From the IMG/VR virus record IMGVR_UViG_3300020408_000003, positions 17,649 through 81,648 of that record: a DNA stretch of 64,000 nucleotides; one strand, given 5' to 3'. Shown piece after piece: positions 1-64,000 of the stretch. Positions within the stretch are counted from its first letter, which is position 1; each line of letters opens with the position of its first letter. The notes beneath the pieces were generated by a model. It was not told the origin of the DNA, did no database searches, and was given only the letters and a program-made list of their open reading frames with translations. Position numbers and translations under genes: made by a program. Origin of the DNA: a virus.

Positions 1-60
1 TAATTATTATCTAACAACCAATAAACAGTTGATCGCGTCTACCAATTCCGCCACCCCAGA
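1..60 (-). tRNA. Partial atypical tRNA, anticodon GUU (Asn), apparent long variable arm; 3' half outside the window
   Basis: Minus strand reads TCTGGGG-TG-GCG GAATTGGTAGA CGC-G-ATCAA CTGTTTA TTGGT-TGTTAGATAATAATTA. D-arm with GG, 5-bp anticodon stem, 7-nt loop with U33 and GTT at 26..24. No T-loop in the following 16 nt. Confidence 0.75.
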
Positions 61-66
61 ATAATT

Positions 67-957
67 TTATGGTCTAGGATTACCGTATGATTGTGCAAAT
101 CCATGCATTACTCCACTTTTAGGATCAACAAATTCAGTAGTAAAATTTGCATTTACTCTTTTGTGCGCTTTTATCATTCGAGTCACACCAATTCCACCAC
201 CAACTCTTGGAAAAAATTCAAACTTTAAAAATTCATCAAGTTCTTTTTGCACTCTTTCTTTACCAAATAAATCATAAAGTAATTGAGCATACTGTCCATC
301 TGATATAGTTTCAAAAGTATTTCTCATTTGATCTACGTCTGTGCTTCTTTCAGCAGATCCAATTGTTTCCATACCATTTAAAATAACGTCAATCTTTTTA
401 CTTGTTTTGCCGTCTTCATTTCTTGTCATATTCCAAAAAGGTGATGTATGTTCTGGAAATTTAGTAATCATGCCCCAATCAATTTGTTTTTCATGGTAAT
501 TATCAAGTTCATCTGTATTAAATTCTAAACACCATTCTTCATATGTTTTTTCATCTAACTTAGGAAATCCCATATATTCACATAATTCGATTTCTAATTT
601 TTTTAGATCATCAATGTCACCTGGCATTTCAAATTCAAACATTGGAAAGATTGTTTCATGTCTTCCTTGTATTGGATTTGGTTCTTGTCTATAACTTGTT
701 GAAAGACAAAAATAACCTGGTGAATTCGGGCCACCGTGTGCTAGCAATTCGTGTTCTAACCACATTTGCCCAGTTTGGGGTAATGGCCAAACTTCTCCAT
801 CATAATTATAAATTCCTACTGTTTCAGGATCTTCACACGCTGCTAATATACTTAATCTATTTTGTGTATGTACTTCCCACCAACCTTTTTCCAAAAAAAA
901 GGACCGTAAACGGCCCACTGTAAAACTATAATCTTGTGAATTAATCAACTTTGTCAT
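67..957 (-). CDS. Class IIb aminoacyl-tRNA synthetase (Asn/Asp-like) catalytic-domain-only protein
   Basis: LPQTGQMWLE, motif 2 YRQE...RH..IFPMFEFE, ETIGSAER, motif 3 GGGIGVTR. At 296 aa it has no N-terminal OB-fold anticodon-binding domain. Confidence 0.8.
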   Translation of the reverse strand: MTKLINSQDYSFTVGRLRSFFLEKGWWEVHTQNRLSILAACEDPETVGIYNYDGEVWPLPQTGQMWLEHELLAHGGPNSPGYFCLSTSYRQEPNPIQGRHETIFPMFEFEMPGDIDDLKKLEIELCEYMGFPKLDEKTYEEWCLEFNTDELDNYHEKQIDWGMITKFPEHTSPFWNMTRNEDGKTSKKIDVILNGMETIGSAERSTDVDQMRNTFETISDGQYAQLLYDLFGKERVQKELDEFLKFEFFPRVGGGIGVTRMIKAHKRVNANFTTEFVDPKSGVMHGFAQSYGNPRP

Positions 958-978
958 ACTTGCTCCTTTTTTAAATTT

Positions 979-986
979 TATTTATA
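979..986 (-). promoter_or_regulatory. T4-type late promoter TATAAATA upstream of the aaRS-like gene
   Basis: Exact TATAAATA on the minus strand, followed by an AAGGAG SD and ATG at 957. Confidence 0.7.
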
Positions 987-991
987 CCTTA

Positions 992-1669
992 TTATTGTAT
1001 GTTTGGAAATATTTCTGAAATAACTTTAGCACATTCAACAGCAACAAGTCTATGTTCTTTCTGTGTTCCGTTAGCAGATCGTAATTCTATAAAATGAATC
1101 CAAGATCTTAAAGTTCCACTCATGTATAATCTACTTTTTGTTAATCCTTCTGGCAAAACAGCTCGAGCTTGTTCTTTTGCAATGCCATGTTCTACAGCCC
1201 ATTTATAGACTTCTCTACATTGATTTATAACTCCTGTTTGTCGTCTTTGCCATTCTGTAATCAACTCTTGCATTTTTTTATCATTCTGAATACTCGGATC
1301 ATTTTCTATTTCAATACTATTTTGTCTGTTCTTTTCATCTTGCAATCTACATTCACGAGTTGTAAAAGATAAATCGTCAGTAGGATCTGCATATCTTTGA
1401 CTAAACTCTTGAAATGAAAATGATCTGTGTCTGAGTATTTGTCTGGCAATGTCTCGAGTTGTTTCTATCTCCAAGCAAGCGCTAACCATTTCGAAGGGCG
1501 ACCAATGCTTGTTTTTGATAAGATAACGTAAGAGCTTTTCTGACGTTTTTTTGTTGGTTTGGTTCGATGGATTGGAAACACGGGCGCAATACGCAACGAG
1601 ATCTTTGGCATCTTCTACTCCCTCCATTTTCTCAAATGGTTTACTGTAACTTATAAGTTTTACGTTCAT
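992..1669 (-). CDS. thyX: FAD-dependent thymidylate synthase
   Basis: HWSPFE and the ThyX signature RHRSFSFQEFSQRY. Confidence 0.95.
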   Translation of the reverse strand: MNVKLISYSKPFEKMEGVEDAKDLVAYCARVSNPSNQTNKKTSEKLLRYLIKNKHWSPFEMVSACLEIETTRDIARQILRHRSFSFQEFSQRYADPTDDLSFTTRECRLQDEKNRQNSIEIENDPSIQNDKKMQELITEWQRRQTGVINQCREVYKWAVEHGIAKEQARAVLPEGLTKSRLYMSGTLRSWIHFIELRSANGTQKEHRLVAVECAKVISEIFPNIQ

Positions 1670-1914
1670 GTTGTAACTTCCAACTCACTTTTAATTTTTT
1701 CAACAACCTTTTCGTTTACGCATGAAATCATATGCGGTTCATTATCTGGTCCAAATTCCGCAAATAATCTACGCATTATCGGAAACATATTAATTTGAGT
1801 AAATCTAGCACATTGTTCCCATGTATTAAATTTATGCGTATCAAATACGTAAATATCACGTGTACCCTGTTCAACATTAATTACTGACATCATTGCTACT
1901 ATTAAAAATTTCAT
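1666..1914 (-). CDS. Small hypothetical protein, hydrophobic N-terminus, two Cys
   Basis: ORF tightly coupled to its neighbours; contains FNTWEQC and ISCV. Confidence 0.6.
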   Translation of the reverse strand: MKFLIVAMMSVINVEQGTRDIYVFDTHKFNTWEQCARFTQINMFPIMRRLFAEFGPDNEPHMISCVNEKVVEKIKSELEVTT

Positions 1915-2565
1915 TTAACTTTCCTTTATCATTGTCCAAAAACCGGATCCTGTTTCAAAATCATGATGATCAAATTTACGTCTATGTTCTTTTAAAAAAC
2001 CATCAATAGCTCTAACTGTTCCTTGATGACTAGGATGATAATCATCGCCGCATATGTATTTTACATCTTTTAAAGCTCGTAATTCTAAAGTAACATTGAA
2101 GTAACTGTGTAATCCATCAATATAAACTAGATCCCAATTTGTATCTTTTTCTAATATTTCTAAACTTTTCTTTTGATGTATTATGTGTTTCATCATAAAT
2201 CGAGTCGGATGTTGAGACATTACCCAATTAAAAATTTTTCTTTGAGCATTATCGTTTTCTTCAACATACATCTTCATAAGATATTCAATCGTAGAATTTC
2301 CTTTATGTTTTTCAATCACTCCATTATAATGTTTTTGTTTTAAATAAGGTTCATTCATGTCAAAAGTATCACACGTATGAAGTTCAACATCTTTTGGTAA
2401 ATTATTTAATAATATCCAAGTAGAACATCCCCATGCACAACCGATTTCTAAGACTCTTCCACCAGACTTAACATTACGAGCAAATTCACCAAGAGCTTCT
2501 AAATGTTTTGGATTATTAAATCCTGGAATATCTAAATAGTGTTTCACTGGTTTTGGTATAATCAT
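1915..2565 (-). CDS. Class I SAM-dependent methyltransferase (Methyltransf_24-like)
   Basis: VLEIGCAWGCST motif I, DLVYIDGLH, ICGDDY. Confidence 0.85.
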   Translation of the reverse strand: MIIPKPVKHYLDIPGFNNPKHLEALGEFARNVKSGGRVLEIGCAWGCSTWILLNNLPKDVELHTCDTFDMNEPYLKQKHYNGVIEKHKGNSTIEYLMKMYVEENDNAQRKIFNWVMSQHPTRFMMKHIIHQKKSLEILEKDTNWDLVYIDGLHSYFNVTLELRALKDVKYICGDDYHPSHQGTVRAIDGFLKEHRRKFDHHDFETGSGFWTMIKES

Positions 2566-3932
2566 AATTTAAAATCCTCGAACTTTTTACCAGCTGGCGT
2601 TTTATCAAAAACCGGTGTATCATCAGTTAAAGTTTGGTGACTTTCTTCAACATCGTATAATTTCATTTTACTTCTATCTATTCCAATAACGAAACGTCGA
2701 TGTTGCGTAGGATCGTTATAGCGATTTTTTAATTGTTTAACCATCATTTGTCCCATACCATCAAGTTCTTCAGAAGATATCAAAGCAAACATTAGATCTG
2801 CAGTAGCTGGCAAACCAAAGCTTTCTGACGTATCTTCTAAACCGATATCAGAACTTCCAAACCCAGATCGAGTTGTTTGTGTTGCAGAAAATATGGGTAA
2901 ATCAAATTCTACGGCTAAACCGCGTAATTCTTCGGCAATCGCTTTGACATATGAATAAGAATTAATTGCACCGCCTAAACCTTTCATCCTTGAACTAGCA
3001 CATATATTTAAATAATCTATGAAGATAATATCTGGTTTAAATTGTTTTTTTAATTTTAATTCGTTTAACAAAGATCTAAAATGGCCAGAATGAGCAGCAC
3101 CTGTAGGATATTCTTTTATTATAAGTTTACCGTTTGTTTTACGAGATATGTCTTCAACTTTACTAGTAAACATATCTTTAGACATTTTATCTAATTGATC
3201 GATAGGGACATTTAATAAATTAGCATCAATACGCTCTGCTATTCTTTCTTCAGCCATTTCCATTGTAATATATAAAACATTATAACTATCATTTAATGCA
3301 GCAGCCGCTACATGGCACATGAAAAGAGACTTACCAACCCCAGTGCCAGCAAGAGCAATATTAAGAGTTTTATTAGGAACACCTCCCTTAGTGATTTTGT
3401 TAAAATACTCCAGATCGAACGGTATACGACTTTCTTCCTTATGATAAAATTCAAATCTTTCTCCGGCTTGTTCGACATAATCGTGACCTACATTTGTATC
3501 AAACGCCACACCTAATGCATCTTGTAATAAACTAGGTAAAGCGTTTTTCGTTAACTTTTCGTGTTTACCATCTATGATTGAGATGGATTCCATTACGGCA
3601 TTGTATATAGCTCTATCTTGACACCACTTTTCGGTATTTTCTAAAAGCCATTTTTCATCAACTTCGTCACCATCAAACAAGTTTTGAGCAATATCAACAG
3701 CAGTTGAAAATTGTTCGTTACTTAAATTAGAATGTTCGTTTAATTCTACTAAGAACGATTCTCGAGTTGGCAACTTGTTGTATTTATCAACGAACTTACC
3801 AGCTTCCTTAAATAATGTTTTATACGGACCTTCAAAATATTCTGGTTTGATGAAAGGTAAAACCTTTCGCATATAATCGTCATCAGTTAATAATTTTCGA
3901 AGTATCGTCTGTTCTATTCTCGTATTCATCAA
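2562..3932 (-). CDS. 41: Replicative DNA helicase gp41
   Basis: Walker A AGTGVGKS, YITMEM, IFIDYLN, SATQTTR, SESFGLPATAD; T4 synteny. Confidence 0.95.
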   Translation of the reverse strand: MMNTRIEQTILRKLLTDDDYMRKVLPFIKPEYFEGPYKTLFKEAGKFVDKYNKLPTRESFLVELNEHSNLSNEQFSTAVDIAQNLFDGDEVDEKWLLENTEKWCQDRAIYNAVMESISIIDGKHEKLTKNALPSLLQDALGVAFDTNVGHDYVEQAGERFEFYHKEESRIPFDLEYFNKITKGGVPNKTLNIALAGTGVGKSLFMCHVAAAALNDSYNVLYITMEMAEERIAERIDANLLNVPIDQLDKMSKDMFTSKVEDISRKTNGKLIIKEYPTGAAHSGHFRSLLNELKLKKQFKPDIIFIDYLNICASSRMKGLGGAINSYSYVKAIAEELRGLAVEFDLPIFSATQTTRSGFGSSDIGLEDTSESFGLPATADLMFALISSEELDGMGQMMVKQLKNRYNDPTQHRRFVIGIDRSKMKLYDVEESHQTLTDDTPVFDKTPAGKKFEDFKL

Positions 3933-4227
3933 TTCGCTTTTTTTCCTCTAATTTTACCCAACCGTCTTTTTCACCTCGTTCTATAATATCTTCTAATACT
4001 CTTGCAAGGACAAAATGTAAATCTTCATTATCTACCGTTAAATTTAAATCAGGACTTTCTATTATGCTAAAGTCATACGTAAATTGCTTTCTCTTTCCAT
4101 CGAAAGCTACAGTTCCATATTGAACTACAGTTTCAACAAAATCTCCAGTTAATATTCTGATATGCCAGGCATGTGAATCACTAGAACTTGGTATGAGTTC
4201 GTAGTCTTTATTCTCTTGCATCTTCAA
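3883..4227 (-). CDS. Hypothetical protein at the T4 gene 40 position (possible head vertex assembly chaperone)
   Basis: Lies between uvsX and 41 with a similar size; function inferred from position only. Confidence 0.5.
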   Translation of the reverse strand: MKMQENKDYELIPSSSDSHAWHIRILTGDFVETVVQYGTVAFDGKRKQFTYDFSIIESPDLNLTVDNEDLHFVLARVLEDIIERGEKDGWVKLEEKKRIDEYENRTDDTSKIIN

Positions 4228-5233
4228 TATCTATACTCCTATTACCGCCAATTTGATATGCGCTTTTAATATAGTCTTTAAAATCAGTTTTTTCGAAAAT
4301 TGGTTTCCAAAAATCTTCAACTAAAGTAGATTCATGTCTAACTTTATTTTCTTCATTTGCACGTGCGTACCACCCAGGCGAAGGCTTAGTCACATAACCA
4401 CCGGTCATAGCAATATCAAGTAAACCAGAATAAGATAAAACACCGCCTTCCCAAGAAACAGAAATCGGTATCTTAGATTTTTCTTTTACATACCGTGATT
4501 TTTCTACGTTAATAATAAAATGATAACCTTGAATCTCAGTACCTTTTTTATCTTGTTGCCTACCGATAATCCATATATTGTCAGCACTATAGTATATGCC
4601 AGTACCACCAGATACCACGTCTTTTGGAAATAAACCGATTTCTTTGTATGTATGATTTACTGCAATGAGTGGTATGTTTTTCATATTTAAATATGGTGTA
4701 CACATTCTAAATAAACCTTTGAGAGCTTTTGCTCTTGACATATCCGCAACTGATTTTTCATTAATAGCATCTTCTAATTCTTTTTTAGAAGCTAAGTTAC
4801 CAACAGAATCAATCATGATAATAACTCTATCATTACGATCTATACCTTCTAATTGACTTATCATATCGAATTTTAATTCTTCAACGTTTGTAATAGGTGT
4901 ATGTAAAACACGAGAAGTATCAATGTTAAATTGCTGAAAGTAAGATTGAGGTGAACCAAACTCTGAATCATAAAATAACAGTACAGCGTCTTCATACTTT
5001 TTTAAATATGCAGAAGCCATTATCAAACCGAAAGAAGTTTTAAAATGTTTTGATGGTCCTGCTAGTACTGTCAAACCAGGTGCTAATCCGCCTTCTGTTG
5101 TACCAGATAATGCAACGTTCATCATCGGAACGTCTGTTGGTACCATATCTTTTTCTGTAAAAAATTTACTTTCAGATAGAATATTTGTATATTCTACTTT
5201 ACTATTCTTTTTTAATTTATCCATTATCGACAT
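4208..5233 (-). CDS. uvsX: RecA-like recombinase UvsX
   Basis: AGPSKHFKT, YDSEFG, IDSVGNLASKKE, SGGTGIYYSAD. Confidence 0.95.
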   Translation of the reverse strand: MSIMDKLKKNSKVEYTNILSESKFFTEKDMVPTDVPMMNVALSGTTEGGLAPGLTVLAGPSKHFKTSFGLIMASAYLKKYEDAVLLFYDSEFGSPQSYFQQFNIDTSRVLHTPITNVEELKFDMISQLEGIDRNDRVIIMIDSVGNLASKKELEDAINEKSVADMSRAKALKGLFRMCTPYLNMKNIPLIAVNHTYKEIGLFPKDVVSGGTGIYYSADNIWIIGRQQDKKGTEIQGYHFIINVEKSRYVKEKSKIPISVSWEGGVLSYSGLLDIAMTGGYVTKPSPGWYARANEENKVRHESTLVEDFWKPIFEKTDFKDYIKSAYQIGGNRSIDIEDARE

Positions 5234-5242
5234 ATATGTCTC

Positions 5243-6199
5243 CTAATTTTTCTTATAATAACTTTTATACCACTCAACAAAATCACGAATTCCATTTTCT
5301 ATATTCGTCATTGGAACGTAGCCTAATTTTTTAATATTGGTTATATCAGCTAATGTATGACGAATGTCAGCTTTGTGCATATCACTAAATTTTATTTTTG
5401 CCTTACGACCTAAATTTTCTTCAATTAATGATACAAACTTCATGAGCGGTATACTCTCTCCACTTCCAATATTAAATATTTCATGCGTATTAATTCTTTT
5501 CACTTTATCTATGAGTAATTGTACACCATTTACGATATCTTGTACATAGGTAAAATCGCGAGACATTTCTCCATGACCATAAATTTCAATAGGTTGATCT
5601 TCTATGATTTTATCAGTAAATTTGTAAAGAGCCATATCTGGTCGACCATGCGGTCCGTATACAGTAAAGAATCTAAATCCTATTGATGAGGATAAATTGC
5701 TGTGTTTAAATTGACATTCATTAACGTATTTTGACCAAGCATAAGGATTTTTATGATGTTTAAATTCCATACTTTCTGTAAAGGGCGGTGTTTGACCAGC
5801 ATAAACGCTTGAAGACGAAGCATACACAATTGGTATTTGTAATTTTTCTGCTAATTTAATTATGTGCTGTGTTCCAAGTATATTTGTGTTGATATAATTA
5901 TCAGGATTTTCTAATGAATTTCTTACACCAGCATAAGCTGCTAAATGAACTATAACATCAATATCTTCAAAATCTTTTTCATTTAAATCAATTATATCTT
6001 TATTGTGTACATTTATATTAAAGGTTTTTAAAAGATCTGCACGGTTTTCTTTTAGCCACGGATTGTAATACGAATTAAAATTATCGCAACCGGTTACATC
6101 ATTTCCGTATGTTTTTAATTCCCTTGATCCTTTTTCCACAAAATTTGTCGCTAAATGATATCCTATAAACCCAGCGATACCAGTAATATAAATTTTCAT
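5243..6199 (-). CDS. NAD-dependent nucleotide-sugar epimerase (UDP-glucuronate 4-epimerase-like)
   Basis: TGIAGFIG, HLAAYAGVR, YASSSSVY, YxxxK, RFFTVYGPHGRPDMA. Confidence 0.9.
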   Translation of the reverse strand: MKIYITGIAGFIGYHLATNFVEKGSRELKTYGNDVTGCDNFNSYYNPWLKENRADLLKTFNINVHNKDIIDLNEKDFEDIDVIVHLAAYAGVRNSLENPDNYINTNILGTQHIIKLAEKLQIPIVYASSSSVYAGQTPPFTESMEFKHHKNPYAWSKYVNECQFKHSNLSSSIGFRFFTVYGPHGRPDMALYKFTDKIIEDQPIEIYGHGEMSRDFTYVQDIVNGVQLLIDKVKRINTHEIFNIGSGESIPLMKFVSLIEENLGRKAKIKFSDMHKADIRHTLADITNIKKLGYVPMTNIENGIRDFVEWYKSYYKKN

Positions 6200-7002
6200 T
6201 CATAACTCACGTTTTGTTCTTTTTCTCTATCATCTTTTTCATATTGCAATCTATATGTATTGTTTTTCTTGATAACGTATTCTAATATAGGCATACTATT
6301 TGTAAAATTAATCCATGCAGATAAATCTTTTGGAAAGCATGCTCCTCCAAAACCTCGTTTTCCATCAAATCCTGGTACTCTTGTATGAGATTGGCCAATT
6401 CTAGGATCTGTACCAATAGCATTTATAATCTTACCAAAGTTTCCACCGAAATTATCTACTGCATCGTATAATTCATTATACCATAAAACCTTTGTTGCTA
6501 AAAAACAATTGATTCCGTATTTTACAAAAGATGCGTCAGTCAATGACATATGAAACGTAGGACAGGGTTTACATATACTATACTCTTTATAAAATTGTTC
6601 TACCTTTTCTGTTGTTTCTTTTTGACCTCCAAAGACTTGAATTGAAGGATTGATTATATCTTCGTTAGCATTCTTTTCTGTAAGAAATTCTGGATTATAT
6701 ACTATTTTTAAATTATTTAAATTTTTTAAAATATTAGGTGGTATTGTAGATTTTATAACTATAATTCCACATTTAGTATTTTTTAATTTATTTAAAATAT
6801 TTTCTAATATGTATGTATTACAAGTACCGTTTTCACTCATAGGAGTTGGCACACAAACAAACGTTATATCAGAATTTATATCAGAATAATTTTCATCATT
6901 ATTATATTTAGGATCTATAATTTGTTTTTTAACGTCGTATTGAAAAGCATAATCAACTGCTTTACCAACAAATCCGTGACCAATGATCGTGATATTAAGC
7001 AT
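6196..7002 (-). CDS. UDP-glucose/GDP-mannose dehydrogenase family protein (short form without the C-terminal domain)
   Basis: GHGFVG, CVPTP, IKSTIPP, NPEFL, catalytic GFGGACFPKD. Confidence 0.88.
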   Translation of the reverse strand: MLNITIIGHGFVGKAVDYAFQYDVKKQIIDPKYNNDENYSDINSDITFVCVPTPMSENGTCNTYILENILNKLKNTKCGIIVIKSTIPPNILKNLNNLKIVYNPEFLTEKNANEDIINPSIQVFGGQKETTEKVEQFYKEYSICKPCPTFHMSLTDASFVKYGINCFLATKVLWYNELYDAVDNFGGNFGKIINAIGTDPRIGQSHTRVPGFDGKRGFGGACFPKDLSAWINFTNSMPILEYVIKKNNTYRLQYEKDDREKEQNVSYE

Positions 7003-7008
7003 TGCGAA

Positions 7009-8034
7009 TTAAACCATAAATTCATTTAATGGATGATCTATCTTTCTTTGTACACGTATTTCTTTCGGTCTTTTACCGGTATATAATCTTTTAAAACCTC
7101 CTGCATTTTTATATGGACCTGCTCTACAAACATTATCAAGAAATCGAATAAAAATACAAAGAGTATCTTCGTGTTGGGCTGGTGTTGTACCTAATTTTTC
7201 TGATAAAGCTATAAGACCTGTATCTGTAAAATCATCAAGAGCCATTCCCTTTGGTCGTTCAAAACATTCTAGCAATCCATCTCGAGCATTCGATCCACAC
7301 ATCAACATGCTATTTGGATCTACGTTATTCGGATGATAGTGAGCTATATCAGCAGATGCCATCGCAAATGGAAAGTTCCAACGTTTGATTCCTTCTTGTA
7401 AATGATATTCATTTAAAAAATTAGTAGTTGTACGAATTGAACGTGGAGTATTAGCTCTTACAAATTTAGAACATCTTTCAGCTTGATAAACTCCGTCAGT
7501 GCACATATACTCTGCGACGCTTTGACCTTTACGAGGATGCGGAGGAATATTACCTACAGACGTATTCATAGATCTTTTTTGTCTTTTCCACTTTCGAGTA
7601 AGATCAATCATCTCATCTATCGTTTCATATTTTCCGAAATGAGTTACGATGCTATTTCTATATCCGTGATCGTAAGTACCGCTAAATCCACTACCAGTTG
7701 CTCTATGAAATATATAAGTCCATATCCAGGTTTTTAAAGTCCAACTTTCTGTTTTATATTTTAAAATACGCTCTTTAACTTGATCTGGTCTTTTATGAAA
7801 CTGAGGACTTTTTTCTTTGTTTTGCAAATCTTCAAGAACATAATTAAATCCTTCGGTCCAACGAGAAACAGAATTATACACGCCGTTTTGCATTAATGGA
7901 TCATTTACTATTTTATTAGCTTCTTCTCCTAACGGATCGGTTGTGCCTATATGACAATTGTCTTCTAACCATTTTGCTCTTGGCCAGAAATATTCAACAT
8001 ATGTTTTATAATTTTCTCTTTGTACTAAATTCAT
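7009..8034 (-). CDS. Putative amino acid:DNA transferase (aGPT-Pplase1-like) DNA hypermodification enzyme
   Basis: N-terminal DPLMQ...YNSVSR..E and C-terminal EDTLC...RF resemble the DPIL..F.NV.R.D and E..LCE..KY motifs of the family as recalled; located in a modification operon. Confidence 0.55.
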   Translation of the reverse strand: MNLVQRENYKTYVEYFWPRAKWLEDNCHIGTTDPLGEEANKIVNDPLMQNGVYNSVSRWTEGFNYVLEDLQNKEKSPQFHKRPDQVKERILKYKTESWTLKTWIWTYIFHRATGSGFSGTYDHGYRNSIVTHFGKYETIDEMIDLTRKWKRQKRSMNTSVGNIPPHPRKGQSVAEYMCTDGVYQAERCSKFVRANTPRSIRTTTNFLNEYHLQEGIKRWNFPFAMASADIAHYHPNNVDPNSMLMCGSNARDGLLECFERPKGMALDDFTDTGLIALSEKLGTTPAQHEDTLCIFIRFLDNVCRAGPYKNAGGFKRLYTGKRPKEIRVQRKIDHPLNEFMV

Positions 8035-8042
8035 CGTAAATC

Positions 8043-9008
8043 CTATATTGTAAGTGGATTGCTGCCGAAATCGTTTCTACGATAATTGGGTGGAGCGATA
8101 TGTACACTTGATCCTTTTTCCATAAAATTCAATGCGTATTTTTCTGGATCCATATCATACCAAAAACGAGGTGGCATAACAATATTTCCTTTTGATTCGT
8201 CTGTAAGAATACTTATAAAGTCATCAGTAATACGTTTTCTTTCAGATTGAGAACCAAAAAATGGTGTACCTTTGTAATATCCAGTTTTAGGAAGTTTACG
8301 CTTTTCATATTCTACTGGCACGGGTGCAGCAAATTTAGGATCATCAGTACACTCTTTAGCTTGCTTTATGTATTCTTTAATCATTGCTTTTAGATCAACG
8401 TTATTGTGTCGAAGTAAATGATGTCGAATGTCTATGGAACCAAAACAAAATGTAATATTACCTTCTATTGGTTTATCTCGAAATAAATTTTTTAAACCAG
8501 TTTTTAAAGCTCCGTGTAAAGTAGCTCCATCTCTACGGTATATCTTATCTGTTTTATCGCTAAAAGCTAAAGTATGAGAATCGCCTACAGTAATTCCTTT
8601 CATATTAAGATCTTCTTGTTTTAAGATAGGAATATTTTTTAATAAAGCTTCAAGCTTATCGCACCATTGCTCAGTTACTTTATGATACGTACTAGAATTT
8701 CCAATTCTTTTTCTAAAATTATCGGTCCATATCTTTATATCCCATTCGAGTGATACAATCTTTTTACACATAAAGAGAGTATTAATGCGATCGTAAATAT
8801 CTCTATCGATACCACCAAAAAGATTAATTGATCCAGTAAAGTTAACTCCATGATTAATGTATACTATATCTGCATTTTGAATATTTTTTGTGCACGTATG
8901 ATCTATCTTCGCATTTAGTTGATCTGCCCATATTTGAGCATAACCAAGATTATGAGACTTCGGGGCTTTCGGTATATTCGACAGAGGATTGGTAATTACC
9001 AAAGACAT
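8043..9008 (-). CDS. Two-domain protein: T4 beta-glucosyltransferase-like N-terminal domain plus SGNH-like domain
   Basis: SINLFGG...WDIK resembles T4 BGT SINFFGG...TDIR; the C-terminal half has GDSH, G.IDIRHH and SSVH. Start placed at 9008 because of a GGAG SD. Confidence 0.5.
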   Translation of the reverse strand: MSLVITNPLSNIPKAPKSHNLGYAQIWADQLNAKIDHTCTKNIQNADIVYINHGVNFTGSINLFGGIDRDIYDRINTLFMCKKIVSLEWDIKIWTDNFRKRIGNSSTYHKVTEQWCDKLEALLKNIPILKQEDLNMKGITVGDSHTLAFSDKTDKIYRRDGATLHGALKTGLKNLFRDKPIEGNITFCFGSIDIRHHLLRHNNVDLKAMIKEYIKQAKECTDDPKFAAPVPVEYEKRKLPKTGYYKGTPFFGSQSERKRITDDFISILTDESKGNIVMPPRFWYDMDPEKYALNFMEKGSSVHIAPPNYRRNDFGSNPLTI

Positions 9009-9240
9009 ATTCAACTCCTGCTTCATTATATATTTTTTCAGATTCAGACCATCTTCGTGTCCAAATATCGGGATATCTGTACTTAGGCATTATAACACGT
9101 TTTATACCCATTTGTACAATGTTTTTTGTATATTCAGGCGAAGGCGGAAGACCGTAAATATATAAATCTGTGCCAATCATGACTTCGCCTTTATCGGTTT
9201 CTTTGGCTAAATCTATGTATTTCATATTGTATGAACTCAT
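8950..9240 (-). CDS. Degenerate dCMP-deaminase paralogue (no HxE or CxxC)
   Basis: LYIYGLPPSPEYTKNIVQMGIKRV aligns with MYITGLPTCHRCAKAIIQVGIKRV of the 9704 gene. Confidence 0.7.
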   Translation of the reverse strand: MSSYNMKYIDLAKETDKGEVMIGTDLYIYGLPPSPEYTKNIVQMGIKRVIMPKYRYPDIWTRRWSESEKIYNEAGVEYVFGNYQSSVEYTESPEVS

Positions 9241-9707
9241 ACTTTTCTCCCGAGTTTTACATCTAAAAATTTTTTTAGTTCGTCTAACATTTTTTGCTCG
9301 TATATTCTACCAGCTTCACCATTAAAATTGCGATTACGCGGTGAGGGATGATCAATTTTGTAATTATCTATAGCATATTTTTTACACACTCTAGCTACAA
9401 GATGACCAAGCGCTATGATAACTTTTTTTCCTTTTACTGCTTTTTGTAAAGCGGATTCATCAACTTGTTTAATATCTTTACAGTTCATGATATGCGGTAT
9501 TACATTATGAAAATCCCATTCTTCTAAACCAAGTCTAACAGTCCAATCTTCTAATCGAGCAAAAGTTCCGTGTGGCTGTATTTTACCTTCTTTAAATTTT
9601 TTTCTAAAGGTATCAGAATTTCTAGAAGAAGGAGATTCTCCTAATATTAATACATCATTAGACAATTTGTGATTACTTAAAAAATCTAAAACATTTGATA
9701 ATTTCAT
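9237..9707 (-). CDS. Uracil-DNA glycosylase superfamily protein
   Basis: Motif A-like ILGESPS, IIALG, motif B-like HPSPRN. Confidence 0.75.
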   Translation of the reverse strand: MKLSNVLDFLSNHKLSNDVLILGESPSSRNSDTFRKKFKEGKIQPHGTFARLEDWTVRLGLEEWDFHNVIPHIMNCKDIKQVDESALQKAVKGKKVIIALGHLVARVCKKYAIDNYKIDHPSPRNRNFNGEAGRIYEQKMLDELKKFLDVKLGRKV

Positions 9708-10168
9708 TGATCTGGCTCCACTATTTGATAATATATTTTTGCTTCTTTAAATAAACTTTCTGTTAATTTCCAAGAATCAATCCATCTTTCTGGTATTTTT
9801 GCTCTTATAAAAACTCTTTTTATTCCAACTTGTATTATGGCTTTAGCACATCGATGACATGTTGGAAGACCAGTTATATACATTGCGGCTCCTTCTAATG
9901 GTACTCCACTATTCGTAGCATTGTATATAGCATTTTCTTCAGCATGAACTATATAGTCATATTTAAGAATTCGGTTACTATATTTATCAGGACAGTCTTT
10001 TATACCACGAGGAAACCCATTATATCCTTGAGTTAATATTTGTCCTTTTTTACCAACTACTATAGCACCGATCTTTGTCGATGGATCTTTAGACCAAGAC
10101 GAAATCTGATCTGCAATATCTAAATATCTTTTATCCCAATCATTTAACAAGGTGAAAATGCCTTTCAT
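9704..10168 (-). CDS. cd: dCMP deaminase
   Basis: SKDPSTKIGA, GYNGFPRG, HAEENAI, PTCHRC. Confidence 0.92.
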   Translation of the reverse strand: MKGIFTLLNDWDKRYLDIADQISSWSKDPSTKIGAIVVGKKGQILTQGYNGFPRGIKDCPDKYSNRILKYDYIVHAEENAIYNATNSGVPLEGAAMYITGLPTCHRCAKAIIQVGIKRVFIRAKIPERWIDSWKLTESLFKEAKIYYQIVEPDQ

Positions 10169-10835
10169 ATACGTGAAGATTTTGTACTTGCCAAATCATA
10201 TGACCTAATGATATTTTATCACCAGTATCGTATTCTTCAAACTTGCAATCATTCCAATCTTTAACTAATCTATTCATGATTTCAAACTGCCAAGCGTAAT
10301 CATTTTTATAACCAAAGACTACATCATTAGAACGCATTTGAACTACAGCATGTAAGATATTATCTCGTATGTAATACGTAACGCTATTAGTACAAATAAA
10401 ATCGTTTTTACCGTTTTCATTATATTCCATCCAAATTGAAGGGCGATTGTAAACCATACAAGCACGACGGCTATCTGGGTTTCTTATCAGTTCATCTAAT
10501 ACTTGACCGTATTGGTTATGGTATTTATCATTGAAAATTAGATGACCGTAGTTAGAATTAATTTCTCCATGTTTATTTGCTGAATATTCCCAACATTTAG
10601 GTGGATCTTCAAATTCTCTTATGTCATTAATATTAGTCGACTGACTATCATACCATTTTATCTCGCTGTCGATATATTCTTGACTTGGTGTTCCGAATAT
10701 AGATGGTTCATCTGCTATGAATGATGCACCGATTAATTCAATCGTTGACATACCACTTCTATCAATAGTAAATGCTTTATCGTATAATTCATCGATAAAA
10801 TGTTTACGTATGTCGTTTACAGTCATCATTCGCAT
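10140..10835 (-). CDS. 42: dCMP hydroxymethylase (T4 gp42-like thymidylate synthase homologue)
   Basis: DFICTN and MRSNDVVFGYKNDYAWQ closely match T4 gp42. Asp occupies the base-specificity position where ThyA has Asn. A separate thyX is present. Confidence 0.85.
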   Translation of the reverse strand: MRMMTVNDIRKHFIDELYDKAFTIDRSGMSTIELIGASFIADEPSIFGTPSQEYIDSEIKWYDSQSTNINDIREFEDPPKCWEYSANKHGEINSNYGHLIFNDKYHNQYGQVLDELIRNPDSRRACMVYNRPSIWMEYNENGKNDFICTNSVTYYIRDNILHAVVQMRSNDVVFGYKNDYAWQFEIMNRLVKDWNDCKFEEYDTGDKISLGHMIWQVQNLHVYERHFHLVK

Positions 10836-11235
10836 CTTGTACTCTCTTTCTCAAATCTGATGTTGAAAATTTGTGGTCTCTTTTATTAAAGTGTAATTGT
10901 ATACCACGCTTTTTACATTCATCCTTTCCAGTAAAATCTTTATCACGGTATTCTTCACCTAAAATTCTTATATCGATCGGATACATGTTTATTATATCAC
11001 ATAATTCTGTTTCTGTACAATAAATAATTACTTCATCAACGTATTTTATAGCGCATAATTGTGCTTGTCTTTCTACAATAGATTGAACTGGAGGATTTTT
11101 GTTCTCTCTATCAAGAGAAGGATCTACTTGTAAGCCAACTATCAAATGATCACAAACTGATTTTGCTTCACGTAACATCGCTACATGACCAGCATGTAAT
11201 AAATCAAAAGTGCTGCAAGTAAATCCGACTTTCAT
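10804..11235 (-). CDS. Cytidylyltransferase (TagD/glycerol-3-phosphate cytidylyltransferase-like)
   Basis: FDLLHAGH HxGH motif, YVDEVI, RDHKFSTS. Confidence 0.88.
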   Translation of the reverse strand: MKVGFTCSTFDLLHAGHVAMLREAKSVCDHLIVGLQVDPSLDRENKNPPVQSIVERQAQLCAIKYVDEVIIYCTETELCDIINMYPIDIRILGEEYRDKDFTGKDECKKRGIQLHFNKRDHKFSTSDLRKRVQDANDDCKRHT

Positions 11236-11405
11236 TCTACTGCATCTTCAATACAAACAAAACTCGTACCAAGTTCTGCTTCTTCTTTATGCAATATTGC
11301 ATTCTTCCAACATTCATATTCACCAGTATAATAATCAAGTGATTCGCCTTCGACTATTCCTTGAGCGTTAATCACAACAGCGACAAGTATATAACCTAAG
11401 ATCAT
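11232..11405 (-). CDS. Small hypothetical protein (57 aa; not in the ORF track)
   Basis: MILGYILVAVVINAQG...EYECW...FVCIEDAVE; ATGA overlaps with both neighbours. Confidence 0.7.
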   Translation of the reverse strand: MILGYILVAVVINAQGIVEGESLDYYTGEYECWKNAILHKEEAELGTSFVCIEDAVE

Positions 11406-11764
11406 GATTCCTCGTCTGATTTAATTACTTTACTTTTTTTCTTTCGATTTAAAAAATCATGATCTGCGTTTTGACCTTGCATTTTACCGCGACAATATTC
11501 TACGATGAATGAACCGTAGTTAATCATATCTTTTGCAGAATCTTCGATTGATTCGAAGTTAGGATCATAGTCAGGATCGTTTTGCATTGCTTCGATAACT
11601 GATCGCATACGAAGCATTTTAGCATGAATAATATCTAAAAGCGTTGCTACACCTTGTGGATAATAATCTGCTTGTTGTATGCGCGAATTAGGATTTTGAT
11701 AATCATTACCTTTTTTAGCTTGTAGTTCTGCGCATTCTTGTAAAACTTTAATTGATTCTTTCAT
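11402..11764 (-). CDS. Nucleotide-modification-associated helical protein (Nmad1/DUF1599-like)
   Basis: KKGNDY and ESIEDSAKDMINY pattern; first gene of the modification operon. Confidence 0.6.
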   Translation of the reverse strand: MKESIKVLQECAELQAKKGNDYQNPNSRIQQADYYPQGVATLLDIIHAKMLRMRSVIEAMQNDPDYDPNFESIEDSAKDMINYGSFIVEYCRGKMQGQNADHDFLNRKKKSKVIKSDEES

Positions 11765-11781
11765 TATACACCTCCGAATAT

Positions 11782-11810
11782 ATTATACACTATTAAATTT
11801 TTTTTGTACA
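11782..11810 (-). promoter_or_regulatory. sigma70-type early promoter of the DNA-modification operon
   Basis: TGTACA-N17-TATAAT followed by a GGAGG SD. Confidence 0.75.
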
Positions 11811-11816
11811 TAGGTA

Positions 11817-12320
11817 TTAAGCAACTTCTTCTAGAGATGGGGGTGGAGGATAAGGAAAACGCATCTCTCCATCTATATTTTGAAGAAGTTCAAGAGCACG
11901 ATTAGCTTCTACATAACCACAGATTTCGTAGTTAGCTTGTTTATTTGCTTCAAGTGGAGTCCAACGATTTCCATCAGCCCATTTCCAAACAACAATGTAT
12001 TTGACTGTGCCGTCGTTGATGCGGTCTTGTGCATATGGACTTAGCTTAACGCCTTTCTTAGCGAACTGCTTATATTCCATTTCACCAAAATCTTTGTGCA
12101 TAGTATCGTATTGAAAACCCCAATAAACTTCTTGCTTAGAGTCAACTTGACACTGATGATACTCGGGAAACTCTGCTTCCCAACGTCTACGTTCACTCAT
12201 AAGATCGAGATCGCGTTTACCGCTTTGATAACTTTTTTCTGCACGCTCACGTAAACGTTTTAAAATATAATTGTCTGGCGTAGCAGATACAATTTTATTA
12301 ATTTCAATAAATTTATTCAT
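11817..12320 (-). CDS. Hypothetical protein, possible PD-(D/E)XK nuclease
   Basis: E...YD(X8)EYK spacing resembles the PD-(D/E)XK motif; weak. Confidence 0.45.
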   Translation of the reverse strand: MNKFIEINKIVSATPDNYILKRLRERAEKSYQSGKRDLDLMSERRRWEAEFPEYHQCQVDSKQEVYWGFQYDTMHKDFGEMEYKQFAKKGVKLSPYAQDRINDGTVKYIVVWKWADGNRWTPLEANKQANYEICGYVEANRALELLQNIDGEMRFPYPPPPSLEEVA

Positions 12321-12330
12321 AATATGTTTC

Positions 12331-12513
12331 TCACTTAATATTAGATAATACTTTACAAATTTCTTTTACTGTAAAACAGTTAATAATATTGCCTTGTAAT
12401 TCACGATAATTTTTTGGTTTATAATCTTGAATTATATCAATAGCAGTTGTTTTAGCTTCATAAGAAGCTTCGGTGAATTTTACTTTAAATTCTTTTATTA
12501 TTTTATTAATCAT
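12331..12513 (-). CDS. Hypothetical protein
   Basis: ORF in the operon, coupled to the upstream gene. Confidence 0.55.
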   Translation of the reverse strand: MINKIIKEFKVKFTEASYEAKTTAIDIIQDYKPKNYRELQGNIINCFTVKEICKVLSNIK

Positions 12514-12773
12514 TAAACTAACCCTTCTAATACAGTAAAAGCTTTTTCAAATAAATCGTGTACAGCTGAATCATACTCGAAACCAGATTCTACACCAAAA
12601 TCAAAACTTGAAGAAGTTCTAAATGAATCAAAATATCCAAAAGTAATAAAAGCTTTTGCTAATTCTAATGGATCGTTAGATGCACATACAATTCCTGTAC
12701 TATTGTGAAGTTCTAATTTACCTTCACCTGCGCTTAAATAATGTATTTTATCAAATATTGGTGTATCAATCAT
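12513..12773 (-). CDS. Hypothetical early protein
   Basis: AAGGAG SD and an upstream promoter. Confidence 0.65.
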   Translation of the reverse strand: MIDTPIFDKIHYLSAGEGKLELHNSTGIVCASNDPLELAKAFITFGYFDSFRTSSSFDFGVESGFEYDSAVHDLFEKAFTVLEGLV

Positions 12774-12800
12774 AATATAATTTCTCCTTGTTATAATACT

Positions 12801-12829
12801 AATATAATACTTTTTTCAGAAATGTACAC
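12801..12829 (-). promoter_or_regulatory. sigma70-type early promoter
   Basis: GTGTACA-N16-TATATT in an AT-rich intergenic gap. Confidence 0.55.
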
Positions 12830-12887
12830 GGTAAAAACGCATTTTTTTTAAATTAATTGAATTTTTTATGTAATTGTGTCTTTTATG

Positions 12888-13811
12888 TTACACATTACGA
12901 TAGACATATTCTAATGCTCTATCTGCTTCTTTTTTAATCGGACGTTTTTGATACCAATTACCGTTATCGATATCAAACTCACGACATAGATTTGTGATTT
13001 CATCCACGTTTATAGGATATTTAGACTTAATAGCATTACCAGCTATAGCAACCATAATTTGATACATCTTATGATACCAACCAGTTTTAGTAATCGTCTT
13101 ATATTCATTTGCTAATTGCATAGGCCAAAATGGACAATCGCGATAAGAAGACCAAGAAAAATCATTATCAAGTTTATTTTTCTTATATTCTAAAACTTCT
13201 TTCTGCAATGCTTCAGGTAATCTATCGAAAAAACTATTAAGCGTAGCTTTTTCTGGCATAGGATGTTTTGCTATTAAAGCATCGGGATCAAGAACATCAC
13301 CATTGTTACTGAATATAAAATTAAAAGCACGATCATATTTCGCAGGGATATAATACATTCTCGATAAGTCTTTAGTTTGCTTATCGCCAAGTTCACCGAG
13401 TTCGGATTGGAGTGCAAACCAGAATTTTCTAATTCTATCGTTCGGGACATTGTTTCTAACTGGGAACACGAGTCGGAACTTTGGAGCATTAGTCTTAGAG
13501 CTTGCAGTACTATAACACACAAAACGCAAATGACTAAAGCGAGTAAGTAGCTCATCTTTTAAATCTCCTTTAAATTCAAAATCATCAACATCAACACAAC
13601 ACCATTGAGACCATTCGATAACGTTATCGTTTGCTCGTGTAGTATCTTTTTTATACACAGCAGGAGATATTAGAACAGCGTCTTTCTTTGATTTAAGTTT
13701 TCTTTTAGATAAATCATATAATAATTTTTCGAAAGAATCAAAATCTTGATGTTCTAATATCTTATCAGTTTTGTTATCGAATATATTTTTAAATATTGTG
13801 TATTTAATCAT
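12888..13811 (-). CDS. Archaeo-eukaryotic primase/primase-polymerase-like protein
   Basis: hhhDhD motif (CCVDVDD), YSTAS...PKFRLVFP, D.SRMYYIP. Confidence 0.7.
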   Translation of the reverse strand: MIKYTIFKNIFDNKTDKILEHQDFDSFEKLLYDLSKRKLKSKKDAVLISPAVYKKDTTRANDNVIEWSQWCCVDVDDFEFKGDLKDELLTRFSHLRFVCYSTASSKTNAPKFRLVFPVRNNVPNDRIRKFWFALQSELGELGDKQTKDLSRMYYIPAKYDRAFNFIFSNNGDVLDPDALIAKHPMPEKATLNSFFDRLPEALQKEVLEYKKNKLDNDFSWSSYRDCPFWPMQLANEYKTITKTGWYHKMYQIMVAIAGNAIKSKYPINVDEITNLCREFDIDNGNWYQKRPIKKEADRALEYVYRNV

Positions 13812-14242
13812 TATCTTTTCTTAATACCATCATTTATATTTCCATGATTCTTCTTATGGCTAGGACCTTTCCATCCATCTGGTTTAATTAAATCAGGTAA
13901 TCCTAAAGGATTTGGTCTTGACGGTTTAACACCGGGTTCTTTTGACATATTAGCTTTATGTACGCTATTCCACGCTTTATACGCATCAACGCCAAAAGCA
14001 TCTAAAGTACCGATGGCAACAACGCAAAGATCGATTAATCCATCAACTATCTCTTCAGGATTTTTATCTGTAAAAGCAGCTTTACGTGTTTCATCTAGTT
14101 CTTCTTTTAAAAAGTTAAGACGAAATTCTAAAAACTTTTCAAGCTTATGCAATTCGCCTTTATCTTTTGTTTTTTTAAACCAATCATGTACACCAAACTT
14201 AGCATGCATGTTATTAATATCTTTTACCCAATTTTTTGTCAT
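13811..14242 (-). CDS. MazG-like NTP pyrophosphohydrolase
   Basis: EELDE...EEIVDGLID acidic motifs, VHKANMSK, KPDGW. Confidence 0.8.
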   Translation of the reverse strand: MTKNWVKDINNMHAKFGVHDWFKKTKDKGELHKLEKFLEFRLNFLKEELDETRKAAFTDKNPEEIVDGLIDLCVVAIGTLDAFGVDAYKAWNSVHKANMSKEPGVKPSRPNPLGLPDLIKPDGWKGPSHKKNHGNINDGIKKR

Positions 14243-14247
14243 ATTAT

Positions 14248-14276
14248 ATTATACTCCATTTTTTATCATTTGTAAA
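14248..14276 (-). promoter_or_regulatory. sigma70-type promoter, probably leaderless
   Basis: TTTACA-N17-TATAAT with ATG 5 nt downstream. Confidence 0.7.
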
Positions 14277-14279
14277 TGC

Positions 14280-16769
14280 TTAAACAAAGAAATCTTCTAA
14301 CGTAGCTTTTTCTTCGGCAGACCACCCTACAGCGTTAAGTATGAAATTAAGTGGCTCGATGAAAGTTTTTTCAAACTGTAAATTATAGTCAACGTATTTG
14401 TGAAGTTTAAATTCCGTTGGTAAAACATCAGGAAATGCTATAACATTTTCGTGAATTGAATTTGGTATTTTTAAATATGTAAATTTAATCCTATCACCGT
14501 TAACTACTGATTCATATTTTCTTGTTAATTTATTATGTATTAAATATTTATTATATAGTATAGAACCGCGTACATGAATCGGAGTACCTTTCTTGTAAGT
14601 ACCACGATTTTGCCAATTAGTTATATTAGATATTGAACGAGGAAAACTTACTTCTTCTGGTGGCAATTTACAAAATTCTTCTTTAAAGCTTGCGATATAT
14701 TCTTGAGTTTGCCGTTCTGAACCTGATAATATAATCTTAAATATTTCTTTAAACTTATCTCGGCAAATCTCAGGAGTCGAAGATTTTATGGCTTCGATAC
14801 CCATAATCTTAAGTTTAGGTTCAGCATATTGTACACCTTCTGAATTGTGAACATTAAGAATATATCTTTTCTTTGCAGTCCAAATGCCACGATCAGCAAT
14901 AACTTCTCTACCCATTTCCATACGATTTTTATGCGCATTCATGTTATTAAACAATTTATCATAAGCTTTTTTCAGAGTTGGTTCAAAATGTTCAATACAG
15001 ATTTTATCAAGAAATTTAACTGGATCTTTTGGTTTTAATTGTTTTATTAAAGGACCAAAATTGATATACAAGCTATCAGTATCAATAGCGATAACATAAT
15101 CTTTATCATTTGTTTTCATTACCTCGTTCATAGTTTCGTTCATTGCTTTTTCAGCCCATTGTATGGCAAGCTGACCAGATAAAGTTACACCTTCTGCTAA
15201 TCGTAAATCAAAATATTTAAAGTATTGATTACCTAAAGCACCATAAAGAGAGTTCATCAAAATCTTAATAGCCATTTGCTGATTACCAAGTGTGTTGATT
15301 TCAGATTGTAGACTTTCATCTTTTGTCTTTTGATATTGTTGCTCTGTAGCTAACATTATCTTTTTTATAGACGTACGTTCTGCATAATAATCTTCGATGA
15401 TAGTTGGTAATACACCATCAAATTTTTTATGATACGTTGAACCATTTGCGGCAACTGCAAATTTAGTTTTATCTGGTAATCCTCCGTTTAAATAATAATC
15501 AACACCGTTTTTCTGACTTTGATCGATAAGAGTTTCTGGCGACATATTATATTGTACGATAAGATTAGGATATAGAGAATTTAAATCGAAAGAAACTACC
15601 CAATCATGAGCGCCAACATGTGGATCTTTCACATAACCACCAGCAAATTTAAATTTACGCGCTTCTGGTAATATAGCAGGTGGAACTAATTTTTGTGAAT
15701 ATAGTTTTCTATGAATGATAGATTCCCATATCGATGTTACTCCAAAGGTATCTTGATAATTAACACCGCCTTTATAGGCTATAGTCATGGCTAAAGTAAT
15801 CAATCCCATTTTATCTTCAAGACGATCGACTAATTGTACGTCTTTCATATTATAATCGATATACTTTTGAAAGTCATCTTTATAAAGATTTCTTAATGAA
15901 CCAGACTCTTCATAAGAAAGTTTCTTTTCACCAAGAACAACATAAGCTATATGATTCAATTTATATGACTCTTGTGGACCGTACGTATAACCAAACTTTT
16001 GAAAGAGTTCAAGATAATCTAAAGTTTGTATACCTCTTATATCGTATACTTCTTCTTTTTTACCTCTACGTGTAATCTCTCTACTTTCTACCATACCCCA
16101 TGGCGAAAACCTTTTTACACTATCAGTACCAAGGATACGAGCAGTACGATTTATTAAATATGGAATATCAAAAAATCTTGTATTCCAACCAGTAATAACG
16201 TCGGGCATTTGATCTGGTTTAGACCACCACTGTAAAAATTTATTGAATAGATCTTTTTCATCTTTACATTTTACGTAAACAACTGGTTTGATAAGTGCTT
16301 TATCTACGTCATAATCACCATAACCCCATACCCAAAATACATCAGACTTACTCGATTTAACAGTAATAGCTAAAACATCTTGAGTTGCTTCGCTTGGATG
16401 TGGGAAACCATCGTCATAATCTGTTTCGATATCGATAGTGACTACGTTAATCCATTCTCTTTTAAATTTTATTTCGTTTGGAAATTTATTGGTTATATAC
16501 TGATGTATATAATTTGTAGTACCAAACACTTTACGGTTTGCTACTTCTTTATTATTTTCTATCCATGTTTTTGCTTCACGCATTGTCATAAAACTTAGTC
16601 TACCAACGTTATGACCGTACAACGAATGCCAACCAGTTTCTTTTTTAGATGAAACAAAAAACTCTGGCGAAAACTTATCTTTACGATATACGTTTTTACC
16701 AGAGCTATCATAGCCACGATACAACATAGAATTACCGTAGCGAACTACTGAAGTATAAAAATTAGACAT
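14280..16769 (-). CDS. 43: Family B DNA polymerase gp43
   Basis: DIET exonuclease motif, SFDLNSLYP, KILMNSLYGALGN, IDTDS, KKRY. Confidence 0.97.
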   Translation of the reverse strand: MSNFYTSVVRYGNSMLYRGYDSSGKNVYRKDKFSPEFFVSSKKETGWHSLYGHNVGRLSFMTMREAKTWIENNKEVANRKVFGTTNYIHQYITNKFPNEIKFKREWINVVTIDIETDYDDGFPHPSEATQDVLAITVKSSKSDVFWVWGYGDYDVDKALIKPVVYVKCKDEKDLFNKFLQWWSKPDQMPDVITGWNTRFFDIPYLINRTARILGTDSVKRFSPWGMVESREITRRGKKEEVYDIRGIQTLDYLELFQKFGYTYGPQESYKLNHIAYVVLGEKKLSYEESGSLRNLYKDDFQKYIDYNMKDVQLVDRLEDKMGLITLAMTIAYKGGVNYQDTFGVTSIWESIIHRKLYSQKLVPPAILPEARKFKFAGGYVKDPHVGAHDWVVSFDLNSLYPNLIVQYNMSPETLIDQSQKNGVDYYLNGGLPDKTKFAVAANGSTYHKKFDGVLPTIIEDYYAERTSIKKIMLATEQQYQKTKDESLQSEINTLGNQQMAIKILMNSLYGALGNQYFKYFDLRLAEGVTLSGQLAIQWAEKAMNETMNEVMKTNDKDYVIAIDTDSLYINFGPLIKQLKPKDPVKFLDKICIEHFEPTLKKAYDKLFNNMNAHKNRMEMGREVIADRGIWTAKKRYILNVHNSEGVQYAEPKLKIMGIEAIKSSTPEICRDKFKEIFKIILSGSERQTQEYIASFKEEFCKLPPEEVSFPRSISNITNWQNRGTYKKGTPIHVRGSILYNKYLIHNKLTRKYESVVNGDRIKFTYLKIPNSIHENVIAFPDVLPTEFKLHKYVDYNLQFEKTFIEPLNFILNAVGWSAEEKATLEDFFV

Positions 16770-16775
16770 AATATA

Positions 16776-16804
16776 ATTATATCACAAATATAAATTTTTG
16801 TAAA
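16776..16804 (-). promoter_or_regulatory. sigma70-type promoter of gene 43, probably leaderless
   Basis: TTTACA-N17-TATAAT, ATG 6 nt downstream, no SD. Confidence 0.72.
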
Positions 16805-16812
16805 CTGTTTTT

Positions 16813-17283
16813 TTACATAAGTTCAAAATGTGGACCATCAATAAAAGGACGTCTTCCCTCACTTCTTCTTAAATCTATATAAGCGTTCATAGCATCTTCT
16901 GCTGTACCTGGATATGATCTAATATCTCCTTCAGACCATGCAGCACCCCATTTTATCGCCACGCCTTTTTCTTCGGCTGCTTGTTTAAATGCATCACATA
17001 TATCATCATAAACATTTATTTCCCAAATGACGTCTGATCCGTCATAAGCTACTACATCTACGGCATGCGAATAACCGCTGCCATCTTGAAGTAAATGTTT
17101 TGAATTCATAGTCTGAGATCTACCAGATTCGTATAATTTTTTCTGTTCTTCTAAAGTTCTAACTCCATAAGTGACGCCAAAGTCAACTTTAGTTATTTCT
17201 ATTGCTCTTTCAACTACCGCGACCATATCTGGATGGACGCCTTCTAATTTTCCTCGACTTCTCGACGATAAACTAAATGCCAT
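16813..17283 (-). CDS. Peptidase M15 (L-Ala-D-Glu peptidase) endolysin
   Basis: RTLEEQ, SKHL, HAVD, WG..W, DGPHFEL. Confidence 0.88.
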   Translation of the reverse strand: MAFSLSSRSRGKLEGVHPDMVAVVERAIEITKVDFGVTYGVRTLEEQKKLYESGRSQTMNSKHLLQDGSGYSHAVDVVAYDGSDVIWEINVYDDICDAFKQAAEEKGVAIKWGAAWSEGDIRSYPGTAEDAMNAYIDLRRSEGRRPFIDGPHFELM

Positions 17284-17304
17284 ATTTCATCTCCTGTTAA
17301 ATTT

Positions 17305-17330
17305 AAAGGGACGAGTTTCCCCGTCCCTTT
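17305..17330 (-). terminator. Stem-loop (probable terminator) upstream of the endolysin gene
   Basis: AAAGGGACG / CGTCCCTTT inverted repeat. Confidence 0.7.
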
Positions 17331-17338
17331 TATTTATA
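17331..17338 (-). promoter_or_regulatory. Late promoter TATAAATA for the endolysin
   Basis: Exact consensus directly abutting the hairpin. Confidence 0.7.
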
Positions 17339-17486
17339 TCCATCCTTTTAGATTAGGATTGATAAGTTGTTTTTGTCTTCTTTCTAGTTCAACTAAGTCG
17401 TGCGAACTAGCAAGCCATTCTTCTCTAAGTTCTTGTTGAGATTTAGGCCTTAAGTTCCAAATATATTTTAATATTGATTGAATCAT
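17334..17486 (-). CDS. Small protein (50 aa, DUF3563-like; not in the ORF track)
   Basis: MIQSILKYIW...EEWLASSHDLVELERRQKQL; ATGA overlap with the upstream ORF. Confidence 0.6.
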   Translation of the reverse strand: MIQSILKYIWNLRPKSQQELREEWLASSHDLVELERRQKQLINPNLKGWI

Positions 17487-17707
17487 TTTAGCCCCATCTT
17501 TTCATTTAATCTAACTGTTAAACTATCTACAGTTTCGTGCATATAATCTGACCTAGCATGTCTAAGTAAAAGTATAGCAACTTCTCTATTTGTAGATTTC
17601 TGTCTAGCGGTTGTCCAACCCATATACAGTTTGATTAATAAAGTTTTTAAAGATTTTGATAGGCTTTCAAGCAGACTCGTTGAGTAGTTGAGCACTATTG
17701 TTGTCAT
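17483..17707 (-). CDS. Hypothetical protein
   Basis: ORF with a GGGAG SD, downstream of hsp20. Confidence 0.6.
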   Translation of the reverse strand: MTTIVLNYSTSLLESLSKSLKTLLIKLYMGWTTARQKSTNREVAILLLRHARSDYMHETVDSLTVRLNEKMGLK

Positions 17708-18131
17708 TGGTTTTTCTCCCAGTTCCGATTGAAATTTGCTGGGGTCGCATCTTTTCCGGTAGGACCACTTCTATACTGACAGTAAGAATCCCATCCGTTA
17801 AATCCGCACCATTGACTTCTGCGTACTCTGATAACCTGAACGACTTTACAAACTTTCGACCAGATATACCTTTATGAACATATTTGTTCTGATCTCTTCT
17901 AGCTTCACGATCGCCCGTAATTGTAAGCACGTGATCTTTGAGTTCTATAGATATATCTTCTTTTGAAAAACCAGCAATAGCTAATTCAATATCGTACTTC
18001 ATATCGCCGTCTTTGACAACGTTATGCGGTGGATATGTATCTTTTGCGTGATTTGTGATGTTTTCGAGTTCATCGAATAAATGGTCGAAACCTAAAAAAG
18101 CGTTCCTAGGGAACATAAAAGTACCAGTCAT
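17667..18131 (-). CDS. hsp20: Small heat shock protein Hsp20 (IbpA-like)
   Basis: YPPHN, ELAIAGF, YVHKGISGRKF, A.L.DGIL. Confidence 0.93.
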   Translation of the reverse strand: MTGTFMFPRNAFLGFDHLFDELENITNHAKDTYPPHNVVKDGDMKYDIELAIAGFSKEDISIELKDHVLTITGDREARRDQNKYVHKGISGRKFVKSFRLSEYAEVNGADLTDGILTVSIEVVLPEKMRPQQISIGTGRKTNDNNSAQLLNESA

Positions 18132-18190
18132 GTTTACCTCCTATGACGTAGCAAGGTTAAAATATAGGACCCATTATTGGCATCCTATTA
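18129..18190 (-). promoter_or_regulatory. ROSE-like RNA thermometer in the hsp20 5' UTR
   Basis: ACCUUGCU pairs with the AGGAGGU SD leaving a bulged G; an upstream hairpin UAGGAUGCC/GGGUCCUA is present. Confidence 0.75.
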
Positions 18191-18201
18191 CTATATATAC
18201 A

Positions 18202-18519
18202 TTAAACATCAACCTTTTCAGGCAAGTTTAAAAAATATTCTAATTGCGGATTTGTTTGTAAAGGTGTTCTTTTTTCAAGCGCTGGTTTTTTACCATCGTG
18301 CACCATACAACCAACTTCCAATAAAGTATATTCACCATTACTGGGTGGACCATGATTTGCTGTCATATAATCTCTAAGCCCACCTATTAGTTCATTAGTG
18401 TAAGTGTTATAATATTTTTGACATTCGTATTGATTTTGAAATTGTAATTTGTCTGTTATTCTCCAGTCATTTGTATTTTCTGGGTGGAACATAAACAATG
18501 CGTATAATACATAGTACAT
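18202..18519 (-). CDS. Hypothetical protein, hydrophobic N-terminus, two Cys
   Basis: GAGGAGG SD; FQNQYEC and EVGC. Confidence 0.65.
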   Translation of the reverse strand: MYYVLYALFMFHPENTNDWRITDKLQFQNQYECQKYYNTYTNELIGGLRDYMTANHGPPSNGEYTLLEVGCMVHDGKKPALEKRTPLQTNPQLEYFLNLPEKVDV

Positions 18520-18533
18520 AATATCCTCCTCTA

Positions 18534-18953
18534 TTATGCTCTATTACCTCTAAGGGCAAAAAATAAACCACCAACCCATAACAAAACATGCAAGTTATCA
18601 TAAAGTAAAACGTCCATTAAACTTTCTGGTTCTCCTACCCATATTACACCAGTCATAATACAACAAATAGTAATACCACTAAATCGAGTGACCATGTCAC
18701 CAATCCAATCAAACTTTTCATTATATAACCAACTTGCTGTTAATACACCACCAAATAATAAACCTAGACCAGATAAAAATTCACCATACGTTACAAACCA
18801 CCAAACTAATACAGATAAATCATATGACGATGCTTCATCTGCGTCAACTGGCATTTTCATATAACCTTGATGTATGAATACTATTGCTAACGGTATTCTT
18901 AATAACCAATGGCTCATACAAAATTCTGGTAGATTTTCAATTAATTTCTTCAT
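18534..18953 (-). CDS. DoxX-family membrane protein
   Basis: LLRIPLAIVFIHQGYMK, E...GLGLLFG, several hydrophobic segments. Confidence 0.75.
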   Translation of the reverse strand: MKKLIENLPEFCMSHWLLRIPLAIVFIHQGYMKMPVDADEASSYDLSVLVWWFVTYGEFLSGLGLLFGGVLTASWLYNEKFDWIGDMVTRFSGITICCIMTGVIWVGEPESLMDVLLYDNLHVLLWVGGLFFALRGNRA

Positions 18954-19155
18954 TTGTTAAAAACTCTTTTATATCTGTTATCTTTTCGTGTTGTATTATA
19001 TTGATAATTAAATTTGTTAAGTCTTGTTCTTTTTTTAAAAAGAATAATTTATCAGTTATTTCTTTTAATTTATTTTCGTAATATTCTATTTCTTTTTCCT
19101 TACGTAATTTTTGTTCAATTAAATCAGTAAGAAAAACTATTTTCTTATCACTCAT
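18937..19155 (-). CDS. Hypothetical coiled-coil protein
   Basis: ORF in the operon. Confidence 0.6.
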   Translation of the reverse strand: MSDKKIVFLTDLIEQKLRKEKEIEYYENKLKEITDKLFFLKKEQDLTNLIINIIQHEKITDIKEFLTNEEIN

Positions 19156-19382
19156 AACTTAGTACAAAAATTCCTTAAAAACTTACAATCAACTTCACCC
19201 TTACATACTTTTTCATGCTTAGCATTTTCCCAACAATCGCCATCAGGCACGTGCATCTGCACAAATATGTCCCAAGTATTTAAAGATGAAAATAATAACA
19301 TTGCTGGAAACACTAACATAAAAAATACAATTGTTAGAAATGCCCAACCAAAACCCTCATTATCATATGGTTCATTACTCAC
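19152..19382 (-). CDS. Hypothetical membrane protein with Cys-rich C-terminus
   Basis: One hydrophobic segment and four Cys. Confidence 0.6.
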   Translation of the reverse strand: MSNEPYDNEGFGWAFLTIVFFMLVFPAMLLFSSLNTWDIFVQMHVPDGDCWENAKHEKVCKGEVDCKFLRNFCTKL

Positions 19383-19578
19383 TTATGCCCATCCTTTCTA
19401 AATATTCTGGATATAAGTCTGGATTTCCAGTACCGCCTGTACCATCATCACCAAAATTACATCTTGCAACAATTAATAAAAATAATAAACTTCCGTATGC
19501 AATGTATTTACTAAACTTTATAAAACCAACATACGCTTCTTCAGCCTGTTCTTGGGCTGCTTTTTTCACATCATTCAA
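19375..19578 (-). CDS. Small membrane protein, possibly aa3 cytochrome c oxidase subunit IV-like
   Basis: QAEEAYVGFIKFSKY followed by a TM helix; weak resemblance. Confidence 0.4.
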   Translation of the reverse strand: MNDVKKAAQEQAEEAYVGFIKFSKYIAYGSLLFLLIVARCNFGDDGTGGTGNPDLYPEYLERMGISE

Positions 19579-19596
19579 TTTTTATTTCCTTTAAAT

Positions 19597-20250
19597 TTAA
19601 ATCATACTATAAAATTCGTGATTAATTATTAAATCTTTTAAAGACTTTTTCAGTTCTTTTGATTGAAACATTTTATCATAGTATTGCTTAGTTCCTTGTG
19701 AGGTATCTTTATCTATATATTGAATTGCATCATTAAATTCTATGACTTGATAGGGAATTTCATATTCCTTTAATATTTTGATATACTTAACATACATGTC
19801 TAAACATTCTGTTTCCCATTTTATAGCATGATCTACTAATGATGGTATATCTTCTTTTTGAAAATGATGCCAACTAGAATCTCTTGGTTTTGTTAAATCA
19901 TCTTTTTTCCATACATTATTATATTCTGAAAACATTAAAGATCTTTGTCTGGCATAAAGATCCTTTCTATAAAGAATAATATGGTTATAATCTATAACTG
20001 GAATTGCTTGTCGTAGTTTGTCTAGTTCTTTTAATACTCGAGAAACATTTACCATACATTTAAAAGAATATTTTTTAGAAATAATTTCTAATATTCCTCC
20101 TTCTGGTAATTTTTTTTGCGCACTTAAAGGTTCATGCTTTTTGTGCATTACTTTAGCATTGTTTCTTTCTAAATATTTAAAAAAAAATTGACTGGAAGCA
20201 GTTCTTGCACTAGCCCACAATATAAAGGGCTTACCACAATTTCGTATCAT
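19597..20250 (-). CDS. Sulfotransferase-like protein (Stf0-like)
   Basis: 5'-PSB-like ASARTASS, HEPL, 3'-PB-like IILYRKD...S. Confidence 0.6.
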   Translation of the reverse strand: MIRNCGKPFILWASARTASSQFFFKYLERNNAKVMHKKHEPLSAQKKLPEGGILEIISKKYSFKCMVNVSRVLKELDKLRQAIPVIDYNHIILYRKDLYARQRSLMFSEYNNVWKKDDLTKPRDSSWHHFQKEDIPSLVDHAIKWETECLDMYVKYIKILKEYEIPYQVIEFNDAIQYIDKDTSQGTKQYYDKMFQSKELKKSLKDLIINHEFYSMI

Positions 20251-20657
20251 TTATTCCCTATATTATATTTTGGACATAATTCCCACTTCTCCTTTTCTTT
20301 AAATGGTATGATTTTAATTTGTCTCATCGGAGCTAACGGATCCAACTGTTTAGTATTTTCAATCGTTATCAAACCCCAATCACTCATAAGTTGTGCAATT
20401 GTATTTCTACGCGCAACATCGTTTTCTTCTAAATTAGACTTTTTACCGTCTAACAGAAATAACTCTTTAAAGTGTACTATGAAATATCTGCCTTGTTTGT
20501 GTAGTATATGGCAAGATTGAAATAATTTATTTTCTTTTCTTGATGCTACACCAATACGAGTAAGTGTTTCTCGAACCTTTAAAAAATCATCTGGTTCATT
20601 CAGAGTAACTTCTAACATCGAGCTAGGCGTCCACTCTATTATATTATTTTTTTCCAC
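20247..20657 (-). CDS. regA: Translational repressor RegA
   Basis: DDFLKVRETLTRIG, QSCHILHKQGRYFIVHFKELF. Confidence 0.95.
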   Translation of the reverse strand: MEKNNIIEWTPSSMLEVTLNEPDDFLKVRETLTRIGVASRKENKLFQSCHILHKQGRYFIVHFKELFLLDGKKSNLEENDVARRNTIAQLMSDWGLITIENTKQLDPLAPMRQIKIIPFKEKEKWELCPKYNIGNK

Positions 20658-21021
20658 CTTTATAAACCTTCTTTCTTAATTCTCCAATTTTATCGGACGA
20701 AAGAAGATTATGAACTGCCTTAGCTTGTTTATTACTATATCCATAATACTCTTTAATTACGTCCAAGTCATTTACGGTTTCTGGTTTATTCCATTTTGAA
20801 AACCGCTTTTTTCTTCTAACTATATTTATAAGAAAATCAAATTGTAAGCGATTATCGATATGGTGGTTAATATTCATTTCATTTGCCATTATAACGGTAT
20901 CTTTAAAGTAAGATAATCCTCTATTAATTAAAAAAGAATTATATTGTTTTTCAGCGATATCATCAATCATAATATCGGTTTTACCGTAATTTATTTCATT
21001 TAAAAAATTAAAAGGATTCAT
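20644..21021 (-). CDS. 62: Clamp loader small subunit gp62
   Basis: YNSFLINRGLS, KEYYGYS..KA; adjacent to regA. Confidence 0.88.
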   Translation of the reverse strand: MNPFNFLNEINYGKTDIMIDDIAEKQYNSFLINRGLSYFKDTVIMANEMNINHHIDNRLQFDFLINIVRRKKRFSKWNKPETVNDLDVIKEYYGYSNKQAKAVHNLLSSDKIGELRKKVYKGGKK

Positions 21022-21027
21022 AGCACT

Positions 21028-21056
21028 ATTATATCATATTTATGATTATTCGTAAA
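21028..21056 (-). promoter_or_regulatory. sigma70-type promoter of 62-regA, probably leaderless
   Basis: TTTACG-N17-TATAAT, ATG 6 nt downstream. Confidence 0.65.
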
Positions 21057-22176
21057 CTCTGTTATGTGTGTCATAACATCTCACAAAGGTTGTACATTTT
21101 GGAATATCTTTTAAACGTCTAGCACCTATGTATGTGCATGTAGATCTAATGCTACCTAATAAATCCTGTAAAGTGCTTTTTACTAAACCCTTATAAGGTA
21201 TTTCAACTTCTTTACCTTCAGATGCTCTGTAATCTTTTAAACCACCAAAATGCTTTTCATTAGCTAATGTAGAACTCATACCGTAAAACTGCATAGATTT
21301 TTTTGTTGTAGTTTTTCGATGTGCTTCTGAACCGCTATTGAAAAGTTGTGATTTATTGCTTTCATTACAAACTTGACTTGTAATAAATTCTTTTTCTATT
21401 ACTTCTCCGCCACCTTCATCGTGACCAGCGAGCATTCCTCCGAGCATGACAAAGTCCGCTCCTCCGCCCAAGGCTTTAGCGACGCAACCTGGTGTCGTAC
21501 AGCCTCCATCAGCAATAATAGAAGCGCCAAGGCCATGAGCAGCGTCAGCGCATTCAATGGTCGCCGAGAGTTGCGGGAAACCGACTCCAGTCTGTATACG
21601 AGTAGTACAAACAGAACCAGGCCCGATACCACATTTAACAACATCTGCCCCATTTAAAATAAGCTCCTGTGTCATATCTCCAGTTACAACATTGCCAGCC
21701 ATAATAATAAGTTCGGGAAATTGTACTCTTAAGGAGTAAATGAAATGACTAAAAGCTTCAGTATACCCGTTTGCCACATCCACACATAGGTATTTAACCT
21801 TTCCGTCTGTCATTTCGTAAACATTTCTGAATTTTTTTAAATCTTCTTCAGTAGCGCCTATAGACATAATGGTATAGTTAGAAACTGCTTCGCTATCAGT
21901 ATCAAAATATTCTACTAAAGCATTTTGAGTATATGTTTTTACTAAACAGGTCATTAAACCTGCTTTACGTAATTCAGTTGCCATTTCAAGTGTGCCGACA
22001 CCGTCCATATTAGATGCGATTATTGGTATACCATAAAAGTTTCTATCTTGACCTTTAGCGTTACTAAATTCTATTCTTCTAAATAAATCTACTTCTTGTC
22101 TGCTTTTTAACGTTGATCTTTTAGGCCTAAACAAAACGTCTTTATAATCTAATTTCATTTCATTTTCAATAAGCAT
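21046..22176 (-). CDS. guaC: GMP reductase
   Basis: [42 protein letters not shown]. Confidence 0.93.
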
Positions 22177-22595
22177 TAATCAACCCCATATAATTTAAAA
22201 AGTGATTTAACATTACCAACATGTTTCCATCTTGTTGGTCCTCTTTGAAATACTACCCATTTATAACCCCAAGCACCAAGAGCTTCAGGATAGTGTTCTT
22301 GCATATAATCATCAAAACTTTTTCCTGTAGTGTATATATCATCAACAATCATAGGCTGATGTTTTTCTTCTCCTGTTGCATATTTTTTTAAGGCATTAGC
22401 CAAAGGTACACCACCGCGCGGTATCCCTTCAACTGATCGAAAAGGCATGTCTTGATATTCCATTATCATATTAGCTAAACAATCCCATTCTTCTGGAGAT
22501 ATGGCATCGCATTCTAATTTAAAATTTAATTCATTACCAGCATGAGATATAAATTTACCCCATTCAAATAATTTGGCTTCAGTTCTATGTGGCAT
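22176..22595 (-). CDS. Type I phosphoribosyltransferase (PyrE-like)
   Basis: GIPRGG and the PRPP-binding motif IVDDIYTTGKS. Confidence 0.85.
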   Translation of the reverse strand: MPHRTEAKLFEWGKFISHAGNELNFKLECDAISPEEWDCLANMIMEYQDMPFRSVEGIPRGGVPLANALKKYATGEEKHQPMIVDDIYTTGKSFDDYMQEHYPEALGAWGYKWVVFQRGPTRWKHVGNVKSLFKLYGVD

Positions 22596-22812
22596 ATCTT
22601 TTCCTTATTAAGGGTTCAGATGACGTAGAATCAATATAGTCACCGTTTACTAAAAATCTTCTTTCTACTGTTTCTTTTGTTAAAACTTCATTTATTATTC
22701 TGTAAGTGACTAATTCTTGTTTAATAATATTCGAATCATCACGTTCTAAAGCAACCTTTAAAGGACCGTTTTTTATAACCATTATGACCACCTCGGACCA
22801 AGAGTCCAACAA
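22585..22812 (-). CDS. Hypothetical protein (start probably near 22782)
   Basis: ORF in the operon. Confidence 0.55.
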   Translation of the reverse strand: MLDSWSEVVIMVIKNGPLKVALERDDSNIIKQELVTYRIINEVLTKETVERRFLVNGDYIDSTSSEPLIRKRYAT

Positions 22813-23402
22813 ACTAAAGATTTTCGAGTGCCTTCAGTTACTGGAGTTACTTCATGTAATAAAAAAGATGGAAACGCTACAAGAGATCCGGCCTTTAAAT
22901 TTTCTATTTTTAAAGCAGGTTTACCCTCTTCATCCATTTTACCATACCATATTTTTAAATCACCACCTTTATATTCTGAAGGATCATTTAACATAATGCT
23001 ATAAGATAATTTTCTAATATTATTTGATTGATTAAATACTTTTGCTTCATCAAGATGCGCTTTAAATTCGCCGCCATTGTGACCGTGATATGTTGTATGT
23101 TGAAAAGGTTCCCAACTACTTAAATTAAATAAGTAATGCATTCCATTCATTTCTTGTAAAAGTCCTGTCATTTTTTGAAATAACCATTCTGTATTTTCAT
23201 TCGGATGAAACCATTTTATTTCACAAGTTCTATAATCTGATTTTTGATTATCGCTACTTACTTTAGATTCTTCGGCTTCAATGTCAGAAGCATTATCTTC
23301 TATTTTGTCAAGATCTTCTTGTGATAAAAAATCAGATATAGTTACAACATAACTATTCCAATCATGGTTATGATTACTTTCTGGCGGGTATATTGAATAC
23401 AT
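22782..23402 (-). CDS. 2OG-Fe(II) oxygenase
   Basis: HLD, RKLS, YKGGDL, FPSFLLHEVTPVTEGTRKSLV. Confidence 0.92.
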   Translation of the reverse strand: MYSIYPPESNHNHDWNSYVVTISDFLSQEDLDKIEDNASDIEAEESKVSSDNQKSDYRTCEIKWFHPNENTEWLFQKMTGLLQEMNGMHYLFNLSSWEPFQHTTYHGHNGGEFKAHLDEAKVFNQSNNIRKLSYSIMLNDPSEYKGGDLKIWYGKMDEEGKPALKIENLKAGSLVAFPSFLLHEVTPVTEGTRKSLVCWTLGPRWS

Positions 23403-24340
23403 TATTTAAACTCCACGTTTGCCATAATTTCGGTTAAACAAGCGACCACGTTTAATTCGTGATCAGCTACAAAAGCATTTTTATATTGATAGTCGGCTAA
23501 TATAAGAACAACTTGAGGAATGCTTTGCGGTGCGATATGATTTGTCATATTATCATATATACCACGAAAAATATACGAAGCATCGGTATCAATATTATTT
23601 GCCACCCATTGTCGCATATTTTTAAAATCTTTGTCTTTTATCAATTGTAAAAGATTTGAAAAAACGTCATGTCCAACAGCATCACTGCCATTCCAATTAA
23701 AATTCCCAGTAGCACTATTCTTTTGTAATTCATTTAAAATTCTTCTCCAATCAGGTGCAAACTTTAATATTAAATCAGCAATCATCATTTTATTATATGT
23801 AATATTATTTTCTGATAATATTAATTCACATCTTTTTAAGAAGTCCGGACAGAGTTCACTTAGTATTTGTTTATTAGTATTAAACTCATAAACTGCACAA
23901 CGAGAATGCAGTGGCGAAATAATTCTATTTTTAAAATTACAAGTTAGAATGAATCTACAGTTATTTGCAAATTCTTCGATAAATCCACGGAGTGCTGGTT
24001 GAGTTGATTGCGGATTAAGATAATCGGCTTCATCAAGAATAACGACCTTTATACCACCTTGTAAAGATACCGAACTAGCAAATTGTTTGATTTTACCACG
24101 TAATATATCAATATTACCTTCTTCAGAACCATTTATAATAATGTAGTCTAAACCTAATTCATTACAAATAGCTTTAGCCACTGTAGTCTTACCAAGACCA
24201 GCGGTACCTGTAAACAACATATTCTGTAGTTCACCAGTTTCAATTACTTTTTGAAACTGTTCTTTTAAATTTTTAGGTAATAAAGTATCGTTTATAGTTT
24301 TTGGACGATACTTTTCAACCCATAAAAAATCATTTGACAT
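23402..24340 (-). CDS. 44: Clamp loader large subunit gp44
   Basis: WVEKYRP, GTAGLGKTT, LDEAD, SRC. Confidence 0.95.
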   Translation of the reverse strand: MSNDFLWVEKYRPKTINDTLLPKNLKEQFQKVIETGELQNMLFTGTAGLGKTTVAKAICNELGLDYIIINGSEEGNIDILRGKIKQFASSVSLQGGIKVVILDEADYLNPQSTQPALRGFIEEFANNCRFILTCNFKNRIISPLHSRCAVYEFNTNKQILSELCPDFLKRCELILSENNITYNKMMIADLILKFAPDWRRILNELQKNSATGNFNWNGSDAVGHDVFSNLLQLIKDKDFKNMRQWVANNIDTDASYIFRGIYDNMTNHIAPQSIPQVVLILADYQYKNAFVADHELNVVACLTEIMANVEFK

Positions 24341-24357
24341 ACTTTCACCATAATATA

Positions 24358-24386
24358 ATTATAACACATTTCAAATAGAAAGTACA
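24358..24386 (-). promoter_or_regulatory. sigma70-type promoter of gene 44
   Basis: TGTACT-N17-TATAAT. Confidence 0.6.
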
Positions 24387-24388
24387 TA

Positions 24389-24655
24389 TTAAGAATTAAG
24401 AGCTTTTTCCTGTTCTAATTCTTCTACGCCCTGAATAACCTGTATGCATTGATCTCTCAATCCGCCTATAGTTGAAAGTTCTTCACCTTTAAACGCACCC
24501 CTTTGACACATTGCATCAATGACAGCAACCATACTTCTGCAAGATTTATTAGCGAGATCTTGTACTACTTTTTCTTTTGCTGCTACCGTATCGATATTAT
24601 CGACTGTAACTACTTTTTCAGTTGTTTCAACTTCTTTTGCCATATTATACTCCAA
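24389..24655 (-). CDS. Hypothetical protein
   Basis: IDAMCQRGAFKGEELSTIG motif; ORF between 45 and 44. Confidence 0.65.
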   Translation of the reverse strand: MEYNMAKEVETTEKVVTVDNIDTVAAKEKVVQDLANKSCRSMVAVIDAMCQRGAFKGEELSTIGGLRDQCIQVIQGVEELEQEKALNS

Positions 24656-25322
24656 ATGTTGATGACTTTTCTAATGCGATCCAATACTTAACATTCATTC
24701 TTGGATTCGAAAATTGTGATATTAATTTAGATGATATTTCTACATCATAATCATCAGGTATTATTTTAAGATTACTTATATTTAAAATATAATTAAAAAC
24801 CGTACCTTCTTGGTATTCACCAGGAATATCGATAGAGAAAGTATTAGATGTAGTATTTTGACTATCGATAACTGAGATTTTAATTGCTCCGTCGCTATTT
24901 GCAATAGACACTTCAGTATGTCCTAACGTTGATGCAGCTCTTTTTATTTTATCTAAAACAGCAGATTCTAATTTAAATTTAACTTCGCCTTCAGGCATAA
25001 CAATATCTTTTGATGGTGTTGTAAGCGTATCAATTGCAGAATAAAAATACTTTATTTTACTTCTACCAGTTGAATCACTGATAGTTAAATATTCATCTTC
25101 AAAAGACAGATTGGGTTTATCTACTAAATTAGTAACGCCAATAAATTCGCTTAAATCGTATATTCCAAAACATTTAGGAAACGTATCGTCAAGTTCTGCG
25201 ATCGATAATACATTACGAGCTTCACTTATAGTTTTTAGTTTAGTACCTTCTTTTACTAATATATTTTGATTTATATCAGCAAAATTTTTAAATATTGTCA
25301 TTGTATTGTCAGAAAATTCCAT
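24645..25322 (-). CDS. 45: Sliding clamp gp45
   Basis: KNFADINQ, FGIYDLSEF, YWIALE; synteny. Confidence 0.92.
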   Translation of the reverse strand: MEFSDNTMTIFKNFADINQNILVKEGTKLKTISEARNVLSIAELDDTFPKCFGIYDLSEFIGVTNLVDKPNLSFEDEYLTISDSTGRSKIKYFYSAIDTLTTPSKDIVMPEGEVKFKLESAVLDKIKRAASTLGHTEVSIANSDGAIKISVIDSQNTTSNTFSIDIPGEYQEGTVFNYILNISNLKIIPDDYDVEISSKLISQFSNPRMNVKYWIALEKSSTFGV

Positions 25323-25347
25323 ATTATAACCTCACTTTTCTATAATA

Positions 25348-25376
25348 ATTATATAACATTTTTATATATTTGTAAA
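25348..25376 (-). promoter_or_regulatory. sigma70-type promoter of gene 45
   Basis: TTTACA-N17-TATAAT. Confidence 0.7.
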
Positions 25377-25379
25377 CAG

Positions 25380-27092
25380 TTAAGCAGCAATCTTTGAAAA
25401 GTTTTTTACTTTTGTAAATTCTATTTTATCTTCAAATTTATTATCTAATATTTCACCTTTATGAGATATGACAAATACATTTGTTTCATCTGGAAGCGTT
25501 GTTAATATTTTTAATAAATTTTCTACACCTTCATGATCTAATGAAGAATCAAAGGTTTCATCTAATATTAACAAATTAGTTGATACTGAATTTTTCATTT
25601 TAGCTATTTGACGCCACGTAAACAATAAAGATAAATCTATTCTTTGTTTTTCACCTTCTGAAAAAGAATCGTATGTAAAATCATCTCTGTGCCTTGATCT
25701 TATAGTTTCATTAAATTCTTCATCTAAATCAAAGTGTACGTAAAAATCTAATACTTGTAAATATTGATTAATTAATGTATTCATTACTGGCAAATATTGT
25801 TTTATTATTTTTGTTTTTATTCCAGTATCTTTTAGCATTTCGGCCATAGCTGAATTGTAAGAATATGTTTCATTTCTCACCATCTTTTCATTATATAAAT
25901 CAGATTTATCTAATATCAGTTTTTCTAATTGAGACTTTGCGCTTGTTAAATCGGCAGAAACATCGTTGCTTAAAAAATCTTGATATTCTTGTATACTATT
26001 CTGTAATGATCTTATTAAATTATTATTACTATTAATAATCATTTGTCTTTCTCTTACAGAACCAAGATTATGATTCCAATTATTAATATCTTGTATTATA
26101 CCTTCATGCTCATCTTTTATTAAAGTTAATCTACTTTGTAAACTTTTTGCTTCTACTCTTGCTTCTGATAAAGCAGCATCTTTTATATCTTGTGATATAT
26201 TTTGTTTACATGTTGGGCAGTTATCAGTAGTTTCAAAGAACTTAGCAGTTTTACCAATGGCTTTCATTTGAGTTTGAATTTCAGAATTAGCCATCATATT
26301 AACGTTTTTTAAATCGTGAAATCTTTTTAGATCATCTTCAATTTGTTTTTGTTCTTCATCTAATCCATCAGATAATTCTGAATTTTCTTTTTGATGTTGC
26401 ACTATCTTAGCGTTATATGATTTTATTTTTTCTTCATACTGCTTTTTATTTTCATCAGTTAGTATTTGAATATCTTTAATATATTTTTTCTGCGTTTCAA
26501 TTTTATTAGTAGATATATCTATTTTATAATTTAAGTCTTTTAATTCATCTTTTAATTTAGTCGTTTGTTCTCTTAATATGATATTCATTTTTGAAAAAAC
26601 ATTAATGTCCAGAAGATCCTCTATAACACCTCTCCTGTGTCCAGTTGATAGCTGCATAAAGGGAATAAATGAGGAGGAACCTAATACAACTACCTGATGA
26701 AACGACTTATGATTAAGCTTCAAGATATTTTGTTCAAGGATCTTCTGGTACTCTTTGGCATGAGAACTTTGATTAATCATAGTGCCATCACGCCAAATCT
26801 CAAATGTGTTGGGCTTAATACCTCTTATCACATTATAAACTGATTGACCTATCGAAAAATTAACTTCAACAACGCATTCTTTACCGTTAATAGAATTAAC
26901 AAGCTGTTGTTTATTAATACTTCGATGGGGTTTTCCAAACAAACCGAAAGATACTGCATCTAACATCGTAGATTTACCACAGCCGTTTGGACCAACTATT
27001 AAAGTTGATTTATTTTTATTTAAATCTATTTCTGTAAAACTATTACCAGTGGATAAAAAGTTTTTCCATTTTACTTTATTAAATTTTATCAT
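25380..27092 (-). CDS. 46: Recombination endonuclease ATPase subunit gp46 (Rad50-like)
   Basis: GPNGCGKS, CPTC zinc hook, FSEGE, LDETFD. Confidence 0.95.
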   Translation of the reverse strand: MIKFNKVKWKNFLSTGNSFTEIDLNKNKSTLIVGPNGCGKSTMLDAVSFGLFGKPHRSINKQQLVNSINGKECVVEVNFSIGQSVYNVIRGIKPNTFEIWRDGTMINQSSHAKEYQKILEQNILKLNHKSFHQVVVLGSSSFIPFMQLSTGHRRGVIEDLLDINVFSKMNIILREQTTKLKDELKDLNYKIDISTNKIETQKKYIKDIQILTDENKKQYEEKIKSYNAKIVQHQKENSELSDGLDEEQKQIEDDLKRFHDLKNVNMMANSEIQTQMKAIGKTAKFFETTDNCPTCKQNISQDIKDAALSEARVEAKSLQSRLTLIKDEHEGIIQDINNWNHNLGSVRERQMIINSNNNLIRSLQNSIQEYQDFLSNDVSADLTSAKSQLEKLILDKSDLYNEKMVRNETYSYNSAMAEMLKDTGIKTKIIKQYLPVMNTLINQYLQVLDFYVHFDLDEEFNETIRSRHRDDFTYDSFSEGEKQRIDLSLLFTWRQIAKMKNSVSTNLLILDETFDSSLDHEGVENLLKILTTLPDETNVFVISHKGEILDNKFEDKIEFTKVKNFSKIAA

Positions 27093-27280
27093 TTCAACGC
27101 CAAAACAAAAAGAATTGCAATTAATAATATATTAGTTAAAATCATTTGTATACACAATATTAAGTGATACCAAACCCATCTATGTTTATATAGTGTATGT
27201 ATATTAACTTTTGTATCAACTTCTTCTGTTTCATTATCTTCCTGTTTCTTTAAACCAAATATTGTTAACATATCCATCAT
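27089..27280 (-). CDS. Small membrane protein
   Basis: C-terminal hydrophobic helix; coupled ORF. Confidence 0.6.
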   Translation of the reverse strand: MMDMLTIFGLKKQEDNETEEVDTKVNIHTLYKHRWVWYHLILCIQMILTNILLIAILFVLALK

Positions 27281-28338
27281 GCTATCTCTAAAGATTGAGC
27301 CTCTGTCATTAAATCGCGCATATTAATTTTTAATTTATCTTTATCTAAATCTGTATCAACACCATCAATATAATCGTTCATAAGTTTTGGTGTATCATCA
27401 ACTTCTAAACCTTCATCAGCTATATTTTGACCAACAAATTCAGAAAAATTTTCTGCTATTTTTAGTTCGTATATATCTTGATTTTGGATTCTATCTACAA
27501 ATCTATCAAAAGTAAAACTATCTCCTTTATTAACTACAATAATCTTTACAAACTTTTTATCTAAATTAGATACCGTATATGTATTATAATTGGTTTTTGT
27601 AGAATTGTAAATGATTTTATGAAATAAAGTAAAAGTATTTTGTATTCTTTCTAGTTTACGAGTTTCAGTGTCTAGAATATGAAAGTATTTTGGATCATGG
27701 GCATCAGACCAAAAATATTCTAATGGCGATCCAAGATACCACACATTTCCTTTTTTAGATGAAGTATGAAAATGACCAGTTATAACTTGTTCGAATCTAT
27801 CGACGACACTTGGATCCATTCCATGATGATTGGGTATACCTTTTAGCATATCAAACCCACATAATTCTAAATGAGCACCTAACCAATCTGCTTTACAATT
27901 TTGTATAAAATTCATAGACTGTTGATGATTTTCTTGATTAATCCATGGTAGTAAAGCCATTTTTAAAGAGCCATATTCCATAACAGTTGGTTCCATAATA
28001 ATATGGATTTCATTCATGTAATGACCGAGTAATTCTTTTAGAGCATTCAAATCATTCGTATTTTTATAATAGGTATCATGATTACCGGGTATGATATCCA
28101 TAGACATACCACGTTTTCTAATTTCATTTAAAAAACATTTTCTATTATGATTCAATGCTTTAAAGTTTACAAATTTTCTGTGATCATAATAATCACCAAG
28201 ATGTACTATTTGTTTTATATTATGTTTTTCACACTCCGGAAAAAATATATTATCATAAAAATCTTTGGCATTGTCTAAAAATATTTGTGAAGAATTTCTT
28301 ATACCACAATGGGTATCATTTAATATAGCTATTTTCAT
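27277..28338 (-). CDS. 47: Recombination endonuclease subunit gp47 (Mre11-like)
   Basis: DTH, GDYYD, GNHD, GHFH; start placed at MKIAILNDTH. Confidence 0.95.
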   Translation of the reverse strand: MKIAILNDTHCGIRNSSQIFLDNAKDFYDNIFFPECEKHNIKQIVHLGDYYDHRKFVNFKALNHNRKCFLNEIRKRGMSMDIIPGNHDTYYKNTNDLNALKELLGHYMNEIHIIMEPTVMEYGSLKMALLPWINQENHQQSMNFIQNCKADWLGAHLELCGFDMLKGIPNHHGMDPSVVDRFEQVITGHFHTSSKKGNVWYLGSPLEYFWSDAHDPKYFHILDTETRKLERIQNTFTLFHKIIYNSTKTNYNTYTVSNLDKKFVKIIVVNKGDSFTFDRFVDRIQNQDIYELKIAENFSEFVGQNIADEGLEVDDTPKLMNDYIDGVDTDLDKDKLKINMRDLMTEAQSLEIA

Positions 28339-28673
28339 TATTTCTTTTGTACACCTTGGCTTATAACACAATATATATTATAATTGAAATGATATTCAAA
28401 CATCGTATATGTATTTGTTGTTGGATTAAAATAAAATGACATTGGTATTATTTCCATTTCATCTTGTAATCCATCTTCTGATCTTACTTTAGTTGTTTGT
28501 AAACCTTCAAATATTAATACTTCTTTTCTACTACCAGTAGTTTCTTCGGCCATTGATCTTTCCATACATAACACTGGTTTATCATTCCATGTCATACCTA
28601 AAGATACTGTTACTGTTACTAATACTAAAACTATTACAGCAACTAACATTAATATTACGGGAAATTTATTCAT
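28338..28673 (-). CDS. Hypothetical exported or membrane-anchored protein
   Basis: N-terminal hydrophobic signal; two Cys. Confidence 0.6.
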   Translation of the reverse strand: MNKFPVILMLVAVIVLVLVTVTVSLGMTWNDKPVLCMERSMAEETTGSRKEVLIFEGLQTTKVRSEDGLQDEMEIIPMSFYFNPTTNTYTMFEYHFNYNIYCVISQGVQKK

Positions 28674-29257
28674 GTCATAAACTCACTTAAATCTGAATCA
28701 GCACTCACTGTTCTCTTTTTTCTAGTTTTTTCTTGTTTTGCGAAAGCTTTTATCTTATCGTCAGTATATCGTACCTTTTCAATTCTATCTTTTAAAGAAT
28801 CGACAAAAGCACTAACTATAGGAGCAGAACCTTCTTCTGCTACCACAAATTCTTCTAATCCAGAAGAACTTAAATATTTCATTTTTATGTCTTGTTGTTT
28901 CTTTTCTTTTGCAATTCTTCGAAGAAAGGCATACCAAGTAATTTGAGTAAAATAAGCAAAAGCATTTGGATTACCAGTTCTTGTTGCAGCTTCTAAATTA
29001 TAATTACCGATTGCTTTTAAACAGTTTTCTACAGCGTCCATAACCATTTCTTCTCTATACGTATATCGTATAAAGTTAGCCTTATGTGACAACCCTTCAG
29101 CTATCCTTAAAAAGCATTGCGCAACATAGTTTGGCACTTTAGGTATTTCTTTTTTCTTAGATTTTGCTGCATCAGCAATTTTTACATAATCTACAACTGC
29201 CTGAGAAAATTCAGCGTTATTAACATAATGTATATTTTTCTTATTTCTTCTTGGCAT
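28670..29257 (-). CDS. 55: Late sigma factor gp55
   Basis: HYVNNAEF, NFIRYTYREEM, NAFAYFTQI...AFLRRIAKEKKQ. Confidence 0.93.
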   Translation of the reverse strand: MPRRNKKNIHYVNNAEFSQAVVDYVKIADAAKSKKKEIPKVPNYVAQCFLRIAEGLSHKANFIRYTYREEMVMDAVENCLKAIGNYNLEAATRTGNPNAFAYFTQITWYAFLRRIAKEKKQQDIKMKYLSSSGLEEFVVAEEGSAPIVSAFVDSLKDRIEKVRYTDDKIKAFAKQEKTRKKRTVSADSDLSEFMT

Positions 29258-29279
29258 AATTTACTCCATTAATAAAGAT

Positions 29280-29308
29280 ATAATATCACACATTGACGTT
29301 CATGTAAA
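29280..29308 (-). promoter_or_regulatory. sigma70-type promoter of gene 55
   Basis: TTTACA-N17-TATTAT. Confidence 0.65.
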
Positions 29309-29343
29309 TATATATTTTTTTAAATAAAAACAAAAAATAATGG

Positions 29344-29372
29344 TTTACAAAACTTAGATTTTAGTATATAAT
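29344..29372 (+). promoter_or_regulatory. Divergent antisense sigma70-type promoter
   Basis: GTTTACA-N17-TATAAT on the plus strand with an A-rich upstream tract; no plus-strand gene follows. Confidence 0.65.
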
Positions 29373-29401
29373 AAATTAAGGTATTTTGGGGGAGAGATAT
29401 A

Positions 29402-29860
29402 CTAGTGAAACGTTTTAGGAAATTGTAAAATATTTGATGTTTTATCGCTGTCTTTCGCTTCTTGTTGATCTAAATGTTGTTCTATATATTCATGTACTTC
29501 GTCGTCGGTCAAATCGTCTAAATGATCTAAATCAATAGGATCTAAATCAGGTTTTTCTTTTAAAAATTCATTTAATTTAGATAAAGATTTGGTGTATAAT
29601 TTATATAAATCTGGTGACGGAGTTGATTCTCCAACAACATGTTCTGCATTAACTGATTGTAAAGTATTAGGATCATCATTAAAAGATAACCATGGTCTGA
29701 AACTAAAAAATTTATAACCGTTTCTAATATTTACTGAATCCTGCAATTTCATTGCTTTTCTAATTAATATGGCAGAAGTTTCAATCGTATCCCATTGTAC
29801 GACTTCACATATTATCTCTTCACCTGTACTTAATTTAAAATGTTTAATATTATCTTTCAT
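29402..29860 (-). CDS. Hypothetical protein downstream of uvsW
   Basis: KLSTGEEIICEV N-terminus, acidic C-terminus. Confidence 0.7.
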   Translation of the reverse strand: MKDNIKHFKLSTGEEIICEVVQWDTIETSAILIRKAMKLQDSVNIRNGYKFFSFRPWLSFNDDPNTLQSVNAEHVVGESTPSPDLYKLYTKSLSKLNEFLKEKPDLDPIDLDHLDDLTDDEVHEYIEQHLDQQEAKDSDKTSNILQFPKTFH

Positions 29861-31326
29861 ATTTCTACTTCGTATGTTTTAAAATTAAATTTTTCTTTAT
29901 CGTATATTTTTAATCTTTCTTTCCCGTGTTGCCAACTAAAGTTTTTATTTGTATCATTACATAAATTATCTATAATATCAAAAAGTTTAGTTGGCATTCC
30001 ATTATCAGATTTTCTTAGTCCTCTTCCGATCGATTGTAATACTCTGATTTGTGATTTGCTGGGACTGGCAAAAACAATATTATGAAGATTACGAATATTA
30101 ATACCAGTGGAAAAAGTACCAAGACTGGCAACAATAATAGCATTCTTTTGTTTTTCAACTATACCTCTTATCGCTTCTCTATCTGTTGTTTCGGTTGCAC
30201 CAGATACAAAAAATACTTTGCGCGCTTCGTTTACTTTATTATTTATTAATTGAAATAAAGGTTTTCCGTGTTTTTCTACCCAATTAAAAAGCACTAATGT
30301 ATTGCCTTTCTGATCAACCGCTAAATTGGTTATAAATTTATTTCTTTTATCATTATCAACTATATATTCTATTTCTTCTTGATACGTTTTCTTTCCAAAA
30401 TTTTCCCGGTCGTTTTTTAAATAATTTAGAATTATTCGATGTATGTCTAACTTTGCCAATGTATCATTATCTTGTAAAGCTTTTGTTGTCGTAACTTTAT
30501 AAGTTTTACCAAACAGACCTTGTAAAACTAATTCATGAGTTTGAGTTCCATCTAAAGTACCTGTAGTTCCGTATCGATATTCTGCTTCTGTAGCTTTATT
30601 CATGATATTCATTAATGATTTCGATTTAAATCCATGGCATTCGTCACCAAACACTGCACCAAATTGTTGAAACCAAATTTTAGGTAATTTGTATATCGAT
30701 TGCCACGTACTAATGTATATATTTGCATCATTAATTTTTTCTTTACCAGAATATATTTTATGCGCCATATCACTTGGCATATTATAACTTATAAAATCAC
30801 TATGCATTTGTTCAACTAAACTCGTAGTAGGTACAATGACTAATACTTTTTGATTATAGTTAGCTAAAAACCATCGTATCAAATAATAAATTATCAACGA
30901 TTTTCCTGATCCAGTAGGCGATAGTAATATTGATCGTTTTTGACGTATAGCGTGTGATATTCCAGTAAACTGGTAATCTCTTAATTCAAATGGTAAATTT
31001 AATGTTTTAGCAAAATAAAATATATCTTCTGGCTTAACGTTATTGATGTCAGTGGCTAAACCGTATTTTGTTCGTATTTCCTTTAATTTATAATTACGAG
31101 TTTCAGCAAATACCTTTAATTGCGGATATAAACCACCTGGCAATTCTCCGCTGTTAACATCATACAATCTTATCTTACCATCCCAAACTCTACGTTTAAA
31201 AGCTGGCATAAACCTATAACCTGGAACGTAAAAAGAAAAGAATTCTTTTAGTTCAGCTGCTATGCCATAATCGCAATCGACGTGTAAATTGGAATGATCT
31301 AATTTCCTGACTGAAATTGTTTCCAT
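29857..31326 (-). CDS. uvsW: SF2 helicase UvsW
   Basis: LRDYQ, SPTGSGKS, DECH, QSIGRGLR. Confidence 0.95.
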   Translation of the reverse strand: METISVRKLDHSNLHVDCDYGIAAELKEFFSFYVPGYRFMPAFKRRVWDGKIRLYDVNSGELPGGLYPQLKVFAETRNYKLKEIRTKYGLATDINNVKPEDIFYFAKTLNLPFELRDYQFTGISHAIRQKRSILLSPTGSGKSLIIYYLIRWFLANYNQKVLVIVPTTSLVEQMHSDFISYNMPSDMAHKIYSGKEKINDANIYISTWQSIYKLPKIWFQQFGAVFGDECHGFKSKSLMNIMNKATEAEYRYGTTGTLDGTQTHELVLQGLFGKTYKVTTTKALQDNDTLAKLDIHRIILNYLKNDRENFGKKTYQEEIEYIVDNDKRNKFITNLAVDQKGNTLVLFNWVEKHGKPLFQLINNKVNEARKVFFVSGATETTDREAIRGIVEKQKNAIIVASLGTFSTGINIRNLHNIVFASPSKSQIRVLQSIGRGLRKSDNGMPTKLFDIIDNLCNDTNKNFSWQHGKERLKIYDKEKFNFKTYEVEI

Positions 31327-31745
31327 CTAATTATATTGCTTATTGTTTGATGTCGCCATTTTAAGTTATCTATTATCTCTGTCAAAGTATCTACTATCGT
31401 TTTATAATATTGTATTTTCTCTTCTGATTTCTGTATTTCAGGATCTGCATCATAGTAATAATCCATTTCACCTTTTAATATTTTTAATCCACCAAATGGA
31501 TCCGGATCCCATTCTAATTTTTCGATTTCATCTTGATCCATTTTTCCATTATAGTATAACCATTTTTGTTTTAAAAGGATTTTTTGCTCAAACTCACTTT
31601 TTTTCAATATGAGTTTAGCATTCATTAATTTTTCTAAATATTTTGAATGTAAAATGGGAACTTGTCTAGAAGTCTCATCTAAATGCATTTCACTTATTTT
31701 ACAATCATCTTTCCATTCATCAAGTAACTGTTTCAAATCAATCAT
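31299..31745 (-). CDS. uvsY: Recombination mediator UvsY
   Basis: LHSKYL, YYNGK, YYDAD; adjacent to uvsW. Confidence 0.85.
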   Translation of the reverse strand: MIDLKQLLDEWKDDCKISEMHLDETSRQVPILHSKYLEKLMNAKLILKKSEFEQKILLKQKWLYYNGKMDQDEIEKLEWDPDPFGGLKILKGEMDYYYDADPEIQKSEEKIQYYKTIVDTLTEIIDNLKWRHQTISNIIRWKQFQSGN

Positions 31746-32394
31746 AATTATTATCTATATCTTCCTCTTCTTTAGTTTTATATGCCCATTCATCGGTGTG
31801 ACCAACTGACCACTTTGGTTCTGTTTCTACTCTATAATTTTGAGTACAAACTTTAAAATCTGGTGTCATTAATTTATCTGGCGTTAATGAACTATCACGC
31901 CATATTATTCTATTATTTGGTTGTGCAGCAAACTGACCGTTTTTTAACTGTATTATATTAAACGATTTATGTTCAGGATCATGTTCAGAGAAGTTTTGAT
32001 CTAGCGTCGATCTTTCTGAGTGGCAATTGTCAATCGTAAAAAGATATTCACCTGGATGCATCTTTTTATCTTTTCCAAAAAATTCGCAATTACTTAAAAG
32101 CGGTTTTTCTACCACAGTTAAATTATAATCAAAACAATCCCATAATTGTAAAACATCAAGCGGCAAATCGCCGTGATCATCTATTTTCCATACAAATGCT
32201 GATATTGGAAGTTTATCGAATAAAGCGCCGTAATCCGTTAACAACGTTTCAAAATATAATGCTTTACTCATTGTGGACTTTACGCTAACCCAGATTCCTG
32301 GTGTATATTCGCCGTGTCCTTTTTCTAAATCATATAAATATTCTTTTCTCACGAATACGTTCATTGGTGGTAAATTATGTACTAAAAATGCCAT
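31738..32394 (-). CDS. Hypothetical phage protein
   Basis: VRKEYLYD, LWDCF, GQFAAQPNNR motifs; long ORF. Confidence 0.7.
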   Translation of the reverse strand: MAFLVHNLPPMNVFVRKEYLYDLEKGHGEYTPGIWVSVKSTMSKALYFETLLTDYGALFDKLPISAFVWKIDDHGDLPLDVLQLWDCFDYNLTVVEKPLLSNCEFFGKDKKMHPGEYLFTIDNCHSERSTLDQNFSEHDPEHKSFNIIQLKNGQFAAQPNNRIIWRDSSLTPDKLMTPDFKVCTQNYRVETEPKWSVGHTDEWAYKTKEEEDIDNNYD

Positions 32395-32406
32395 ATCAAT
32401 CCTATA

Positions 32407-32913
32407 TTATAATAAATCAAAATAACTAAATCTAAATGATATTGCAAAGGTAACAAATTCTGTACCTGTTGCAGTCGATTCAAATGTAATATCTCCTAAA
32501 GCTATCGGTATACAATCTATATATTTAATTTCTTTAGTCTTATTATTGTGACTAGATAAAATTGAAATAGTAATATCTGCATACGTTGGAACTACCTTTA
32601 ATTTATGACTTCTTTTAATCGCGGGTACTTCTTCTTGTTCTAATAACCTACGCATCCAAGAATACATCTCATCATACGATTTTAAATTTTCATCTAAAAT
32701 CAAATTAGCAGATAATTCGTTGTACGTTAATTTTGCTCCGGTAAAAGGTATACCAGATAATTGTTTATATGGCATTTCAACTGGATTCATAATCATACCA
32801 GGATGCGTAACACTCTGTGCGAAGTATTCTAAGTTAGGATAGTTTTCTCTATCTATCGTTAACTTATACGAGGTAGGTTGTAAGTAATTTAAATTGTTTG
32901 TTAGTGTAGCCAT
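32407..32913 (-). CDS. 3: Tail completion and sheath stabiliser gp3
   Basis: Tube-like fold motifs LILDENLKSYDEMYSWM; late promoter upstream. Confidence 0.8.
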   Translation of the reverse strand: MATLTNNLNYLQPTSYKLTIDRENYPNLEYFAQSVTHPGMIMNPVEMPYKQLSGIPFTGAKLTYNELSANLILDENLKSYDEMYSWMRRLLEQEEVPAIKRSHKLKVVPTYADITISILSSHNNKTKEIKYIDCIPIALGDITFESTATGTEFVTFAISFRFSYFDLL

Positions 32914-32918
32914 AATAC

Positions 32919-32926
32919 TATTTATA
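32919..32926 (-). promoter_or_regulatory. Late promoter TATAAATA
   Basis: Exact consensus 5 nt before the gene 3 ATG. Confidence 0.7.
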
Positions 32927-32937
32927 TAACTTTAAAC

Positions 32938-32964
32938 AAAAAAAGAGGGGCATAAAGCCCCTCT
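32938..32964 (-). terminator. Rho-independent terminator after gene 23
   Basis: AGAGGGGC/GCCCCTCT stem followed by a U tract. Confidence 0.85.
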
Positions 32965-32986
32965 AAAGTTATTAATTTAAGTTTTA

Positions 32987-34372
32987 TTAAGATACAGAAT
33001 CAAGTATGTTGTCTACTCTAAAAATTCTGTAGTACTGGTTAGTTCTTGCATTAGCAAGACCATTTGCTGGTGCTGAACCTACGAATGGGTTTGAGGCCAT
33101 TCCATATCTGGTTTTAAAACCAATTTTTGGTTGGAATGTGTTCTCACCAACAGCACGTACCATTGTTAATGGAACGTATGGGCAATAGAACATACCAGCG
33201 TCGTATGGATTAGTTCCCTTATAACCTACGTTTACATAGTTAGCAACCGCATATGGATCGATGTAAACTCTCATTCTTCCGTTTAATGTACCAGCAAATG
33301 TATTACCAGTGTCATCAACGTTTAGATTAGTTGACATCGCAGGTGTATAGTCTAACATACCAGCAGCATTAAGAGCGGAGGCAACATCTGAAGAACAGAT
33401 TATAAAGTTACCTTTACCACGTCTTGTTTCTTTTGCAATTACGTTAGCTTCTCTTTCGAGTTGAAATACAAGACCTTTCCATCTTTCAACTGACCAACGA
33501 CCATCAGCATCGTTCTGAACGTCGAATAGACCGTTTACTTTGATTTCAGCTTGTCTACAACCGATTTTTGCTTGAAGATTTATAGTTCTAATAACTTCAC
33601 GATTAATCTCAGCTAAGATTTCTGTTGACAATATATTTGCCAATTCTGTCTCAGCGTCTAAACCGTGAATAGCTTTTAAATCTTGAGCAAGTTCAAGGCT
33701 GTATTCTGCTTTTAACGCTCTTGATCTGGCAGTCACTGTTGCCTTTTCAATTGTAAATCCCATTTCTGGAATCTGAGCATTTGGTGCAGAACCGTCGCCT
33801 AAAGCTTCAGCAGTACCTGTTGCATAACCTGTACCTCTTACTGGTTCTGTAGCAGAAGATGAGTCAGTAATTGATGGATCAGTATTTTCACCAGCAAAAC
33901 CGGTGTCTGTTACTCCAACAAAACCTGATGGACCTTTTGCTCCGTTACCAGTTGTTGATGAGTCGCCTGAGAAGAACGTATTAGCTTCGTTAAATAAAGC
34001 TTCAGTATTATTAGCTTGACCAGCTGGATGAATACCTTGTGGATCTTTATAGACTGACTTCATCGCAAAGATAAGTCCAGTTGGACCAGTCATTGGTTGT
34101 ACACCGCAAACGTCGTATGCCATAAGGTTTGGCATTGCACGTCTTACCAGTGCGATTAGTACAGGGTTCCAGTTTGCTACACTACCAGTAGCGTTAGCTG
34201 GAGCAGCTTCTTGAAGCATACCCTCTTCTTTTAATGCTATTTCTTGGTTTTCAAGAACAGCAGCTGTAACAGCTTTTTTGTGATGATCTTGTATTGTGCC
34301 AGCAGATTCCTCATTGAGTACTGGGGCCCATTTTTCGATCAATCTATCGTAAGATACAGTATTTGTTTGCAT
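32987..34372 (-). CDS. 23: Major capsid protein gp23
   Basis: LVRRAMPNL, GVQPMTGPTGLIFAM, ELAQDLKAIHGLDAE, FYCPYVPL, GFKTRYG. Confidence 0.97.
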   Translation of the reverse strand: MQTNTVSYDRLIEKWAPVLNEESAGTIQDHHKKAVTAAVLENQEIALKEEGMLQEAAPANATGSVANWNPVLIALVRRAMPNLMAYDVCGVQPMTGPTGLIFAMKSVYKDPQGIHPAGQANNTEALFNEANTFFSGDSSTTGNGAKGPSGFVGVTDTGFAGENTDPSITDSSSATEPVRGTGYATGTAEALGDGSAPNAQIPEMGFTIEKATVTARSRALKAEYSLELAQDLKAIHGLDAETELANILSTEILAEINREVIRTINLQAKIGCRQAEIKVNGLFDVQNDADGRWSVERWKGLVFQLEREANVIAKETRRGKGNFIICSSDVASALNAAGMLDYTPAMSTNLNVDDTGNTFAGTLNGRMRVYIDPYAVANYVNVGYKGTNPYDAGMFYCPYVPLTMVRAVGENTFQPKIGFKTRYGMASNPFVGSAPANGLANARTNQYYRIFRVDNILDSVS

Positions 34373-34388
34373 CCTTAAGACTCCCTTA

Positions 34389-35528
34389 TTAAGTTTTGAT
34401 TTGTGATTTAAGAGCAGTTAGATACTGTGACATTGATCCAGAAGTTTCAACAGTATTATCATCTGTATCTTCTTCTAATTCCATATCAAATTCACTAGTC
34501 ATCTGTCTTTTCTTAAAGTATGATTCTTTAACAGTATTAACTTTGTCGGCGAATTGTTCTACGTCGTCAAAATCAATGTTATCTGTTAAAGATTTTAGTT
34601 TTTCAATTTGAGTTTCTGCTAGATCATTCGAAGCTTCACGGATAACCGCTTCCCTTTGATAACCTTCGAGTTCCTCTGCCATAGCGATGGTTTTTGCTGT
34701 TTGGTTATTAAGAGTTTCTTCTAACTCTTCAACTTCTGCAGCAAGATCGTCAACTAGGTCGACTTTAGACTCTGGTACTTCAATGTAAGATTCTGTGAAT
34801 AAATCTTTTAGATTATTCATGAACTTCTCAGCAATTTCTGTACGGAGACCGGTTTGAACTGCAACCTTATTTTCCTCCATCCAATTCTCAACTACGTAAT
34901 TAAGATATGAATCAACCTTATTTACGAGTTCTTCTTTGGTTGTAGAAACTTCAGCTTCCAATTCCTCGTTAAATTTCTCTTCGAGACGATCAATTTCTGC
35001 AGCTACTTTTGAATTAATTGCAGCTTCAAAAATTGTTTGAGCTTTACCCTTAAATTCTTCGGATAAAGTTGCTTCTGAATTAACAAGAGCATTAAGATCA
35101 CTTGACCAATCAACATCGACATTAACATCATTTGACTTAACTTCAACAGCTTCGTCATCTTCAATGTCTTCAGCCATGAATTTAGAATACATAGTGGCTA
35201 AGTCTTCTTTTCTAGTCTTAGTCATCTTAGTATACATATCGTTCATCATAGCGGCTTTAGTCTTAGGTATATAGCTTTCAGTTGGTTGTGCACCACCTCC
35301 ACCGGCCATTTTAGGTCCAGCATCTGGTGATTGAACTTTCTGCATTGGATCTTTTTTCTTTTGATCGCCTTTTCGAGCGGGTGCAGTTTTACCTGCGTTT
35401 TCAGCTGATTTAACTGAAGCAACAGACTTTTGTTCTGCATTTTTAGGATCATGCCCCATAGCTTCCTCTACACTTTCATCCTCTTCGTAGAGATCGCCAA
35501 TGACATCATCTTGGATTTCTTCTGTCAT
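34389..35528 (-). CDS. 22: Prohead core scaffold gp22
   Basis: LSEEFK.KA.TIFEAA, YLNYVVENW; start placed at MTEEIQ with a GGGAG SD. Confidence 0.88.
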   Translation of the reverse strand: MTEEIQDDVIGDLYEEDESVEEAMGHDPKNAEQKSVASVKSAENAGKTAPARKGDQKKKDPMQKVQSPDAGPKMAGGGGAQPTESYIPKTKAAMMNDMYTKMTKTRKEDLATMYSKFMAEDIEDDEAVEVKSNDVNVDVDWSSDLNALVNSEATLSEEFKGKAQTIFEAAINSKVAAEIDRLEEKFNEELEAEVSTTKEELVNKVDSYLNYVVENWMEENKVAVQTGLRTEIAEKFMNNLKDLFTESYIEVPESKVDLVDDLAAEVEELEETLNNQTAKTIAMAEELEGYQREAVIREASNDLAETQIEKLKSLTDNIDFDDVEQFADKVNTVKESYFKKRQMTSEFDMELEEDTDDNTVETSGSMSQYLTALKSQIKT

Positions 35529-35538
35529 ATTTGACTCC

Positions 35539-36198
35539 CTAATTTTTATTTTTGAGTAACGAGAGGAAATTTTTAAACTCACGAACTTGAGTCTCGTAGA
35601 GATTTGTGCGTGATGCCCTTTTAATTTCAGTCTCCATTTTTTCAATTGCTTTTCGCTCAATAATACCGTTATGCCAAACCCATTCAACACCTTCCATTAT
35701 CCCATTAACAAAAGCTCCAGGTGCAGATGGATCTTGTACTATGTCTATAGCATTAAGCATAAAATCGTCTTTTACATACATTGCGTTATTACGTCGCTCT
35801 AAACTTCCCATACCACGAGTCGAAACGCCTAATTGAACACCGCCTTCGAGTAACCCTTTTACTATGTTCCCCATCGGAGTTTCCAATATTTGCGCTTTTC
35901 CCATAACATCATTTCCCTTAAAATTAAGTTCATTGATCTTATGTGAAACCTTATCTAAATTTACAGTCGGCCCTTCTGGGTGATTCAATTCACCTACGGC
36001 ACGACCTTTAGAAACTTGTTCATCGGTATATTTACCAACTGCCTTTTCCATAACTGGCATTGGATAAATTCTACCATTTCTATTTTGCCCTTCAGCTTGA
36101 GCAAAAATACCTTCTATATTATAACACTTTTTACCGTTTTTACCTTCAGTGATAAAAACTTCTAAATTTGTATCGTTAAATTCTGAAATGAGTTTCAT
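35539..36198 (-). CDS. 21: Prohead protease gp21
   Basis: NRNGRIY, GELNHP, GVSTRGMGSL, DIVQDPSAPGA. Confidence 0.95.
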   Translation of the reverse strand: MKLISEFNDTNLEVFITEGKNGKKCYNIEGIFAQAEGQNRNGRIYPMPVMEKAVGKYTDEQVSKGRAVGELNHPEGPTVNLDKVSHKINELNFKGNDVMGKAQILETPMGNIVKGLLEGGVQLGVSTRGMGSLERRNNAMYVKDDFMLNAIDIVQDPSAPGAFVNGIMEGVEWVWHNGIIERKAIEKMETEIKRASRTNLYETQVREFKNFLSLLKNKN

Positions 36199-36200
36199 GA

Positions 36201-36455
36201 TTACCTCGGATATGCTACAGGTGTAAATGATACGTTAGCACTACCAGCATATATTTGCTCGTCATGTTTTTTATTAAATATAATTGATTGACCTGTATTC
36301 ATTAAAAAAGAATGTATAGTAGCACCATCTACCGTACATATCGTTACGGTCGTAGATGACGTACAACATGCATATACGTTTCTGGTAAACTCTAAATAAG
36401 TTCTATTACCTGAACCGTTTGCCGTTGCTGCTTGGCCTGTTGGATTTATATGCAT
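36201..36455 (-). CDS. Hypothetical head-region protein
   Basis: ORF in the late operon. Confidence 0.6.
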   Translation of the reverse strand: MHINPTGQAATANGSGNRTYLEFTRNVYACCTSSTTVTICTVDGATIHSFLMNTGQSIIFNKKHDEQIYAGSANVSFTPVAYPR

Positions 36456-36673
36456 TATTTCATTCCTTTATATTGTTTCATAAAAGTCATACCTGCTTTT
36501 TCAGCTTCTCTTTTACTTCTATAAGCATCAAGTCTATCACCATCTATGTAAACAACAAATTTACCCATTTCATTGTGTATTGTCATAGGAATTCTATTAA
36601 TTCTTTTGGAGAATACTTTAGGTCCTATTGCCTTTCGTCCAGCAAGTTCTCTTAATTCAACAAAAGTTTTCAT
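36455..36673 (-). CDS. Small basic prohead or internal protein (gene 68 position)
   Basis: Capsid-targeting-like N-terminus MKTFVELRE; late promoter upstream. Confidence 0.6.
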   Translation of the reverse strand: MKTFVELRELAGRKAIGPKVFSKRINRIPMTIHNEMGKFVVYIDGDRLDAYRSKREAEKAGMTFMKQYKGMK

Positions 36674-36690
36674 AAAATTTCCTTTGTATA

Positions 36691-36698
36691 TATTTATA
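36691..36698 (-). promoter_or_regulatory. Late promoter TATAAATA
   Basis: Exact consensus in an intergenic gap. Confidence 0.7.
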
Positions 36699-36720
36699 AA
36701 ATTAAAGTTTTCAACGGATT

Positions 36721-37125
36721 TTAATTAGATACTTCTTCATTTCCGTCTTCTTCACTCCATTCTCCATCGTCTTCTGGTAATTCGTCGTCTTCCATTTCGA
36801 CTCCCACATCAGAACTGGACTCTTCTTCGGTCTCTTCGTCTTCATAGCTACCCTCTGCCTCAGCGCTAACGTCTCCACCATCTTCCTCGTTATCGAGATC
36901 GAGCTCGAGTTGGTCTTCGTCTCCCGCTGTATCGTCTTCTTCAGCAGGTTGGCCATTGTAGAGTTGATCTGCAAGTTTTATTTTCTCCTGATCTAAAACG
37001 TCATTTAATTTTACAGATATTACATCGCTAAAAATTTTATTTGCTTTATTATAATCTTGATCTAGCGAATGTTGTACTAAATCTCTCAAAGGGTTGTCTT
37101 CAGTTTCTACTTCTTGTTCAGCCAT
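36721..37125 (-). CDS. Acidic prohead core protein (gp67-like)
   Basis: Extremely Asp/Glu-rich; directly downstream of the portal gene. Confidence 0.7.
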   Translation of the reverse strand: MAEQEVETEDNPLRDLVQHSLDQDYNKANKIFSDVISVKLNDVLDQEKIKLADQLYNGQPAEEDDTAGDEDQLELDLDNEEDGGDVSAEAEGSYEDEETEEESSSDVGVEMEDDELPEDDGEWSEEDGNEEVSN

Positions 37126-37133
37126 AATTACTC

Positions 37134-38645
37134 CTATTCTTCGTTTTCAGGTTGTTCTTGCTCTTCATCATCAGATTGTTTTTCTAAACTTTCTATATCA
37201 TCATCAGTTAGCTTAAGAACATTTTTCATAATCCATTCTTTTGAAAAATATGTTCCAATATATTGTGAAGCTTGATCTAATGTTTGTAATCTTTCTCTTA
37301 ATAATTCTGATTCTTTTAATTCTGTAAAATGATTGTCTTTAATATAATCAATGACGATATCGTTTTTCATACCGTCCCAATCTTCTTCAGTGATAATACC
37401 TTTTAACATCAATTGAGTTTTTAATAAACCCATAAACAAATGTGAAAATCTTGTACGTAATCTTTCGACAAACTTTTGAAATTTTAATTCATCACGAGTT
37501 ATTTCTGAAGTTCGACCTAAACTAAACTGTGCTTCTTGTTCAAGTCTATTAATTGGCACATTTAATGCTTTATATAATTTCTTTTGAAAATATATAATAT
37601 CTTCTATCTCACCAAGATTTTGTCCACCGGGTAATGTCGTAATTTCTGTACCTCTACCGCCTTCTCGACGTGGAATCCAAAAATCTTCGATCATTGACAT
37701 ATGTTTTCTATCATCTCGTATTTCACCAGTCTTAGCATCGTATACTATTTTATTACGATACCTTGACATAATATCTTTCATATACTGTTCGGCTTTACCT
37801 CGAGGTAAGTTACCAACATCTATGTAAAACATTCTTCTTTCTGGTGCTCTTGATAATCTGTATATAACAAGAGAATCTTCCATCATTCTCAATTGATTGA
37901 GAGGCTTCAATGCTTTATGTAAATAACCTAAAACTTTTTTTCTTGTTTCATCTAATAAACCAGATGTCACATAACTTACAGAATCAGTACTTAATTTAAC
38001 GCCTGAAGTTTGTTGTCCCGGCTTTTCTTGATATATGTAAAATTCATCCACTTTTTCAATCAGATTAGCACCAGTTTGTGGATCTTTTTTTCTTTTAACT
38101 TGTTTTATCTTTCTTATTTTAGAAGAATCAATAGGCCTTATTTCTTGTATACCTGCTTTTAGCGCTGATTCGTTTACAACTAAATGGTGGTATATTCTTC
38201 CATCAACGTACCATCTTCTAAAAATATCATGACCGTCTTCACTAAAATTTAACATCGAATATATGTTGTCAAATTCTTCTTTAATTTGTTTTTTAATCCC
38301 ATCGCTTACTTTTAAATTATCCATAGTAATATCTACGGATTGTTTTCCAATTTCATTCGATGAAACAACTGATTCGTTAACGATATCTTCAATAGCAGCA
38401 TCACATTCTGGATGCATAGAAGTTCCTCGATATTTCATTATCAATTGGGCGTTATCTTTCGAATCATCTCCGTCCATATTAATATATTGTCCATAATGTG
38501 AACCACCAGCCGTAACATAGCCAGCGCCATCATCATCTTTCGCTGGAACTATAGACGGTTTTTTGTCAGGATCATCTTTCGGCGCTCGTCTTAATTCAAA
38601 CCCGAATAATCGTAATCCTCTTGTATCATTAATGTAATCAGCCAT
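37134..38645 (-). CDS. 20: Portal protein gp20
   Basis: FRRWYVDGR, RAPERRMFYIDVGNLP, EDFWIPRREGGRGTEI. Confidence 0.97.
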   Translation of the reverse strand: MADYINDTRGLRLFGFELRRAPKDDPDKKPSIVPAKDDDGAGYVTAGGSHYGQYINMDGDDSKDNAQLIMKYRGTSMHPECDAAIEDIVNESVVSSNEIGKQSVDITMDNLKVSDGIKKQIKEEFDNIYSMLNFSEDGHDIFRRWYVDGRIYHHLVVNESALKAGIQEIRPIDSSKIRKIKQVKRKKDPQTGANLIEKVDEFYIYQEKPGQQTSGVKLSTDSVSYVTSGLLDETRKKVLGYLHKALKPLNQLRMMEDSLVIYRLSRAPERRMFYIDVGNLPRGKAEQYMKDIMSRYRNKIVYDAKTGEIRDDRKHMSMIEDFWIPRREGGRGTEITTLPGGQNLGEIEDIIYFQKKLYKALNVPINRLEQEAQFSLGRTSEITRDELKFQKFVERLRTRFSHLFMGLLKTQLMLKGIITEEDWDGMKNDIVIDYIKDNHFTELKESELLRERLQTLDQASQYIGTYFSKEWIMKNVLKLTDDDIESLEKQSDDEEQEQPENEE

Positions 38646-38662
38646 TAATTATCCCTTATTAT

Positions 38663-38686
38663 GAGGGGTGCTTGAGTGCACCCCTC
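38663..38686 (-). terminator. Strong stem-loop after gene 19 (terminator or stabiliser)
   Basis: GAGGGGTGC/GCACCCCTC stem; no clear U tract. Confidence 0.6.
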
Positions 38687-38697
38687 TATCTTATATA

Positions 38698-39246
38698 TTA
38701 TGCAGCATTAACGCCGTCTGTGGTATTAGATGTCCAGTACTGGTAATTCCATGTTACTGTAAATCTTTCAATATCTTCAGCAGCATACGATAAGTCAATT
38801 GCACTTACGTCTGCTGGCCAACAATCTTTAAAAGTATAAGTTTTTTTGACTGTTTCGTTTCTATCAAATTGAGAAACCTGAAGATCAGCGAAATATAACT
38901 CGGGATTTTGAGTACCACCGATATCCGCGTGATTTGCAATGGCGTTCATCCAAGTTTCGAAAGCATTTCTTAACTTGAAATTTACGTCATTAATTATAGT
39001 GACAGTCCATTCTGCGAATGATCTATCACCTGCTATTTTTAATTGTCTACCTCTAAAGGGTACAATTATCGTACCAACTGTTGACGCTGGTAACTGCGCA
39101 GCCTCACATAAGAATGATGAAAGATCTGCATCTACATCAACACCTAAACCACCCCTTGGATTGTTCATGGTAACTTGAAATAGATTTGATCTTGCACCTC
39201 CACCTGTAAGCCTGGCTTTAAATTGATCTACACTACCTAGTGCCAT
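38698..39246 (-). CDS. 19: Tail tube protein gp19
   Basis: GGARSNLF, FRGRQLKIAGDR, WTVTIIND. Confidence 0.93.
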   Translation of the reverse strand: MALGSVDQFKARLTGGGARSNLFQVTMNNPRGGLGVDVDADLSSFLCEAAQLPASTVGTIIVPFRGRQLKIAGDRSFAEWTVTIINDVNFKLRNAFETWMNAIANHADIGGTQNPELYFADLQVSQFDRNETVKKTYTFKDCWPADVSAIDLSYAAEDIERFTVTWNYQYWTSNTTDGVNAA

Positions 39247-39257
39247 TTTTTACCTCC

Positions 39258-41072
39258 TTAAACGCCAGCAGTTCCAACAATTTCTTCAAACGATACACCT
39301 GTTCTAACAGCCACAAAGTTAAGTGTGACAAAGTTAATTGAACGTGCAGGCTTGATAAAAATGTTGGCTATGAATTCGTTACGATCAATGACTTCAGCAG
39401 TATTAACTGTTTCATCAGCTATTACTCTAAAGTCTGTTATTCCTCTTCGAGCTTTAACATCTCTGAGGACTGGTTCAATAATATTAACAAATTCTGCTCT
39501 TGTAAATTCATCGTTGAATTCGAACATTACATTCTTAGCAGCTTGTGCGATTGCTCTTTCAAGCGTTAAGAATAATCTTCTACAATTAATTCTGTCAAAA
39601 GCAGACGGTCTGTTAAATAATGTTTTATCGCCAAATAAACAAATTCCTGATCCACTTACATTAACGACTGGATTAACACCAGCTTTATATAGTGTATCTC
39701 TATTTGTTTTATTTGGATTATAATTAAGACCTGTTACACCTAATAACTGACCTCTTCTAGTACCAGCTGGTGAAAACCATGGTGCCTGTGTTCTATCAGT
39801 TTCAGCCATGAGACCAGCAACTGAAGAAGCAGCAGGTATTTCAATGAATTGATCGTTAAACTTATCAAAGACTTTTAAGTAACTACAATCCATGATACCG
39901 TAAGAACTTTTTGTTATTGTAGCTGCAGTAGCAACTACGTTTGTAGTCACTGTTGTTTCATTTGATTGACCAACAACGTCTGATCTGCATGGTGAAGAAA
40001 CAACTACGCAATCTTTTCTTGCTGTAGCATTTGCAATAAGATCGTTTGTTACGGTTGTTTGATCTGATCTAACTTCCATACCTGGTGCAATTAAGAAATC
40101 AACTTCAACTGCTTCAACATCTTCAAATAGATCGTGACCAGTTGCGATTTCGGCAGTACCAAGTGCATTAGAATTAACTCCACTATCAAGTGAATAATTT
40201 AATACTTTGATATTTGCTCCTTCTGGAATAAAATCTTGTTGAGTACCAGTCATAGCGGTTCCAGCAAGAATACCATGTGCAGATACTGTTATATTACCAG
40301 GAAAACCAACCATATGAATATATTGTGATCTTTCATTTATTACAGTCTTCATAAAATTGCTTCCGCCATCTTGAGCTTTTGAATTTGACGCAACAGATAC
40401 ATAAGGATAAGTTTCGAGTACTGTTCCCTTTGTTCCTGATATCTGTCCATCTTCGTCAATAACTGCAACGTGAACTTCTGTCTTAGATCCACCAGCTGCT
40501 GAATCAAGAGCTGATGATCCTGGTGCTGCATCAAAAGATGATTTATAAGCCCAGTTATCAAACGCTGAGTCATTTAATGTCGGTGTACATACAGATATTT
40601 GTAATGAATTTCCTAAAGCTCCAGGAAATCGAGCAATAAATGATTGTTTATCAGTATTTAATATACCTTCTTGTGATGTAAAATTATCTTTATTTTTTAC
40701 TGTAGGCGCACTTGTAGCCGTATGATCTCCGCCAGTTTGCATTTCTGCTGTTGCTGGAGTTCCTCCGCCTATCGCACCTCCTGCTCTAGAATTTTTAGCA
40801 TGAGATGTTATAGCTCTAACGACTTGTAGTGAACTTGAATAACGCAAAAAATATGATGCGTTGTGAAAATCTATTGTGTTTGTGGTGTCTGGTGTCGAGT
40901 GGACATTTATCAAATCAGCTTCATTTGATATGAGTGTTCTTTGCTCGACAGGACCCCATCTAAAATTTCCAACGATTGCTCCAGTGGAAGTTTGAACATT
41001 GGGTACGCCGCCCGTTGCATCAATTTCCTTTACAACAACCGCAGGTGATTGTGATGGTGTGAATAGTGCCAT
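39258..41072 (-). CDS. 18: Tail sheath protein gp18
   Basis: SPAVVVKEID, PWFSPAG..RG, AFDRINCRRLF, IKPARSINFVTLNF. Confidence 0.95.
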   Translation of the reverse strand: MALFTPSQSPAVVVKEIDATGGVPNVQTSTGAIVGNFRWGPVEQRTLISNEADLINVHSTPDTTNTIDFHNASYFLRYSSSLQVVRAITSHAKNSRAGGAIGGGTPATAEMQTGGDHTATSAPTVKNKDNFTSQEGILNTDKQSFIARFPGALGNSLQISVCTPTLNDSAFDNWAYKSSFDAAPGSSALDSAAGGSKTEVHVAVIDEDGQISGTKGTVLETYPYVSVASNSKAQDGGSNFMKTVINERSQYIHMVGFPGNITVSAHGILAGTAMTGTQQDFIPEGANIKVLNYSLDSGVNSNALGTAEIATGHDLFEDVEAVEVDFLIAPGMEVRSDQTTVTNDLIANATARKDCVVVSSPCRSDVVGQSNETTVTTNVVATAATITKSSYGIMDCSYLKVFDKFNDQFIEIPAASSVAGLMAETDRTQAPWFSPAGTRRGQLLGVTGLNYNPNKTNRDTLYKAGVNPVVNVSGSGICLFGDKTLFNRPSAFDRINCRRLFLTLERAIAQAAKNVMFEFNDEFTRAEFVNIIEPVLRDVKARRGITDFRVIADETVNTAEVIDRNEFIANIFIKPARSINFVTLNFVAVRTGVSFEEIVGTAGV

Positions 41073-41134
41073 GTTTGCCTCTCGGTTTCTAATTAATAAG
41101 ATTCATAATACGGTTGTTATCAATTACTATGATA

Positions 41135-41142
41135 TATTTATA
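41135..41142 (-). promoter_or_regulatory. Late promoter TATAAATA for 18-19
   Basis: Exact consensus in an intergenic gap. Confidence 0.7.
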
Positions 41143-41146
41143 TAAT

Positions 41147-42760
41147 TTAGAAATTAGAGTAATTGTTCCATTGTCCGTCATGATCAAATTCTATTACCCA
41201 TTCTGGTTTTTTTACTTCTTCTTCAACGTATTGAGATCCATCGTCGATGTGACCAAACGGTACAACATCGTCTTCAATCTCTTTCATTTTTTGTTTAAAA
41301 ATCATTTCTTTTAAATTAATATCTGTCATATCTCCAAAATATTTACTTGTCACAAAATACCCGAATAATACGAAATTCATAATTAAATCATCATGATTAC
41401 CATCAGAAGCTTCGTATGATTGTCCTTTTGAAATAAAAGTAGAAGCTTCAAATATAGTATTTTCATCTTGTATCATTATTTTATTATTTTCTAATAAATC
41501 TTTTAAAGCTGAACAACCTAATCTTTTCGTTTTACGAGTCATTTCAATACCCATTTTGTCTAGTCGAATAGCCGATTCTGAATGCATATTTTCGTATTCT
41601 AAATCTTGATATAAACCGTTACAAACTAAAGAACCTTGGTCATTTGACTCAATTATTACATAAGATTTATTGTAGACGTTAGCCCATTTATAAATAATGT
41701 TGGGGAAGAGAATAGGTGAAATAGTATTATTGCGATACACAGCTACCTGTCTGAACGGGCGAACGCTAATATCGACTAAGTTAAAGGTAGAATAATCCTG
41801 GCCTCTTCCCTTTGCAACATCCACACACATAACATATTCGTGCTTATCTTTTGGTTGCTCATACATTTGAAGACTTCCGTTTTCGTATATTTTTTCTGGC
41901 GGACGAGCTCTCATCTCCATCAAAGTCTGTGCGTTTATAAGAGTATCGCCTGTACCGAAAAAGGTATTACCGAATTCTTGATCAAATTGTAATTGAGAGG
42001 TATTTGATATCGTAGCTTCTTTCCATTTCTTATCTCTGCCAGGAACGTCCCACCAATCAACACGAAATGGCTTAAATTCATTTACGTTTTGTACAGCTCC
42101 CTGCCATATATTATAAAACGTATTACCAATACCATTAGCAGTAGAAGTTACGATTATCTTTGTATCTTTACCAGCAGAAACAACAGGATAGGTTGAAGTA
42201 TAAAATTCAGCTGCTCGTTCGACGAATGCAAATTCGTCTAAATATAATAAGTTAACAGAAAGACCACGAATAGAACTCCCGGAAGTAGCAGCAGCAATGA
42301 TACGAGAATTATTTGAAAACTCAAGGGAACCTTTGTTAAGAGCTTTACTACCAGGCTGTAAGAAGAACGGAGTATTTTCCAACATGAGAGTAACACGAGA
42401 AAGCATTTCTCTTGCAGTAGCTCCTTTATTTGCCAAAATCGCAATAGTCTTTTCTGAATTGAATAATGCAAACCATAGTAAGTAGGCGCAGGCACTGATT
42501 GACTTACCAGATTGACGACATGCGAGAACGACATTAAACCTATTCTCCTCGAATTGATTAAACATTTTCTTTTGATAAGGATATAATTTAAAAGGTACAA
42601 GACCTTGATCTAATGAAATAATTTTACAATATTTTTCTGCAAAATATGAAGGGCTTTTCATACATCTAGAATATTCCTCAACTAATTCAGCCGACCATTG
42701 TTGTACAACACCGTCTTTTTTTACATTAGGATTCCCTAGATAACTCTGTACTTGGTGCAT
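41147..42760 (-). CDS. 17: Terminase large subunit gp17
   Basis: RQSGKS, YLDEFAF, STANG, DVAKG, HDDL. Confidence 0.96.
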   Translation of the reverse strand: MHQVQSYLGNPNVKKDGVVQQWSAELVEEYSRCMKSPSYFAEKYCKIISLDQGLVPFKLYPYQKKMFNQFEENRFNVVLACRQSGKSISACAYLLWFALFNSEKTIAILANKGATAREMLSRVTLMLENTPFFLQPGSKALNKGSLEFSNNSRIIAAATSGSSIRGLSVNLLYLDEFAFVERAAEFYTSTYPVVSAGKDTKIIVTSTANGIGNTFYNIWQGAVQNVNEFKPFRVDWWDVPGRDKKWKEATISNTSQLQFDQEFGNTFFGTGDTLINAQTLMEMRARPPEKIYENGSLQMYEQPKDKHEYVMCVDVAKGRGQDYSTFNLVDISVRPFRQVAVYRNNTISPILFPNIIYKWANVYNKSYVIIESNDQGSLVCNGLYQDLEYENMHSESAIRLDKMGIEMTRKTKRLGCSALKDLLENNKIMIQDENTIFEASTFISKGQSYEASDGNHDDLIMNFVLFGYFVTSKYFGDMTDINLKEMIFKQKMKEIEDDVVPFGHIDDGSQYVEEEVKKPEWVIEFDHDGQWNNYSNF

Positions 42761-43073
42761 CTACAACCTTTTCATCTTTTTCTTTTAACAATTTTTGTAG
42801 ATCAGCTGTTGATCCTAAAAATATATTATTTTGTTGATGTTCTACTTTTTTAAGTGGTTCTTCTAAATCTTTATTCTTTTTATTTAAATCCATCAATCTA
42901 TCGTTAACGTCAGATAAATTCTTTATCATATTAGATAATACTTCAAATGCACGAGGATGCTCGGATTCTCTAGCAACTTGCATCATCGTTTCTAAACTAT
43001 CTTTACCTTTTTCTAACAGTTCATAATAAGTTTCACGTGAATATTCATAATCACTTTTAATTTTATCAGACAT
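42726..43073 (-). CDS. 16: Terminase small subunit gp16
   Basis: DYEYSR, SEHPRAFEV, FLGSTADLQKLL; start placed at MSDKIK. Confidence 0.88.
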   Translation of the reverse strand: MSDKIKSDYEYSRETYYELLEKGKDSLETMMQVARESEHPRAFEVLSNMIKNLSDVNDRLMDLNKKNKDLEEPLKKVEHQQNNIFLGSTADLQKLLKEKDEKVVDAPSTELSRES

Positions 43074-43074
43074 T

Positions 43075-43452
43075 TTAACAGTTCCATCTACGTCTAGCAG
43101 CTTTACCTCTTTCGCCTGTCCAGTTTTTTGAACGAGCACAAAATGATTTTCTTCTTGCAGCGGCTTTGCTACCAGGTTTTAATTTACTTGGAGGAGTAGT
43201 AACCGCTGTTTGAAGCTTACTTCCAGGATTTTTTCTTCTATATGCAGCAACCCCTTTCGCCGTCATTCCAGCGCCCTTAGAAACTGGTAAAAAATTACCA
43301 CTTTTCTTGGAAGTACTTACCGGATTTGATTCGCGATCTTCATTTTTCGGAACGCAGTTAGGAACCATACGATTCCCTTTCTTTTTCATTCCAACTTGTT
43401 TGTGAGTTGACCAACAAGGCTTATCTTCTCTTATTTGTTTAAAAGTTTTCAT
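43075..43452 (-). CDS. Basic hypothetical protein, possible internal head protein
   Basis: MKTFKQIRE N-terminus; CW...VPNCV and RRKSFCAR...WNC modules. Confidence 0.7.
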   Translation of the reverse strand: MKTFKQIREDKPCWSTHKQVGMKKKGNRMVPNCVPKNEDRESNPVSTSKKSGNFLPVSKGAGMTAKGVAAYRRKNPGSKLQTAVTTPPSKLKPGSKAAARRKSFCARSKNWTGERGKAARRRWNC

Positions 43453-44279
43453 TAGCTACCAAAACCTCCGTCACTGTCTTGACCAAAAATAGTCGTTGTA
43501 AATCCAAAGTCACTATCAGGACTACCGATAGTGGTTAATGGATTAGGATCGATTTGAACTGTTTGTAATCTAACGTCTGAATCTACTGTTAAACCACGTG
43601 ATGAATCTGTAAAACCAACTGTTGGATTAAATACCTTTGCAACTGATCTACGTATAATTTTAGATGTTGGAATGTTACCATAAAAATTTGTTCTCATTTC
43701 AAAATCTAAAGTGTATATAATCGTTCTTCTGCTTCCTAAATCTCCTTCATAGTCATCAGCAAATCCAACACCAGCAATACTAATCGGTATGTCTTCTAAA
43801 AAATTTGGATGCTCTGTCATAAATGGTTTTATAGTTAAAGTATATTGTGGATTAAATGTCGGCAATATCTGTTCTACTATCTGTAAAGCATCATCTTGAT
43901 TTTTAGCGTACGCGTTCAATTGAAATCCAATAACGTATGGTACTGCTGTATTAAACTTTTTGCGACTTTGATTGTTTGCTGCGTTATTTGTAAAGTTATT
44001 TAATTTAGATAGTTGTCGAGTAGTATCATATGCAATGTTTGTAATCTCAAAAGACATGCGAGGCAATTTTATAGCAACTCGAGTATCCTCTCTTAAATCA
44101 GGATTTTCTCTTATTCTTTCTAAATATTTTGCCTTTGGTGCATAAGACAGTGGAACTTTAAGTTGACTTATAACTTTACCACTAGAATTTTTACGAATGA
44201 CATATATGTTATTAAAAAGTCTGCCAAATATAGCAACGCATTTTTTTGTCTTTTCATGATAGAAATGTGTACCAAACAT
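43452..44279 (-). CDS. 15: Tail sheath stabiliser gp15
   Basis: VPLSYAPK.K, LPRMSFE, QIVEQILPTFNP. Confidence 0.92.
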   Translation of the reverse strand: MFGTHFYHEKTKKCVAIFGRLFNNIYVIRKNSSGKVISQLKVPLSYAPKAKYLERIRENPDLREDTRVAIKLPRMSFEITNIAYDTTRQLSKLNNFTNNAANNQSRKKFNTAVPYVIGFQLNAYAKNQDDALQIVEQILPTFNPQYTLTIKPFMTEHPNFLEDIPISIAGVGFADDYEGDLGSRRTIIYTLDFEMRTNFYGNIPTSKIIRRSVAKVFNPTVGFTDSSRGLTVDSDVRLQTVQIDPNPLTTIGSPDSDFGFTTTIFGQDSDGGFGS

Positions 44280-44281
44280 AA

Positions 44282-44545
44282 TTAACCCTCATAAATCTTC
44301 TGAAGGTGATCTTCAAACGCTTCTACTTTTGACAATCTATCAGGCCAAAGTATGTATTCTTTTTCAGGATTCTTTTTTAAATTATTTAAAAGTGGTGTTA
44401 TCGCATTAAATAATTTATCTAATTTTTCCTTTGTTTCATCGGCTGAACTTGCAACAGTTTCAGCTTTCTTAGTAGCGGTTTGTACTGCTTCTAATTCTTC
44501 TTCATCAACTGCTGTAAATCCAAAATCAAAAAAATCATCTGCCAT
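44282..44545 (-). CDS. Hypothetical protein
   Basis: DFGFTAVDE, PLLNNLKKNPEKEYILWP. Confidence 0.7.
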   Translation of the reverse strand: MADDFFDFGFTAVDEEELEAVQTATKKAETVASSADETKEKLDKLFNAITPLLNNLKKNPEKEYILWPDRLSKVEAFEDHLQKIYEG

Positions 44546-45429
44546 TAATTATTCTCCACATCACCGAATGGATTACTTTCTGTAAAGTCTAAGAAATCAG
44601 TGTTAGTAGTAAAATCTGTATTTTGTTCGTTATTAGCAAGTTTATTATCTTCAGTTATCCCGGTTATTGCAAACCCAGTTCCATCGGGTATTGTTATAAT
44701 TCTATTTAAATTAAAATTATGAAACTTACCATCAGTAGCACCAACGTGAATCAAGCTCAGTGTTTTTGTAGTACTATTGTAGTTTGAAACTTCACCAGTA
44801 ATTGAAATATTTTCAGCGCTATCTAACATTTGACTAACAGTCATACCATTAGTAATCAAATTAGTATTATTTTGTAATACAAGATTATATGTATATGCAA
44901 AATCTTTATCGATATCATCAACTTTAGTAATACCAGTATCCATGTCTTCGCCAGAATACTCGAATAACTGAGCACGACATTTAAATACCGGAACGTTTTG
45001 TAGTTGAAAGAATGGTTGTTCGTGCTCTACAAAGGTGATTTCAAATATTTTATTACTCATAATCGAATAAATCAAATCACCTTCTCTTGGACGATTTGAA
45101 CTTATTTGATTATTTGCTCGCGTTACTGTTTCTTTCCATCTTCTCCTTGATACAACAAACGTTGCTTCATCTCTTATTTCAACGCCAAATTTGGTAAACA
45201 AATCCCCTTCACCATCAAAGCCTTCAATGTTTTCGATATACATTTCAATTTTATAAGCGTCATCAAACATAGACGGAACGTCTTCACCAAAAATTCTATT
45301 TTCATTTACAACCGTACGAGGTAAGTAATAACAATCTTGACCATAGATCTTTAACGATTCTATTACAAGATTTTCGTAAAGTGTTTGTTCTGATTTAACA
45401 TTTGATCTGATGTTGAAGTTAGTTGGCAT
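44545..45429 (-). CDS. 14: Neck protein gp14
   Basis: ESLKIYGQDCYYLPR, RPREGDLIY, DFTESNPFG. Confidence 0.92.
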   Translation of the reverse strand: MPTNFNIRSNVKSEQTLYENLVIESLKIYGQDCYYLPRTVVNENRIFGEDVPSMFDDAYKIEMYIENIEGFDGEGDLFTKFGVEIRDEATFVVSRRRWKETVTRANNQISSNRPREGDLIYSIMSNKIFEITFVEHEQPFFQLQNVPVFKCRAQLFEYSGEDMDTGITKVDDIDKDFAYTYNLVLQNNTNLITNGMTVSQMLDSAENISITGEVSNYNSTTKTLSLIHVGATDGKFHNFNLNRIITIPDGTGFAITGITEDNKLANNEQNTDFTTNTDFLDFTESNPFGDVENN

Positions 45430-45430
45430 A

Positions 45431-46186
45431 TTACCCTACAAACATATCTACTGGCATTTCGTGTTCTAATCTTAATCTTTCTCTTAAAGCTTCTAACTCT
45501 CCTTGAGCATCGTCGTATAATTGTCGACCGTTAATGATAACTCCACCGGGTAATTGCATACCTTCAAACTTCATAAGATTTAATCCCCATTGTTCTTTTA
45601 TCAAAGCAGTTGCATAAGCTTTTAACCAAAGATCATTGTATACCGAAGTATGAGAATCAGGATCTATTATGGCAAATACTTCTGCTATGATAAAATCATT
45701 TAACTTAATATCTTTATCTGCCCAATCACCAAAAATATATAATCTTTTTTGTTTTCTTGACCATTCAATTTGAGGTGCGCCATTTAACTTCATGTCTAAT
45801 ATTGAAAGATACTGTTGAAGCTGTTCGTAGTAAGCTAAATCACCGGCAAAATTTTGTAAATCTGCTATATCATTCAGCATCATTTGATATTTAATATCGA
45901 AAAAATTGAAAGATGCGCCAAATGAACTTCCAAATGGAATAAGTCTTTTAATATAAAGAACACTATCCATTATAGTGATATACTTATTAGTTACGTCATC
46001 AGCAGTAATTTGATGTTTAAGATAGGCTCTAAAGGTACCGTCAGAATGGTATTCTTGAAAATATTGTAAAGCTTCATCAATACGATCTTCAATTTGATCT
46101 TCATCAACATTGACTTCGATAACTGGCTCACCAAGTTTTCTTTTACAATATTGTATTAATTTATCTCTGGAATTTGGATTTGCCAT
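45431..46186 (-). CDS. 13: Neck protein gp13
   Basis: LGEPVIEVNV, QWGLNLMKFEGMQLPGG. Confidence 0.92.
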   Translation of the reverse strand: MANPNSRDKLIQYCKRKLGEPVIEVNVDEDQIEDRIDEALQYFQEYHSDGTFRAYLKHQITADDVTNKYITIMDSVLYIKRLIPFGSSFGASFNFFDIKYQMMLNDIADLQNFAGDLAYYEQLQQYLSILDMKLNGAPQIEWSRKQKRLYIFGDWADKDIKLNDFIIAEVFAIIDPDSHTSVYNDLWLKAYATALIKEQWGLNLMKFEGMQLPGGVIINGRQLYDDAQGELEALRERLRLEHEMPVDMFVG

Positions 46187-46206
46187 AATTTCCTCTGTTT
46201 ATATCC

Positions 46207-46214
46207 TATTTATA
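46207..46214 (-). promoter_or_regulatory. Late promoter TATAAATA for the neck genes
   Basis: Exact consensus overlapping the upstream stop codon. Confidence 0.65.
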
Positions 46215-47154
46215 CGAAACTAGTAAATACAAAACAATAGTAGTTTGTGCTAGAACTTCCACCATCACCCCAAAAAAATTGATCGGCATTAGTATCACCA
46301 CCGTTTTTATTGTTAAAACCGTAAGCTTCAGTACCACTCATCCCAATATCACTAGCTCCACCGCCTGAATTTGTTACATTAACTTGAAATCCCCATTGTC
46401 CATCATCCTGTGAAAAAGTAGACGCGGTATTAGTACCATGAGTAGCACTAAAATTTGCTTCATGAGAAAATCTTATACTTTGACTAGAACCCATATAAAA
46501 ATTACTGCTGCTTGGAGTGAGAACGTGAGCATAAACGTCTCGATTTTGATCTGGATAATATAAATCATATAATCTATGAACGCCAGCAGGAAGATTACCA
46601 GCAGCACCTCCACCTATAGCATGAGTAGTTGTAGTACCTATACTACGATAAACGAGTGTTATAATTCCTTTAAAACTAGCACCGTTCCAAAAAGCCAAAC
46701 ATAAAAAAGGATGGCCGTCCATAGCTGCTTGACTATAATGTGTACTAAATCCCGTACTAACTCTTAAATGACTTGGTTCTGTCCAGTGAGTATTATCATA
46801 TGATGAACCAACATTACTAAAATTAGCACCGCTTTCTTTATAATTATCAAAACGATATACATTACTTAGAAAACGTCCACCAGCCGTATAATTATATATG
46901 TTATCGATATTAGACATATTTTCAGCTAAAGATCCGTATATAGGAACAGCTACAAGTGTATATCCTTGACTTCTAATATGATTAGTTATACTAGTAAAAT
47001 GTGAACTATTTCCAGGACTATAGCTTTGATTTAAATTTGCTAATAAAGAAGAAAGATTACCACCAATATCGTCATTATAATTATGTGAACTTTGTGGAGT
47101 ACCTAAGCCACTGGCGTGACTTAAATTTGATCTTGCAAAACCGAGTGGCATCAT
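46210..47154 (-). CDS. Putative tail-fibre tip or accessory structural protein
   Basis: Gly/Ser/Asn-rich; follows a fibre-like gene; MPLGFAR start. Confidence 0.55.
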   Translation of the reverse strand: MMPLGFARSNLSHASGLGTPQSSHNYNDDIGGNLSSLLANLNQSYSPGNSSHFTSITNHIRSQGYTLVAVPIYGSLAENMSNIDNIYNYTAGGRFLSNVYRFDNYKESGANFSNVGSSYDNTHWTEPSHLRVSTGFSTHYSQAAMDGHPFLCLAFWNGASFKGIITLVYRSIGTTTTHAIGGGAAGNLPAGVHRLYDLYYPDQNRDVYAHVLTPSSSNFYMGSSQSIRFSHEANFSATHGTNTASTFSQDDGQWGFQVNVTNSGGGASDIGMSGTEAYGFNNKNGGDTNADQFFWGDGGSSSTNYYCFVFTSFV

Positions 47155-47165
47155 TATTCAAATCC

Positions 47166-48974
47166 TTAACTGTAATTCGTTACAAGGTTAGCATAATAAT
47201 TACTACCATCGTAAAATACTGTTAAAATATCTATTGTATTTGTACTTGACAATGTTTTATTACCTCCGGCGTATAAAAAACTAGATGTTAAAGTTCTTCC
47301 TGTACCGTTAGTGTTGATAATTAAAGTTAAACTTTGTCCAGCAACAGGATTATTAAAAGCGTTAAACGTTAAATTATTATTTAAATTAATCTTTTGAATA
47401 TTCCCGTTTATAACATCTGGAGTAATCGTTCCGCCTGTTGTGCCTATGTCATGAATATCTTCGTTATATTGTAAATTAGTAATTCTTGTTTGACCGGTAC
47501 CGTCTGGAACAAGTGCAATGTTTCCGTTTGATACTGAAACAATAGATTGTCCATTCACATCTAACTCTGCACTCAATTGTGGAGAACCATCATCGGTTAA
47601 AGCTCCCATTGCACCAATGTCACCTCTAACTTCAGTTGCACTTCTTCCTTCTAATCCAGATGCTGTAAATTTTGCATAATCACCACTTGTAACAGCTGCG
47701 TGATTGATAACTACAGTATTAGTATCTGCAATACCAAATGTTAAAGTATTTTGTTTTGTAGCGTCTTGTGTATCGACATACGCCTTTACAGATTCTGCAG
47801 ACGGAACATTAGTTGAAGTAGCACCCACAAAATCGTCAGCATCTAATATCGTTATAGTCGTATCAGTACCTGGTACAAATTTACTACCGTCCCATTTTAG
47901 TACATCATTATTGTTTGGAGCGCTTGTTGTTATATCAACGTCCGATAATTTATCGATACTAGTATTACCTAAATTTGTATCGTTTAAATATTTATTGGTC
48001 GATCCTTCTGTTAATGCAGTATCTGTATCTGGAACTGATGTTATATTTGAAAAAACTGGAGCAACTGTTGCGTTAATGTGTGCTGTTAATGCAGCTGCAT
48101 TAATTCTTGCCATAGCAACTGTACCTGTTGCGAGTGCAGATGCATTAAGATTTGTTACATTAGCTCCATCTCCATCAGTTGCTAAAGCGCCAATTCCAGC
48201 AGGCGTTGGTGGACTATATACTAATTCAACGCCATTAGCATCTGCGGTTGCTGCAATAGCACCATTACCTGTTGCGGTACCTTCAGCACCGACAGTTACT
48301 TCAGTCGCTAATAAAAATTTTCCGCCAGGTGCACCGGTAGGAACTGAATGACCGTTTAAAGTACCGGCAATCGTAACATCACTATCTGCTGCAATATTAT
48401 TAACAAACAGATTATTAAACATTTTACTTGTACTACCGAGATCTCGAGAACTATCAACATCTGGAATTAAATCACCTACATCGATAATACCGGCAGACGG
48501 TAAGAATCCCATAACTAATATATCTGCACCGTTTGCTGGAGCACTTGTAAAAGTTAAAGTTGTACCTGATAAACTATAGTTTGCCGGCGTATTCTGAATA
48601 ACACCATCAACGAAAACAAAGATATGATTTCCACTTGAATATGTTGTACTTAACGTAAAAGCTGTACTGCCATTACCGGTTAATTCTTGACGATTAACGC
48701 TATTAACAACCGTACCACCTCCGAACTCTAATCCAGTTCCGTCAGCTTTAACTAAAACTCCTTTACCGTTATTACCGGTATATGCAGAAGGAGTATCCGC
48801 TAAATCTAAAAAATCATCTGCAGCTGTTGCAAATGTTAAAGCTCCGCTTCCATCAGTCTGAATGAACTGACCAGCATTACCATCTTGAGTAGGATAATTG
48901 AGTGTTGCTGTCGATCCAGCTTGTGTATTTACGGCTAAACCATGTTTAGCAAGAAATTTTTTCTTTGTAGCCAT
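47166..48974 (-). CDS. Modular tail-fibre-like virion protein
   Basis: Short fibre modules (P..DG.AGQ...TDGSG.L.F, VFVDGVIQ, LSDVD....P....VLKWDG, SPQL...LDVNG). Confidence 0.7.
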   Translation of the reverse strand: MATKKKFLAKHGLAVNTQAGSTATLNYPTQDGNAGQFIQTDGSGALTFATAADDFLDLADTPSAYTGNNGKGVLVKADGTGLEFGGGTVVNSVNRQELTGNGSTAFTLSTTYSSGNHIFVFVDGVIQNTPANYSLSGTTLTFTSAPANGADILVMGFLPSAGIIDVGDLIPDVDSSRDLGSTSKMFNNLFVNNIAADSDVTIAGTLNGHSVPTGAPGGKFLLATEVTVGAEGTATGNGAIAATADANGVELVYSPPTPAGIGALATDGDGANVTNLNASALATGTVAMARINAAALTAHINATVAPVFSNITSVPDTDTALTEGSTNKYLNDTNLGNTSIDKLSDVDITTSAPNNNDVLKWDGSKFVPGTDTTITILDADDFVGATSTNVPSAESVKAYVDTQDATKQNTLTFGIADTNTVVINHAAVTSGDYAKFTASGLEGRSATEVRGDIGAMGALTDDGSPQLSAELDVNGQSIVSVSNGNIALVPDGTGQTRITNLQYNEDIHDIGTTGGTITPDVINGNIQKINLNNNLTFNAFNNPVAGQSLTLIINTNGTGRTLTSSFLYAGGNKTLSSTNTIDILTVFYDGSNYYANLVTNYS

Positions 48975-49008
48975 TGTCCTGTTTCCCTATCCACAGTTAA
49001 TTTATAAC

Positions 49009-49016
49009 TATTTATA
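49009..49016 (-). promoter_or_regulatory. Late promoter TATAAATA
   Basis: Exact consensus in an intergenic gap. Confidence 0.7.
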
Positions 49017-49027
49017 CATTTTGGATA

Positions 49028-50440
49028 TTAAAACGGGTGACTATTATCTGAAACTGGCCCAGTTCCTGAACTAGGAAAAAAGTTTAAACTATGATTACTT
49101 GCACTTCTATCTTGAGGAAGAGTTGATGAACTAGTATTATCTTGGCAAGTTAATAATACAGTACCACTAATTGCTGTAAGTGGACTTGTAGGTACTGTAA
49201 AAGCTGATGTGTAAATAGCTGTTCCTTTTATAACTCGAACATTAGAAATGTATCCATTAAAGAAGTAAGATCCGGAAAAATAAGTATGATCTCCAACATG
49301 AAATTTAAGTCCTCCAGCGCTGCCATAGTCCTTTATATCCCAGGGATTTGTTGAATTAGTTCCAGATAATGATCCATCATACCACATTTTATATGTTCCA
49401 CTTTCTTTTGTAAGTGCTATATGACGCCAATTATTATATTGATTTCCAATAGATTGAGTGATTAAAGAGCCATTATTATAATCTCCAGCAATTAAATTTC
49501 CGTTATCAATTTTCATTGAAACATATTGATTAATACCGACTTCCCATATATAATCAGGGTATGTTTGATTAACACTAGTATCAAAATTTGGTTTAATCCA
49601 CATTTCTACAGTAAAGTCAGCTAAACCAAACTCAAAATCAGACGAGGGAGAAGCAGTAGTAAAATAATCATTTGTACCATCAAAATAAGTTGAACCATTG
49701 GGTAAAAAACTTAAAGTAAAAGCACTAGCTGATGATGTAGCTACATTAACACCATCAGATGCAGAAAATGTTAAACTAAAAGAACCAGCGTGTGCGCTAT
49801 TTGTACTTGGAGTTATTTTAAAAAATTTATTTGTTGTGAGAGTATTTTCTGCTAATGCGCTGTATGTACCACCAGATGTTGCACTCGATGTTACTGTGGC
49901 AGTTGAACCTATTGATCCTACACTTACCGCATATTTGTATTGTAATGTGACACCTTCAGGATCGGACGCTGATATTTCAATACTTACTGGAGTACCATCA
50001 GTAGCAAGTGAATATGAAGCATTACCAGCTGATGATATTGTTGGTTCTTGATTTGTTATAGTCGCAACTTTATACCACGCGTTATTTGATGTATTCCAAA
50101 TATATACTATACCAGTTGCGATAACAAGAGCTTGGTCGCCTGCAGCTGCAGTTGCTGGTAAATCATTTAAAGTATTATATGCTTTTACACCACCAACACT
50201 TTCTGCCGTTGGTGAGCCTCCACCAGATACTTTTTGAAATTCGTGCGCACCGGTAGAACTTCTTTTTAAAATAATTTTGTCAGTAGATGTACCAAGATGA
50301 ATTTCTTCAGCAATTAATTTTCTATCATTACCACTGACATCTCTAACCATCAAGTTACCAGAACTATCAATAAGTTTTGTATTATTTAAAAATACTGGAT
50401 CTGTGCCTGATCTATTTGCTCTATCTCTGGCAATACTCAT
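49028..50440 (-). CDS. LamG/ConA-like domain fibre protein, short paralogue (one LamG module)
   Basis: Shared N-terminal module MSIARDRANR plus Ig-like domain; STYFDG...FTVEMW...WRHIAL...YISNVR. Confidence 0.8.
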   Translation of the reverse strand: MSIARDRANRSGTDPVFLNNTKLIDSSGNLMVRDVSGNDRKLIAEEIHLGTSTDKIILKRSSTGAHEFQKVSGGGSPTAESVGGVKAYNTLNDLPATAAAGDQALVIATGIVYIWNTSNNAWYKVATITNQEPTISSAGNASYSLATDGTPVSIEISASDPEGVTLQYKYAVSVGSIGSTATVTSSATSGGTYSALAENTLTTNKFFKITPSTNSAHAGSFSLTFSASDGVNVATSSASAFTLSFLPNGSTYFDGTNDYFTTASPSSDFEFGLADFTVEMWIKPNFDTSVNQTYPDYIWEVGINQYVSMKIDNGNLIAGDYNNGSLITQSIGNQYNNWRHIALTKESGTYKMWYDGSLSGTNSTNPWDIKDYGSAGGLKFHVGDHTYFSGSYFFNGYISNVRVIKGTAIYTSAFTVPTSPLTAISGTVLLTCQDNTSSSTLPQDRSASNHSLNFFPSSGTGPVSDNSHPF

Positions 50441-50452
50441 TGTATATACTTT

Positions 50453-53400
50453 CTAAAATGGATTAAGTCTCGTAGCAACACAATTATTTACAGGTATTAT
50501 CGTGCAATTTCCACTAGCATCAATTATTTGATTGCTGTGTTGAGCAGTTAATAACTTTGTATTTGTTATAGCAGTTAATGCTGAAGTTGGTACAGTAAAG
50601 TTACCGGTATATACTGGTGATCCAACTACTAATCTAAAATTAGATATATGACCAGTAAGAACCGCGTATTGTGCATAACCACCACCAATTGCAAGTCTAT
50701 TATAAGTAATATTTGTAGAATTTGTAAAGGTTGAAGTAAATGGCATATGTGTGCCATTAAAATATAATTTTATTTCATTATTATATCTAACAATAGCCAT
50801 ATGATACCATGTTAAAGGATTTATTATGGCACTACCACTTGTTTGCATAAAACCACTTCCAGAAGTAATATTAGATACATCAAACTTAGCACCATCAGCT
50901 CTAGTAGTACCTTTATTATGATATATTGTAAAACCATTGGCTGCACTAGTGCCTCCAGAAGAGGGAAATGGTACATAACTACTTGATGAAAATGACCAGT
51001 AACCATTGTATTCATAAATTTCTTGATTGGCACTACCAACACCAAAAAGACCTTTATCATAAAACCAATATTCTATACAAAAATCACCAGAACCTAATTC
51101 TATATTACTATCATCTACGTAAATGTAACGATTATCATAATCATCGCATTCAATAGAGCCATTAGCTTGTGAAAATGGAGATACATAACTACCTAATGGA
51201 TTACCAGATTGAATTAAAGTGTTACTTGCTGAACTATTATCTTTGAGATTAGCTGATTGAGCACCATATTGTGCAAAATTATAAGTACCATTCTTTGTTA
51301 TAGATATTGAATTATCAGATTCATCTACTATTATACCACTAGCATTACCCCTAATTAAAGTAAACAATTCAGTTTCTGAAGCAGTAGGATTGCTTACATT
51401 AGTTGTTGATTCATAATTTCCACCAGTTTTAGTAATATTTCTAGGTGGTGTAAATGCACCAGTATAAACTGCTTTTGAACAAAATCTTAATTGAGACATC
51501 CAAATTCCGCCATCAAGACCTTGACCGCCACCGGCATGTGTACCATTAGTTTTAAATTTTCCATCAGTTATATTGTAAGAACCACCATTTGTAGTTGAAA
51601 GTAATTCTACACCATCTATATAGACTTTTACATTTCCGCCTGTTCTAACCATAGCAAAATGATACCACTGATCTATATTTAATCCAACACCAGCAGTACC
51701 ATGAACGGTTCCACCACCACCTCCAAAAGCTGAACCACTACTTACTATACCAAGACTAGTAGGATTAGTACCACTTCCTGCGGAATAACCAAATCGATAA
51801 CCATTTTCCATATAATCAAACATAAGAGGATAAGCTACATCACCATGAGATTCAAATCTATAATAAAATTCAATAGTAAAATCACCAGTTCCTACTACAA
51901 GATTTGAGTCATTAATAGCAAGATTAGCATTTTTATTATAAGCCCATCCACAACCACCAGTTTCATATTTTGGCGCATTTTCTTTCAGTGCTAAAAATTT
52001 AGTATTTGTTCCACCAACAGCACTTAAATCAGTAGTTGGTACAGTAAAATTAGTAGCAAATGGAGTTTCCGCACTTCCGGCTGCATTACCATTTGCAGTG
52101 ATAGTGTAACCATTACTACTTGCATCAGTAATACTACCAGTACTATTTTGACAGGTTAATAGTTGTGTTCCGGATATGGCAGTTAAAGGAGAAGTTGGTG
52201 GTGTAAATCCAGAAGCAGCATAAACAGCACTGCCTGTAACAATTCTAAAATTGGAAATATAACCAGTCAATAGATGTGTAGTGTTATCCATATATCTGGA
52301 TCCTAATCTTATAGTACTTCCAGTCAGATTTACTGTTGCGGTTGCACTACCTTGTTGAACACCATTTTTATAAAGATAAAAAACATTTGAAATTCGTTGA
52401 AGAGCAACATGATACCAAACACCATTAGACCCAATCGCACCTCCAGAAAAACCAATCTGTGATGATCCTCCACCGTGTGTTACAAAAAACTTATCTATTG
52501 CTACAACAATTCCACCATCAGCACCACTAGCTTGACAAGTACTAAAATATCCATCATAACTGCCTGAAGTAGTGTGATATATCCAACCCTCCATTGTAAA
52601 ATCTCCAGTACCTGAAAGAGGATTTGTCGTATCTATATAATCTCCACTACCATCAAAAGAAGTTGAAGCACCAGTTTCTGGATTAAGTGTGTAAGCAAGT
52701 TGTCCTTTAACAATTCTAAAATTAGAAATATATCCTGTAAATTCTTTGGATCCAGAATGCTTATCAGCAATTCTCATTGTAGTCGCCGTAATATTTGCGG
52801 TACTACCAGTATAACTTCCAACTTCAACACCATTATGAAAAAGTTGTACTTTTCCACTACTATCTCTCGTAAAAGCTATGTGATACCAAGTAGTTTGATC
52901 TAAAGAGCCAACACTATATGTCAATTGTGTTTCACTATCAATTTGTGCTCTTATATCTCCATTTTTAAAAGTAACTCTTATATTTTCACTACCAATATCA
53001 TAAAGAAATATTGTAGAAGAACCATTAGTATCAAAATCGGGTATATAAAAACACTCTATAGAAAATGCACCCGTACCAAAAAGAAAAGATGCATTATCTG
53101 TAGCTTCTATACGATCACCAGAACCATCAAAATAAATAGAACCACCCACATCAAATCCTAAAGTAAATGAAGATGCACTTGAGTTAGCTACATTAACACC
53201 ATCAGATGCAGAGAATGTTAAACTAAAAGTACCCGCATGTGCAGTATTAGTTGAAGGTGTAACTTTAAAATATTTATTTGATGTAAGTGTATTTGCGTTA
53301 ATTGCACTATATGTTCCACCAGAAGTAGAACTTGAAGTCACTGTTGCGGTACTACCAAGAGATCCGCTTGTAACTTGATACTTATATTGAAGAGCAAGGC

Positions 53401-53887
53401 CTTCTGGATCTGTTGCCGCTATTTCAACTATAACCGGTGTTCCATCTGTCGCAAAGCTATACGAAGCATTACCTGCTGATGATATCGTAGGAGATGCATT
53501 TGTTACTGTTGCTATTTTATACCAACCTGTACCATTATAAATCATTAAGTTATTATTTGAAGTTACAAATTTTGTATCACCTGCACTATTACCAGTTAAT
53601 GGTAAATCACCTGGATTTGTAACTACACCAGTTCCAACTTGTGTAGTTTCAGTTGTTGAACCATCAGTAGTTTGAAATTGAACTTTACCTGTAGAACTAT
53701 CTCTTTTTACAATAACTCTATCGGAACCAGTACCAACTTGTAATTCTTCTGCAAAAACTTTTTTAAGTGTAGTACCATCTTGAGCAGTAACTTTTATATC
53801 GTTACTACCTTCAAGAGATAAACGCACATCACTAATGTTAATCGGATCACTACCTGATCTATTTGCTCTATCTCTTGACTTACCCAT
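50453..53887 (-). CDS. LamG/ConA-like multi-domain fibre protein, long paralogue (about four modules)
   Basis: Same N-terminal module; repeated DFTIE / WYH.A / YISNFR motifs. Confidence 0.8.
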   Translation of the reverse strand: MGKSRDRANRSGSDPINISDVRLSLEGSNDIKVTAQDGTTLKKVFAEELQVGTGSDRVIVKRDSSTGKVQFQTTDGSTTETTQVGTGVVTNPGDLPLTGNSAGDTKFVTSNNNLMIYNGTGWYKIATVTNASPTISSAGNASYSFATDGTPVIVEIAATDPEGLALQYKYQVTSGSLGSTATVTSSSTSGGTYSAINANTLTSNKYFKVTPSTNTAHAGTFSLTFSASDGVNVANSSASSFTLGFDVGGSIYFDGSGDRIEATDNASFLFGTGAFSIECFYIPDFDTNGSSTIFLYDIGSENIRVTFKNGDIRAQIDSETQLTYSVGSLDQTTWYHIAFTRDSSGKVQLFHNGVEVGSYTGSTANITATTMRIADKHSGSKEFTGYISNFRIVKGQLAYTLNPETGASTSFDGSGDYIDTTNPLSGTGDFTMEGWIYHTTSGSYDGYFSTCQASGADGGIVVAIDKFFVTHGGGSSQIGFSGGAIGSNGVWYHVALQRISNVFYLYKNGVQQGSATATVNLTGSTIRLGSRYMDNTTHLLTGYISNFRIVTGSAVYAASGFTPPTSPLTAISGTQLLTCQNSTGSITDASSNGYTITANGNAAGSAETPFATNFTVPTTDLSAVGGTNTKFLALKENAPKYETGGCGWAYNKNANLAINDSNLVVGTGDFTIEFYYRFESHGDVAYPLMFDYMENGYRFGYSAGSGTNPTSLGIVSSGSAFGGGGGTVHGTAGVGLNIDQWYHFAMVRTGGNVKVYIDGVELLSTTNGGSYNITDGKFKTNGTHAGGGQGLDGGIWMSQLRFCSKAVYTGAFTPPRNITKTGGNYESTTNVSNPTASETELFTLIRGNASGIIVDESDNSISITKNGTYNFAQYGAQSANLKDNSSASNTLIQSGNPLGSYVSPFSQANGSIECDDYDNRYIYVDDSNIELGSGDFCIEYWFYDKGLFGVGSANQEIYEYNGYWSFSSSSYVPFPSSGGTSAANGFTIYHNKGTTRADGAKFDVSNITSGSGFMQTSGSAIINPLTWYHMAIVRYNNEIKLYFNGTHMPFTSTFTNSTNITYNRLAIGGGYAQYAVLTGHISNFRLVVGSPVYTGNFTVPTSALTAITNTKLLTAQHSNQIIDASGNCTIIPVNNCVATRLNPF

Positions 53888-53904
53888 GCTTTTTCCTTTT
53901 TATG

Positions 53905-53912
53905 TATTTATA
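53905..53912 (-). promoter_or_regulatory. Late promoter TATAAATA
   Basis: Exact consensus in an intergenic gap. Confidence 0.7.
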
Positions 53913-53915
53913 ACA

Positions 53916-56195
53916 TTAACCAATATAAGTTGCAGAACCTGTTGATGAATAAACATGATAAGTATATCCACCGCTCGTATGAACACTATCTCCTTGACTA
54001 TTTTTTGCACCACCTGCATATCTAATAATTACTATACCGCTACCACCTGCTCCTGCTGCACCGTCACCTGCTCTACCACCGCCTGCGCCTCCACCGCCAC
54101 CAGTATTTGCGGCACCGTCTTGACCTACCCAAGTTTGTCCTGAACTAAAAGTTCCATCACCACCGCCACCTTGTCCACCATTGTGCGTAGCATTAGCGCC
54201 ATCATATTTTGATCCAGCTCCACCGCCTCCATAATAACCACTGTCTCCTGTAGAAGTTGCTGTAGCCCATGCTGAATAAGTATTCACACCATCACCGCCA
54301 TGTTGGTCAGTAGCATTAGCACCGGCTCCACCTCCGCCACCGCCGCCATAACCGCCCCAATGACCAAATCCATTAAAACCTGATACTTCTACACCATCAA
54401 TACCATAGCCTTGTCCTGGAATACTTTTACCTGATGTGCCACCGTTAATAGCATAACCGCCACCACCATTAGCACCATTACCACCAACTTCTGTGGCTGC
54501 TGAATTATTTCCTGCACCTCCGCCACCACCTCCTCTTGCTAATGCTAAATAAGATGTAAGAACTTTAGTATTAGCAGCTGCGCCATTATTCGCAGTTACA
54601 GTATAATTGTTAGAACTTGCGTCGGTAATTGCACCAGTACTATTTTGACAAGTTAATAAGATAGTATCTGAATCATTTGTAAAAGCAGCAGATGGTCTAG
54701 TAAAATCCGCACCGTATCTAGCTGTACTTGAAACTCTTACGTTTGACAAATATCCATGCATCGGTTCATAACCATCAGAATTTTCACCAATAGTAATTAA
54801 ACTTGCTGAAGGAGTTGCGGCCATATTTGTTGCTGAATTGTTATTATTACCTGCTACATTCTTTCCATCTATATACATACGAAAGTTTTGGCCTTCTTTA
54901 ACCCAAGCTAAATGAACCCATCTATTAGAAACTATATGATGCGCTGCATCATTAGTAAATAAATCACTAGTAGCAGCGCTGTAGACATACATTGCAGTAA
55001 GATTACTAGAGACTTTTCTTCTACCAAATATTATTCTTGTGCCTGAATTAAATTCTAAAATATTTTGTTCATCACCTGGTGCTTCATCATCATAAAATGC
55101 CCATGCTTCAACAGTAAAGTTTGCAAGAGAATTAATAATATTAGTTGAAGAAATAGTAAGATTATCATTATTTCCATCAAATTGTGTTGAACCAGCAAAA
55201 ACAGAACCGGCTCCATTTACTTGTACAGAACTTGCAGTACCGGGATTACCTCCTCCTCTAGTTGTTGATGCAGCTATACCTGCTCCACCTGCCCCTACTA
55301 CTATATCTAATTGTGTTCCAGGACTATAAGTGTATGTGCCTGATAAAATAACACCGCCTCCACCTCCAGCTCCAGATTGATAATCGGTAAAACCAGCTTT
55401 ACCACCGCCGCCGCCTCCACCAACAACTAATATTTCAATATCATGTGAAAATGCTAGAGTAAAAGCCGAAGCACTTGAATTTGCGACATTTACACCATCT
55501 GACGCATGAAATGTTAAGCTAAAAGCTCCAGAATAAGAACTATTTGTTGATGGTGTAATTTTAAAATATTTATTTGATGTTAAAGTGTTTTCAGCTAAAG
55601 CACTATAAGTTCCGCCAGATGTTGCACTACTCGTAACAGCAGCAGTAGCTCCACCTCCATTTGTTAGTGAACCTGATGTTACTGTATACTTATACTGTAA
55701 AGGTACTCCTTCAGGATCCGACGCAGTAACTTCTATACTTACAGGTGTTCCATCAGTAGCAAAAGAATAACTTGCATTACCAGCAGAAGATATCGTTGGA
55801 GTCGCATTTGTTATTTCAGCAACTTTATACCAACCAGATTTGTATACGTACATAAAATTATTAGCAGTAACAAGAGCCATTACACCTTCGTCCGCAGATG
55901 CTGGTAAATCACTTGTATTTGCGTAAATTGTTAAACCACCAGTTGGTTGATCAGCAGGTGAGCCTCCACCAGATACTGTTTGTAAATTAACTTTTCCTGT
56001 AGAACTATCTCTCTTAATGATAATTTTATCATTATCATCATCACCAATTTGCACTTCAGATGTGATTAATCTTTTTGGATTATCAGATGTATCTTGTACA
56101 ACAAGATCATCACTAGCATTAGAAGATATTTTACTCGCACCAATAACGAGTGGATCAGATCCTACTCTATTTGCTCTATCTCTAGCAATACTCAT
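53916..56195 (-). CDS. Fibre protein with a glycine-rich domain interrupted by a LamG module
   Basis: Shared N-terminal module; LVVGGGGGGG...GGSGIVIIRY Gly-rich domain with an internal STQFDG...YLSNVR module. Confidence 0.8.
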   Translation of the reverse strand: MSIARDRANRVGSDPLVIGASKISSNASDDLVVQDTSDNPKRLITSEVQIGDDDNDKIIIKRDSSTGKVNLQTVSGGGSPADQPTGGLTIYANTSDLPASADEGVMALVTANNFMYVYKSGWYKVAEITNATPTISSAGNASYSFATDGTPVSIEVTASDPEGVPLQYKYTVTSGSLTNGGGATAAVTSSATSGGTYSALAENTLTSNKYFKITPSTNSSYSGAFSLTFHASDGVNVANSSASAFTLAFSHDIEILVVGGGGGGGKAGFTDYQSGAGGGGGVILSGTYTYSPGTQLDIVVGAGGAGIAASTTRGGGNPGTASSVQVNGAGSVFAGSTQFDGNNDNLTISSTNIINSLANFTVEAWAFYDDEAPGDEQNILEFNSGTRIIFGRRKVSSNLTAMYVYSAATSDLFTNDAAHHIVSNRWVHLAWVKEGQNFRMYIDGKNVAGNNNNSATNMAATPSASLITIGENSDGYEPMHGYLSNVRVSSTARYGADFTRPSAAFTNDSDTILLTCQNSTGAITDASSNNYTVTANNGAAANTKVLTSYLALARGGGGGGAGNNSAATEVGGNGANGGGGYAINGGTSGKSIPGQGYGIDGVEVSGFNGFGHWGGYGGGGGGGAGANATDQHGGDGVNTYSAWATATSTGDSGYYGGGGAGSKYDGANATHNGGQGGGGDGTFSSGQTWVGQDGAANTGGGGGAGGGRAGDGAAGAGGSGIVIIRYAGGAKNSQGDSVHTSGGYTYHVYSSTGSATYIG

Positions 56196-56207
56196 TCTAT
56201 ATACTTT

Positions 56208-59200
56208 CTAAAATGGATTAATTCTTGTAGCGACACAATTATTATTCGATATTATTGTACAATTTCCACTGGCATCGATTATTTGGTTACTATGTTGAGC
56301 GGTTAATAACTTTGTATTTGTTATTGCGGTCAATGGCGAAGTTGGTACAGTAATGTAATCTCTAAAAGGAGCGACTGAAGAACCAGTAGCACTACCACTT
56401 GTATCAACCGTATGATTAACTGAACTTGCATCAGTTGGAGCTCCACTACTATTTTGACAAGTTAATAACTTTGTATTTGTTATCGCGGTTAATGGAGTAT
56501 TTGTTACATTAAAGTTAGAAGTATAAACAGCAGTACCAACTACTAATCTAAGATTTGAAATATATCCATCAAAATCGGCGCCAGTATTTGAATTATGTTT
56601 TCCTATAAAAGCTGTATTTCCTGTATAATTGTTAGTATCAACGTATACTTCATCATCTTTCACACCATTAAGAAATAATCTTGTAACACCACCACTTCTA
56701 ACAATAGCACAATGGTGCCAACCTCCAGTTGATATTCCATCAGCAGTAATTCTATAACCACTGTTTGCATATAATCTAAGATTACCAGACGTATTAAAAT
56801 TTACCATCAAACCTGCTGCATCATTTTCTCTTGTATCATATATAACACCACCATTAGTGAAAGCATCTGCATTAACCCAAAATTCTAATGTAAAATCATT
56901 AGTACCAATAACTAAATCAGTAGAAGTACTTCCCGAACTTGGAACTAATAAATTATCTCCGCTACCATCGAAAATAGTTGAACCACCACCGCCGCTACTT
57001 GGTGTATAAACACCAGATCCAACTACTAATCTAAAATTAGATATATGACCAGTAAGAACAGCATATTGTGCATAACTGCCACCAATTGCAAGTCTATCGA
57101 AAGTATAATTTGTATTAACCGAATGAGCTGAAGCAAATGGATAATATACACCATCAAAATATACTTTTATTTCACCGCTTTCTCTAATAATTGCCATATG
57201 ATACCATCTTAAAGGATCTATTATAGCTTTATTAACTGTTGAAAACCAACCATTACCACTACTATTTGTACTTTGAACTTGGAAAGATCCACCTGCTGAA
57301 GATGTGCTACCCTTTTGATGAGTCATTCCAAAAGCAGTTAATCCAGTAGAAGCATTTCCACCAGAATGGCTACTTACATGAAACGGTATTGCACCGGTAC
57401 CACTACTTGATCCAAATGCCCAATAACCATTATATGAATAAACTTCAGGATCAGTAGTTCCATCACCATATAAACCTTTATCCATAAACCAATATTCTAT
57501 ACAAAAATCATTAGTACCTAATACTATATCACTATCATCTACATAGATATAGCGATTATCATAATCGTCACATTCAATAGAACCACCAGTGCCTTGTGCA
57601 AATGGACTTGCATAACTACCTCTTGGACTACCAGATGGAGTTAAAGTATTAGCTGCTGAACTGTTATCTATGAGATTTGGTTGATTTATACCATATTGCG
57701 CTTGATTAACAGAGCTAGCTATTGTTACTGATATCCCGTTTTGACTATTGTCAGTTACACTAGATGTATAGTAATCTTTACCTCTCTGTATTAATAACAA
57801 TTCTGTTTCTGCAGCAGTAGGAACACTTACATTAGTTAATGATGTATAGTCACCACCAGTTTGTGTTAGTCGACCTCGTGGTGGTGTAAATGCACCAGTG
57901 TAAACTGCTTTTGAACAAAATCTAATTTCTGAATACCAAATTCCACCATTTATACCATAACCAGAAGCTGCGTGTTGGCCATTGATCATGAGTTTTCCAT
58001 CAGTTATATCATCAGAAGCGCCATTTGTAGTTGTAAGTAACTGTACGCCATCTATATAAGCTTTTATATTTCCACCTGTTCGAACTACAGCACAATGATA
58101 CCATTGTCCGAGATTTAATCCAACGTCAGTAGTACCATGAGCCCATCCACTTCTGTAAAGACCAAGACTAGTAGGAGCACTTCCACTTCCCGCTGAAATA
58201 CCAAATTGAATATTTTTATAAGCAAACAAAAGATAATATGAAGTGGCACTACTCCAGCTTTGAAACTTATAGAAAAATTCGAGAGTAAAATCACCAGTTC
58301 CTACTTCAAGAGCAGCATCATCAACTTGAAGCCCTTGATACCTAGAGTTAACATAAAAACAACCACCATTTTCGTATTTTGGTGCACTTTCTTTTAGAGC
58401 TAAAAGTTTAGTATTTGTTATAGCACCTAAATCAGAAGTTGGTACAGTTATTTGTCCATAAAATGGACCATCACTTGTTAAAATACTATGATTACTACCT
58501 TTTGTTACAGTAACATTGTTTGAGCTACCATCACTTAATGTTGATCCACTATTTTCTTGGAATAATAATAAAGATGTTCCACTTACCGCAGTTAGATTAG
58601 AAGTTGGTACTGTAAAACCGGCACTTGTATATAAAGCTGTACCTTTTATTACGCGAAAATTACTTACTTTACCTTTATCATAATGAGTATTACCATGACC
58701 AAATTCTGTCGTATCTGTTCCGCCTACAGAACCACTGTGGCTCTGACTATAGGTTTCTACACCATCTCTATATATTTTGATAGTATTACCATTTCTAACA
58801 AAAGCATAATGAAGCCATACATCTTGAGGAGCATTAGTTGACTCATAAACATAAGGTAAGCTAGAACCAAAAAATCCCCATTTACGAGTGCCAGTATCAG
58901 ATTGAATTGTAACAGCGTCAGTAGCATTATATTGATGATTTAAAATTGTTTGATAACCGCTATTAGTACTCCACTTATAGAAAAATTCTATTGTAAAATC
59001 ATTTGTTCCAAAATCAAAACTATCATTACTTGCTAAAGTTGTTATGTCAGCTGTTGCAAAATCTATACCAGAAGCAGCTGTAGTTGGAGTATAAGCTGCA
59101 GACCCTTTTACAACTCTTACATTAGACATATAACCATCTAAACAATAAGTAGCATTTGAACTATCACCATGTCTACCTAAGACAACTGGACCTTGATCTG

Positions 59201-60302
59201 TATAGTCTGTACTATCAGACCATGTACCTTTTGAAACACCATCTAAGTATAAAGTTGTGGTTCCAGAATTTCTTTGAACTACAATGTGAGTAAATTTATT
59301 ATCATAATCTGAATAATCTGTAGAAATTTGTGCAGAACCAGCAACATAATATTTTAAAGTATTATCATTATGAATATAAAGTACAGGCGCATTTGAACTA
59401 GCACTTGGATTTGTTCTACCATCATATATATATGGATAGTTTGAATAAGTTGTTGAATAAACAAATGCCTCTATAGTAAAATCACCAGTACCAAAAGAAA
59501 AATCTGCACTAGCTGGAACTATTACAGCATCTCCATTACCATCAAAGTAAACAGAAGCACCAACATCAAATCCTAACGTAAATGAAGATGCACTCGAATT
59601 CGCGGTATTAATACCATCAGATGCAGAAAATGTAATCGCAAAACTGCCTGCATGAGCTTGATTTGTTGATGGTGTGATTTTAAAGTATTTGTTATTTGTT
59701 AATGTATTTTCAGCTATGGCACTATATGTACCACCAGATGTTGCACTTGATGTCACAGTGGCTGTACTTCCGAGAGAACCTGAAGTAATTTGCCATTTAT
59801 ATTGTAGTGCAATACCCTCCGGATCAGATGCTGTAATTTCAATACTTACTGGAGTACCATCTGTAGCAAAAGTATAACTCGCATTTCCAGCAGAAGATAT
59901 AGTTGGAGAAGCATTAGTAACAGTAGCAACTTTATACCAGCCACTACCATTATGAACCATCAAATTATTATTTGATGTTATGAAAGCCATGTCTCCAGAA
60001 GAACCAGCCGGTAAAAGTCCAGGATTAGCATAAACAGTAGTACCACCTAATGATTGGTCAGTTGTACTTCCACCGCCATCAGATGATGTTTCAAATTTTG
60101 CTTTACCAGTGCTTGCATCTCTTTTGATAATAACAATATCATTACCAGTACCAACTCTTAATTCAGAAGCAATAACTTTTTTTCTATTATTACTGGTATC
60201 TTTAATTTCAATATCATTATCAGAATTAGGCTCAAGTTTAGTAGAACCAATTTGAACTACGGTTGATCCTATTCGTTCAGCTCTATTTTTTGCTATACCC
60301 AT
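56208..60302 (-). CDS. LamG/ConA-like multi-domain fibre protein, long paralogue (about five modules)
   Basis: Colinear with 50453..53887 plus one extra module. Confidence 0.8.
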   Translation of the reverse strand: MGIAKNRAERIGSTVVQIGSTKLEPNSDNDIEIKDTSNNRKKVIASELRVGTGNDIVIIKRDASTGKAKFETSSDGGGSTTDQSLGGTTVYANPGLLPAGSSGDMAFITSNNNLMVHNGSGWYKVATVTNASPTISSAGNASYTFATDGTPVSIEITASDPEGIALQYKWQITSGSLGSTATVTSSATSGGTYSAIAENTLTNNKYFKITPSTNQAHAGSFAITFSASDGINTANSSASSFTLGFDVGASVYFDGNGDAVIVPASADFSFGTGDFTIEAFVYSTTYSNYPYIYDGRTNPSASSNAPVLYIHNDNTLKYYVAGSAQISTDYSDYDNKFTHIVVQRNSGTTTLYLDGVSKGTWSDSTDYTDQGPVVLGRHGDSSNATYCLDGYMSNVRVVKGSAAYTPTTAASGIDFATADITTLASNDSFDFGTNDFTIEFFYKWSTNSGYQTILNHQYNATDAVTIQSDTGTRKWGFFGSSLPYVYESTNAPQDVWLHYAFVRNGNTIKIYRDGVETYSQSHSGSVGGTDTTEFGHGNTHYDKGKVSNFRVIKGTALYTSAGFTVPTSNLTAVSGTSLLLFQENSGSTLSDGSSNNVTVTKGSNHSILTSDGPFYGQITVPTSDLGAITNTKLLALKESAPKYENGGCFYVNSRYQGLQVDDAALEVGTGDFTLEFFYKFQSWSSATSYYLLFAYKNIQFGISAGSGSAPTSLGLYRSGWAHGTTDVGLNLGQWYHCAVVRTGGNIKAYIDGVQLLTTTNGASDDITDGKLMINGQHAASGYGINGGIWYSEIRFCSKAVYTGAFTPPRGRLTQTGGDYTSLTNVSVPTAAETELLLIQRGKDYYTSSVTDNSQNGISVTIASSVNQAQYGINQPNLIDNSSAANTLTPSGSPRGSYASPFAQGTGGSIECDDYDNRYIYVDDSDIVLGTNDFCIEYWFMDKGLYGDGTTDPEVYSYNGYWAFGSSSGTGAIPFHVSSHSGGNASTGLTAFGMTHQKGSTSSAGGSFQVQSTNSSGNGWFSTVNKAIIDPLRWYHMAIIRESGEIKVYFDGVYYPFASAHSVNTNYTFDRLAIGGSYAQYAVLTGHISNFRLVVGSGVYTPSSGGGGSTIFDGSGDNLLVPSSGSTSTDLVIGTNDFTLEFWVNADAFTNGGVIYDTRENDAAGLMVNFNTSGNLRLYANSGYRITADGISTGGWHHCAIVRSGGVTRLFLNGVKDDEVYVDTNNYTGNTAFIGKHNSNTGADFDGYISNLRLVVGTAVYTSNFNVTNTPLTAITNTKLLTCQNSSGAPTDASSVNHTVDTSGSATGSSVAPFRDYITVPTSPLTAITNTKLLTAQHSNQIIDASGNCTIISNNNCVATRINPF

Positions 60303-60324
60303 AGGATATATCCTTTATTTTTGT

Positions 60325-60669
60325 TTAACCAGAACTATCAGCTTGTGCAGCTTTTTCCGTAAGAACTGCCATTTCCGCAAGTGATGCACTTCTTGATGGG
60401 TGTGCTACAACTTCAGTAATTGTTTTTTCATGTATCTTTGTGTACCTATCTGTATTTTCAGTTGGAGTACCCAAAGTAATAATTAATTTATCGTGATCAG
60501 GTGTTATACTAGGTTTAGGTCCTAGTATATCAGCATAATCGTCAAAATCATCTGCTATTTGTTGTCTTGTTACAACCCTATTACAACCATATAAAACAGC
60601 TTTACCTGGTTTAGGTGTTAAACTAAACATATATTCTACTGTTTCTTTAGCACTATCAGTTAATGCCAT
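60325..60669 (-). CDS. Hypothetical protein (possible fibre chaperone)
   Basis: AAGGAG SD; located between fibre genes. Confidence 0.6.
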   Translation of the reverse strand: MALTDSAKETVEYMFSLTPKPGKAVLYGCNRVVTRQQIADDFDDYADILGPKPSITPDHDKLIITLGTPTENTDRYTKIHEKTITEVVAHPSRSASLAEMAVLTEKAAQADSSG

Positions 60670-60688
60670 TTTTCTCTCCTTTAATTTA

Positions 60689-63600
60689 CTATGTTATAAT
60701 TACAAATTCATATGAAGAGGCACCACCGCCTCCACCACCGCCTCCTCCGCCTCCGCCTACGGATCCACCAGAGTCAGCTAAACCACCAATATTACCACTA
60801 AATCCTGTAAGTGGGCTTCGTGTACTTAAAATTGTATTAAGTGCGGTTTTTTCAAATGTGTATACAGTTCCTGTATTAAATTGCTCTAAAGAATTTGCTG
60901 AGTCATCAGCTAATAATCTTATCGGTAATCCAGAAGTACCTTTACTTGAATCACCAACATTAAAAGCAAAACTAGTTTGTGAGTCCCGAGTAAGAACTTT
61001 TGTTAATAACCCACCACCTCCAAAATTATAAATTGTTCCTGAAGTAAATTTGTCTACTGAGTTAGCAGAGTCATGACCACCTAATAACTTTATAGAACCA
61101 CCTACCGTAGAATTATCTGAATCACCAACATTAAAAGCAAAACTAGTTTGCGAATCACGTGTAAGAACTTTTGTTAACAATCCTCCACCACCAAAATTAT
61201 AGATATTACCAGTAGTAAAACTTCCATATAATGTAGTAAGAGGATTAGTACTCGGTGTAAAAGCTGATGTATATACAGCAGTTCCTTTAATAATTCTAAA
61301 ATTACTTATATAACCTGTAAAATAATTGTAACTAGAGCTTGTGTAAGTTTTGTAACCAACATTTACAGCATTAGTGTTATTCATGTCATCTGCAGCTGTC
61401 CCAGTATCCTTTAAAGCTCCACCTATGAATAATTTTACAGTTCCGGATTCTCTTGTAACAGCCACGTGTTGCCATGAACCAGTACTAAAATCAGAACTTT
61501 GAACCGCAATATCACTACCACTAGTAGCGTTCATATAAACTCTAATTTCACCAGTTGATACTTCATGTCCAATTGTTATACCTGTAGTACCGCCTGAGGG
61601 TCTTGAATCATAGAAAGTTCCTCTATTTGTAAAATTACTAGGATATGCCCAAAATTCTATGGTAAAATCACCTGTTCCAAAAGTAAAATCAGATGATGAA
61701 GCAGCAGAAAGATAATCTCCAGTACCATCAAAAATGGTGGATCCGTTAGGATTACTGCTGAATGGAGTTAATGCGTCTGCAGCTGCACCACCATTTGCGG
61801 TTATAGTATGACTATTAGAACTTGCATCAGTAATACTACCAGTACTATTCTGACAAGTTAATATTTGTGTATTTGTTATTGCAGTTAACGGAGACCTTGA
61901 TGGAGTAAAGTTACCATTATAAACCGCAGACCCAATTACCATTCTAAAGTTTGAAATGTATCCTGGAAAAAAGTTTGAAGCTTCATTATCATCACAACCA
62001 ATTCTTCCAACATTATTAGCAGGACCTACATAAGAAGTTCCACCATCATCATATGTACCATCACTTGTACCATTTACGTATATAGTGTTAATATTACCAA
62101 CTCTTTCTAAAACTATATGATTCCAAGTATTAACTGATACTTGAGTGCTTCCACTTATTCTAAATGTCTGACTATAAAATCTGAAAGTACCAGTATTAGT
62201 CATTTGTAGCAAAATAGCATCTTGAGTTGAAGCGTGACCACCTCGACCATCATAGAGATGATAATAATTACTTATAGCTGTTGGGTATATCCACATTTCT
62301 ATTGTATAATCATTAGTACCTACTACAAAACTTGGTATACTTAAATTATCATCAGTACCGTCAAAAAGAGTAGAACCACCACTAGTAGTTGAAGCGGTAA
62401 ATGGATTTAGTTCATTTACAGCTGCATCACCGTTAACAGTAATAGTATGATTACTAGGACTCGTATCAGCAATACTACCAACACTATTATGACAAATTAG
62501 TAATTTTGTATTAGAAGTATTAGTAATATTATATCCTAATAAATTGAAAGATGCTGTTGTAGAAGGAGTACCACCACTGCCACTAAAATCACTACTACTA
62601 TGAGCAGTCACATTACCATTAGCTGTTATAGTATAACTATTACTACTTGCATCTGTAATTGCACCAGTACTATTTTGACAAGTTAATAATTGTGTATTAG
62701 ATATTGCAGACAATGGAGATTTTGACTCTACAAATGGACTAGAATAAGAAGAACTTGCATTACCACCCTCAGTTAAAGTAAGACCATTAGGACCTTCATC
62801 ACTAACACTGCCGGTATAATTTTGAAAAGTCATTAATTCTGTATAAGAAGTTGATGTGAGTGGACTTGTAGGTGGTGTAAAAGCGGCTGTATAAACAGCA
62901 CCATTACTAGCACTTGTTCCAATTTCTAACCTAAAGTTTGAAAGATATCCAGTATAAGGTAAGCTTTCTGAACCCGGTAGACCTGGTCCATATATCCCAA
63001 ATGTCATTTGATTACTTGGATAGCTATTGTTATCTGAATAAGTTCCTTGACTTACACCATTCACATATAATGTTGTAGTTCCAGAATTTCTTACAACGGC
63101 TGTATGATGCCATGTATTTAAACTCAATGCAGAGCTCGTTATCTGAGTACCACCATTAGCATAAAATGCATACTCACCACTTGTAGTTAAATAAGTAGTC
63201 CAATCATAACTAGCTGCGTCACCACTTCTTCTTCTATCAATAACATTTGAAACAGTTGCAAAAGTTGTGGGGTAAATCCAACATTCTGCTGTAAAACTAT
63301 TAGAACCAATAATTAAATCATTAGTAGTATTTGTCTTTATGTAATCTCCAGTACCATCAAAATAAGCTGAACCACCACCAGACGCTGGTGGATATACAAC
63401 AGACCCTCCAACTACTCTGAAATTTGAAATATAACCTTTGAAAGGTTTTTGAAAAGAACCACTATAATACCTACCACCAATATATACTGTTTTATTTGAA
63501 TAGCTATATGCAGTACTTTTTGATCCAGTATTTGATTGAGCAATACCATTAATGTAAAGTCTTTGTGTATTGCTAGAATCATCATTTGTAAAAGCTATAT

Positions 63601-63979
63601 GATACCAAGTATTTATTGAAAGTGATGAATTACTTTCAAAAACAACTGCCTGATCATTTTCTATTAATTTTATTTTACCATCAGTATAAATCATTGCACA
63701 TAAAGCACCAACATCTTCACCTATTTGAAATACTCCGCGATGATCAGGCAAATCACTAACGTATACCCAAAATTCTATTGTCCAATCAGCTGTTCCTAAA
63801 CTATAAAAACTTTCTGAATTGGCAATAGTTAAGTAATCTCCAGTACCGTCAAAATATGTTGAACCATGAGGTAAACTTCCTACAGTAGTAAGATAACCAG
63901 CACCTGGAGTTCTCTCAAAACTCGTGTATTGACTATTGTCATAAGTAGTAGGAAATGTTCCAGCTGGTAAACTTGGCAT
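60689..63979 (-). CDS. LamG/ConA-like multi-domain virion protein
   Basis: Four ST.FDGT.D.L...YISNFR modules; C-terminal 57-aa duplication and poly-Gly tract. Confidence 0.8.
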   Translation of the reverse strand: MPSLPAGTFPTTYDNSQYTSFERTPGAGYLTTVGSLPHGSTYFDGTGDYLTIANSESFYSLGTADWTIEFWVYVSDLPDHRGVFQIGEDVGALCAMIYTDGKIKLIENDQAVVFESNSSLSINTWYHIAFTNDDSSNTQRLYINGIAQSNTGSKSTAYSYSNKTVYIGGRYYSGSFQKPFKGYISNFRVVGGSVVYPPASGGGSAYFDGTGDYIKTNTTNDLIIGSNSFTAECWIYPTTFATVSNVIDRRRSGDAASYDWTTYLTTSGEYAFYANGGTQITSSALSLNTWHHTAVVRNSGTTTLYVNGVSQGTYSDNNSYPSNQMTFGIYGPGLPGSESLPYTGYLSNFRLEIGTSASNGAVYTAAFTPPTSPLTSTSYTELMTFQNYTGSVSDEGPNGLTLTEGGNASSSYSSPFVESKSPLSAISNTQLLTCQNSTGAITDASSNSYTITANGNVTAHSSSDFSGSGGTPSTTASFNLLGYNITNTSNTKLLICHNSVGSIADTSPSNHTITVNGDAAVNELNPFTASTTSGGSTLFDGTDDNLSIPSFVVGTNDYTIEMWIYPTAISNYYHLYDGRGGHASTQDAILLQMTNTGTFRFYSQTFRISGSTQVSVNTWNHIVLERVGNINTIYVNGTSDGTYDDGGTSYVGPANNVGRIGCDDNEASNFFPGYISNFRMVIGSAVYNGNFTPSRSPLTAITNTQILTCQNSTGSITDASSNSHTITANGGAAADALTPFSSNPNGSTIFDGTGDYLSAASSSDFTFGTGDFTIEFWAYPSNFTNRGTFYDSRPSGGTTGITIGHEVSTGEIRVYMNATSGSDIAVQSSDFSTGSWQHVAVTRESGTVKLFIGGALKDTGTAADDMNNTNAVNVGYKTYTSSSYNYFTGYISNFRIIKGTAVYTSAFTPSTNPLTTLYGSFTTGNIYNFGGGGLLTKVLTRDSQTSFAFNVGDSDNSTVGGSIKLLGGHDSANSVDKFTSGTIYNFGGGGLLTKVLTRDSQTSFAFNVGDSSKGTSGLPIRLLADDSANSLEQFNTGTVYTFEKTALNTILSTRSPLTGFSGNIGGLADSGGSVGGGGGGGGGGGGASSYEFVIIT
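60947..61204. repeat. Direct repeat, period 171 nt (copies near 60947-61033 and 61118-61204)
   Basis: Both copies encode IYNFGGGGLLTKVLTRDSQTSFAFNVGDS, with differences only at synonymous sites. Confidence 0.85.
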
Positions 63980-64000
63980 TACTTCTTAACCCATAATGTT

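What the first reader, a model, noticed from the sequence alone, without database searches (positions are those of the whole stretch)
1..986. Anticodon-domain-less Asx synthetase co-transcribed with an atypical tRNA(GUU): candidate orthogonal phage aaRS/tRNA pair
Seen: a late promoter (979-986) precedes a 296-aa class IIb aaRS catalytic core with no OB-fold anticodon-binding domain, and a tRNA with an Asn anticodon starts 6 nt after its stop. Known: catalytic-core-only paralogues exist (archaeal-type AsnA/AsnRS2, EpmA) and are generally tRNA-independent; many alphaproteobacteria make Asn-tRNA indirectly via GatCAB; SerRS ignores the anticodon and reads a long variable arm. Inference: the enzyme may charge its own Asn tRNA through acceptor stem and variable arm, supplying Asn-tRNA for the Asn-rich late proteins or bypassing host tRNA-cleaving defences. 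The charged tRNA could instead donate an amino acid outside translation.
Basis: partly seen in the sequence, partly recalled or inferred. Interest (0 to 1): 0.88.

Follow-up and report, generated by a model that had tools for sequence, protein, structure and literature searches.

The report
Phage mini-AsnRS with captive tRNA
A marine T4-like phage carries a cut-down look-alike of the asparagine tRNA-charging enzyme followed six bases later by an oddly built asparagine-type tRNA, a pair that travels together in many ocean phages and has never been tested at the bench.

Summary
Window 67-957 (-) encodes a 296-aa class IIb synthetase core with no anticodon-binding domain. A 110-nt tRNA(GUU) starts 6 nt after its stop; its T arm and acceptor 3' strand lie just left of the window.

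- **Linkage, enzyme to tRNA:** in all 82 related phage loci that have DNA downstream of the gene, the tRNA follows it.
- **Linkage, tRNA to enzyme:** 95 of 96 loci found through the tRNA alone have the enzyme upstream.
- **tRNA quality:** the cloverleaf covaries (17 of 20 pairs). U1-A72, G73 and G34-U35-U36 are invariant.
the variable arm ranges from 5 to about 43 nt, so it is not a conserved mark to be read. Position 37 is nearly always U, and position 33 is not always U.
- **Relatives without the tRNA:** enzymes with the same active-site residues occur in giant-virus bins, huge phages and bacteria. There they are often beside or fused to dihydroorotate dehydrogenase and UMP synthase.

Best reading (0.45): the enzyme loads Asn or Asp on its captive tRNA through the acceptor end. 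The main rival is a pyrimidine-linked metabolic enzyme that uses the tRNA as a carrier.

The scan noted this pair before on other DNA. I found no paper that describes it.

The parts
67..957 (-). Gene for a 296-aa stand-alone class IIb (AsnRS-like) catalytic core, called X in this report. Motif 2 (SYRQE...GRHETIFPMFEFE) and motif 3 (GGGIGVTR) are intact. Residues 270-296 are a low-confidence tail not shared with relatives.
   Evidence: (PHROG 29758, E 4.8e-134)
1..60 (-). First 60 nt of a 110-nt tRNA with anticodon GUU: acceptor 5' strand, 3-bp D stem, anticodon arm with loop CUGUUUA, and the start of a roughly 40-nt variable hairpin. The remaining 50 nt (rest of the variable arm, T arm, acceptor 3' strand, G73, then CCA) lie left of the window at G000:C1:17599-17648.
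61..66 (-). 6-nt spacer between the stop codon of X and tRNA position 1
   Evidence: gap 6
963..967 (-). Shine-Dalgarno-like AGGAG, 5 nt before the ATG of X
   Evidence: Read directly from the sequence
979..986 (-). TATAAATA, matching the T4 late-promoter consensus (consensus recalled), 21 nt before the ATG. It is not enriched in the window.
   Evidence: 11 found, 15.9 expected

Best explanation
This is a self-contained two-gene module of marine T4-like phages. It consists of a stand-alone AsnRS-type catalytic core (X) and a tRNA that exists only behind X.

Most likely mechanism: X activates asparagine (less likely aspartate) with ATP and transfers it to the 3' end of this tRNA. X has no anticodon-binding domain, so it would recognise only the acceptor end, namely the invariant U1-A72 pair and G73. 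The charged tRNA would then read AAY codons.

Shown: the fold and intact class II motifs; the absence of the OB domain; the tRNA cloverleaf with covariation; the invariant identity positions; and two-way genomic linkage.

Inferred: the amino acid, the transfer to the tRNA, the recognition mode, and the use in translation.
For: 1. Linkage from enzyme to tRNA. 84 loci carry the gene: own, P-SSM7, P-SSM2, P-SSM5 and 80 IMG/VR loci at 64-86% identity.
- 2 have no downstream DNA.
- 78 have the complete tRNA.
- 4 are cut 81-89 nt after the stop and show the tRNA's 5' part.
- The gap is 4-12 nt in 72 of the 78.

2. Linkage from tRNA to enzyme. A scan with a D-arm/anticodon-loop pattern fetched 118 loci. 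Of the 96 with at least 850 nt upstream, 95 have X upstream.

3. It is the only tRNA hit in P-SSM2 (252 kb), G006 (rated 100% complete) and G008 (95%).

4. Cloverleaf support: 99.9% of cells are paired, 17 of 20 pairs carry double changes, and 0 of 500 shuffles reach the observed values. U1-A72 is present in 55 of 55 distinct sequences. G73 and G34-U35-U36 are invariant.

5. X is nearest to true AsnRS.
- The family profile against PDB sequences gives AsnRS 2.3e-14, archaeal-type AspRS 3.5e-12, AS-AR 1.3e-5 and GenX 1e-4.
- VIA-align gives Z 26.6-25.6 for AsnRS at 22-23% identity, against 23.8 for AS-AR and 23.7 for GenX.
- The segment PQTGQMWLE aligns with human AsnRS TQSSQLYLE.

6. The neighbours of the pair change (gp23 14, UvsW 7, exonuclease 5, psbA 4, ThyX 4 of 131 flanking ORFs), so the pair moves as a unit.

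7. Asn makes up 7.0% of 17,876 codons in 46 window ORFs.

8. CCA is encoded after G73 in 34 of 78 tRNAs, including the window's.
Against: 1. Relatives at 44-62% identity keep every catalytic and pocket residue, conserved at 85% or more and identical in 75 linked and 67 unlinked enzymes. Most of them lack the tRNA.
- 74 of 82 divergent virus loci lack it.
- 69 of 76 genome loci have no tRNA(GUU) nearby. Six carry the odd tRNA and L241 has an ordinary tRNA-Asn.
- The best model hits elsewhere in two huge phages and one 294-kb virus record are tRNA-Leu genes.

2. Those relatives sit beside or are fused to DHODH and OPRT/OMP decarboxylase. The five genomes tested have a full AsnRS (5 of 5) and no ATCase above cut-off (0 of 5).

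3. The tRNA is an odd decoder. Position 37 is U in 74 of 77 parsed loops and position 33 is C or G in 9 of 77. By recall, a purine at 37 and U33 are near-universal in decoding tRNAs.

4. 80% of the window's Asn codons are AAT (1001 against 253 AAC). An unmodified G34 reads AAT only by wobble.

5. The linked enzymes are very acidic (median pI 4.68, net charge -19). They show no added basic surface compared with the unlinked ones.

6. No aminoacylation data exist.
Confidence: 0.45

Rival explanations
1. X is a metabolic enzyme that feeds the late pyrimidine pathway, making dihydroorotate or its precursor from an Asn/Asp-like substrate with ATP. In T4-like phages the captive tRNA(GUU) would be charged by host enzymes that read the anticodon, G73 and U1-A72 (AsnRS, or ND-AspRS plus GatCAB). 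It would serve X as substrate carrier or cofactor, not the ribosome.
For: - Fusions: DHO_dh + X (P0124) and X + OMPdecase (P0146).
- OMPdecase is an immediate neighbour in 7 of 150 ORFs flanking the divergent virus loci.
- DHO_dh is an immediate neighbour in 10 of 134 ORFs, and OMPdecase in 3, flanking the genome loci.
- X-UMPS-DHODH clusters occur in L095, L114, L174, L177, L178, L199, L216 and L222.
- In the five genomes tested: PyrB above cut-off 0 of 5 (controls 14 of 14), PyrC_multi 0 of 5, CarB 1 of 5, DHO_dh 5 of 5, AsnRS 5 of 5.
- The pocket is identical in linked and unlinked enzymes.
- The invariant tRNA positions match what class IIb synthetases and bacterial GatCAB read. U1-A72 as the GatCAB determinant comes from passages of PMC2330236.
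- Relaxed U33 and U37 would fit an RNA that is not selected for decoding.
Against: - T4-like phages carrying the pair have no DHO_dh: none in P-SSM7, P-SSM2 and G006, and only 35-38-bit hits in G007 and G008.
- No pyrimidine gene other than ThyX (4 of 131) flanks the pair.
- Nothing explains why the same reaction would need a tRNA only in phages.
- No chemistry is known for such a route. No paper on one was found.
- The MAGs may be incomplete; only G001 is a whole chromosome by its title.
Confidence: 0.25
2. X is a tRNA-independent asparagine synthetase, like archaeal AS-AR (Asp + NH3 + ATP gives Asn). The tRNA is an ordinary extra tRNA-Asn charged by the host. The two are linked only because both raise the supply of Asn-tRNA for an Asn-rich phage proteome.
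For: - AS-AR has the same core-only build and a close fold (Z 23.8, 239 residues aligned).
- Asn is 7.0% of codons.
- The tRNA carries the marks of a bacterial tRNA-Asn (U1-A72, G73, GUU).
Against: - The tRNA is found behind X in 95 of 96 loci reached through the tRNA. A host-charged decoder would not need X.
- The family profile scores AsnRS nine orders of magnitude better than AS-AR.
- U37 and the Leu-type body are unexplained.
- By passages of PMC2330236, known genomes with AsnA use AsnRS. Whether these hosts have AsnRS was not tested.
Confidence: 0.15
3. The tRNA-shaped RNA is a cis element (mRNA 3'-end processing or stabilising signal, or a recombination target for a mobile cassette) with no role for its anticodon or charging.
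For: - The pair changes place among genomes.
- Sullivan et al. 2010 remark that tRNA genes co-occur with non-syntenic regions (passage read, PMC3037559).
Against: - A processing signal would not need G34-U35-U36, G73 and U1-A72 to stay invariant while all four stems change by compensatory substitutions.
- G18-G19 and the T loop are also kept.
Confidence: 0.05

Closest known systems
Asparaginyl-tRNA synthetase, class IIb catalytic domain (PDB 8H53, 2XTI, 1X54, 9SH8)
   Same: Same fold over residues 1-270 (Z 25.6-26.6, 244-246 residues aligned, 20-23% identity). Class II motifs 2 and 3 are present. The QxxQxxLE segment aligns with AsnRS.
   Different: It has no N-terminal OB-fold anticodon-binding domain. 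It scores 23.3 bits against the 342.6-bit cut-off of TIGR00457. Its relatives occur in pyrimidine gene clusters.
Archaeal asparagine synthetase A (AS-AR; PDB 3P8T, 3REU, 1NNH)
   Same: A core-only paralogue of about 294 aa from the same superfamily, Z 23.2-23.8.
   Different: Sequence similarity is much weaker than to AsnRS (1.3e-5 against 2.3e-14). By recall, AS-AR is tRNA-independent. Here a tRNA is welded to the gene.
EpmA/GenX/PoxA (PDB 3A5Y, 3A5Z)
   Same: A core-only class IIb paralogue, Z 23.4-23.7.
   Different: It scores 15.2 bits against a cut-off of 264 for NF006828. By recall, EpmA is LysRS-derived and modifies EF-P.
GluQRS/YadB (recalled, not tested)
   Same: A synthetase core without an anticodon-binding domain that still acts on a tRNA.
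   Different: It is a class I GluRS paralogue that modifies queuosine in the anticodon of tRNA-Asp. It has no dedicated tRNA gene beside it.
Bacterial tRNA-Asn and type II tRNA-Leu
   Same: Asn-type marks: U1-A72, G73 and the GUU anticodon. Leu-type body: a 3-bp D stem and usually a long variable arm. The model built from these tRNAs scores genuine tRNA-Leu genes at 55-61 bits.
   Different: Position 37 is U instead of A. Position 33 is C or G in 9 of 77. The variable arm ranges from 5 to about 43 nt. The tRNA is found only behind X.

Membership tests
Class IIb aaRS catalytic domain (Pfam PF00152) | Matches the family model above its cut-off | tested here: met
   49.6 bits against a cut-off of 25, E 3.8e-13
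Class IIb aaRS catalytic domain (Pfam PF00152) | Class II motif 2 (RxE ... RH..F.E.E) and motif 3 (GxGxGxxR) intact | tested here: met
   R90, E92, R99, H100, E108, E110, G253, G255, G257 and R260 are conserved at 85% or more across 142 enzymes. The motif definitions are recalled.
Canonical AsnRS / AspRS | N-terminal OB-fold anticodon-binding domain | tested here: not met
   Only PF00152 was found at E <= 0.1. The model's residue 1-6 aligns to the start of the catalytic domain in AsnRS chains.
Canonical AsnRS (TIGR00457) and ND-AspRS (NF003483) | Score above the curated equivalog cut-off | tested here: not met
   23.3 against 342.6 bits, and 25.4 against 353 bits
Canonical AsnRS | Aminoacylates tRNA-Asn with Asn | not testable with these tools
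   Needs an enzyme assay
Archaeal asparagine synthetase A (AS-AR) | Core-only build with close fold | tested here: met
   Z 23.8, rmsd 2.7, 239 residues aligned to 3REU_B
Archaeal asparagine synthetase A (AS-AR) | tRNA-independent synthesis of Asn from Asp and ammonia | not testable with these tools
   Needs an enzyme assay. The profile E-value of 1.3e-5 is far weaker than for AsnRS.
EpmA (NF006828) | Score above the curated cut-off | tested here: not met
   15.2 against 264 bits
tRNA (Rfam RF00005) | Score above the gathering threshold over the full model | tested here: met
   41.1 bits against 29, model positions 1-71
tRNA (Rfam RF00005) | Cloverleaf kept by compensatory changes | tested here: met
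   17 of 20 pairs have double changes, 99.9% of cells are paired, and 0 of 500 shuffles reach this
Bacterial tRNA-Asn | GUU anticodon, G73 and U1-A72 | tested here: met
   Invariant in 55 distinct sequences. That these are Asn identity marks is recalled. U1-A72 as the GatCAB mark comes from PMC2330236.
Bacterial tRNA-Asn | A37 and a short (type I) variable loop | tested here: not met
   U37 in 74 of 77 loops. Total length is 75-113 nt, and only L030 has a 5-nt variable loop.
Orthogonal aaRS/tRNA pair | The enzyme charges only its own tRNA, and host enzymes do not charge it | not testable with these tools
   Only genomic co-occurrence was tested: 82 of 82 and 95 of 96

The most novel reading that the evidence does not exclude
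X belongs to an unrecognised ATP-dependent route to dihydroorotate that replaces carbamoyl-phosphate synthetase, ATCase and dihydroorotase in giant viruses and some bacteria. In ocean T4-like phages the same enzyme works on a captive, non-translational tRNA(GUU). Host enzymes would load that tRNA through its anticodon, G73 and U1-A72. It would thus be a tRNA-dependent feed into nucleotide synthesis.
Probability: 0.15. Interest if true: 0.95.

Novelty: new variant of a known kind. Interest (0 to 1): 0.78.

Why it matters
**If X charges its own tRNA,** this is a natural minimal synthetase/tRNA pair that works without reading the anticodon. It is abundant in the ocean: at least 596 IMG/VR stretches and 8000 scored protein clusters. 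It would show how phages privatise one step of decoding, and it could be a compact scaffold for genetic-code engineering.

**If the pyrimidine link is the true function,** the family marks an unknown way to make dihydroorotate, and the phage version would add a tRNA-dependent step to nucleotide metabolism.

**Either way,** the gene annotated "tRNA ligase" in the cultured phages P-SSM2, P-SSM5 and P-SSM7 can be tested directly.

Tried and rejected
**Variable arm as identity mark.** Rejected, because the arm runs from 5 to about 43 nt.

**Late promoter.** The motif is present but below chance expectation, so no claim is made.

**ARAGORN.** It finds no tRNA in the window, L001 or L002. It mis-parses several long variants as Glu, Ile, Asp, Lys or Arg. 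I relied on Rfam and my own model R1 instead.

**Huge phages LR756501 and LR756508.** No tRNA lies within 1.5 kb of X. Record-wide R1 hits are tRNA-Leu or other types, with no GUU type among those checked. G009 gave no match, but it is a bounded record. L101 is not held.

**Fused forms.** P0146 was not found in viral contigs, nor was P0157.

**Metatranscriptomes.**
- Three RNA runs hold small shares.
- Their contigs cover L001 1301-1509 (the tRNA 3' part plus downstream DNA) and scattered parts of the X gene.
- No contig bridges the stop-to-tRNA junction.
- These are contigs, and DNA carry-over is possible, so I draw no verdict on transcription or ends.

**Host Asn pathway.** I could not obtain a handle for a Prochlorococcus or SAR11 genome, so it is not tested. 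The 14 control genomes do not include them.

**L241.** An ordinary 73-nt tRNA-Asn lies 205 nt after X, behind a terminator-like hairpin. I treat it as possibly chance, being 1 of about 70 cellular loci.

**Gain of a basic RNA-binding surface in the linked clade.** Not seen.

**Papers.**
- Seven searches found no description of the pair or of a pyrimidine role.
- Sullivan et al. 2010 (PMC3037559): the passages I read list T4-GC194 "tRNA ligase" in one table row with entries in two genome columns (741 and 798 bp), without discussion.
- PMC7824862: the passages I read hold nothing on it.
- I did not ask for supplements. Those of PMC3037559 might say more.
- The AS-AR structure paper is not in the library. 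Statements about AS-AR function are recalled.
Full report
**What is there**

The window is bases 17649-81648 of an 81,648-base IMG/VR virus record that CheckV rates 40% complete.

On the minus strand, 67..957 is a 296-aa ORF, called X here.
- Its only Pfam hit is the class II D/K/N synthetase core: PF00152, E 3.8e-13, residues 16-262.
- It matches PHROG 29758 (unknown function) at E 4.8e-134.
- It falls far below the curated cut-offs of AsnRS, ND-AspRS and EpmA.

The minus strand after the stop reads as a tRNA 5' half that runs off the window. Fetching the DNA to the left gives a complete 110-nt tRNA.
- It scores 41.1 bits on Rfam tRNA against a gathering score of 29.
- The acceptor stem has 7 bp beginning with U1-A72, and the discriminator is G73.
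- The D stem has 3 bp.
- The anticodon loop is CUGUUUA, which gives anticodon GUU and U at position 37.
- The variable region is a hairpin of about 40 nt.
- The T arm is normal, and CCA is encoded after G73.
- ARAGORN misses it.

TATAAATA lies 21 nt before the ATG. The window holds 11 copies against 15.9 expected, so it proves nothing. An AGGAG lies 5 nt before the ATG.

**Is the pairing conserved?**

Homologues at 69-70% identity in the cultured Prochlorococcus myophages P-SSM7, P-SSM2 and P-SSM5 are annotated "tRNA ligase". Each is followed 7-9 nt later by an 85-86-nt tRNA-Asn(GUU) with the same loop, U1-A72 and G73.

IMG/VR holds at least 596 stretches that encode relatives. The best 80 were kept, at 64-86% identity. 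Together with the own locus and the three cultured phages, that makes 84 loci.
- 2 end at the gene.
- 4 end 81-89 nt after it and show the tRNA's 5' part.
- 78 hold the whole tRNA.
- The gap is 4-12 nt in 72 of the 78. The tRNA overlaps the ORF end in 3, and the gap is 88-305 nt in 3.

The reverse test used a D-arm/anticodon-loop pattern and no protein information. It fetched 118 loci.
- 95 of the 96 with at least 850 nt upstream have X there. The exception is L348.
- 14 of the 22 shorter ones show a partial X.
- Some of these contigs overlap the first set.

This tRNA is the only tRNA hit in P-SSM2, G006 (100% complete), G008 (95% complete) and the own fragment. P-SSM7 has three others.

The neighbours of the pair vary: gp23, UvsW, exonuclease, psbA, ThyX and lipase.

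**The tRNA**

The 55 distinct sequences align well.
- All four stems covary: 99.9% of cells are paired, 17 of 20 pairs carry double changes, and 0 of 500 shuffles reach the observed values. Slid controls pair at only 42-57%.
- The invariant positions are U1, U8, G9, A14, A15, G18, G19, A21, G34, U35, U36, A72 and G73.

Several features are unusual.
- Position 37 is U in 74 of 77 parsed loops and A in 3.
- Position 33 is C in 8 and G in 1.
- Total length runs from 75 to 113 nt, because the variable arm runs from 5 to about 43 nt.

A covariance model of these tRNAs (R1) scores genuine tRNA-Leu genes at 55-61 bits. This fits a Leu-type body carrying Asn-type marks.

**The enzyme**

The AF2 model is confident (pLDDT 91.8).
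- Foldseek and VIA-align place AsnRS catalytic domains first (Z 25.6-26.6, 20-23% identity).
- Archaeal and eukaryotic AspRS follow (Z up to 25.6), then AS-AR (23.8), GenX (23.7) and LysRS.
- The family profile gives the same order on sequence: AsnRS 2.3e-14, AspRS 3.5e-12, AS-AR 1.3e-5, GenX 1e-4.

Motifs 2 and 3 are intact. The segment PQTGQMWLE aligns with AsnRS TQSSQLYLE. By recall, AspRS has a lysine in this segment.

**The wider family changes the picture**

A full-library search finds 674 representative clusters at E <= 1e-3, and nearly all of the best 150 listed are short, core-only-sized proteins. Two are fusions: DHODH + X (P0124) and X + OMP decarboxylase (P0146).

A scan seeded with divergent members gave 80 loci, many from giant-virus (GVMAG) bins and from virus contigs of up to 508 kb.
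- With two huge-phage loci added, only 8 of 82 have the odd tRNA downstream.
- Among 150 of their 154 immediate neighbour ORFs, OMPdecase appears 7 times.
- L095 and L114 hold DHODH, an OPRT-OMPdecase fusion and X together.

In the species-genome collection, 76 loci carry X.
- The six closest, at 66-71% identity, carry the odd tRNA. They are probably phage contigs binned into marine MAGs.
- The other 70 come from Weeksellaceae, Chitinophagales, Aureispira, Chlamydiae, Patescibacteria, DPANN archaea, Babeliales and Myxococcota. They lack the odd tRNA.
- DHO_dh is an immediate neighbour 10 times among 134 ORFs.
- X-UMPS-DHODH clusters occur in at least eight of these loci.

Five of those genomes were searched as wholes.

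| Family | Genomes above cut-off |
|---|---|
| ATCase (PyrB) | 0 of 5 (controls 14 of 14) |
| PyrC_multi | 0 of 5 |
| CarB | 1 of 5 |
| DHO_dh | 5 of 5 |
| Full-length AsnRS | 5 of 5 |

In a tree of 142 distinct enzymes, the tRNA-linked ones form one large clade, with two linked outliers. Every catalytic and pocket residue is the same in the 75 linked and the 67 unlinked enzymes. The linked ones are the more acidic group. The T4-like phages that carry the pair lack DHODH.

**Reading**

Two facts pull in different directions.
- The tRNA is captive to X: it is almost never found without it, and it is often the phage's only tRNA. This argues that X acts on it. For an AsnRS-like core, the simplest act is aminoacylation through the acceptor end. 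That would explain the invariant U1-A72 and G73, while decoding would explain the invariant GUU.
- The unchanged pocket in relatives that sit in pyrimidine operons, in genomes that already have AsnRS, argues that X has a metabolic reaction of its own. The odd positions 33 and 37 fit an RNA read by proteins more than by the ribosome.

I put 0.45 on the charging pair, 0.25 on the metabolic-carrier reading, 0.15 on an AsnA-like enzyme with an ordinary decoder, and 0.05 on a cis element. The rest is for readings I have not thought of.

**Novelty**

The cultured-phage genes have been annotated since 2005-2010. In the passages I read, Sullivan et al. 2010 only list the gene in a table. Seven literature searches found no description of the pair or of the pyrimidine link.

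Earlier notes of this scan describe the same pair on other DNA, and two of them describe the pyrimidine link. I re-tested linkage and the pyrimidine context here. I did not test the claim that the hosts lack AsnRS.

Noticed in passing
L002 14272-14661 (-), equal to G000:C1:14272-14661, about 3 kb left of the window: The phage record carries a two-piece (permuted) alphaproteobacterial-type tmRNA: Rfam alpha_tmRNA 81.9 bits and tmRNA_permuted 85.2 bits. This hints at an alphaproteobacterial host.
   Followed up: no
window 992-1669 (-) and 1915-2565 (-): ThyX (Thy1, E 2.6e-45) lies directly upstream of X, followed by a Methyltransf_24 protein. ThyX is the upstream neighbour only in the window's closest relatives (4 of 131 flanking ORFs).
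   Followed up: partly
L095 1746-4825; L114 2359-5782; L216 4001-6967; L222 4001-7247: X-UMPS-DHODH gene clusters occur in giant-virus bins and in bacterial MAGs. The five X-carrying bacterial genomes searched (one of them holding the L216 cluster) show no ATCase above cut-off. This suggests an unrecognised entry into the late pyrimidine pathway.
   Followed up: partly
P0162, P0168, P0176, P0254 (alignment A1): Some family members have lost the motif 2 arginine and have a degenerate motif 3. They may be non-catalytic.
   Followed up: no
L348 (reverse strand) 14014-14097: This is the single odd tRNA(GUU) found with no X in 14 kb upstream. The contig ends 107 nt after it.
   Followed up: partly
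L168-L171, L175, L176: Contigs binned as Poseidoniia archaea, Legionellales, Flavobacteriaceae, Bacteroidetes and Neomarinimicrobiota carry the phage-type X plus the odd tRNA. They are probably phage DNA inside marine MAGs. L176 lies on a 335-kb contig.
   Followed up: no
L241 3965-5129: In one bacterial MAG an ordinary 73-nt tRNA-Asn (loop CUGUUAA, U1-A72, G73) lies 205 nt after X, behind a terminator-like hairpin.
   Followed up: partly
L100 1057-2286; L090 1457-2863: In giant-virus bins a glutamine-synthetase-like gene (L100) and a DHFR-thymidylate synthase fusion (L090) are the nearest upstream ORFs of X.
   Followed up: no

Follow-up and report, generated by a model that had tools for sequence, protein, structure and literature searches.

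The window, a 64,000-nucleotide stretch of the IMG/VR record of an uncultured marine T4-like phage (itself an 81.6-kb fragment with a CheckV completeness of ~40%), carries eleven tightly packed minus-strand ORFs between gp43 and uvsX (Table 1). All eleven lie where an earlier, sequence-only reading of this DNA had placed them, and adjacent ORFs either overlap by 4-77 nt or are separated by gaps of 6-9 nt. The T4 order 43 - 42 - b-gt - uvsX given in that reading is correct, and the gene content supports the view that the 43-uvsX interval encodes a DNA cytosine modification module predicted to do something other than plain T4-type glucosylation.

Table 1. Genes and other features at and around the gp43-uvsX interval (window coordinates)
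Feature	Position	Strand	Remarks
Sigma70-like promoter match TGTACA-17-TATAAT	11782..11810	-	consensus match only; GGAGG and first-gene ATG downstream
Nmad1/DUF1599-like protein, 120 aa	11402..11764	-	accessory; 4/24 related loci
57-aa ORF, without family	11232..11405	-	elsewhere only in closest relative L002
Cytidylyl/adenylyltransferase-like enzyme (HxGH family), 143 aa	10804..11235	-	13/24 related loci
Predicted gp42-type dCMP hydroxymethylase, 231 aa	10140..10835	-	1b49 E 1.1e-69; Cys148, RSND, Asp179 retained
dCMP deaminase, intact, 154 aa	9704..10168	-	PF00383 2.3e-20
UDG-superfamily-like protein, 156 aa	9237..9707	-	0/40 related loci
dCMP deaminase relic with internal deletion, 96 aa	8950..9240	-	compared with L003 gene
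Predicted BGT-N/SGNH chimera, 327 aa	8043..9026	-	BGT-like residues 6-97; SGNH fold ~138-322
All-helical protein, 341 aa, possibly distantly AADT/HhH-glycosylase-like	7009..8034	-	Glu289 invariant, Cys293 nearly invariant
UDP-glucose-dehydrogenase-like (Ugd-like) protein, 268 aa	6196..7002	-	accessory; without C-terminal UDP-binding domain
NAD-dependent nucleotide-sugar epimerase/dehydratase, 318 aa	5243..6199	-	accessory; PF01370 1.8e-44
MazG-like NTP pyrophosphohydrolase, 143 aa, beside gp43	13811..14242	-	candidate dCTPase; with core in 21/24 loci
ThyX (flavin-dependent thymidylate synthase)	992..1669	-	separate dTMP source

The sigma70-like site that was proposed as the single promoter of the operon is present. 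Its status as the one promoter is not established, since such sites show no enrichment in this AT-rich stretch (54 observed against 58.9 +/- 10.2 in shuffles) and matches of equal quality lie inside the operon, at 11019-10991 and 9118-9089.

Sequence comparison identifies the thymidylate-synthase homologue as a dCMP hydroxymethylase of the T4 gp42 type: phmmer matches it to the T4 gp42 structure 1b49, and its motif reads MRSNDVVFGYKNDYAW against MRSNDVVFGFRNDYAW in T4. The alignment (A5) shows that the catalytic Cys, the RSND motif and the specificity Asp are all retained; at the specificity site M6 gp58, a protein of a 5-hmdU phage, has Asn, and RSND is replaced by RSQN in RB69 gp48, which is proven to be a 5-hydroxy-dCMP synthase (PMC13326640). 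The 5-hydroxycytosine synthases carry Asn in place of the Asp retained here (PMC13326640). On these diagnostics the phage very probably makes hm-dCMP, in agreement with the sequence-only reading, whose calls of a dCMP deaminase and of ThyX also hold. The “dead deaminase” of that reading is likewise confirmed at the sequence level as what is left of an older dCMP deaminase gene after an internal deletion: the 96-aa ORF has lost the HAE segment and reads PPSPEY where the full-length deaminase of L003 has PTCSEC.

The 327-aa gene occupies the T4 b-gt slot, and alignment together with structure prediction confirms its product as the BGT-N/SGNH fusion that had been called. Residues 6-97 align with residues 1-101 of T4 BGT (hhalign probability 96.7%, E 3.7e-10), and in the AF2 model (pLDDT 85) residues 138-322 adopt an SGNH fold (Foldseek E 2e-4; VIA Z 10.9; 49 chains at Z of at least 8) in the position of the UDP-glucose-binding half of BGT. 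The motifs GDSH (148-151), G-x-I-D-x-R-H-H (196-203) and S-V-H (307-309) are invariant in the family, in split and fused forms alike. Most of the SGNH-fold matches are carbohydrate or peptidoglycan esterases, with the O-acetyltransferases OatA and PatB at ranks 26 and 31; to our knowledge, SGNH enzymes have not been described as working on a DNA base. As the sequence-only reading had noted for the window, no intact GT-B glucosyltransferase is evident: neither PF09198 (T4 beta-GT) nor PF00534 (GT1) finds a match in the 81.6-kb record, which at ~40% completeness leaves room for a kinase or glycosyltransferase elsewhere in the genome.

The 341-aa protein is harder to place. The best fold match of its mediocre model (pLDDT 63) among 48,161 chains is PaMx11 gp46 (rmsd 5.0, 212 residues aligned) at Z 7.4, within the range of 7-8 that the search tool itself warns is common for helical models, and HhH glycosylases come next. 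PaMx11 gp46 is described as a 5-PmdU (5-phosphomethyl-dU) glycinyltransferase, an AADT (PMC8989533, PMC11472151). Across 57 divergent sequences of the 341-aa family Glu289 is invariant and Cys293 nearly so, in an E-x3-C spacing that equals Glu243/Cys247 of gp46, residues put forward as metal ligand and C6 nucleophile; M6 gp51 likewise has the motif (ETVLC). This strict conservation argues that the 341-aa protein is catalytic. In the language-model clusters closest to it, 13%, 10% and 36% of members bear PF18723 and 12% bear PF18724. A Pfam search of the protein itself returns no match, a single one of the 57 family members touches the PF18724 model (E 1e-3), and hhalign against M6 gp51 and against the HMUDK_hel-type cluster is insignificant. 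The AADT-like call is thus weakly borne out: the predicted fold hints at a distant likeness, and sequence-level membership of the AADT or HMUDK_hel families was not found in these searches.

Which of these genes belong together is indicated by their relatives. The comparison covers 24 related IMG/VR loci whose sequence extends 3 kb or more upstream of the 341-aa gene; many are near-duplicates, so the numbers overstate independence. The hydroxymethylase and the 341-aa gene are present in all 24, the 327-aa gene in 22, and the dCMP deaminase and a MazG-like gene in 21 each. The conserved core is therefore hydroxymethylase, dCMP deaminase, 327-aa and 341-aa proteins, not the sugar genes, and the hypermodification reading is strengthened, on a different core from the one first proposed. 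A profile of the 341-aa family retrieves 121 representatives among 1.84 billion proteins; seven of the eight longer than 450 aa, from seven independent 50%-identity clusters, join a 327-like N-terminal part (E 1e-42 to 1e-66) to a 341-like C-terminal part (E 1e-19 to 1e-44). Fused-form IMG/VR loci contain a thymidylate-synthase homologue in 13 of 15 cases, with the cytosine-type Asp in all six that were aligned, and a PLP enzyme in 12 of 15 (phrog_7093 match 6e-35; pairwise alignment with M6 gp52, E 8e-4). M6 gp52 is the PLP decarboxylase of thymidine hypermodification (PMC8989533, PMC11472151). PLP, inositol-phosphate synthase, FkbM and HMUDK_hel-type genes are absent from the window and 40 related loci, and no donor or tailoring enzyme is identifiable in this clade. 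Elsewhere, in 54 of 65 loci where the 327-like gene is unfused, it adjoins the gene of a helical protein of HMUDK_hel type (PF18723, 31.9 bits).

Could the chimera and its helical companion be the modifying machinery itself? Together, the sequence comparisons suggest that the locus is probably a new hmC hypermodification system, and we put at about 0.55 the probability that it is a cytosine hypermodification module of new make-up, in which two proteins act in turn on hmC; no published description of such a module was found in print. In the proposed mechanism, dCTP would probably be depleted by the MazG-like pyrophosphatase, dCMP would be converted to 5-hydroxymethyl-dCMP by the gp42-type enzyme, as its sequence diagnostics predict, and the dCMP deaminase and ThyX would maintain the supply of dTMP. 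After replication the 327-aa and 341-aa proteins, constant companions, would act on hmC in DNA. The first would pair an acceptor-side BGT part with an SGNH Ser/His domain in place of the UDP-glucose-binding half, and the second may be a distant relative or an analogue of the amino acid:DNA transferases for activated 5-hydroxymethyluracil. The SGNH domain would esterify the hmC hydroxyl and thereby activate it, the role of the P-loop 5-hmdU DNA kinase in thymidine hypermodification; Cys293 of the 341-aa enzyme would then attack C6, the ester would leave, and a nucleophile (amino acid, amine or polyol) would be added.

The sugar genes suggest a different outcome, which we consider unlikely: hmC glycosylated with an unusual sugar, for example the uronic acid of the sequence-only reading, made by way of UDP-glucose, UDP-glucuronate and UDP-galacturonate by the Ugd-like protein and the epimerase and attached by the BGT-derived 327-aa protein, aided by the 341-aa protein, as a novel DNA glycosyltransferase. 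The homology of the 327-aa N-terminal part to T4 beta-GT and the synteny with b-gt suit this, and the two sugar genes come directly after the core in the window as in its nearest relatives (L002-L004, L040). The epimerase call is sound, and the best PDB relatives include 6zl6 and MoeE5, which we take to be UDP-glucuronate 4-epimerases. In Aes012 a UDP-galactopyranose mutase is encoded two genes away from the 327-like gene, and in 44RR the neighbour is a solute symporter; for those phages such sugar-related neighbours fit glycosylation at least as well. The RB69 43-uvsX interval, too, has sugar-nucleotide genes feeding DNA modification (PMC13326640). However, an SGNH fold whose Ser/His set is invariant takes the place of the nucleotide-sugar-binding half of GT-B, the predicted UDP-sugar dehydrogenase matches PF03721 and PF00984 but lacks the C-terminal UDP-binding domain, and fused-form loci have the PLP enzyme rather than sugar genes. 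Moreover, in 22 related loci where uvsX lies downstream of the 341-aa gene, Ugd-like and/or epimerase genes intervene in only eight (both in four, Ugd alone in four; eight have only the deaminase there and six are empty), and phage C48C1, the closest isolate, has homologues of the epimerase (42% identity) and Ugd-like protein (39%) beside uvsX and no hydroxymethylase in its entire genome. Poor conservation beside gene 42, one part of what the sequence-only reading had named as refuting it, weakens the uronic acid idea; the prediction of something other than plain T4-type glucosylation is supported.

The cytidylyltransferase, Nmad-like and UDG-like genes are, like the Ugd-like and epimerase genes, lineage-specific accessories outside the core, and the eleven genes are not the one conserved unit that had been envisaged. 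The cytidylyltransferase call is backed by a PF01467 match (1.3e-13). The Nmad-like call is weak (DUF1599 E 0.007, 17 bits, below the 25-bit cut-off; phrog_18404 “hydrolase” 1.8e-13), as is that of the UDG-like gene (PF03167 E 0.0028, below cut-off, with GESPS and HPSP motifs read by eye), an insertion private to the window genome.

It is rather improbable that the 327-aa protein alone yields O-acylated (e.g. O-acetylated) hmC, with the 341-aa protein as a non-catalytic DNA-binding or base-flipping partner or else acting separately as a glycosylase-like enzyme. The SGNH matches to OatA and PatB point this way, the beta-GT-like part could already give hmC recognition, and other lineages have an HMUDK_hel-type domain in place of the helical partner, which fits an interchangeable DNA-binding module; but the E-x3-C residues point to catalysis by the 341-aa protein, and the gp52-like PLP enzyme of fused-form loci suggests an amino-acid-derived adduct over a simple acyl group. 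Least credible is that no DNA is modified, the SGNH protein being an esterase for host envelope polysaccharide with sugar and cytidylyltransferase genes as auxiliaries for remodelling the host and the 341-aa protein a DNA repair glycosylase: the prevalence of esterases and HhH glycosylases among the fold matches and the sugar genes of C48C1 would accord with this, but the pair is fused in seven independent clusters, has a hydroxymethylase of cytosine type alongside it in all 24 clade loci and 13 of 15 fused-form loci, sits amid early replication genes and includes a part homologous to a DNA-acting enzyme.

The proposed two-protein hmC module resembles several known systems in part. With T4 gene 42/beta-GT (glucosyl-hmC) it shares the genomic slot, a closely similar hydroxymethylase (E 1e-69) and homology over the initial ~100 residues of the 327-aa protein, whereas here an SGNH fold replaces the UDP-glucose-binding domain, PF09198 is unmatched and a second protein is obligatorily associated. 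In the arabinosyl-5-hydroxycytosine systems of RB69 and DLP3 a modification cassette that includes donor-synthesis genes likewise sits, in a T4-like phage, in the gp43-uvsX interval, but the thymidylate-synthase homologue there makes 5-hydroxy-dCMP and has Asn for the Asp kept here (E. coli position 169), and the arabinosyltransferases are of the GT-B type, of which none is seen here (PMC13326640). Thymidine hypermodification in M6, PaMx11 and ViI relies on a 5-hmdU DNA kinase, an amino acid:DNA transferase and a PLP decarboxylase (PMC8989533, PMC11472151). Common to both are a thymidylate-synthase-type hydroxymethylase making a 5-hydroxymethylpyrimidine nucleotide and an all-helical glycosylase-like enzyme with Glu-x3-Cys, and the fused-form relatives also share the gp52-like PLP enzyme. 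Unlike those phages, in which the base is uracil, the window clade would modify cytosine, has the beta-GT-N/SGNH chimera where no P-loop kinase is seen, lacks a PLP, radical-SAM or flavin tailoring enzyme, and has a 341-aa family outside the Pfam models PF18724 and PF18723. Closest in the chimera itself are Aeromonas phage 44RR2.8t ORF233c (795 aa) and Aes012_228 (phrog_17781/phrog_13881), members of the same family at 27-31% identity. As in the window, the hydroxymethylase of 44RR is of gp42 type (43% identity, RSND...ND) and a PF09198 beta-GT is missing, and its SGNH-type protein also has a helical partner, there fused and of HMUDK_hel type, not from the 341-aa family; in these phages the gene is located close to motA/asiA, and here beside gene 42.

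The sequence-only reading proposed that this virus hypermodifies its cytosines with the help of sugar-nucleotide enzymes. That idea has gained strength, but its focus is no longer the sugar genes: a conserved two-protein module takes their place. At the level of sequence, the locus combines a cytosine hydroxymethylase with an obligate pair, a beta-GT-N/SGNH chimera of 327 aa and a Cys-bearing helical protein of 341 aa; judged in the same way, the pair is fused in other phages and the fused form is associated with a PLP enzyme like gp52 of phage M6. This two-protein module is conserved, widespread and undescribed. We tentatively suggest, at a probability of roughly 30%, that the enzyme pair is a cytosine counterpart of thymidine hypermodification, in which esterification takes the place of phosphorylation and the products are substituted 5-methylcytosines.

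The window belongs to an 81.6-kb IMG/VR record with a CheckV completeness of about 40%. Its G+C content is about 32%, and the genes of the modification region and their neighbours all lie on the minus strand. The eleven ORFs first read here are all present between gp43 and the uvsX, gp40-like and gp41 genes, with neighbouring ORFs overlapping by 4-77 nt or separated by gaps of 6-9 nt. The single sigma70 promoter claimed for them fared less well: the match exists, but the operon itself contains others just as good, and promoter-like matches are not commoner than chance (54 observed against 58.9 +/- 10.2 in shuffles). The late-promoter box TATAAATA is absent from positions 5243-11810. By gp43, the closest deposited phage is 'Phage C48C1' (54% identity), followed by cyanomyophages at about 47%.

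Features of the modification locus and its surroundings, with their occurrence in the 24 related loci that extend at least 3 kb upstream
Feature	Position	Strand	Remark	Loci (of 24)
ThyX	992-1669
gp41	2562-3932	-	beside gp40-like
gp40-like	3883-4227	-	beside uvsX
uvsX	4208-5233	-	other flank of eleven-ORF stretch
341-aa protein	7009-8034	-	AADT-like candidate
327-aa protein	8043-9026	-	beta-GT-N/SGNH chimera	22
96-aa ORF	8950-9240		deaminase relic
UDG-like	9237-9707			0
Deaminase				21
Hydroxymethylase	10140-10835	-	231 aa	24
Cytidylyltransferase				13
Nmad-like				4
Promoter match	11810-11764	-	TGTACA-17-TATAAT, GGAGG, first ATG; consensus match
307-aa ORF	12888-13811		between MazG-like gene and operon
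MazG-like	13811-14242		pyrophosphohydrolase	21
DNA polymerase gp43	14280-16769	-	flanks eleven-ORF stretch

A scan of IMG/VR yielded 40 related loci, whose gene content was scored by tblastn with the window proteins. They span 43-93% identity and many are near-duplicates, so the counts are not independent. In the 22 loci that hold both the 341-aa gene and the downstream uvsX, the interval between the two contains Ugd and epimerase genes in four, Ugd only in four, a deaminase only in eight and nothing in six. The eleven genes do not form a single conserved unit: sugar genes stand between the 341-aa gene and uvsX in only 8/22 loci, and the UDG-like gene is in none of the 24. C48C1 carries homologues of the epimerase (42% identity) and the Ugd-like protein (39%) adjoining uvsX, has a DNA methyltransferase where the window has the modification core, and encodes no hydroxymethylase in its whole genome. 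Given their sparse occurrence and the presence of the pair in C48C1 without a hydroxymethylase, the sugar genes are a separable accessory module. The C48C1 interval from gp43 to uvsX (L043:16501-20247) runs through the DNA methyltransferase, a primase-like gene, the epimerase and the Ugd-like gene, the hydroxymethylase core being absent. Cassettes for DNA modification and for sugars are thus exchanged between gene 43 and uvsX, in RB69 (L129) as well.

By every sequence test applied, the 231-aa protein is a cytosine-specific hydroxymethylase. It matches T4 dCMP hydroxymethylase (1b49_A) at E 1.1e-69 over residues 3-230 (5-225 of the template) and is 51% identical to T4 gp42 in the alignment of thymidylate-synthase homologues (A5). 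The catalytic Cys (E. coli ThyA C146) is Cys148, invariant in 14/14 aligned homologues. In ThyA numbering, the part of Lee et al. 2026 (PMC13326640) used here gives Cys146 as catalytic and Asn177 as setting base specificity, and reports Asp169 changed to Asn in every 5-hydroxy-dCMP synthase tested there, RB69 gp48 among them. The Asn177 site is Asp in the window (KND) and T4 (RND), and Asn in M6 gp58, the thymidylate-synthase homologue of a 5-hmdU phage; at site 169 the window keeps Asp (RSND), as does T4, and RB69 gp48 reads RSQN. The RSND...ND signature is held in common with T4 gp42, unlike RB69 gp48 and M6 gp58, and the protein is therefore assigned to the cytosine-specific hydroxymethylases, as expected by the earlier call of a gp42-like enzyme with a dCMP-selecting Asp. 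A dUMP hydroxymethylase making hmU is ruled out because the specificity site is Asp and not Asn, and a 5-hydroxycytosine synthase because Asp is kept at position 169. The 154-aa dCMP deaminase and ThyX, whose gene was found as predicted, provide the dTMP branch, and the MazG-like pyrophosphohydrolase may act as a dCTPase.

The 327-aa gene occupies the genomic slot of T4 b-gt. The AlphaFold2 model of its product, built with 13 homologues, has a pLDDT of 85, and fold searches, which covered residues 138-322, match that region to SGNH/GDSL hydrolases, with their three-layer alpha/beta/alpha fold, in Foldseek at E 2e-4 (probability 1.00) and in VIA-align at Z 10.9 (4rw0_B, rmsd 3.4, 151 aligned), with 49 chains at a Z of at least 8, nearly all of them SGNH. 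The motifs GDSH (148-151), G-x-I-D-x-R-H-H (196-203) and S-V-H (307-309) are invariant in 13 split and 7 fused forms. Block I, G148-D149-S150-H151, follows model strand 144-148, with Ser150 at the predicted nucleophile position; the invariant His309 of S-V-H, close to the C-terminal end of the domain, is a candidate for the block V His. No Pfam or NCBIfam family, SGNH models included, matches the protein, and the PHROG scan returned function-unknown PHROGs only.

Its N-terminal 138 residues found no usable match in the atlas search, and PF09198 does not match the protein at E <=1 (T4, the positive control, scores 1e-99). Profile comparison by hhalign of 44 family members with 42 beta-GT homologues aligns residues 6-97 with residues 1-101 of T4 beta-GT (probability 96.7%, E 3.7e-10); the same comparison with thin alignments gave an insignificant E of 0.013. 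Window Asp96 aligns with beta-GT Asp100, an Asp that is not conserved in the 327-aa family. The C-terminal UDP-glucose-binding Rossmann domain is absent: residues 138-322 match no beta-GT and the hhalign match stops at 97. Our reading is that the 327-aa protein descends from a beta-GT whose acceptor side was retained, while a Ser/His domain replaced the half that binds UDP-glucose, and both the hhalign match and the SGNH fold bear out the fusion first proposed.

The partner protein had been called AADT-like, after the amino acid:DNA transferases of thymidine hypermodification. Its model is all helical with a mediocre pLDDT of 63, and Foldseek returns nothing at E <=1e-3, the weak top rows being 8-oxoguanine glycosylases. 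A Foldseek-free fold search places PaMx11 gp46 (8z2m_A), a 5-phosphomethyl-dU glycinyltransferase with a glycosylase-like two-helix-bundle fold, at the top of 48,161 chains with Z 7.4 (rmsd 5.0, 212 aligned), a value of the kind that the tool warns is common for helical models; DUF2419 and HhH glycosylases rank after it. Among the clusters nearest to it by language model, PF18723 (HMUDK_hel) is found in 13%, 10% and 36% of members and PF18724 (ADDT) in 12%. Glu289 never varies in a 57-sequence alignment of the family, in which Cys293 is conserved to at least 90%, and the two are spaced like Glu243/Cys247 in PaMx11 gp46; M6 gp51 carries a motif of the same spacing, ETVLC. In the part of Wen et al. 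(PMC11472151) drawn on here, Glu243 is the proposed metal ligand and Cys247 the proposed nucleophile on C6.

PF18724 matches neither the 341-aa protein nor anything else in the 81.6-kb record, and only 1/57 family members (E 0.00099); Pfam, NCBIfam and PHROG scans of the protein are all without a match. Comparison of the family by hhalign with M6 gp51, a single-sequence template, is insignificant (probability 0.9%), as is that with the HMUDK_hel-type cluster, and two profiles (A1 and A2) run against solved structures gave chance-level rows only, or nothing. PF18723, marker of the partner 5-hmdU DNA kinase, is absent from the record, which is some 40% complete. The AADT-like call is weakly supported by fold rank and E-x3-C spacing but not by Pfam or hhalign membership, and on present evidence the 341-aa protein is predicted to work like an AADT while lacking an AADT family match by either method.

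The pair reaches well beyond window-type loci. Among 5.8 billion clusters the 341-aa protein has only 13 close relatives, none with a Pfam domain. When 1.84 billion representatives were searched with the family profile, 121 of them proved to be related, each standing for a 50%-identity cluster. Seven of the eight representatives longer than 450 aa join a 327-like N-terminal part (E 1e-42 to 1e-66) to a 341-like C-terminal part (E 1e-19 to 1e-44); only the 341-like domain is present in the eighth. When IMG/VR was scanned with the fusions, at least 298 stretches proved to encode the SGNH-type domain. The module is not rare, even though none of 50,697 deposited phage genomes has a 341-like gene by tblastn.

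The best 80 of these at least 298 stretches were compared and fall into two groups. Group 1 comprises 15 loci with the fused form, and in 13 of them a thymidylate-synthase homologue lies no more than 10 kb away; the cytosine-type Asp and Asp169 are kept in all six of the homologues aligned. Directly downstream, 12/15 carry a PLP enzyme (phrog_7093 'threonine dehydratase', 6e-35), which aligns with M6 gp52 over 229 residues at a pairwise E of 8e-4; in the part of PMC8989533 used, M6 gp52 serves thymidine hypermodification as its PLP decarboxylase. Some fused-form loci also contain a dUTPase and a DHH/DHHA1 phosphoesterase, found for example near a cytosine-type thymidylate-synthase homologue at L049:9504-9989 and L049:13802-14815. 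Group 2 comprises 65 loci (L053-L128) with a stand-alone 327-like gene and no thymidylate-synthase homologue within 10 kb. All 65 encode a myo-inositol-1-phosphate synthase, 55 an FkbM methyltransferase, 60 a 152-aa ORF of no assigned function and 54 a 396-aa protein with PF18723 above cut-off (31.9 bits). This suggests a third flavour of the system, an inositol-related DNA modification. These genes follow the SGNH-type gene, for example in L071:10001-14603 and L062:12021-15436, and a family-B polymerase is encoded some 5 kb downstream. None of the accessory genes of either group (PLP enzyme, inositol-phosphate synthase, FkbM, HMUDK_hel-type) occurs in the window or the 40 related loci.

How might such a pair act? 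In the proposed cytosine counterpart of thymidine hypermodification, the SGNH domain would activate hmC in DNA by esterifying its hydroxymethyl group. The 341-aa enzyme would then let a nucleophile replace the ester by a C6-thiol mechanism, as AADTs do on phosphorylated 5-hmdU, and fusion or complex formation would protect the reactive intermediate. Complex prediction for the two proteins gave a score of 0.00 and no answer, which counts neither for nor against binding. An activated donor could come from the cytidylyltransferase-like enzyme, which about half of the relatives share. The Ugd-like protein and the epimerase could make the adduct more diverse in the sub-lineage of the window, or have an unrelated host-directed role.

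A literature search that left supplementary tables aside found no paper on the pair and none that joins SGNH, hydroxymethylcytosine and phage. Work on arabinosyl-hmC, AADT/5-HMUDK, 44RR and cytosine hypermodification, as far as the portions covered go, deals only with glycosylation, TET-based and thymidine pathways (among others PMC8256090, 10.1101/2023.12.21.572611 and PMC12838424). In those portions, the hypermodified cytosines of phages are glycosylated hmC or glycosylated 5-hydroxycytosine, and thymine is the only base with a worked-out non-sugar, amino-acid-derived chemistry. The proposed reading, if true, would extend amino-acid-derived chemistry to cytosine with a different activating enzyme, and DNA bases would be activated in a new way. 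Many uncultured marine T4-like phages would then contain 5-methylcytosines substituted with amino acids, amines or polyols, and the cultured Aeromonas phages would have related adducts. New adducts on bases matter for the ability of phages to resist restriction and CRISPR nucleases, for basecalling and assembly of marine viromes and for enzymatic tools for hmC labelling.

The question can be put directly to cultured phages. Among their records, 43 encode the SGNH-type protein (Aeromonas 38, Tenacibaculum 3, Stenotrophomonas 2), and Aeromonas phages 44RR2.8t, 31 and Aes012 carry a related one. Cultured Aeromonas T4-like phages are practical test organisms for the system. 44RR has a gp42-type hydroxymethylase (43% identity), and neither it nor Aes012 has a PF09198 beta-GT. 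In the 795-aa ORF233c of 44RR2.8t (L042:6013-8400) the SGNH-type protein forms the N-terminal part, and the C-terminal part matches PF18723 weakly (E 0.0036) and has the string SFHDEIIWLNE in common with the Group 2 helical protein. By BLASTP, 44RR ORF233c and Aes012_229 match the 341-aa protein, or each other, at chance level. ORF233c adjoins a sodium:solute symporter gene. Aes012 has the split form (L045:2773-6047), near phrog_14998 and with the SGNH-type gene two genes from a UDP-galactopyranose mutase. PMC8056088, in the sections consulted, lists other candidate modification genes of Aeromonas phages and does not mention the 327-aa-type family.

The Ugd-like protein (268 aa), compared with UDP-glucose 6-dehydrogenases, matches PF03721 and PF00984 and has a GGxCxPKD motif read by eye; Pfam finds no UDP-binding domain in it, and every NCBIfam score is far below cut-off. 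Over residues 8-41 the cytidylyltransferase-like enzyme weakly resembles Pantoate_ligase (E 0.0011). The UDG-like gene is private to the genome of the window: all 40 related loci lack it, including L002, where the 341-aa protein reaches 93% identity. Its product scores E 0.0028 and 18.2 bits with PF03167, under the 24.3-bit cut-off, and has no PDB relative at E <=5 beyond chance-level rows. The 'dead deaminase' proved to be just that, the 96-aa ORF corresponding to the full-length deaminase of related locus L003 with an internal deletion and without the zinc ligands; a regulatory paralogue is ruled out for this reason. The ancestral gene is intact in L003, the intact deaminase upstream of the relic is a second allele, 55% identical, and the UDG-like gene sits between the two, an arrangement suggestive of recent replacement or insertion. 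Upstream of the operon, the 307-aa ORF matches phrog_9765 'DNA primase' (E 1e-45) over only the N-terminal 190 or so of 939 positions, and it is conserved in 12/40 related loci and in C48C1.

Follow-up and report, generated by a model that had tools for sequence, protein, structure and literature searches.

Pairing of an aGPT-Pplase-fold protein with an SGNH-fold protein, not a kinase, points to an undescribed route of cytosine decoration in phage DNA

The clades of the aGPT-Pplase superfamily were reportedly named by Iyer et al. in 2013. To our knowledge, the only elaborations of gp42-derived hydroxymethylcytosine (hmC) in phage DNA are glycosylations. As far as the available part of PMC8989533 describes it, all of the characterised chemistry of aGPT-Pplase and amino acid:DNA transferase (AADT) enzymes takes place on kinase-activated 5-hydroxymethyluracil (5-hmU). 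For TET-linked 5hmC metavirome clusters that carry aG/PT-PPlase and P-loop kinase genes, cytosine hypermodification has been proposed (Burke et al. 2021, PMC8256090, in its available part).

The DNA considered here is a window of 64,000 nt, the whole stretch that was analysed, from virus record IMGVR_UViG_3300020408_000003, which measures 81.6 kb and is only about 40% complete. The source phage was read as marine and T4-like. The gene under study, P0001, is a real gene on which purifying selection acts (Table 1). An SD-like AGGA, 8 nt ahead of its ATG, overlaps the stop codon of P0002, the next gene upstream. Its relatives form 93 clusters at E ≤ 1e-3 among 1.84 billion representatives, and at least 587 relatives in IMG/VR were confirmed by tblastn among the 600 pattern matches listed. 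Comparison with four contigs that are 84–93% identical gave dN/dS values of 0.06–0.14. It is from the relatives in both collections, the low dN/dS and the confident fold described below that P0001 is judged a real gene. The tail of the protein (residues 312–341) is disordered and basic. Searches with sequence models returned no match for P0001 in Pfam (also at E ≤ 10), PHROG or NCBIfam, and neither phmmer nor a profile search found a useful match in the PDB. Likewise, tblastn against 50,697 phage records gave nothing useful, and a marine-clade homologue of P0001 was without a tblastn match in that same collection.

Table 1. Position and assignment of the genes discussed in the text (positions are those of the window)
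Feature	Coordinates	Strand	Remarks
P0001, 341 aa	7009..8034	(-)	ATG-to-stop ORF; new clade of the aGPT-Pplase/AADT-superfamily fold, by predicted structure
P0002, conserved partner of P0001	8043..9026	(-)	N-terminal alpha/beta domain and predicted SGNH/GDSL-fold domain
Short UDP-glucose/GDP-mannose dehydrogenase-like protein, 268 aa	6196..7002	(-)	Starts 6 nt past the end of P0001
NAD-dependent SDR epimerase/dehydratase	5243..6199	(-)	Best NCBIfam model ADP-glyceromanno-heptose 6-epimerase, below cut-off
dCMP deaminase (T4 cd-like)	9704..10168	(-)	PF00383, E 2.3e-20
gp42-type dCMP hydroxymethylase orthologue	10140..10835	(-)	Source of 5-hm-dCMP
Cytidylyl/adenylyl-transferase-like protein (similar to RfaE domain II, TagD)	10804..11235	(-)	Abuts the gp42 gene
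MazG/PRA-PH-type NTP pyrophosphohydrolase	13811..14242	(-)	PF01503, E 4.8e-10

The AlphaFold (AF2) model of P0001 has a pLDDT of 88.7. When this model was compared with BFVD by Foldseek, the best match was an "Amino acid:DNA transferase domain-containing protein" (E 1.8e-14, TMq 0.80), and nine of the top 13 matches carried AADT, Pplase1 or HMUDK-helical names, the remaining four being unnamed. Matches of the HMUDK-helical type stood at ranks 7, 10, 11 and 13. The best matches in the PDB were the HhH glycosylases MjOgg, AGOG and TAG, all of them weak (E 0.1–1, TM 0.3). P0001 also has a Glu-x3-Cys motif, of which E289 is found in 150 of 150 relatives and C293 in 149, and which recurs with identical spacing in all four AADT and all five HMUDK reference sequences. 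A Cys and a Glu are essential in M6 gp51 and ViI gp247, according to the available part of PMC8989533, and judging from the motif alone E289 and C293 would be the equivalents of these AADT catalytic residues. Since the motif is common to the kinase-linked helical domains, it argues for membership of the superfamily and not for transferase chemistry specifically. By its predicted fold and its Glu-x3-Cys motif, then, P0001 belongs to the aGPT-Pplase superfamily.

Sequence profiles gave a fainter signal. Comparison of the P0001 family with the HMUDK set by hhalign reached E 0.0047 with the broader alignment, A1, and 0.21 with alignment A4, unrelated controls lying at 0.46–0.73; in the former, E289 is aligned with the Glu and C293 with the Cys of the HMUDK set. 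The family profile against four AADT sequences gave E 0.27–0.38, no better than the same controls. PF18724 matched one of 66 relatives, at E 0.00099 and below the family cut-off, and none of a second set of 44 at E ≤ 0.1 (both sets include P0001 itself as row 1). It matched none of five related genomes, and as a positive control it detected four of five known hmU phages. The description "AADT-like" holds by fold and motif, not by sequence profile, and P0001 is a divergent superfamily member for which neither Pfam model (PF18724 or PF18723) reaches its cut-off. An earlier, sequence-only reading had called P0001 a divergent relative of AADT enzymes; the names of the best BFVD matches, the motif and the failure of both Pfam models to reach cut-off bear this out, and the likeness is found in structure, not in a Pfam profile.

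The cytosine context that the same reading had assigned to P0001 holds as well: the phage builds its DNA with hydroxymethylcytosine, since its hydroxymethylase is of the dCMP type. The product of this gene is 48–52% identical to T-even gp42 (T2 and T4-type phages) over 98% of its length, and its match to the Pfam thymidylate synthase (TS) model is weak (47.6 bits). It keeps the catalytic Cys and has Asp in the specificity column where TS has Asn, a column that we take to be that of Asp179 in T4 gp42. The hydroxymethylase had been placed next to P0001; its type is as claimed (about 50% identity to T2 gp42, with the Asp), and its position is not, as the gene lies 2.1 kb upstream. Its identity to the RB69 homologue is only about 26%; a phage TS homologue (RB69) has been tied to 5-hydroxycytosine synthesis in the available part of a 2025 preprint. 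A gp42-like gene is present in 40 of the 42 well-flanked loci of P0001 relatives, and an Asp-type TS homologue in all five related genomes, including that of 44RR2.8t. The dCMP deaminase, a common T4-like gene, lies between the gp42 gene and P0002 in the window and occurs at varying positions in 49 of 80 related loci. The MazG/PRA-PH-type gene, found in 44 of 80, encodes a candidate dCTPase, whose role would be to prevent unmodified dCTP from entering the DNA. ThyX is encoded too, for ordinary dTMP synthesis.

No 5-hmU DNA kinase had been recognised in the window, and this outcome was upheld when the search was extended: PF18723, the model for the 5-hmU DNA kinase helical domain, found no match in the whole 81.6-kb record (about 40% complete) and detected all five known hmU phages that served as positive controls. 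The model was also without a match in four related viral records, and in a fifth related genome, 44RR, it gave only a sub-threshold score of 16.3 bits inside a fused ORF. There was no nucleotide or DNA kinase among the 35 ORFs of the window and the 10 ORFs of the upstream 17.7 kb. Since only about 40% of the genome is covered, a gene for a kinase, PLP enzyme or glycosyltransferase could sit in the remainder.

The gene that stands at the kinase's place in hmU systems is P0002, a conserved partner of P0001 that is elsewhere fused to it. The description of P0001 as lacking a visible kinase partner had overlooked this immediate upstream SGNH-fold gene, which lies near P0001 in all 42 loci having at least 3 kb on both flanks. 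In addition, fusions of a P0002-like with a P0001-like protein were found in all four long relatives tested (E 1e-20 to 6e-39). ORF233c of Aeromonas phage 44RR2.8t is such a fusion, with an hhalign E of 9e-47 for its N-terminal half, and it is the C-terminal half that gives the weak PF18723 match mentioned above (cut-off 25 bits). Prediction of a complex between P0002 and P0001 scored 0.01, a value that speaks neither for nor against their contact.

The true start of P0002 is probably M7 (position 9008); its ESM Atlas record begins at residue 7. The N-terminal alpha/beta domain covers approximately residues 1–135 and the SGNH/GDSL-fold domain the C-terminal half. In a Foldseek search of the PDB, P0002 matched 3mil, 3skv, 3p94 and 1z8h with probability 1.0 and E values of 1.5e-4 and weaker. 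The predicted structure has the SGNH fold with the block I Ser and the block V His: G148-D149-S150-H151 and S307-x-H309 are invariant in 26 of 26 sequences, and R164, R201, H203, R243 and R263 are further invariant Arg and His residues. Block III reads G196-S-I198-D199, without the canonical Asn of G-x-N-D. No Pfam model, GDSL models included, matched P0002 at E ≤ 10, and Lipase_GDSL gave weak matches in only two of eight long relatives scanned (E 0.02 and 0.066). P0002 matches phrog_13881 and phrog_17781, both of them PHROGs of unknown function, and a profile search of the PDB found no match. In the ESM Atlas, the whole protein matched only unnamed viral clusters and one weak GDSL-bearing cluster, and the N-terminal domain had no usable match. 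With the block III Asn missing and no Pfam GDSL match, it is the fold by which acyl transfer is suggested for P0002. A literature search on SGNH, hydroxymethylcytosine and phage returned no report of an SGNH enzyme in that setting.

A third gene commonly accompanies this pair. A PLP-enzyme-like gene is carried by 62 of 64 P0001 relatives, and in most of them it sits between the P0002-like and P0001-like genes. Its product resembles the PALP fold type (PF00291, below cut-off), and a profile search of the PDB with this protein found no match. Both tblastn and profile searches showed the gene to be absent from the window and from the whole 81.6-kb record. In the window's lineage, 11 otherwise conserved residues of P0001 are replaced, including Asp294, beside Cys293, by Ile. 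Given the loss of the PLP gene and the change at these 11 positions, the window's lineage probably attaches a different group.

Taken together, the fold, the dCMP-hydroxymethylase context, the lack of a 5-hmU DNA kinase and the divergence of P0001 make hmC the best reading of its acceptor. We favour, with moderate confidence, the explanation that P0001 and P0002 form a kinase-independent two-component system that modifies 5-hmC in replicated phage DNA. P0001 would bind the DNA and flip out 5-hmC, whereupon Cys293 would add to C6 and Glu289 would help the group on the C5-methylene carbon to depart; the same Cys/Glu mechanism is proposed for M6 gp51 and ViI gp247 in the available part of PMC8989533. 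The resulting exocyclic methylene would then be captured by a nucleophile; for M6 gp51, trapping of such a methylene by borohydride or a thiol has reportedly been achieved. P0002 would replace the kinase, and its Ser150 and His309 would act in one of two ways: by O-acylating the hydroxymethyl group to give an ester leaving group, or by loading or trimming an acyl or aminoacyl group on the product. The PLP-enzyme-like gene of the relatives would probably serve to make or tailor an amino-acid-derived substituent.

The helical domains of 5-hmU kinases suggest another division of labour, in which P0001 would be no more than a DNA-binding, base-flipping module and the SGNH domain of P0002 would do the chemistry, leaving O-acylated or esterified 5-hmC with no nucleophilic substitution. 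The sole marginal sequence-profile signal of P0001 is indeed to the kinase-linked helical domain and not to AADT, the family is fused to a catalytic partner as that domain is to a P-loop kinase, and E-x3-C occurs in five of five kinase helical domains. Such a role nevertheless appears unlikely when the nearest structural neighbours of P0001 are named AADT-domain proteins (TM 0.80), when E289 and C293 are conserved more strictly than a pure targeting module needs, and when the pathway seems, from the PLP-enzyme gene of 62 of 64 relatives, to run through several steps, as those of ViI and M6 do. There is far less to recommend P0001 as a DNA glycosylase/lyase, or as a non-catalytic hmC binder, serving repair, anti-restriction or the breakdown of host DNA. 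Its fold is shared with the HhH glycosylases that head the PDB matches, but those matches are weak and the ones to aGPT-Pplase proteins far stronger. Moreover, the tight linkage to gp42, the SGNH-fold enzyme and the PLP-enzyme gene fits a biosynthetic pathway, and we give such a function very little credence.

A sugar-derived group might instead be put on hmC in the lineage without the PALP-type gene, supplied by the cytidylyltransferase-like, dehydrogenase-like and SDR epimerase genes. As the sequence-only reading had observed, nucleotide-sugar enzymes directly follow P0001: in the window, as in four of four close relatives, the dehydrogenase and epimerase genes come next, with gaps of 6 nt and −4 nt. 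The cytidylyltransferase-like gene abuts gp42, and the lineage is one in which the PLP gene is gone and 11 conserved positions are remodelled. The short dehydrogenase keeps GxGxxG and the Cys motif GGxCxxKD and is without the C-terminal nucleotide-sugar-binding domain. Set against this, the linkage of these genes to P0001 relatives is loose, the dehydrogenase gene occurring in 22, the cytidylyl/adenylyl-transferase-like gene in 20 and the epimerase gene in 16 of 80 related loci, at varying positions. The same sugar genes can also occur where the PLP gene is retained (in the loci L034, L039 and L046, for example), and so they do not replace it. The 35 window ORFs and the 10 ORFs of the upstream 17.7 kb yielded no glycosyltransferase, and the available part of PMC8989533 knows of no aGPT-Pplase member with a sugar donor. 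The earlier suggestion of a different donor or acceptor stands as regards hmC and finds no direct support as regards a sugar donor, which we regard as improbable. Still less probable is 5-hmU as the substrate, with the dCMP deaminase turning some hm-dCMP into hm-dUMP, which would enter the DNA and there undergo the kind of modification seen in ViI and M6. This would agree with the place of the deaminase gene between gp42 and P0002 and with the substrates of the characterised aGPT-Pplase enzymes, all of which act on hmU derivatives in the available part of PMC8989533. However, no 5-HMUDK was found in the record (about 40% complete) or in five related genomes by a search that detected five of five known hmU phages, ThyX is available for ordinary dTMP synthesis, and the deaminase gene is not specifically linked to the gene pair.

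The explanation by a P0001–P0002 system acting on 5-hmC has wider implications. The pairing of P0001 with an esterase/acyltransferase-fold protein, not a kinase, points to an undescribed route of cytosine decoration in DNA, and the set of gp42, SGNH-fold protein and aGPT-Pplase-fold protein, usually with a PLP-like enzyme, is widespread. It is possible, and we put it forward tentatively, that T4-like phages, both marine ones (at least 587 viral contigs) and those of Aeromonas, produce a hypermodified cytosine, so far undescribed, without a DNA kinase. An SGNH enzyme would activate or acylate 5-hmC, and the new aGPT-Pplase clade would swap the group by Cys/Glu covalent catalysis; phages with the PLP gene would acquire a substituent derived from an amino acid, and the window's lineage a different one. 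If true, this would extend thymidine-type hypermodification to cytosine, add a new activation of hydroxymethyl-pyrimidine in DNA and mean that a new DNA base is to be expected in phages abundant in the ocean. A cultured test case is available in Aeromonas phage 44RR2.8t and its relatives with the fusion, among them Aeromonas phage 31, which like 44RR2.8t also has an Asp-type TS homologue; Tenacibaculum phages are a further option. Such bases bear on phage resistance to restriction and CRISPR, on sequencing artefacts in viromes and on tools for 5-hmC labelling. Literature searches on aGPT-Pplase with hydroxymethylcytosine and on cytosine hypermodification did not find the P0001/P0002 system, and a search on pelagimyophage with hydroxymethylase found nothing.

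Among known proteins, the SGNH/GDSL enzymes 3mil (isoamyl-acetate esterase) and 3skv (the acyltransferase SsfX3) share with P0002 the fold, the GDS(H) Ser block and the C-terminal His, whereas P0002 has an extra N-terminal alpha/beta domain, a G-S-I-D block III and no Pfam GDSL match. The TET-linked clusters, as the available part of PMC8256090 presents them, likewise place an aGPT-Pplase-type gene in a 5-hmC context. There, 5hmC arises after replication through a C5-methyltransferase and TET, while in the P0001 phage it would arise before replication through gp42, and a P-loop kinase accompanies the Pplase in those clusters, where none was found in the record of the P0001 phage. The helical domain of 5-hmdU kinases (clade 1, PF18723 HMUDK_hel; M6 gp54, SP10, PhiW-14) has the superfamily fold and E-x3-C in common with P0001, shares with the P0001 family a fusion to a catalytic partner and gives the marginal profile–profile signal described above. 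The fused partner of the P0001 family is, in contrast, an alpha/beta plus SGNH-fold protein and not a P-loop kinase, and the PF18723 cut-off is never reached, the best score being the 16.3 bits against 25 of 44RR ORF233c. The AADTs (clade 2 aGPT-Pplase, PF18724 ADDT; M6 gp51, ViI gp247, PaMx11 gp46) have the all-alpha, HhH-glycosylase-like fold predicted for P0001, which is likewise a single-domain protein (~300–400 aa) in a base-modification cluster headed by a thymidylate-synthase homologue. Most P0001 relatives have a PLP-enzyme gene with them, as do the enzymes of ViI and M6 in the available part of PMC8989533. P0001 differs from the AADTs in having neither a PF18724 match nor a 5-hmU DNA kinase to supply 5-PmdU; its context is a dCMP-type hydroxymethylase, and hence hmC, and its partner is an SGNH-fold protein.

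P0001, the product of the AADT-like gene (AADT, amino acid:DNA transferase), represents a clade new to the aGPT-Pplase superfamily, one tied to 5-hydroxymethylcytosine (hmC) made by gp42 and, in place of a kinase, to a partner protein of SGNH fold. Its ORF, with exactly the limits tabulated here, is a real gene. A search of 1.84 billion representative proteins returned relatives in 93 clusters at E ≤ 1e-3 (65 of them at ≤ 1e-10), IMG/VR holds at least 587 confirmed relatives (587 of the first 600 pattern matches), and comparison with the 84–93% identical copies on four metagenome contigs gives a dN/dS of 0.06–0.14. An AGGA, 8 nt ahead of the ATG, overlaps the upstream gene's stop codon. The sequence-only reading, which had recognized an AADT-like gene here, was correct in its observation.

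Features of the window, of its own record upstream and of related loci
Feature	Source	Coordinates (strand)	Length	Match or position
Synthetase-like protein	window	67-957 (-)	296 aa	class II aminoacyl-tRNA-synthetase (D/K/N) catalytic domain; unnamed phrog_29758
Methyltransf_24-domain protein	window	1915-2565 (-)		weak PHROG 'DNA methyltransferase'; between gp41-like helicase and ThyX
P0001	window	7009-8034 (-)	341 aa	
P0002	window	8043-9026 (-)	327 aa	immediately upstream of P0001
Overlapping ORF	window	8950-9240 (-)	96 aa	77-nt overlap with annotated P0002 start
Glycosylase-like ORF	window	9237-9707 (-)	156 aa	weak, sub-threshold match (E 0.0028) to PF03167, uracil-DNA-glycosylase superfamily; between dCMP deaminase and P0002
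gp42-like gene	window	10140-10835 (-)		thymidylate-synthase (TS) homologue
DUF1599-like ORF	window	11402-11764 (-)	120 aa	weak 'nucleotide modification associated domain 1', E 0.007; adjoins gp42-like gene
IMPDH/GMP-reductase-family gene	window	21046-22176 (-)		amid replication genes
2OG-Fe(II) oxygenase gene	window	22782-23402 (-)		amid replication genes
Three radical-SAM genes	own record (L002), bases 1-17700	6355-7839; 8894-10225; 11496-12641		one with B12-binding, one with SPASM domain
Serine hydroxymethyltransferase	L032	8657-9802		PF00464, E 2e-150
Class II aldolase	L016	9402-10004		PF00596, E 4e-25
Symporter gene	44RR2.8t (L001)	4420-5943		sodium:solute symporter, directly before ORF233c
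ORF233c	44RR2.8t (L001)	6013-8400	795 aa	

The surroundings are those of a T4-like myovirus replication module, with a family-B DNA polymerase (54% identity to that of 'Phage C48C1', ~47% to cyanomyovirus polymerases), a gp41-like helicase, UvsX, gp44/45/46/47-like proteins and UvsW. All genes of the 64 kb lie on the minus strand, at a G+C content of ~32%, and the window covers bases 17649-81648 of an IMG/VR record of 81,648 bases rated ~40% complete. Just upstream, the same record carries a DUF6267 gene, a DUF932 gene and a Bmp/PnrA-type substrate-binding protein besides the radical-SAM genes. The synthetase-like protein (81% conservation in its closest relative) could be an AsnA-like enzyme or an amino-acid ligase, and a homologue of the Methyltransf_24 protein was detected in 0 of 80 related loci.

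P0001 had no match in Pfam (even at E ≤ 10), PHROGs, NCBIfam, the PDB (phmmer) or, by tblastn, 50,697 phage records. An AlphaFold2 model built from 66 relatives is all-helical (mean pLDDT 88.7), with a basic, disordered tail at residues 312–341. Its best BFVD match is an uncultured-phage 'Amino acid:DNA transferase domain-containing protein' (E 1.8e-14, TMq 0.80, 25% identity), and of the best 13 matches nine are named AADT, Pplase1 or 5-hmdU-DNA-kinase-helical, with SP10, PhiW-14 and phiRSL1 proteins among the named ones, and four are unnamed. Matches in the PDB are weak (E 0.1–1), the best being the HhH glycosylases MjOgg, AGOG and TAG. Given these fold matches, P0001 is not a protein without profile or structural similarity to the AADT/HhH-glycosylase fold. 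At the level of sequence profiles the link is nearly invisible. PF18724 (AADT) matched one of 66 relatives (E 0.00099), and none of 44 further family sequences matched it or PF18723, the helical domain of 5-hydroxymethyluracil (hmU) DNA kinase, at E ≤ 0.1; P0001 itself was row 1 of both sets. Reference AADT and kinase genes were located by Pfam models in Vi01, M6, PaMx11, PhiW-14 and SP10, and in the positive control of five reference hmU phages PF18724 was found in four and PF18723 in all five. By hhalign, the family scored E 0.27–0.38 against four reference AADTs, which is background (unrelated controls, 0.46–0.73), and against five reference kinase helical domains a marginal 0.0047 with A1, the broader of two family alignments, and only 0.21 with the other, A4.

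According to Lee et al. (PMC8989533), M6 gp51 and ViI gp247 both require a conserved Cys and a Glu close to it, and in the mechanism that they propose the Cys adds at C6, phosphate is lost and a nucleophile captures an exocyclic methylene. An E-x3-C motif occurs in all reference AADTs and all reference kinase helical domains. Of 150 P0001-family sequences, all have E289 and 149 have C293, and hhalign places these two residues opposite the E and C in the kinase helical set. Since the motif is common to the two clades, it supports membership of the superfamily, not transferase chemistry in particular.

The immediate upstream gene, overlooked in the sequence-only reading, encodes P0002, whose PHROG matches are all of unknown function. 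One of these is a profile of 795 positions, and P0002 spans positions 1–333 of it. Six P0001 relatives are 640–790 aa long, with a P0002-like N-terminal part in all four tested (E 1e-20 to 6e-39), and ORF233c of Aeromonas phage 44RR2.8t is built likewise: its N-terminal half matches P0002 (hhalign E 9e-47) and its C-terminal part matches PF18723 weakly at residues 679–762 (16.3 bits, sub-threshold). The symporter gene before it is annotated as similar to a sodium/glucose cotransporter. P0002 was detected in 64 of 80 IMG/VR loci; all 16 misses have a contig end ≤1.6 kb from P0001 on at least one side, the contig being cut 1.1 kb upstream in 13 and ≤1.6 kb downstream in three. Where flanks reach ≥3 kb on both sides (n = 42), P0002 is present in every locus and a gp42-like gene in 40, and the remaining two loci belong to one genome that carries an Asp-type TS homologue elsewhere. 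In the P0002 model (pLDDT 88.8), a small alpha/beta domain forms the N-terminal part, and for the C-terminal half SGNH/GDSL esterases and acyltransferases come up as matches at probability 1.0 (3mil, the SsfX3 acyltransferase 3skv and GDSL lipases). In a 26-sequence alignment, G148-D149-S150-H151 and H309 are invariant (26/26), as are several Arg and His, and block III is without the canonical Asn before Asp. The family comprises 570 clusters at 90% identity, mostly marine. As the ESM Atlas record begins at residue 7, the true start is probably 9008; the ORF overlapping the annotated start shows 89% conservation in its closest relative. The glycosylase-like ORF had no PDB sequence match and was found in only 7 of 80 related loci.

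The cytosine context, read earlier from a dCMP-type hydroxymethylase, was borne out. Although the Pfam TS model gives the TS homologue only 47.6 bits, alignment across 98% of its length shows 48–52% identity to the gp42 proteins of T2 and other T-even-type phages. When it is aligned with T2 gp42 and with phage 44RR's true TS, the catalytic Cys is retained, and the TS Asn column holds Asp in both T2 gp42 and the window protein; this column (Asp179 of T4 gp42) sets dCMP versus dUMP preference. Identity is only ~26% to the homologue from RB69, a phage that a 2025 preprint connects with 5-hydroxycytosine synthesis by a TS homologue. The pyrimidine set, T4-like in style, is rounded out by a dCMP deaminase, ThyX and a MazG-type pyrophosphohydrolase, and the DUF1599-like ORF is kept in 41 of 80 related loci, mostly just upstream of gp42. 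The lack of a recognizable kinase extends beyond the window: PF18723 had no match in the whole 81.6-kb record (~40% complete) or in four related viral records (one with terminal repeats, one rated 84% complete), and in 44RR2.8t its sole match is the sub-threshold one inside ORF233c. A Pfam scan of 35 ORFs from the window and 10 from the 17.7 kb upstream of it likewise turned up neither a P-loop nucleotide/DNA kinase nor a glycosyltransferase.

A ~295-aa PLP-enzyme-like gene lies between or near P0001 and P0002 in 62 of 64 loci holding both. Its product gives sub-threshold PALP-family matches (E 1.7e-5 to 1.3e-3, four of five members scanned), has an invariant Lys within a G-S-K-V-R-G-G block and found no PDB sequence match. 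In marine relatives, 77% of its length aligns at 31–34% identity with a segment of large annotated DNA modification methylases (Erythrobacter phage vB_EliS_R6L gp1, Erythrobacter phage ZS04 and Microcystis phage Mae-JY30), so the domain also occurs fused to DNA methyltransferase. In some relatives further genes stand between P0002 and P0001, namely the hydroxymethyltransferase of L032, the aldolase of L016 and ORFs of L028 and L041 that cluster with this aldolase by BLASTP; in L041 the aldolase-type ORF occupies the usual position of the PLP-like gene. The PLP-like gene is absent from the window and the whole record (~40% complete). The four close relatives all lack it too and have one gene order in common (cytidylyltransferase-like, gp42, dCMP deaminase, P0002, P0001, short dehydrogenase, epimerase, UvsX), so its absence is a lineage trait rather than an accident of assembly, even though the genome is incomplete. 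In the tree, the window lineage is the long-branch sister of the marine clade with the PLP-like gene, and between these two groups P0001 has diverged more than any other gene (median identity 35%, versus 51–80% for its neighbours). Eleven positions conserved in ≥85% of 143 other sequences carry a different residue in all seven window-lineage members, including D54N, Q163I and, at the residue that follows the Cys, D294I. We read these changes as an altered group being handled under continued purifying selection.

Taken together, P0001 would engage 5-hmC in DNA through its glycosylase-like fold, with Cys293 and Glu289 working as in M6 gp51, and P0002 would supply what the kinase supplies in hmU systems, either an ester leaving group through O-acylation or a step that loads or trims an acyl group. 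According to the chief rival reading, P0001 is a mere targeting module of the SGNH enzyme, like the kinase's helical domain, and the end product is esterified hmC; the data are compatible with either reading. The sequence-only reading had raised a sugar donor as a possibility. Gene adjacency is all that speaks for it: the short dehydrogenase after P0001 retains GxGxxG and the catalytic-Cys block, and it aligns to about residues 49–317 of solved enzymes of 390–480 aa and is thus without the C-terminal nucleotide-sugar-binding domain. What stands of that earlier interpretation is a divergent, kinase-free superfamily member in an hmC context.

No description of the SGNH-linked, gp42-linked form was found in the literature searched. 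The nearest published idea comes from TET-bearing metavirome contigs, which carry P-loop kinase and aG/PT-PPlase genes and for which an analogous role on 5hmC was suggested (Burke et al. 2021, PMC8256090). As described there, that system includes a kinase and post-replicative 5hmC, unlike the P0001/P0002 set.
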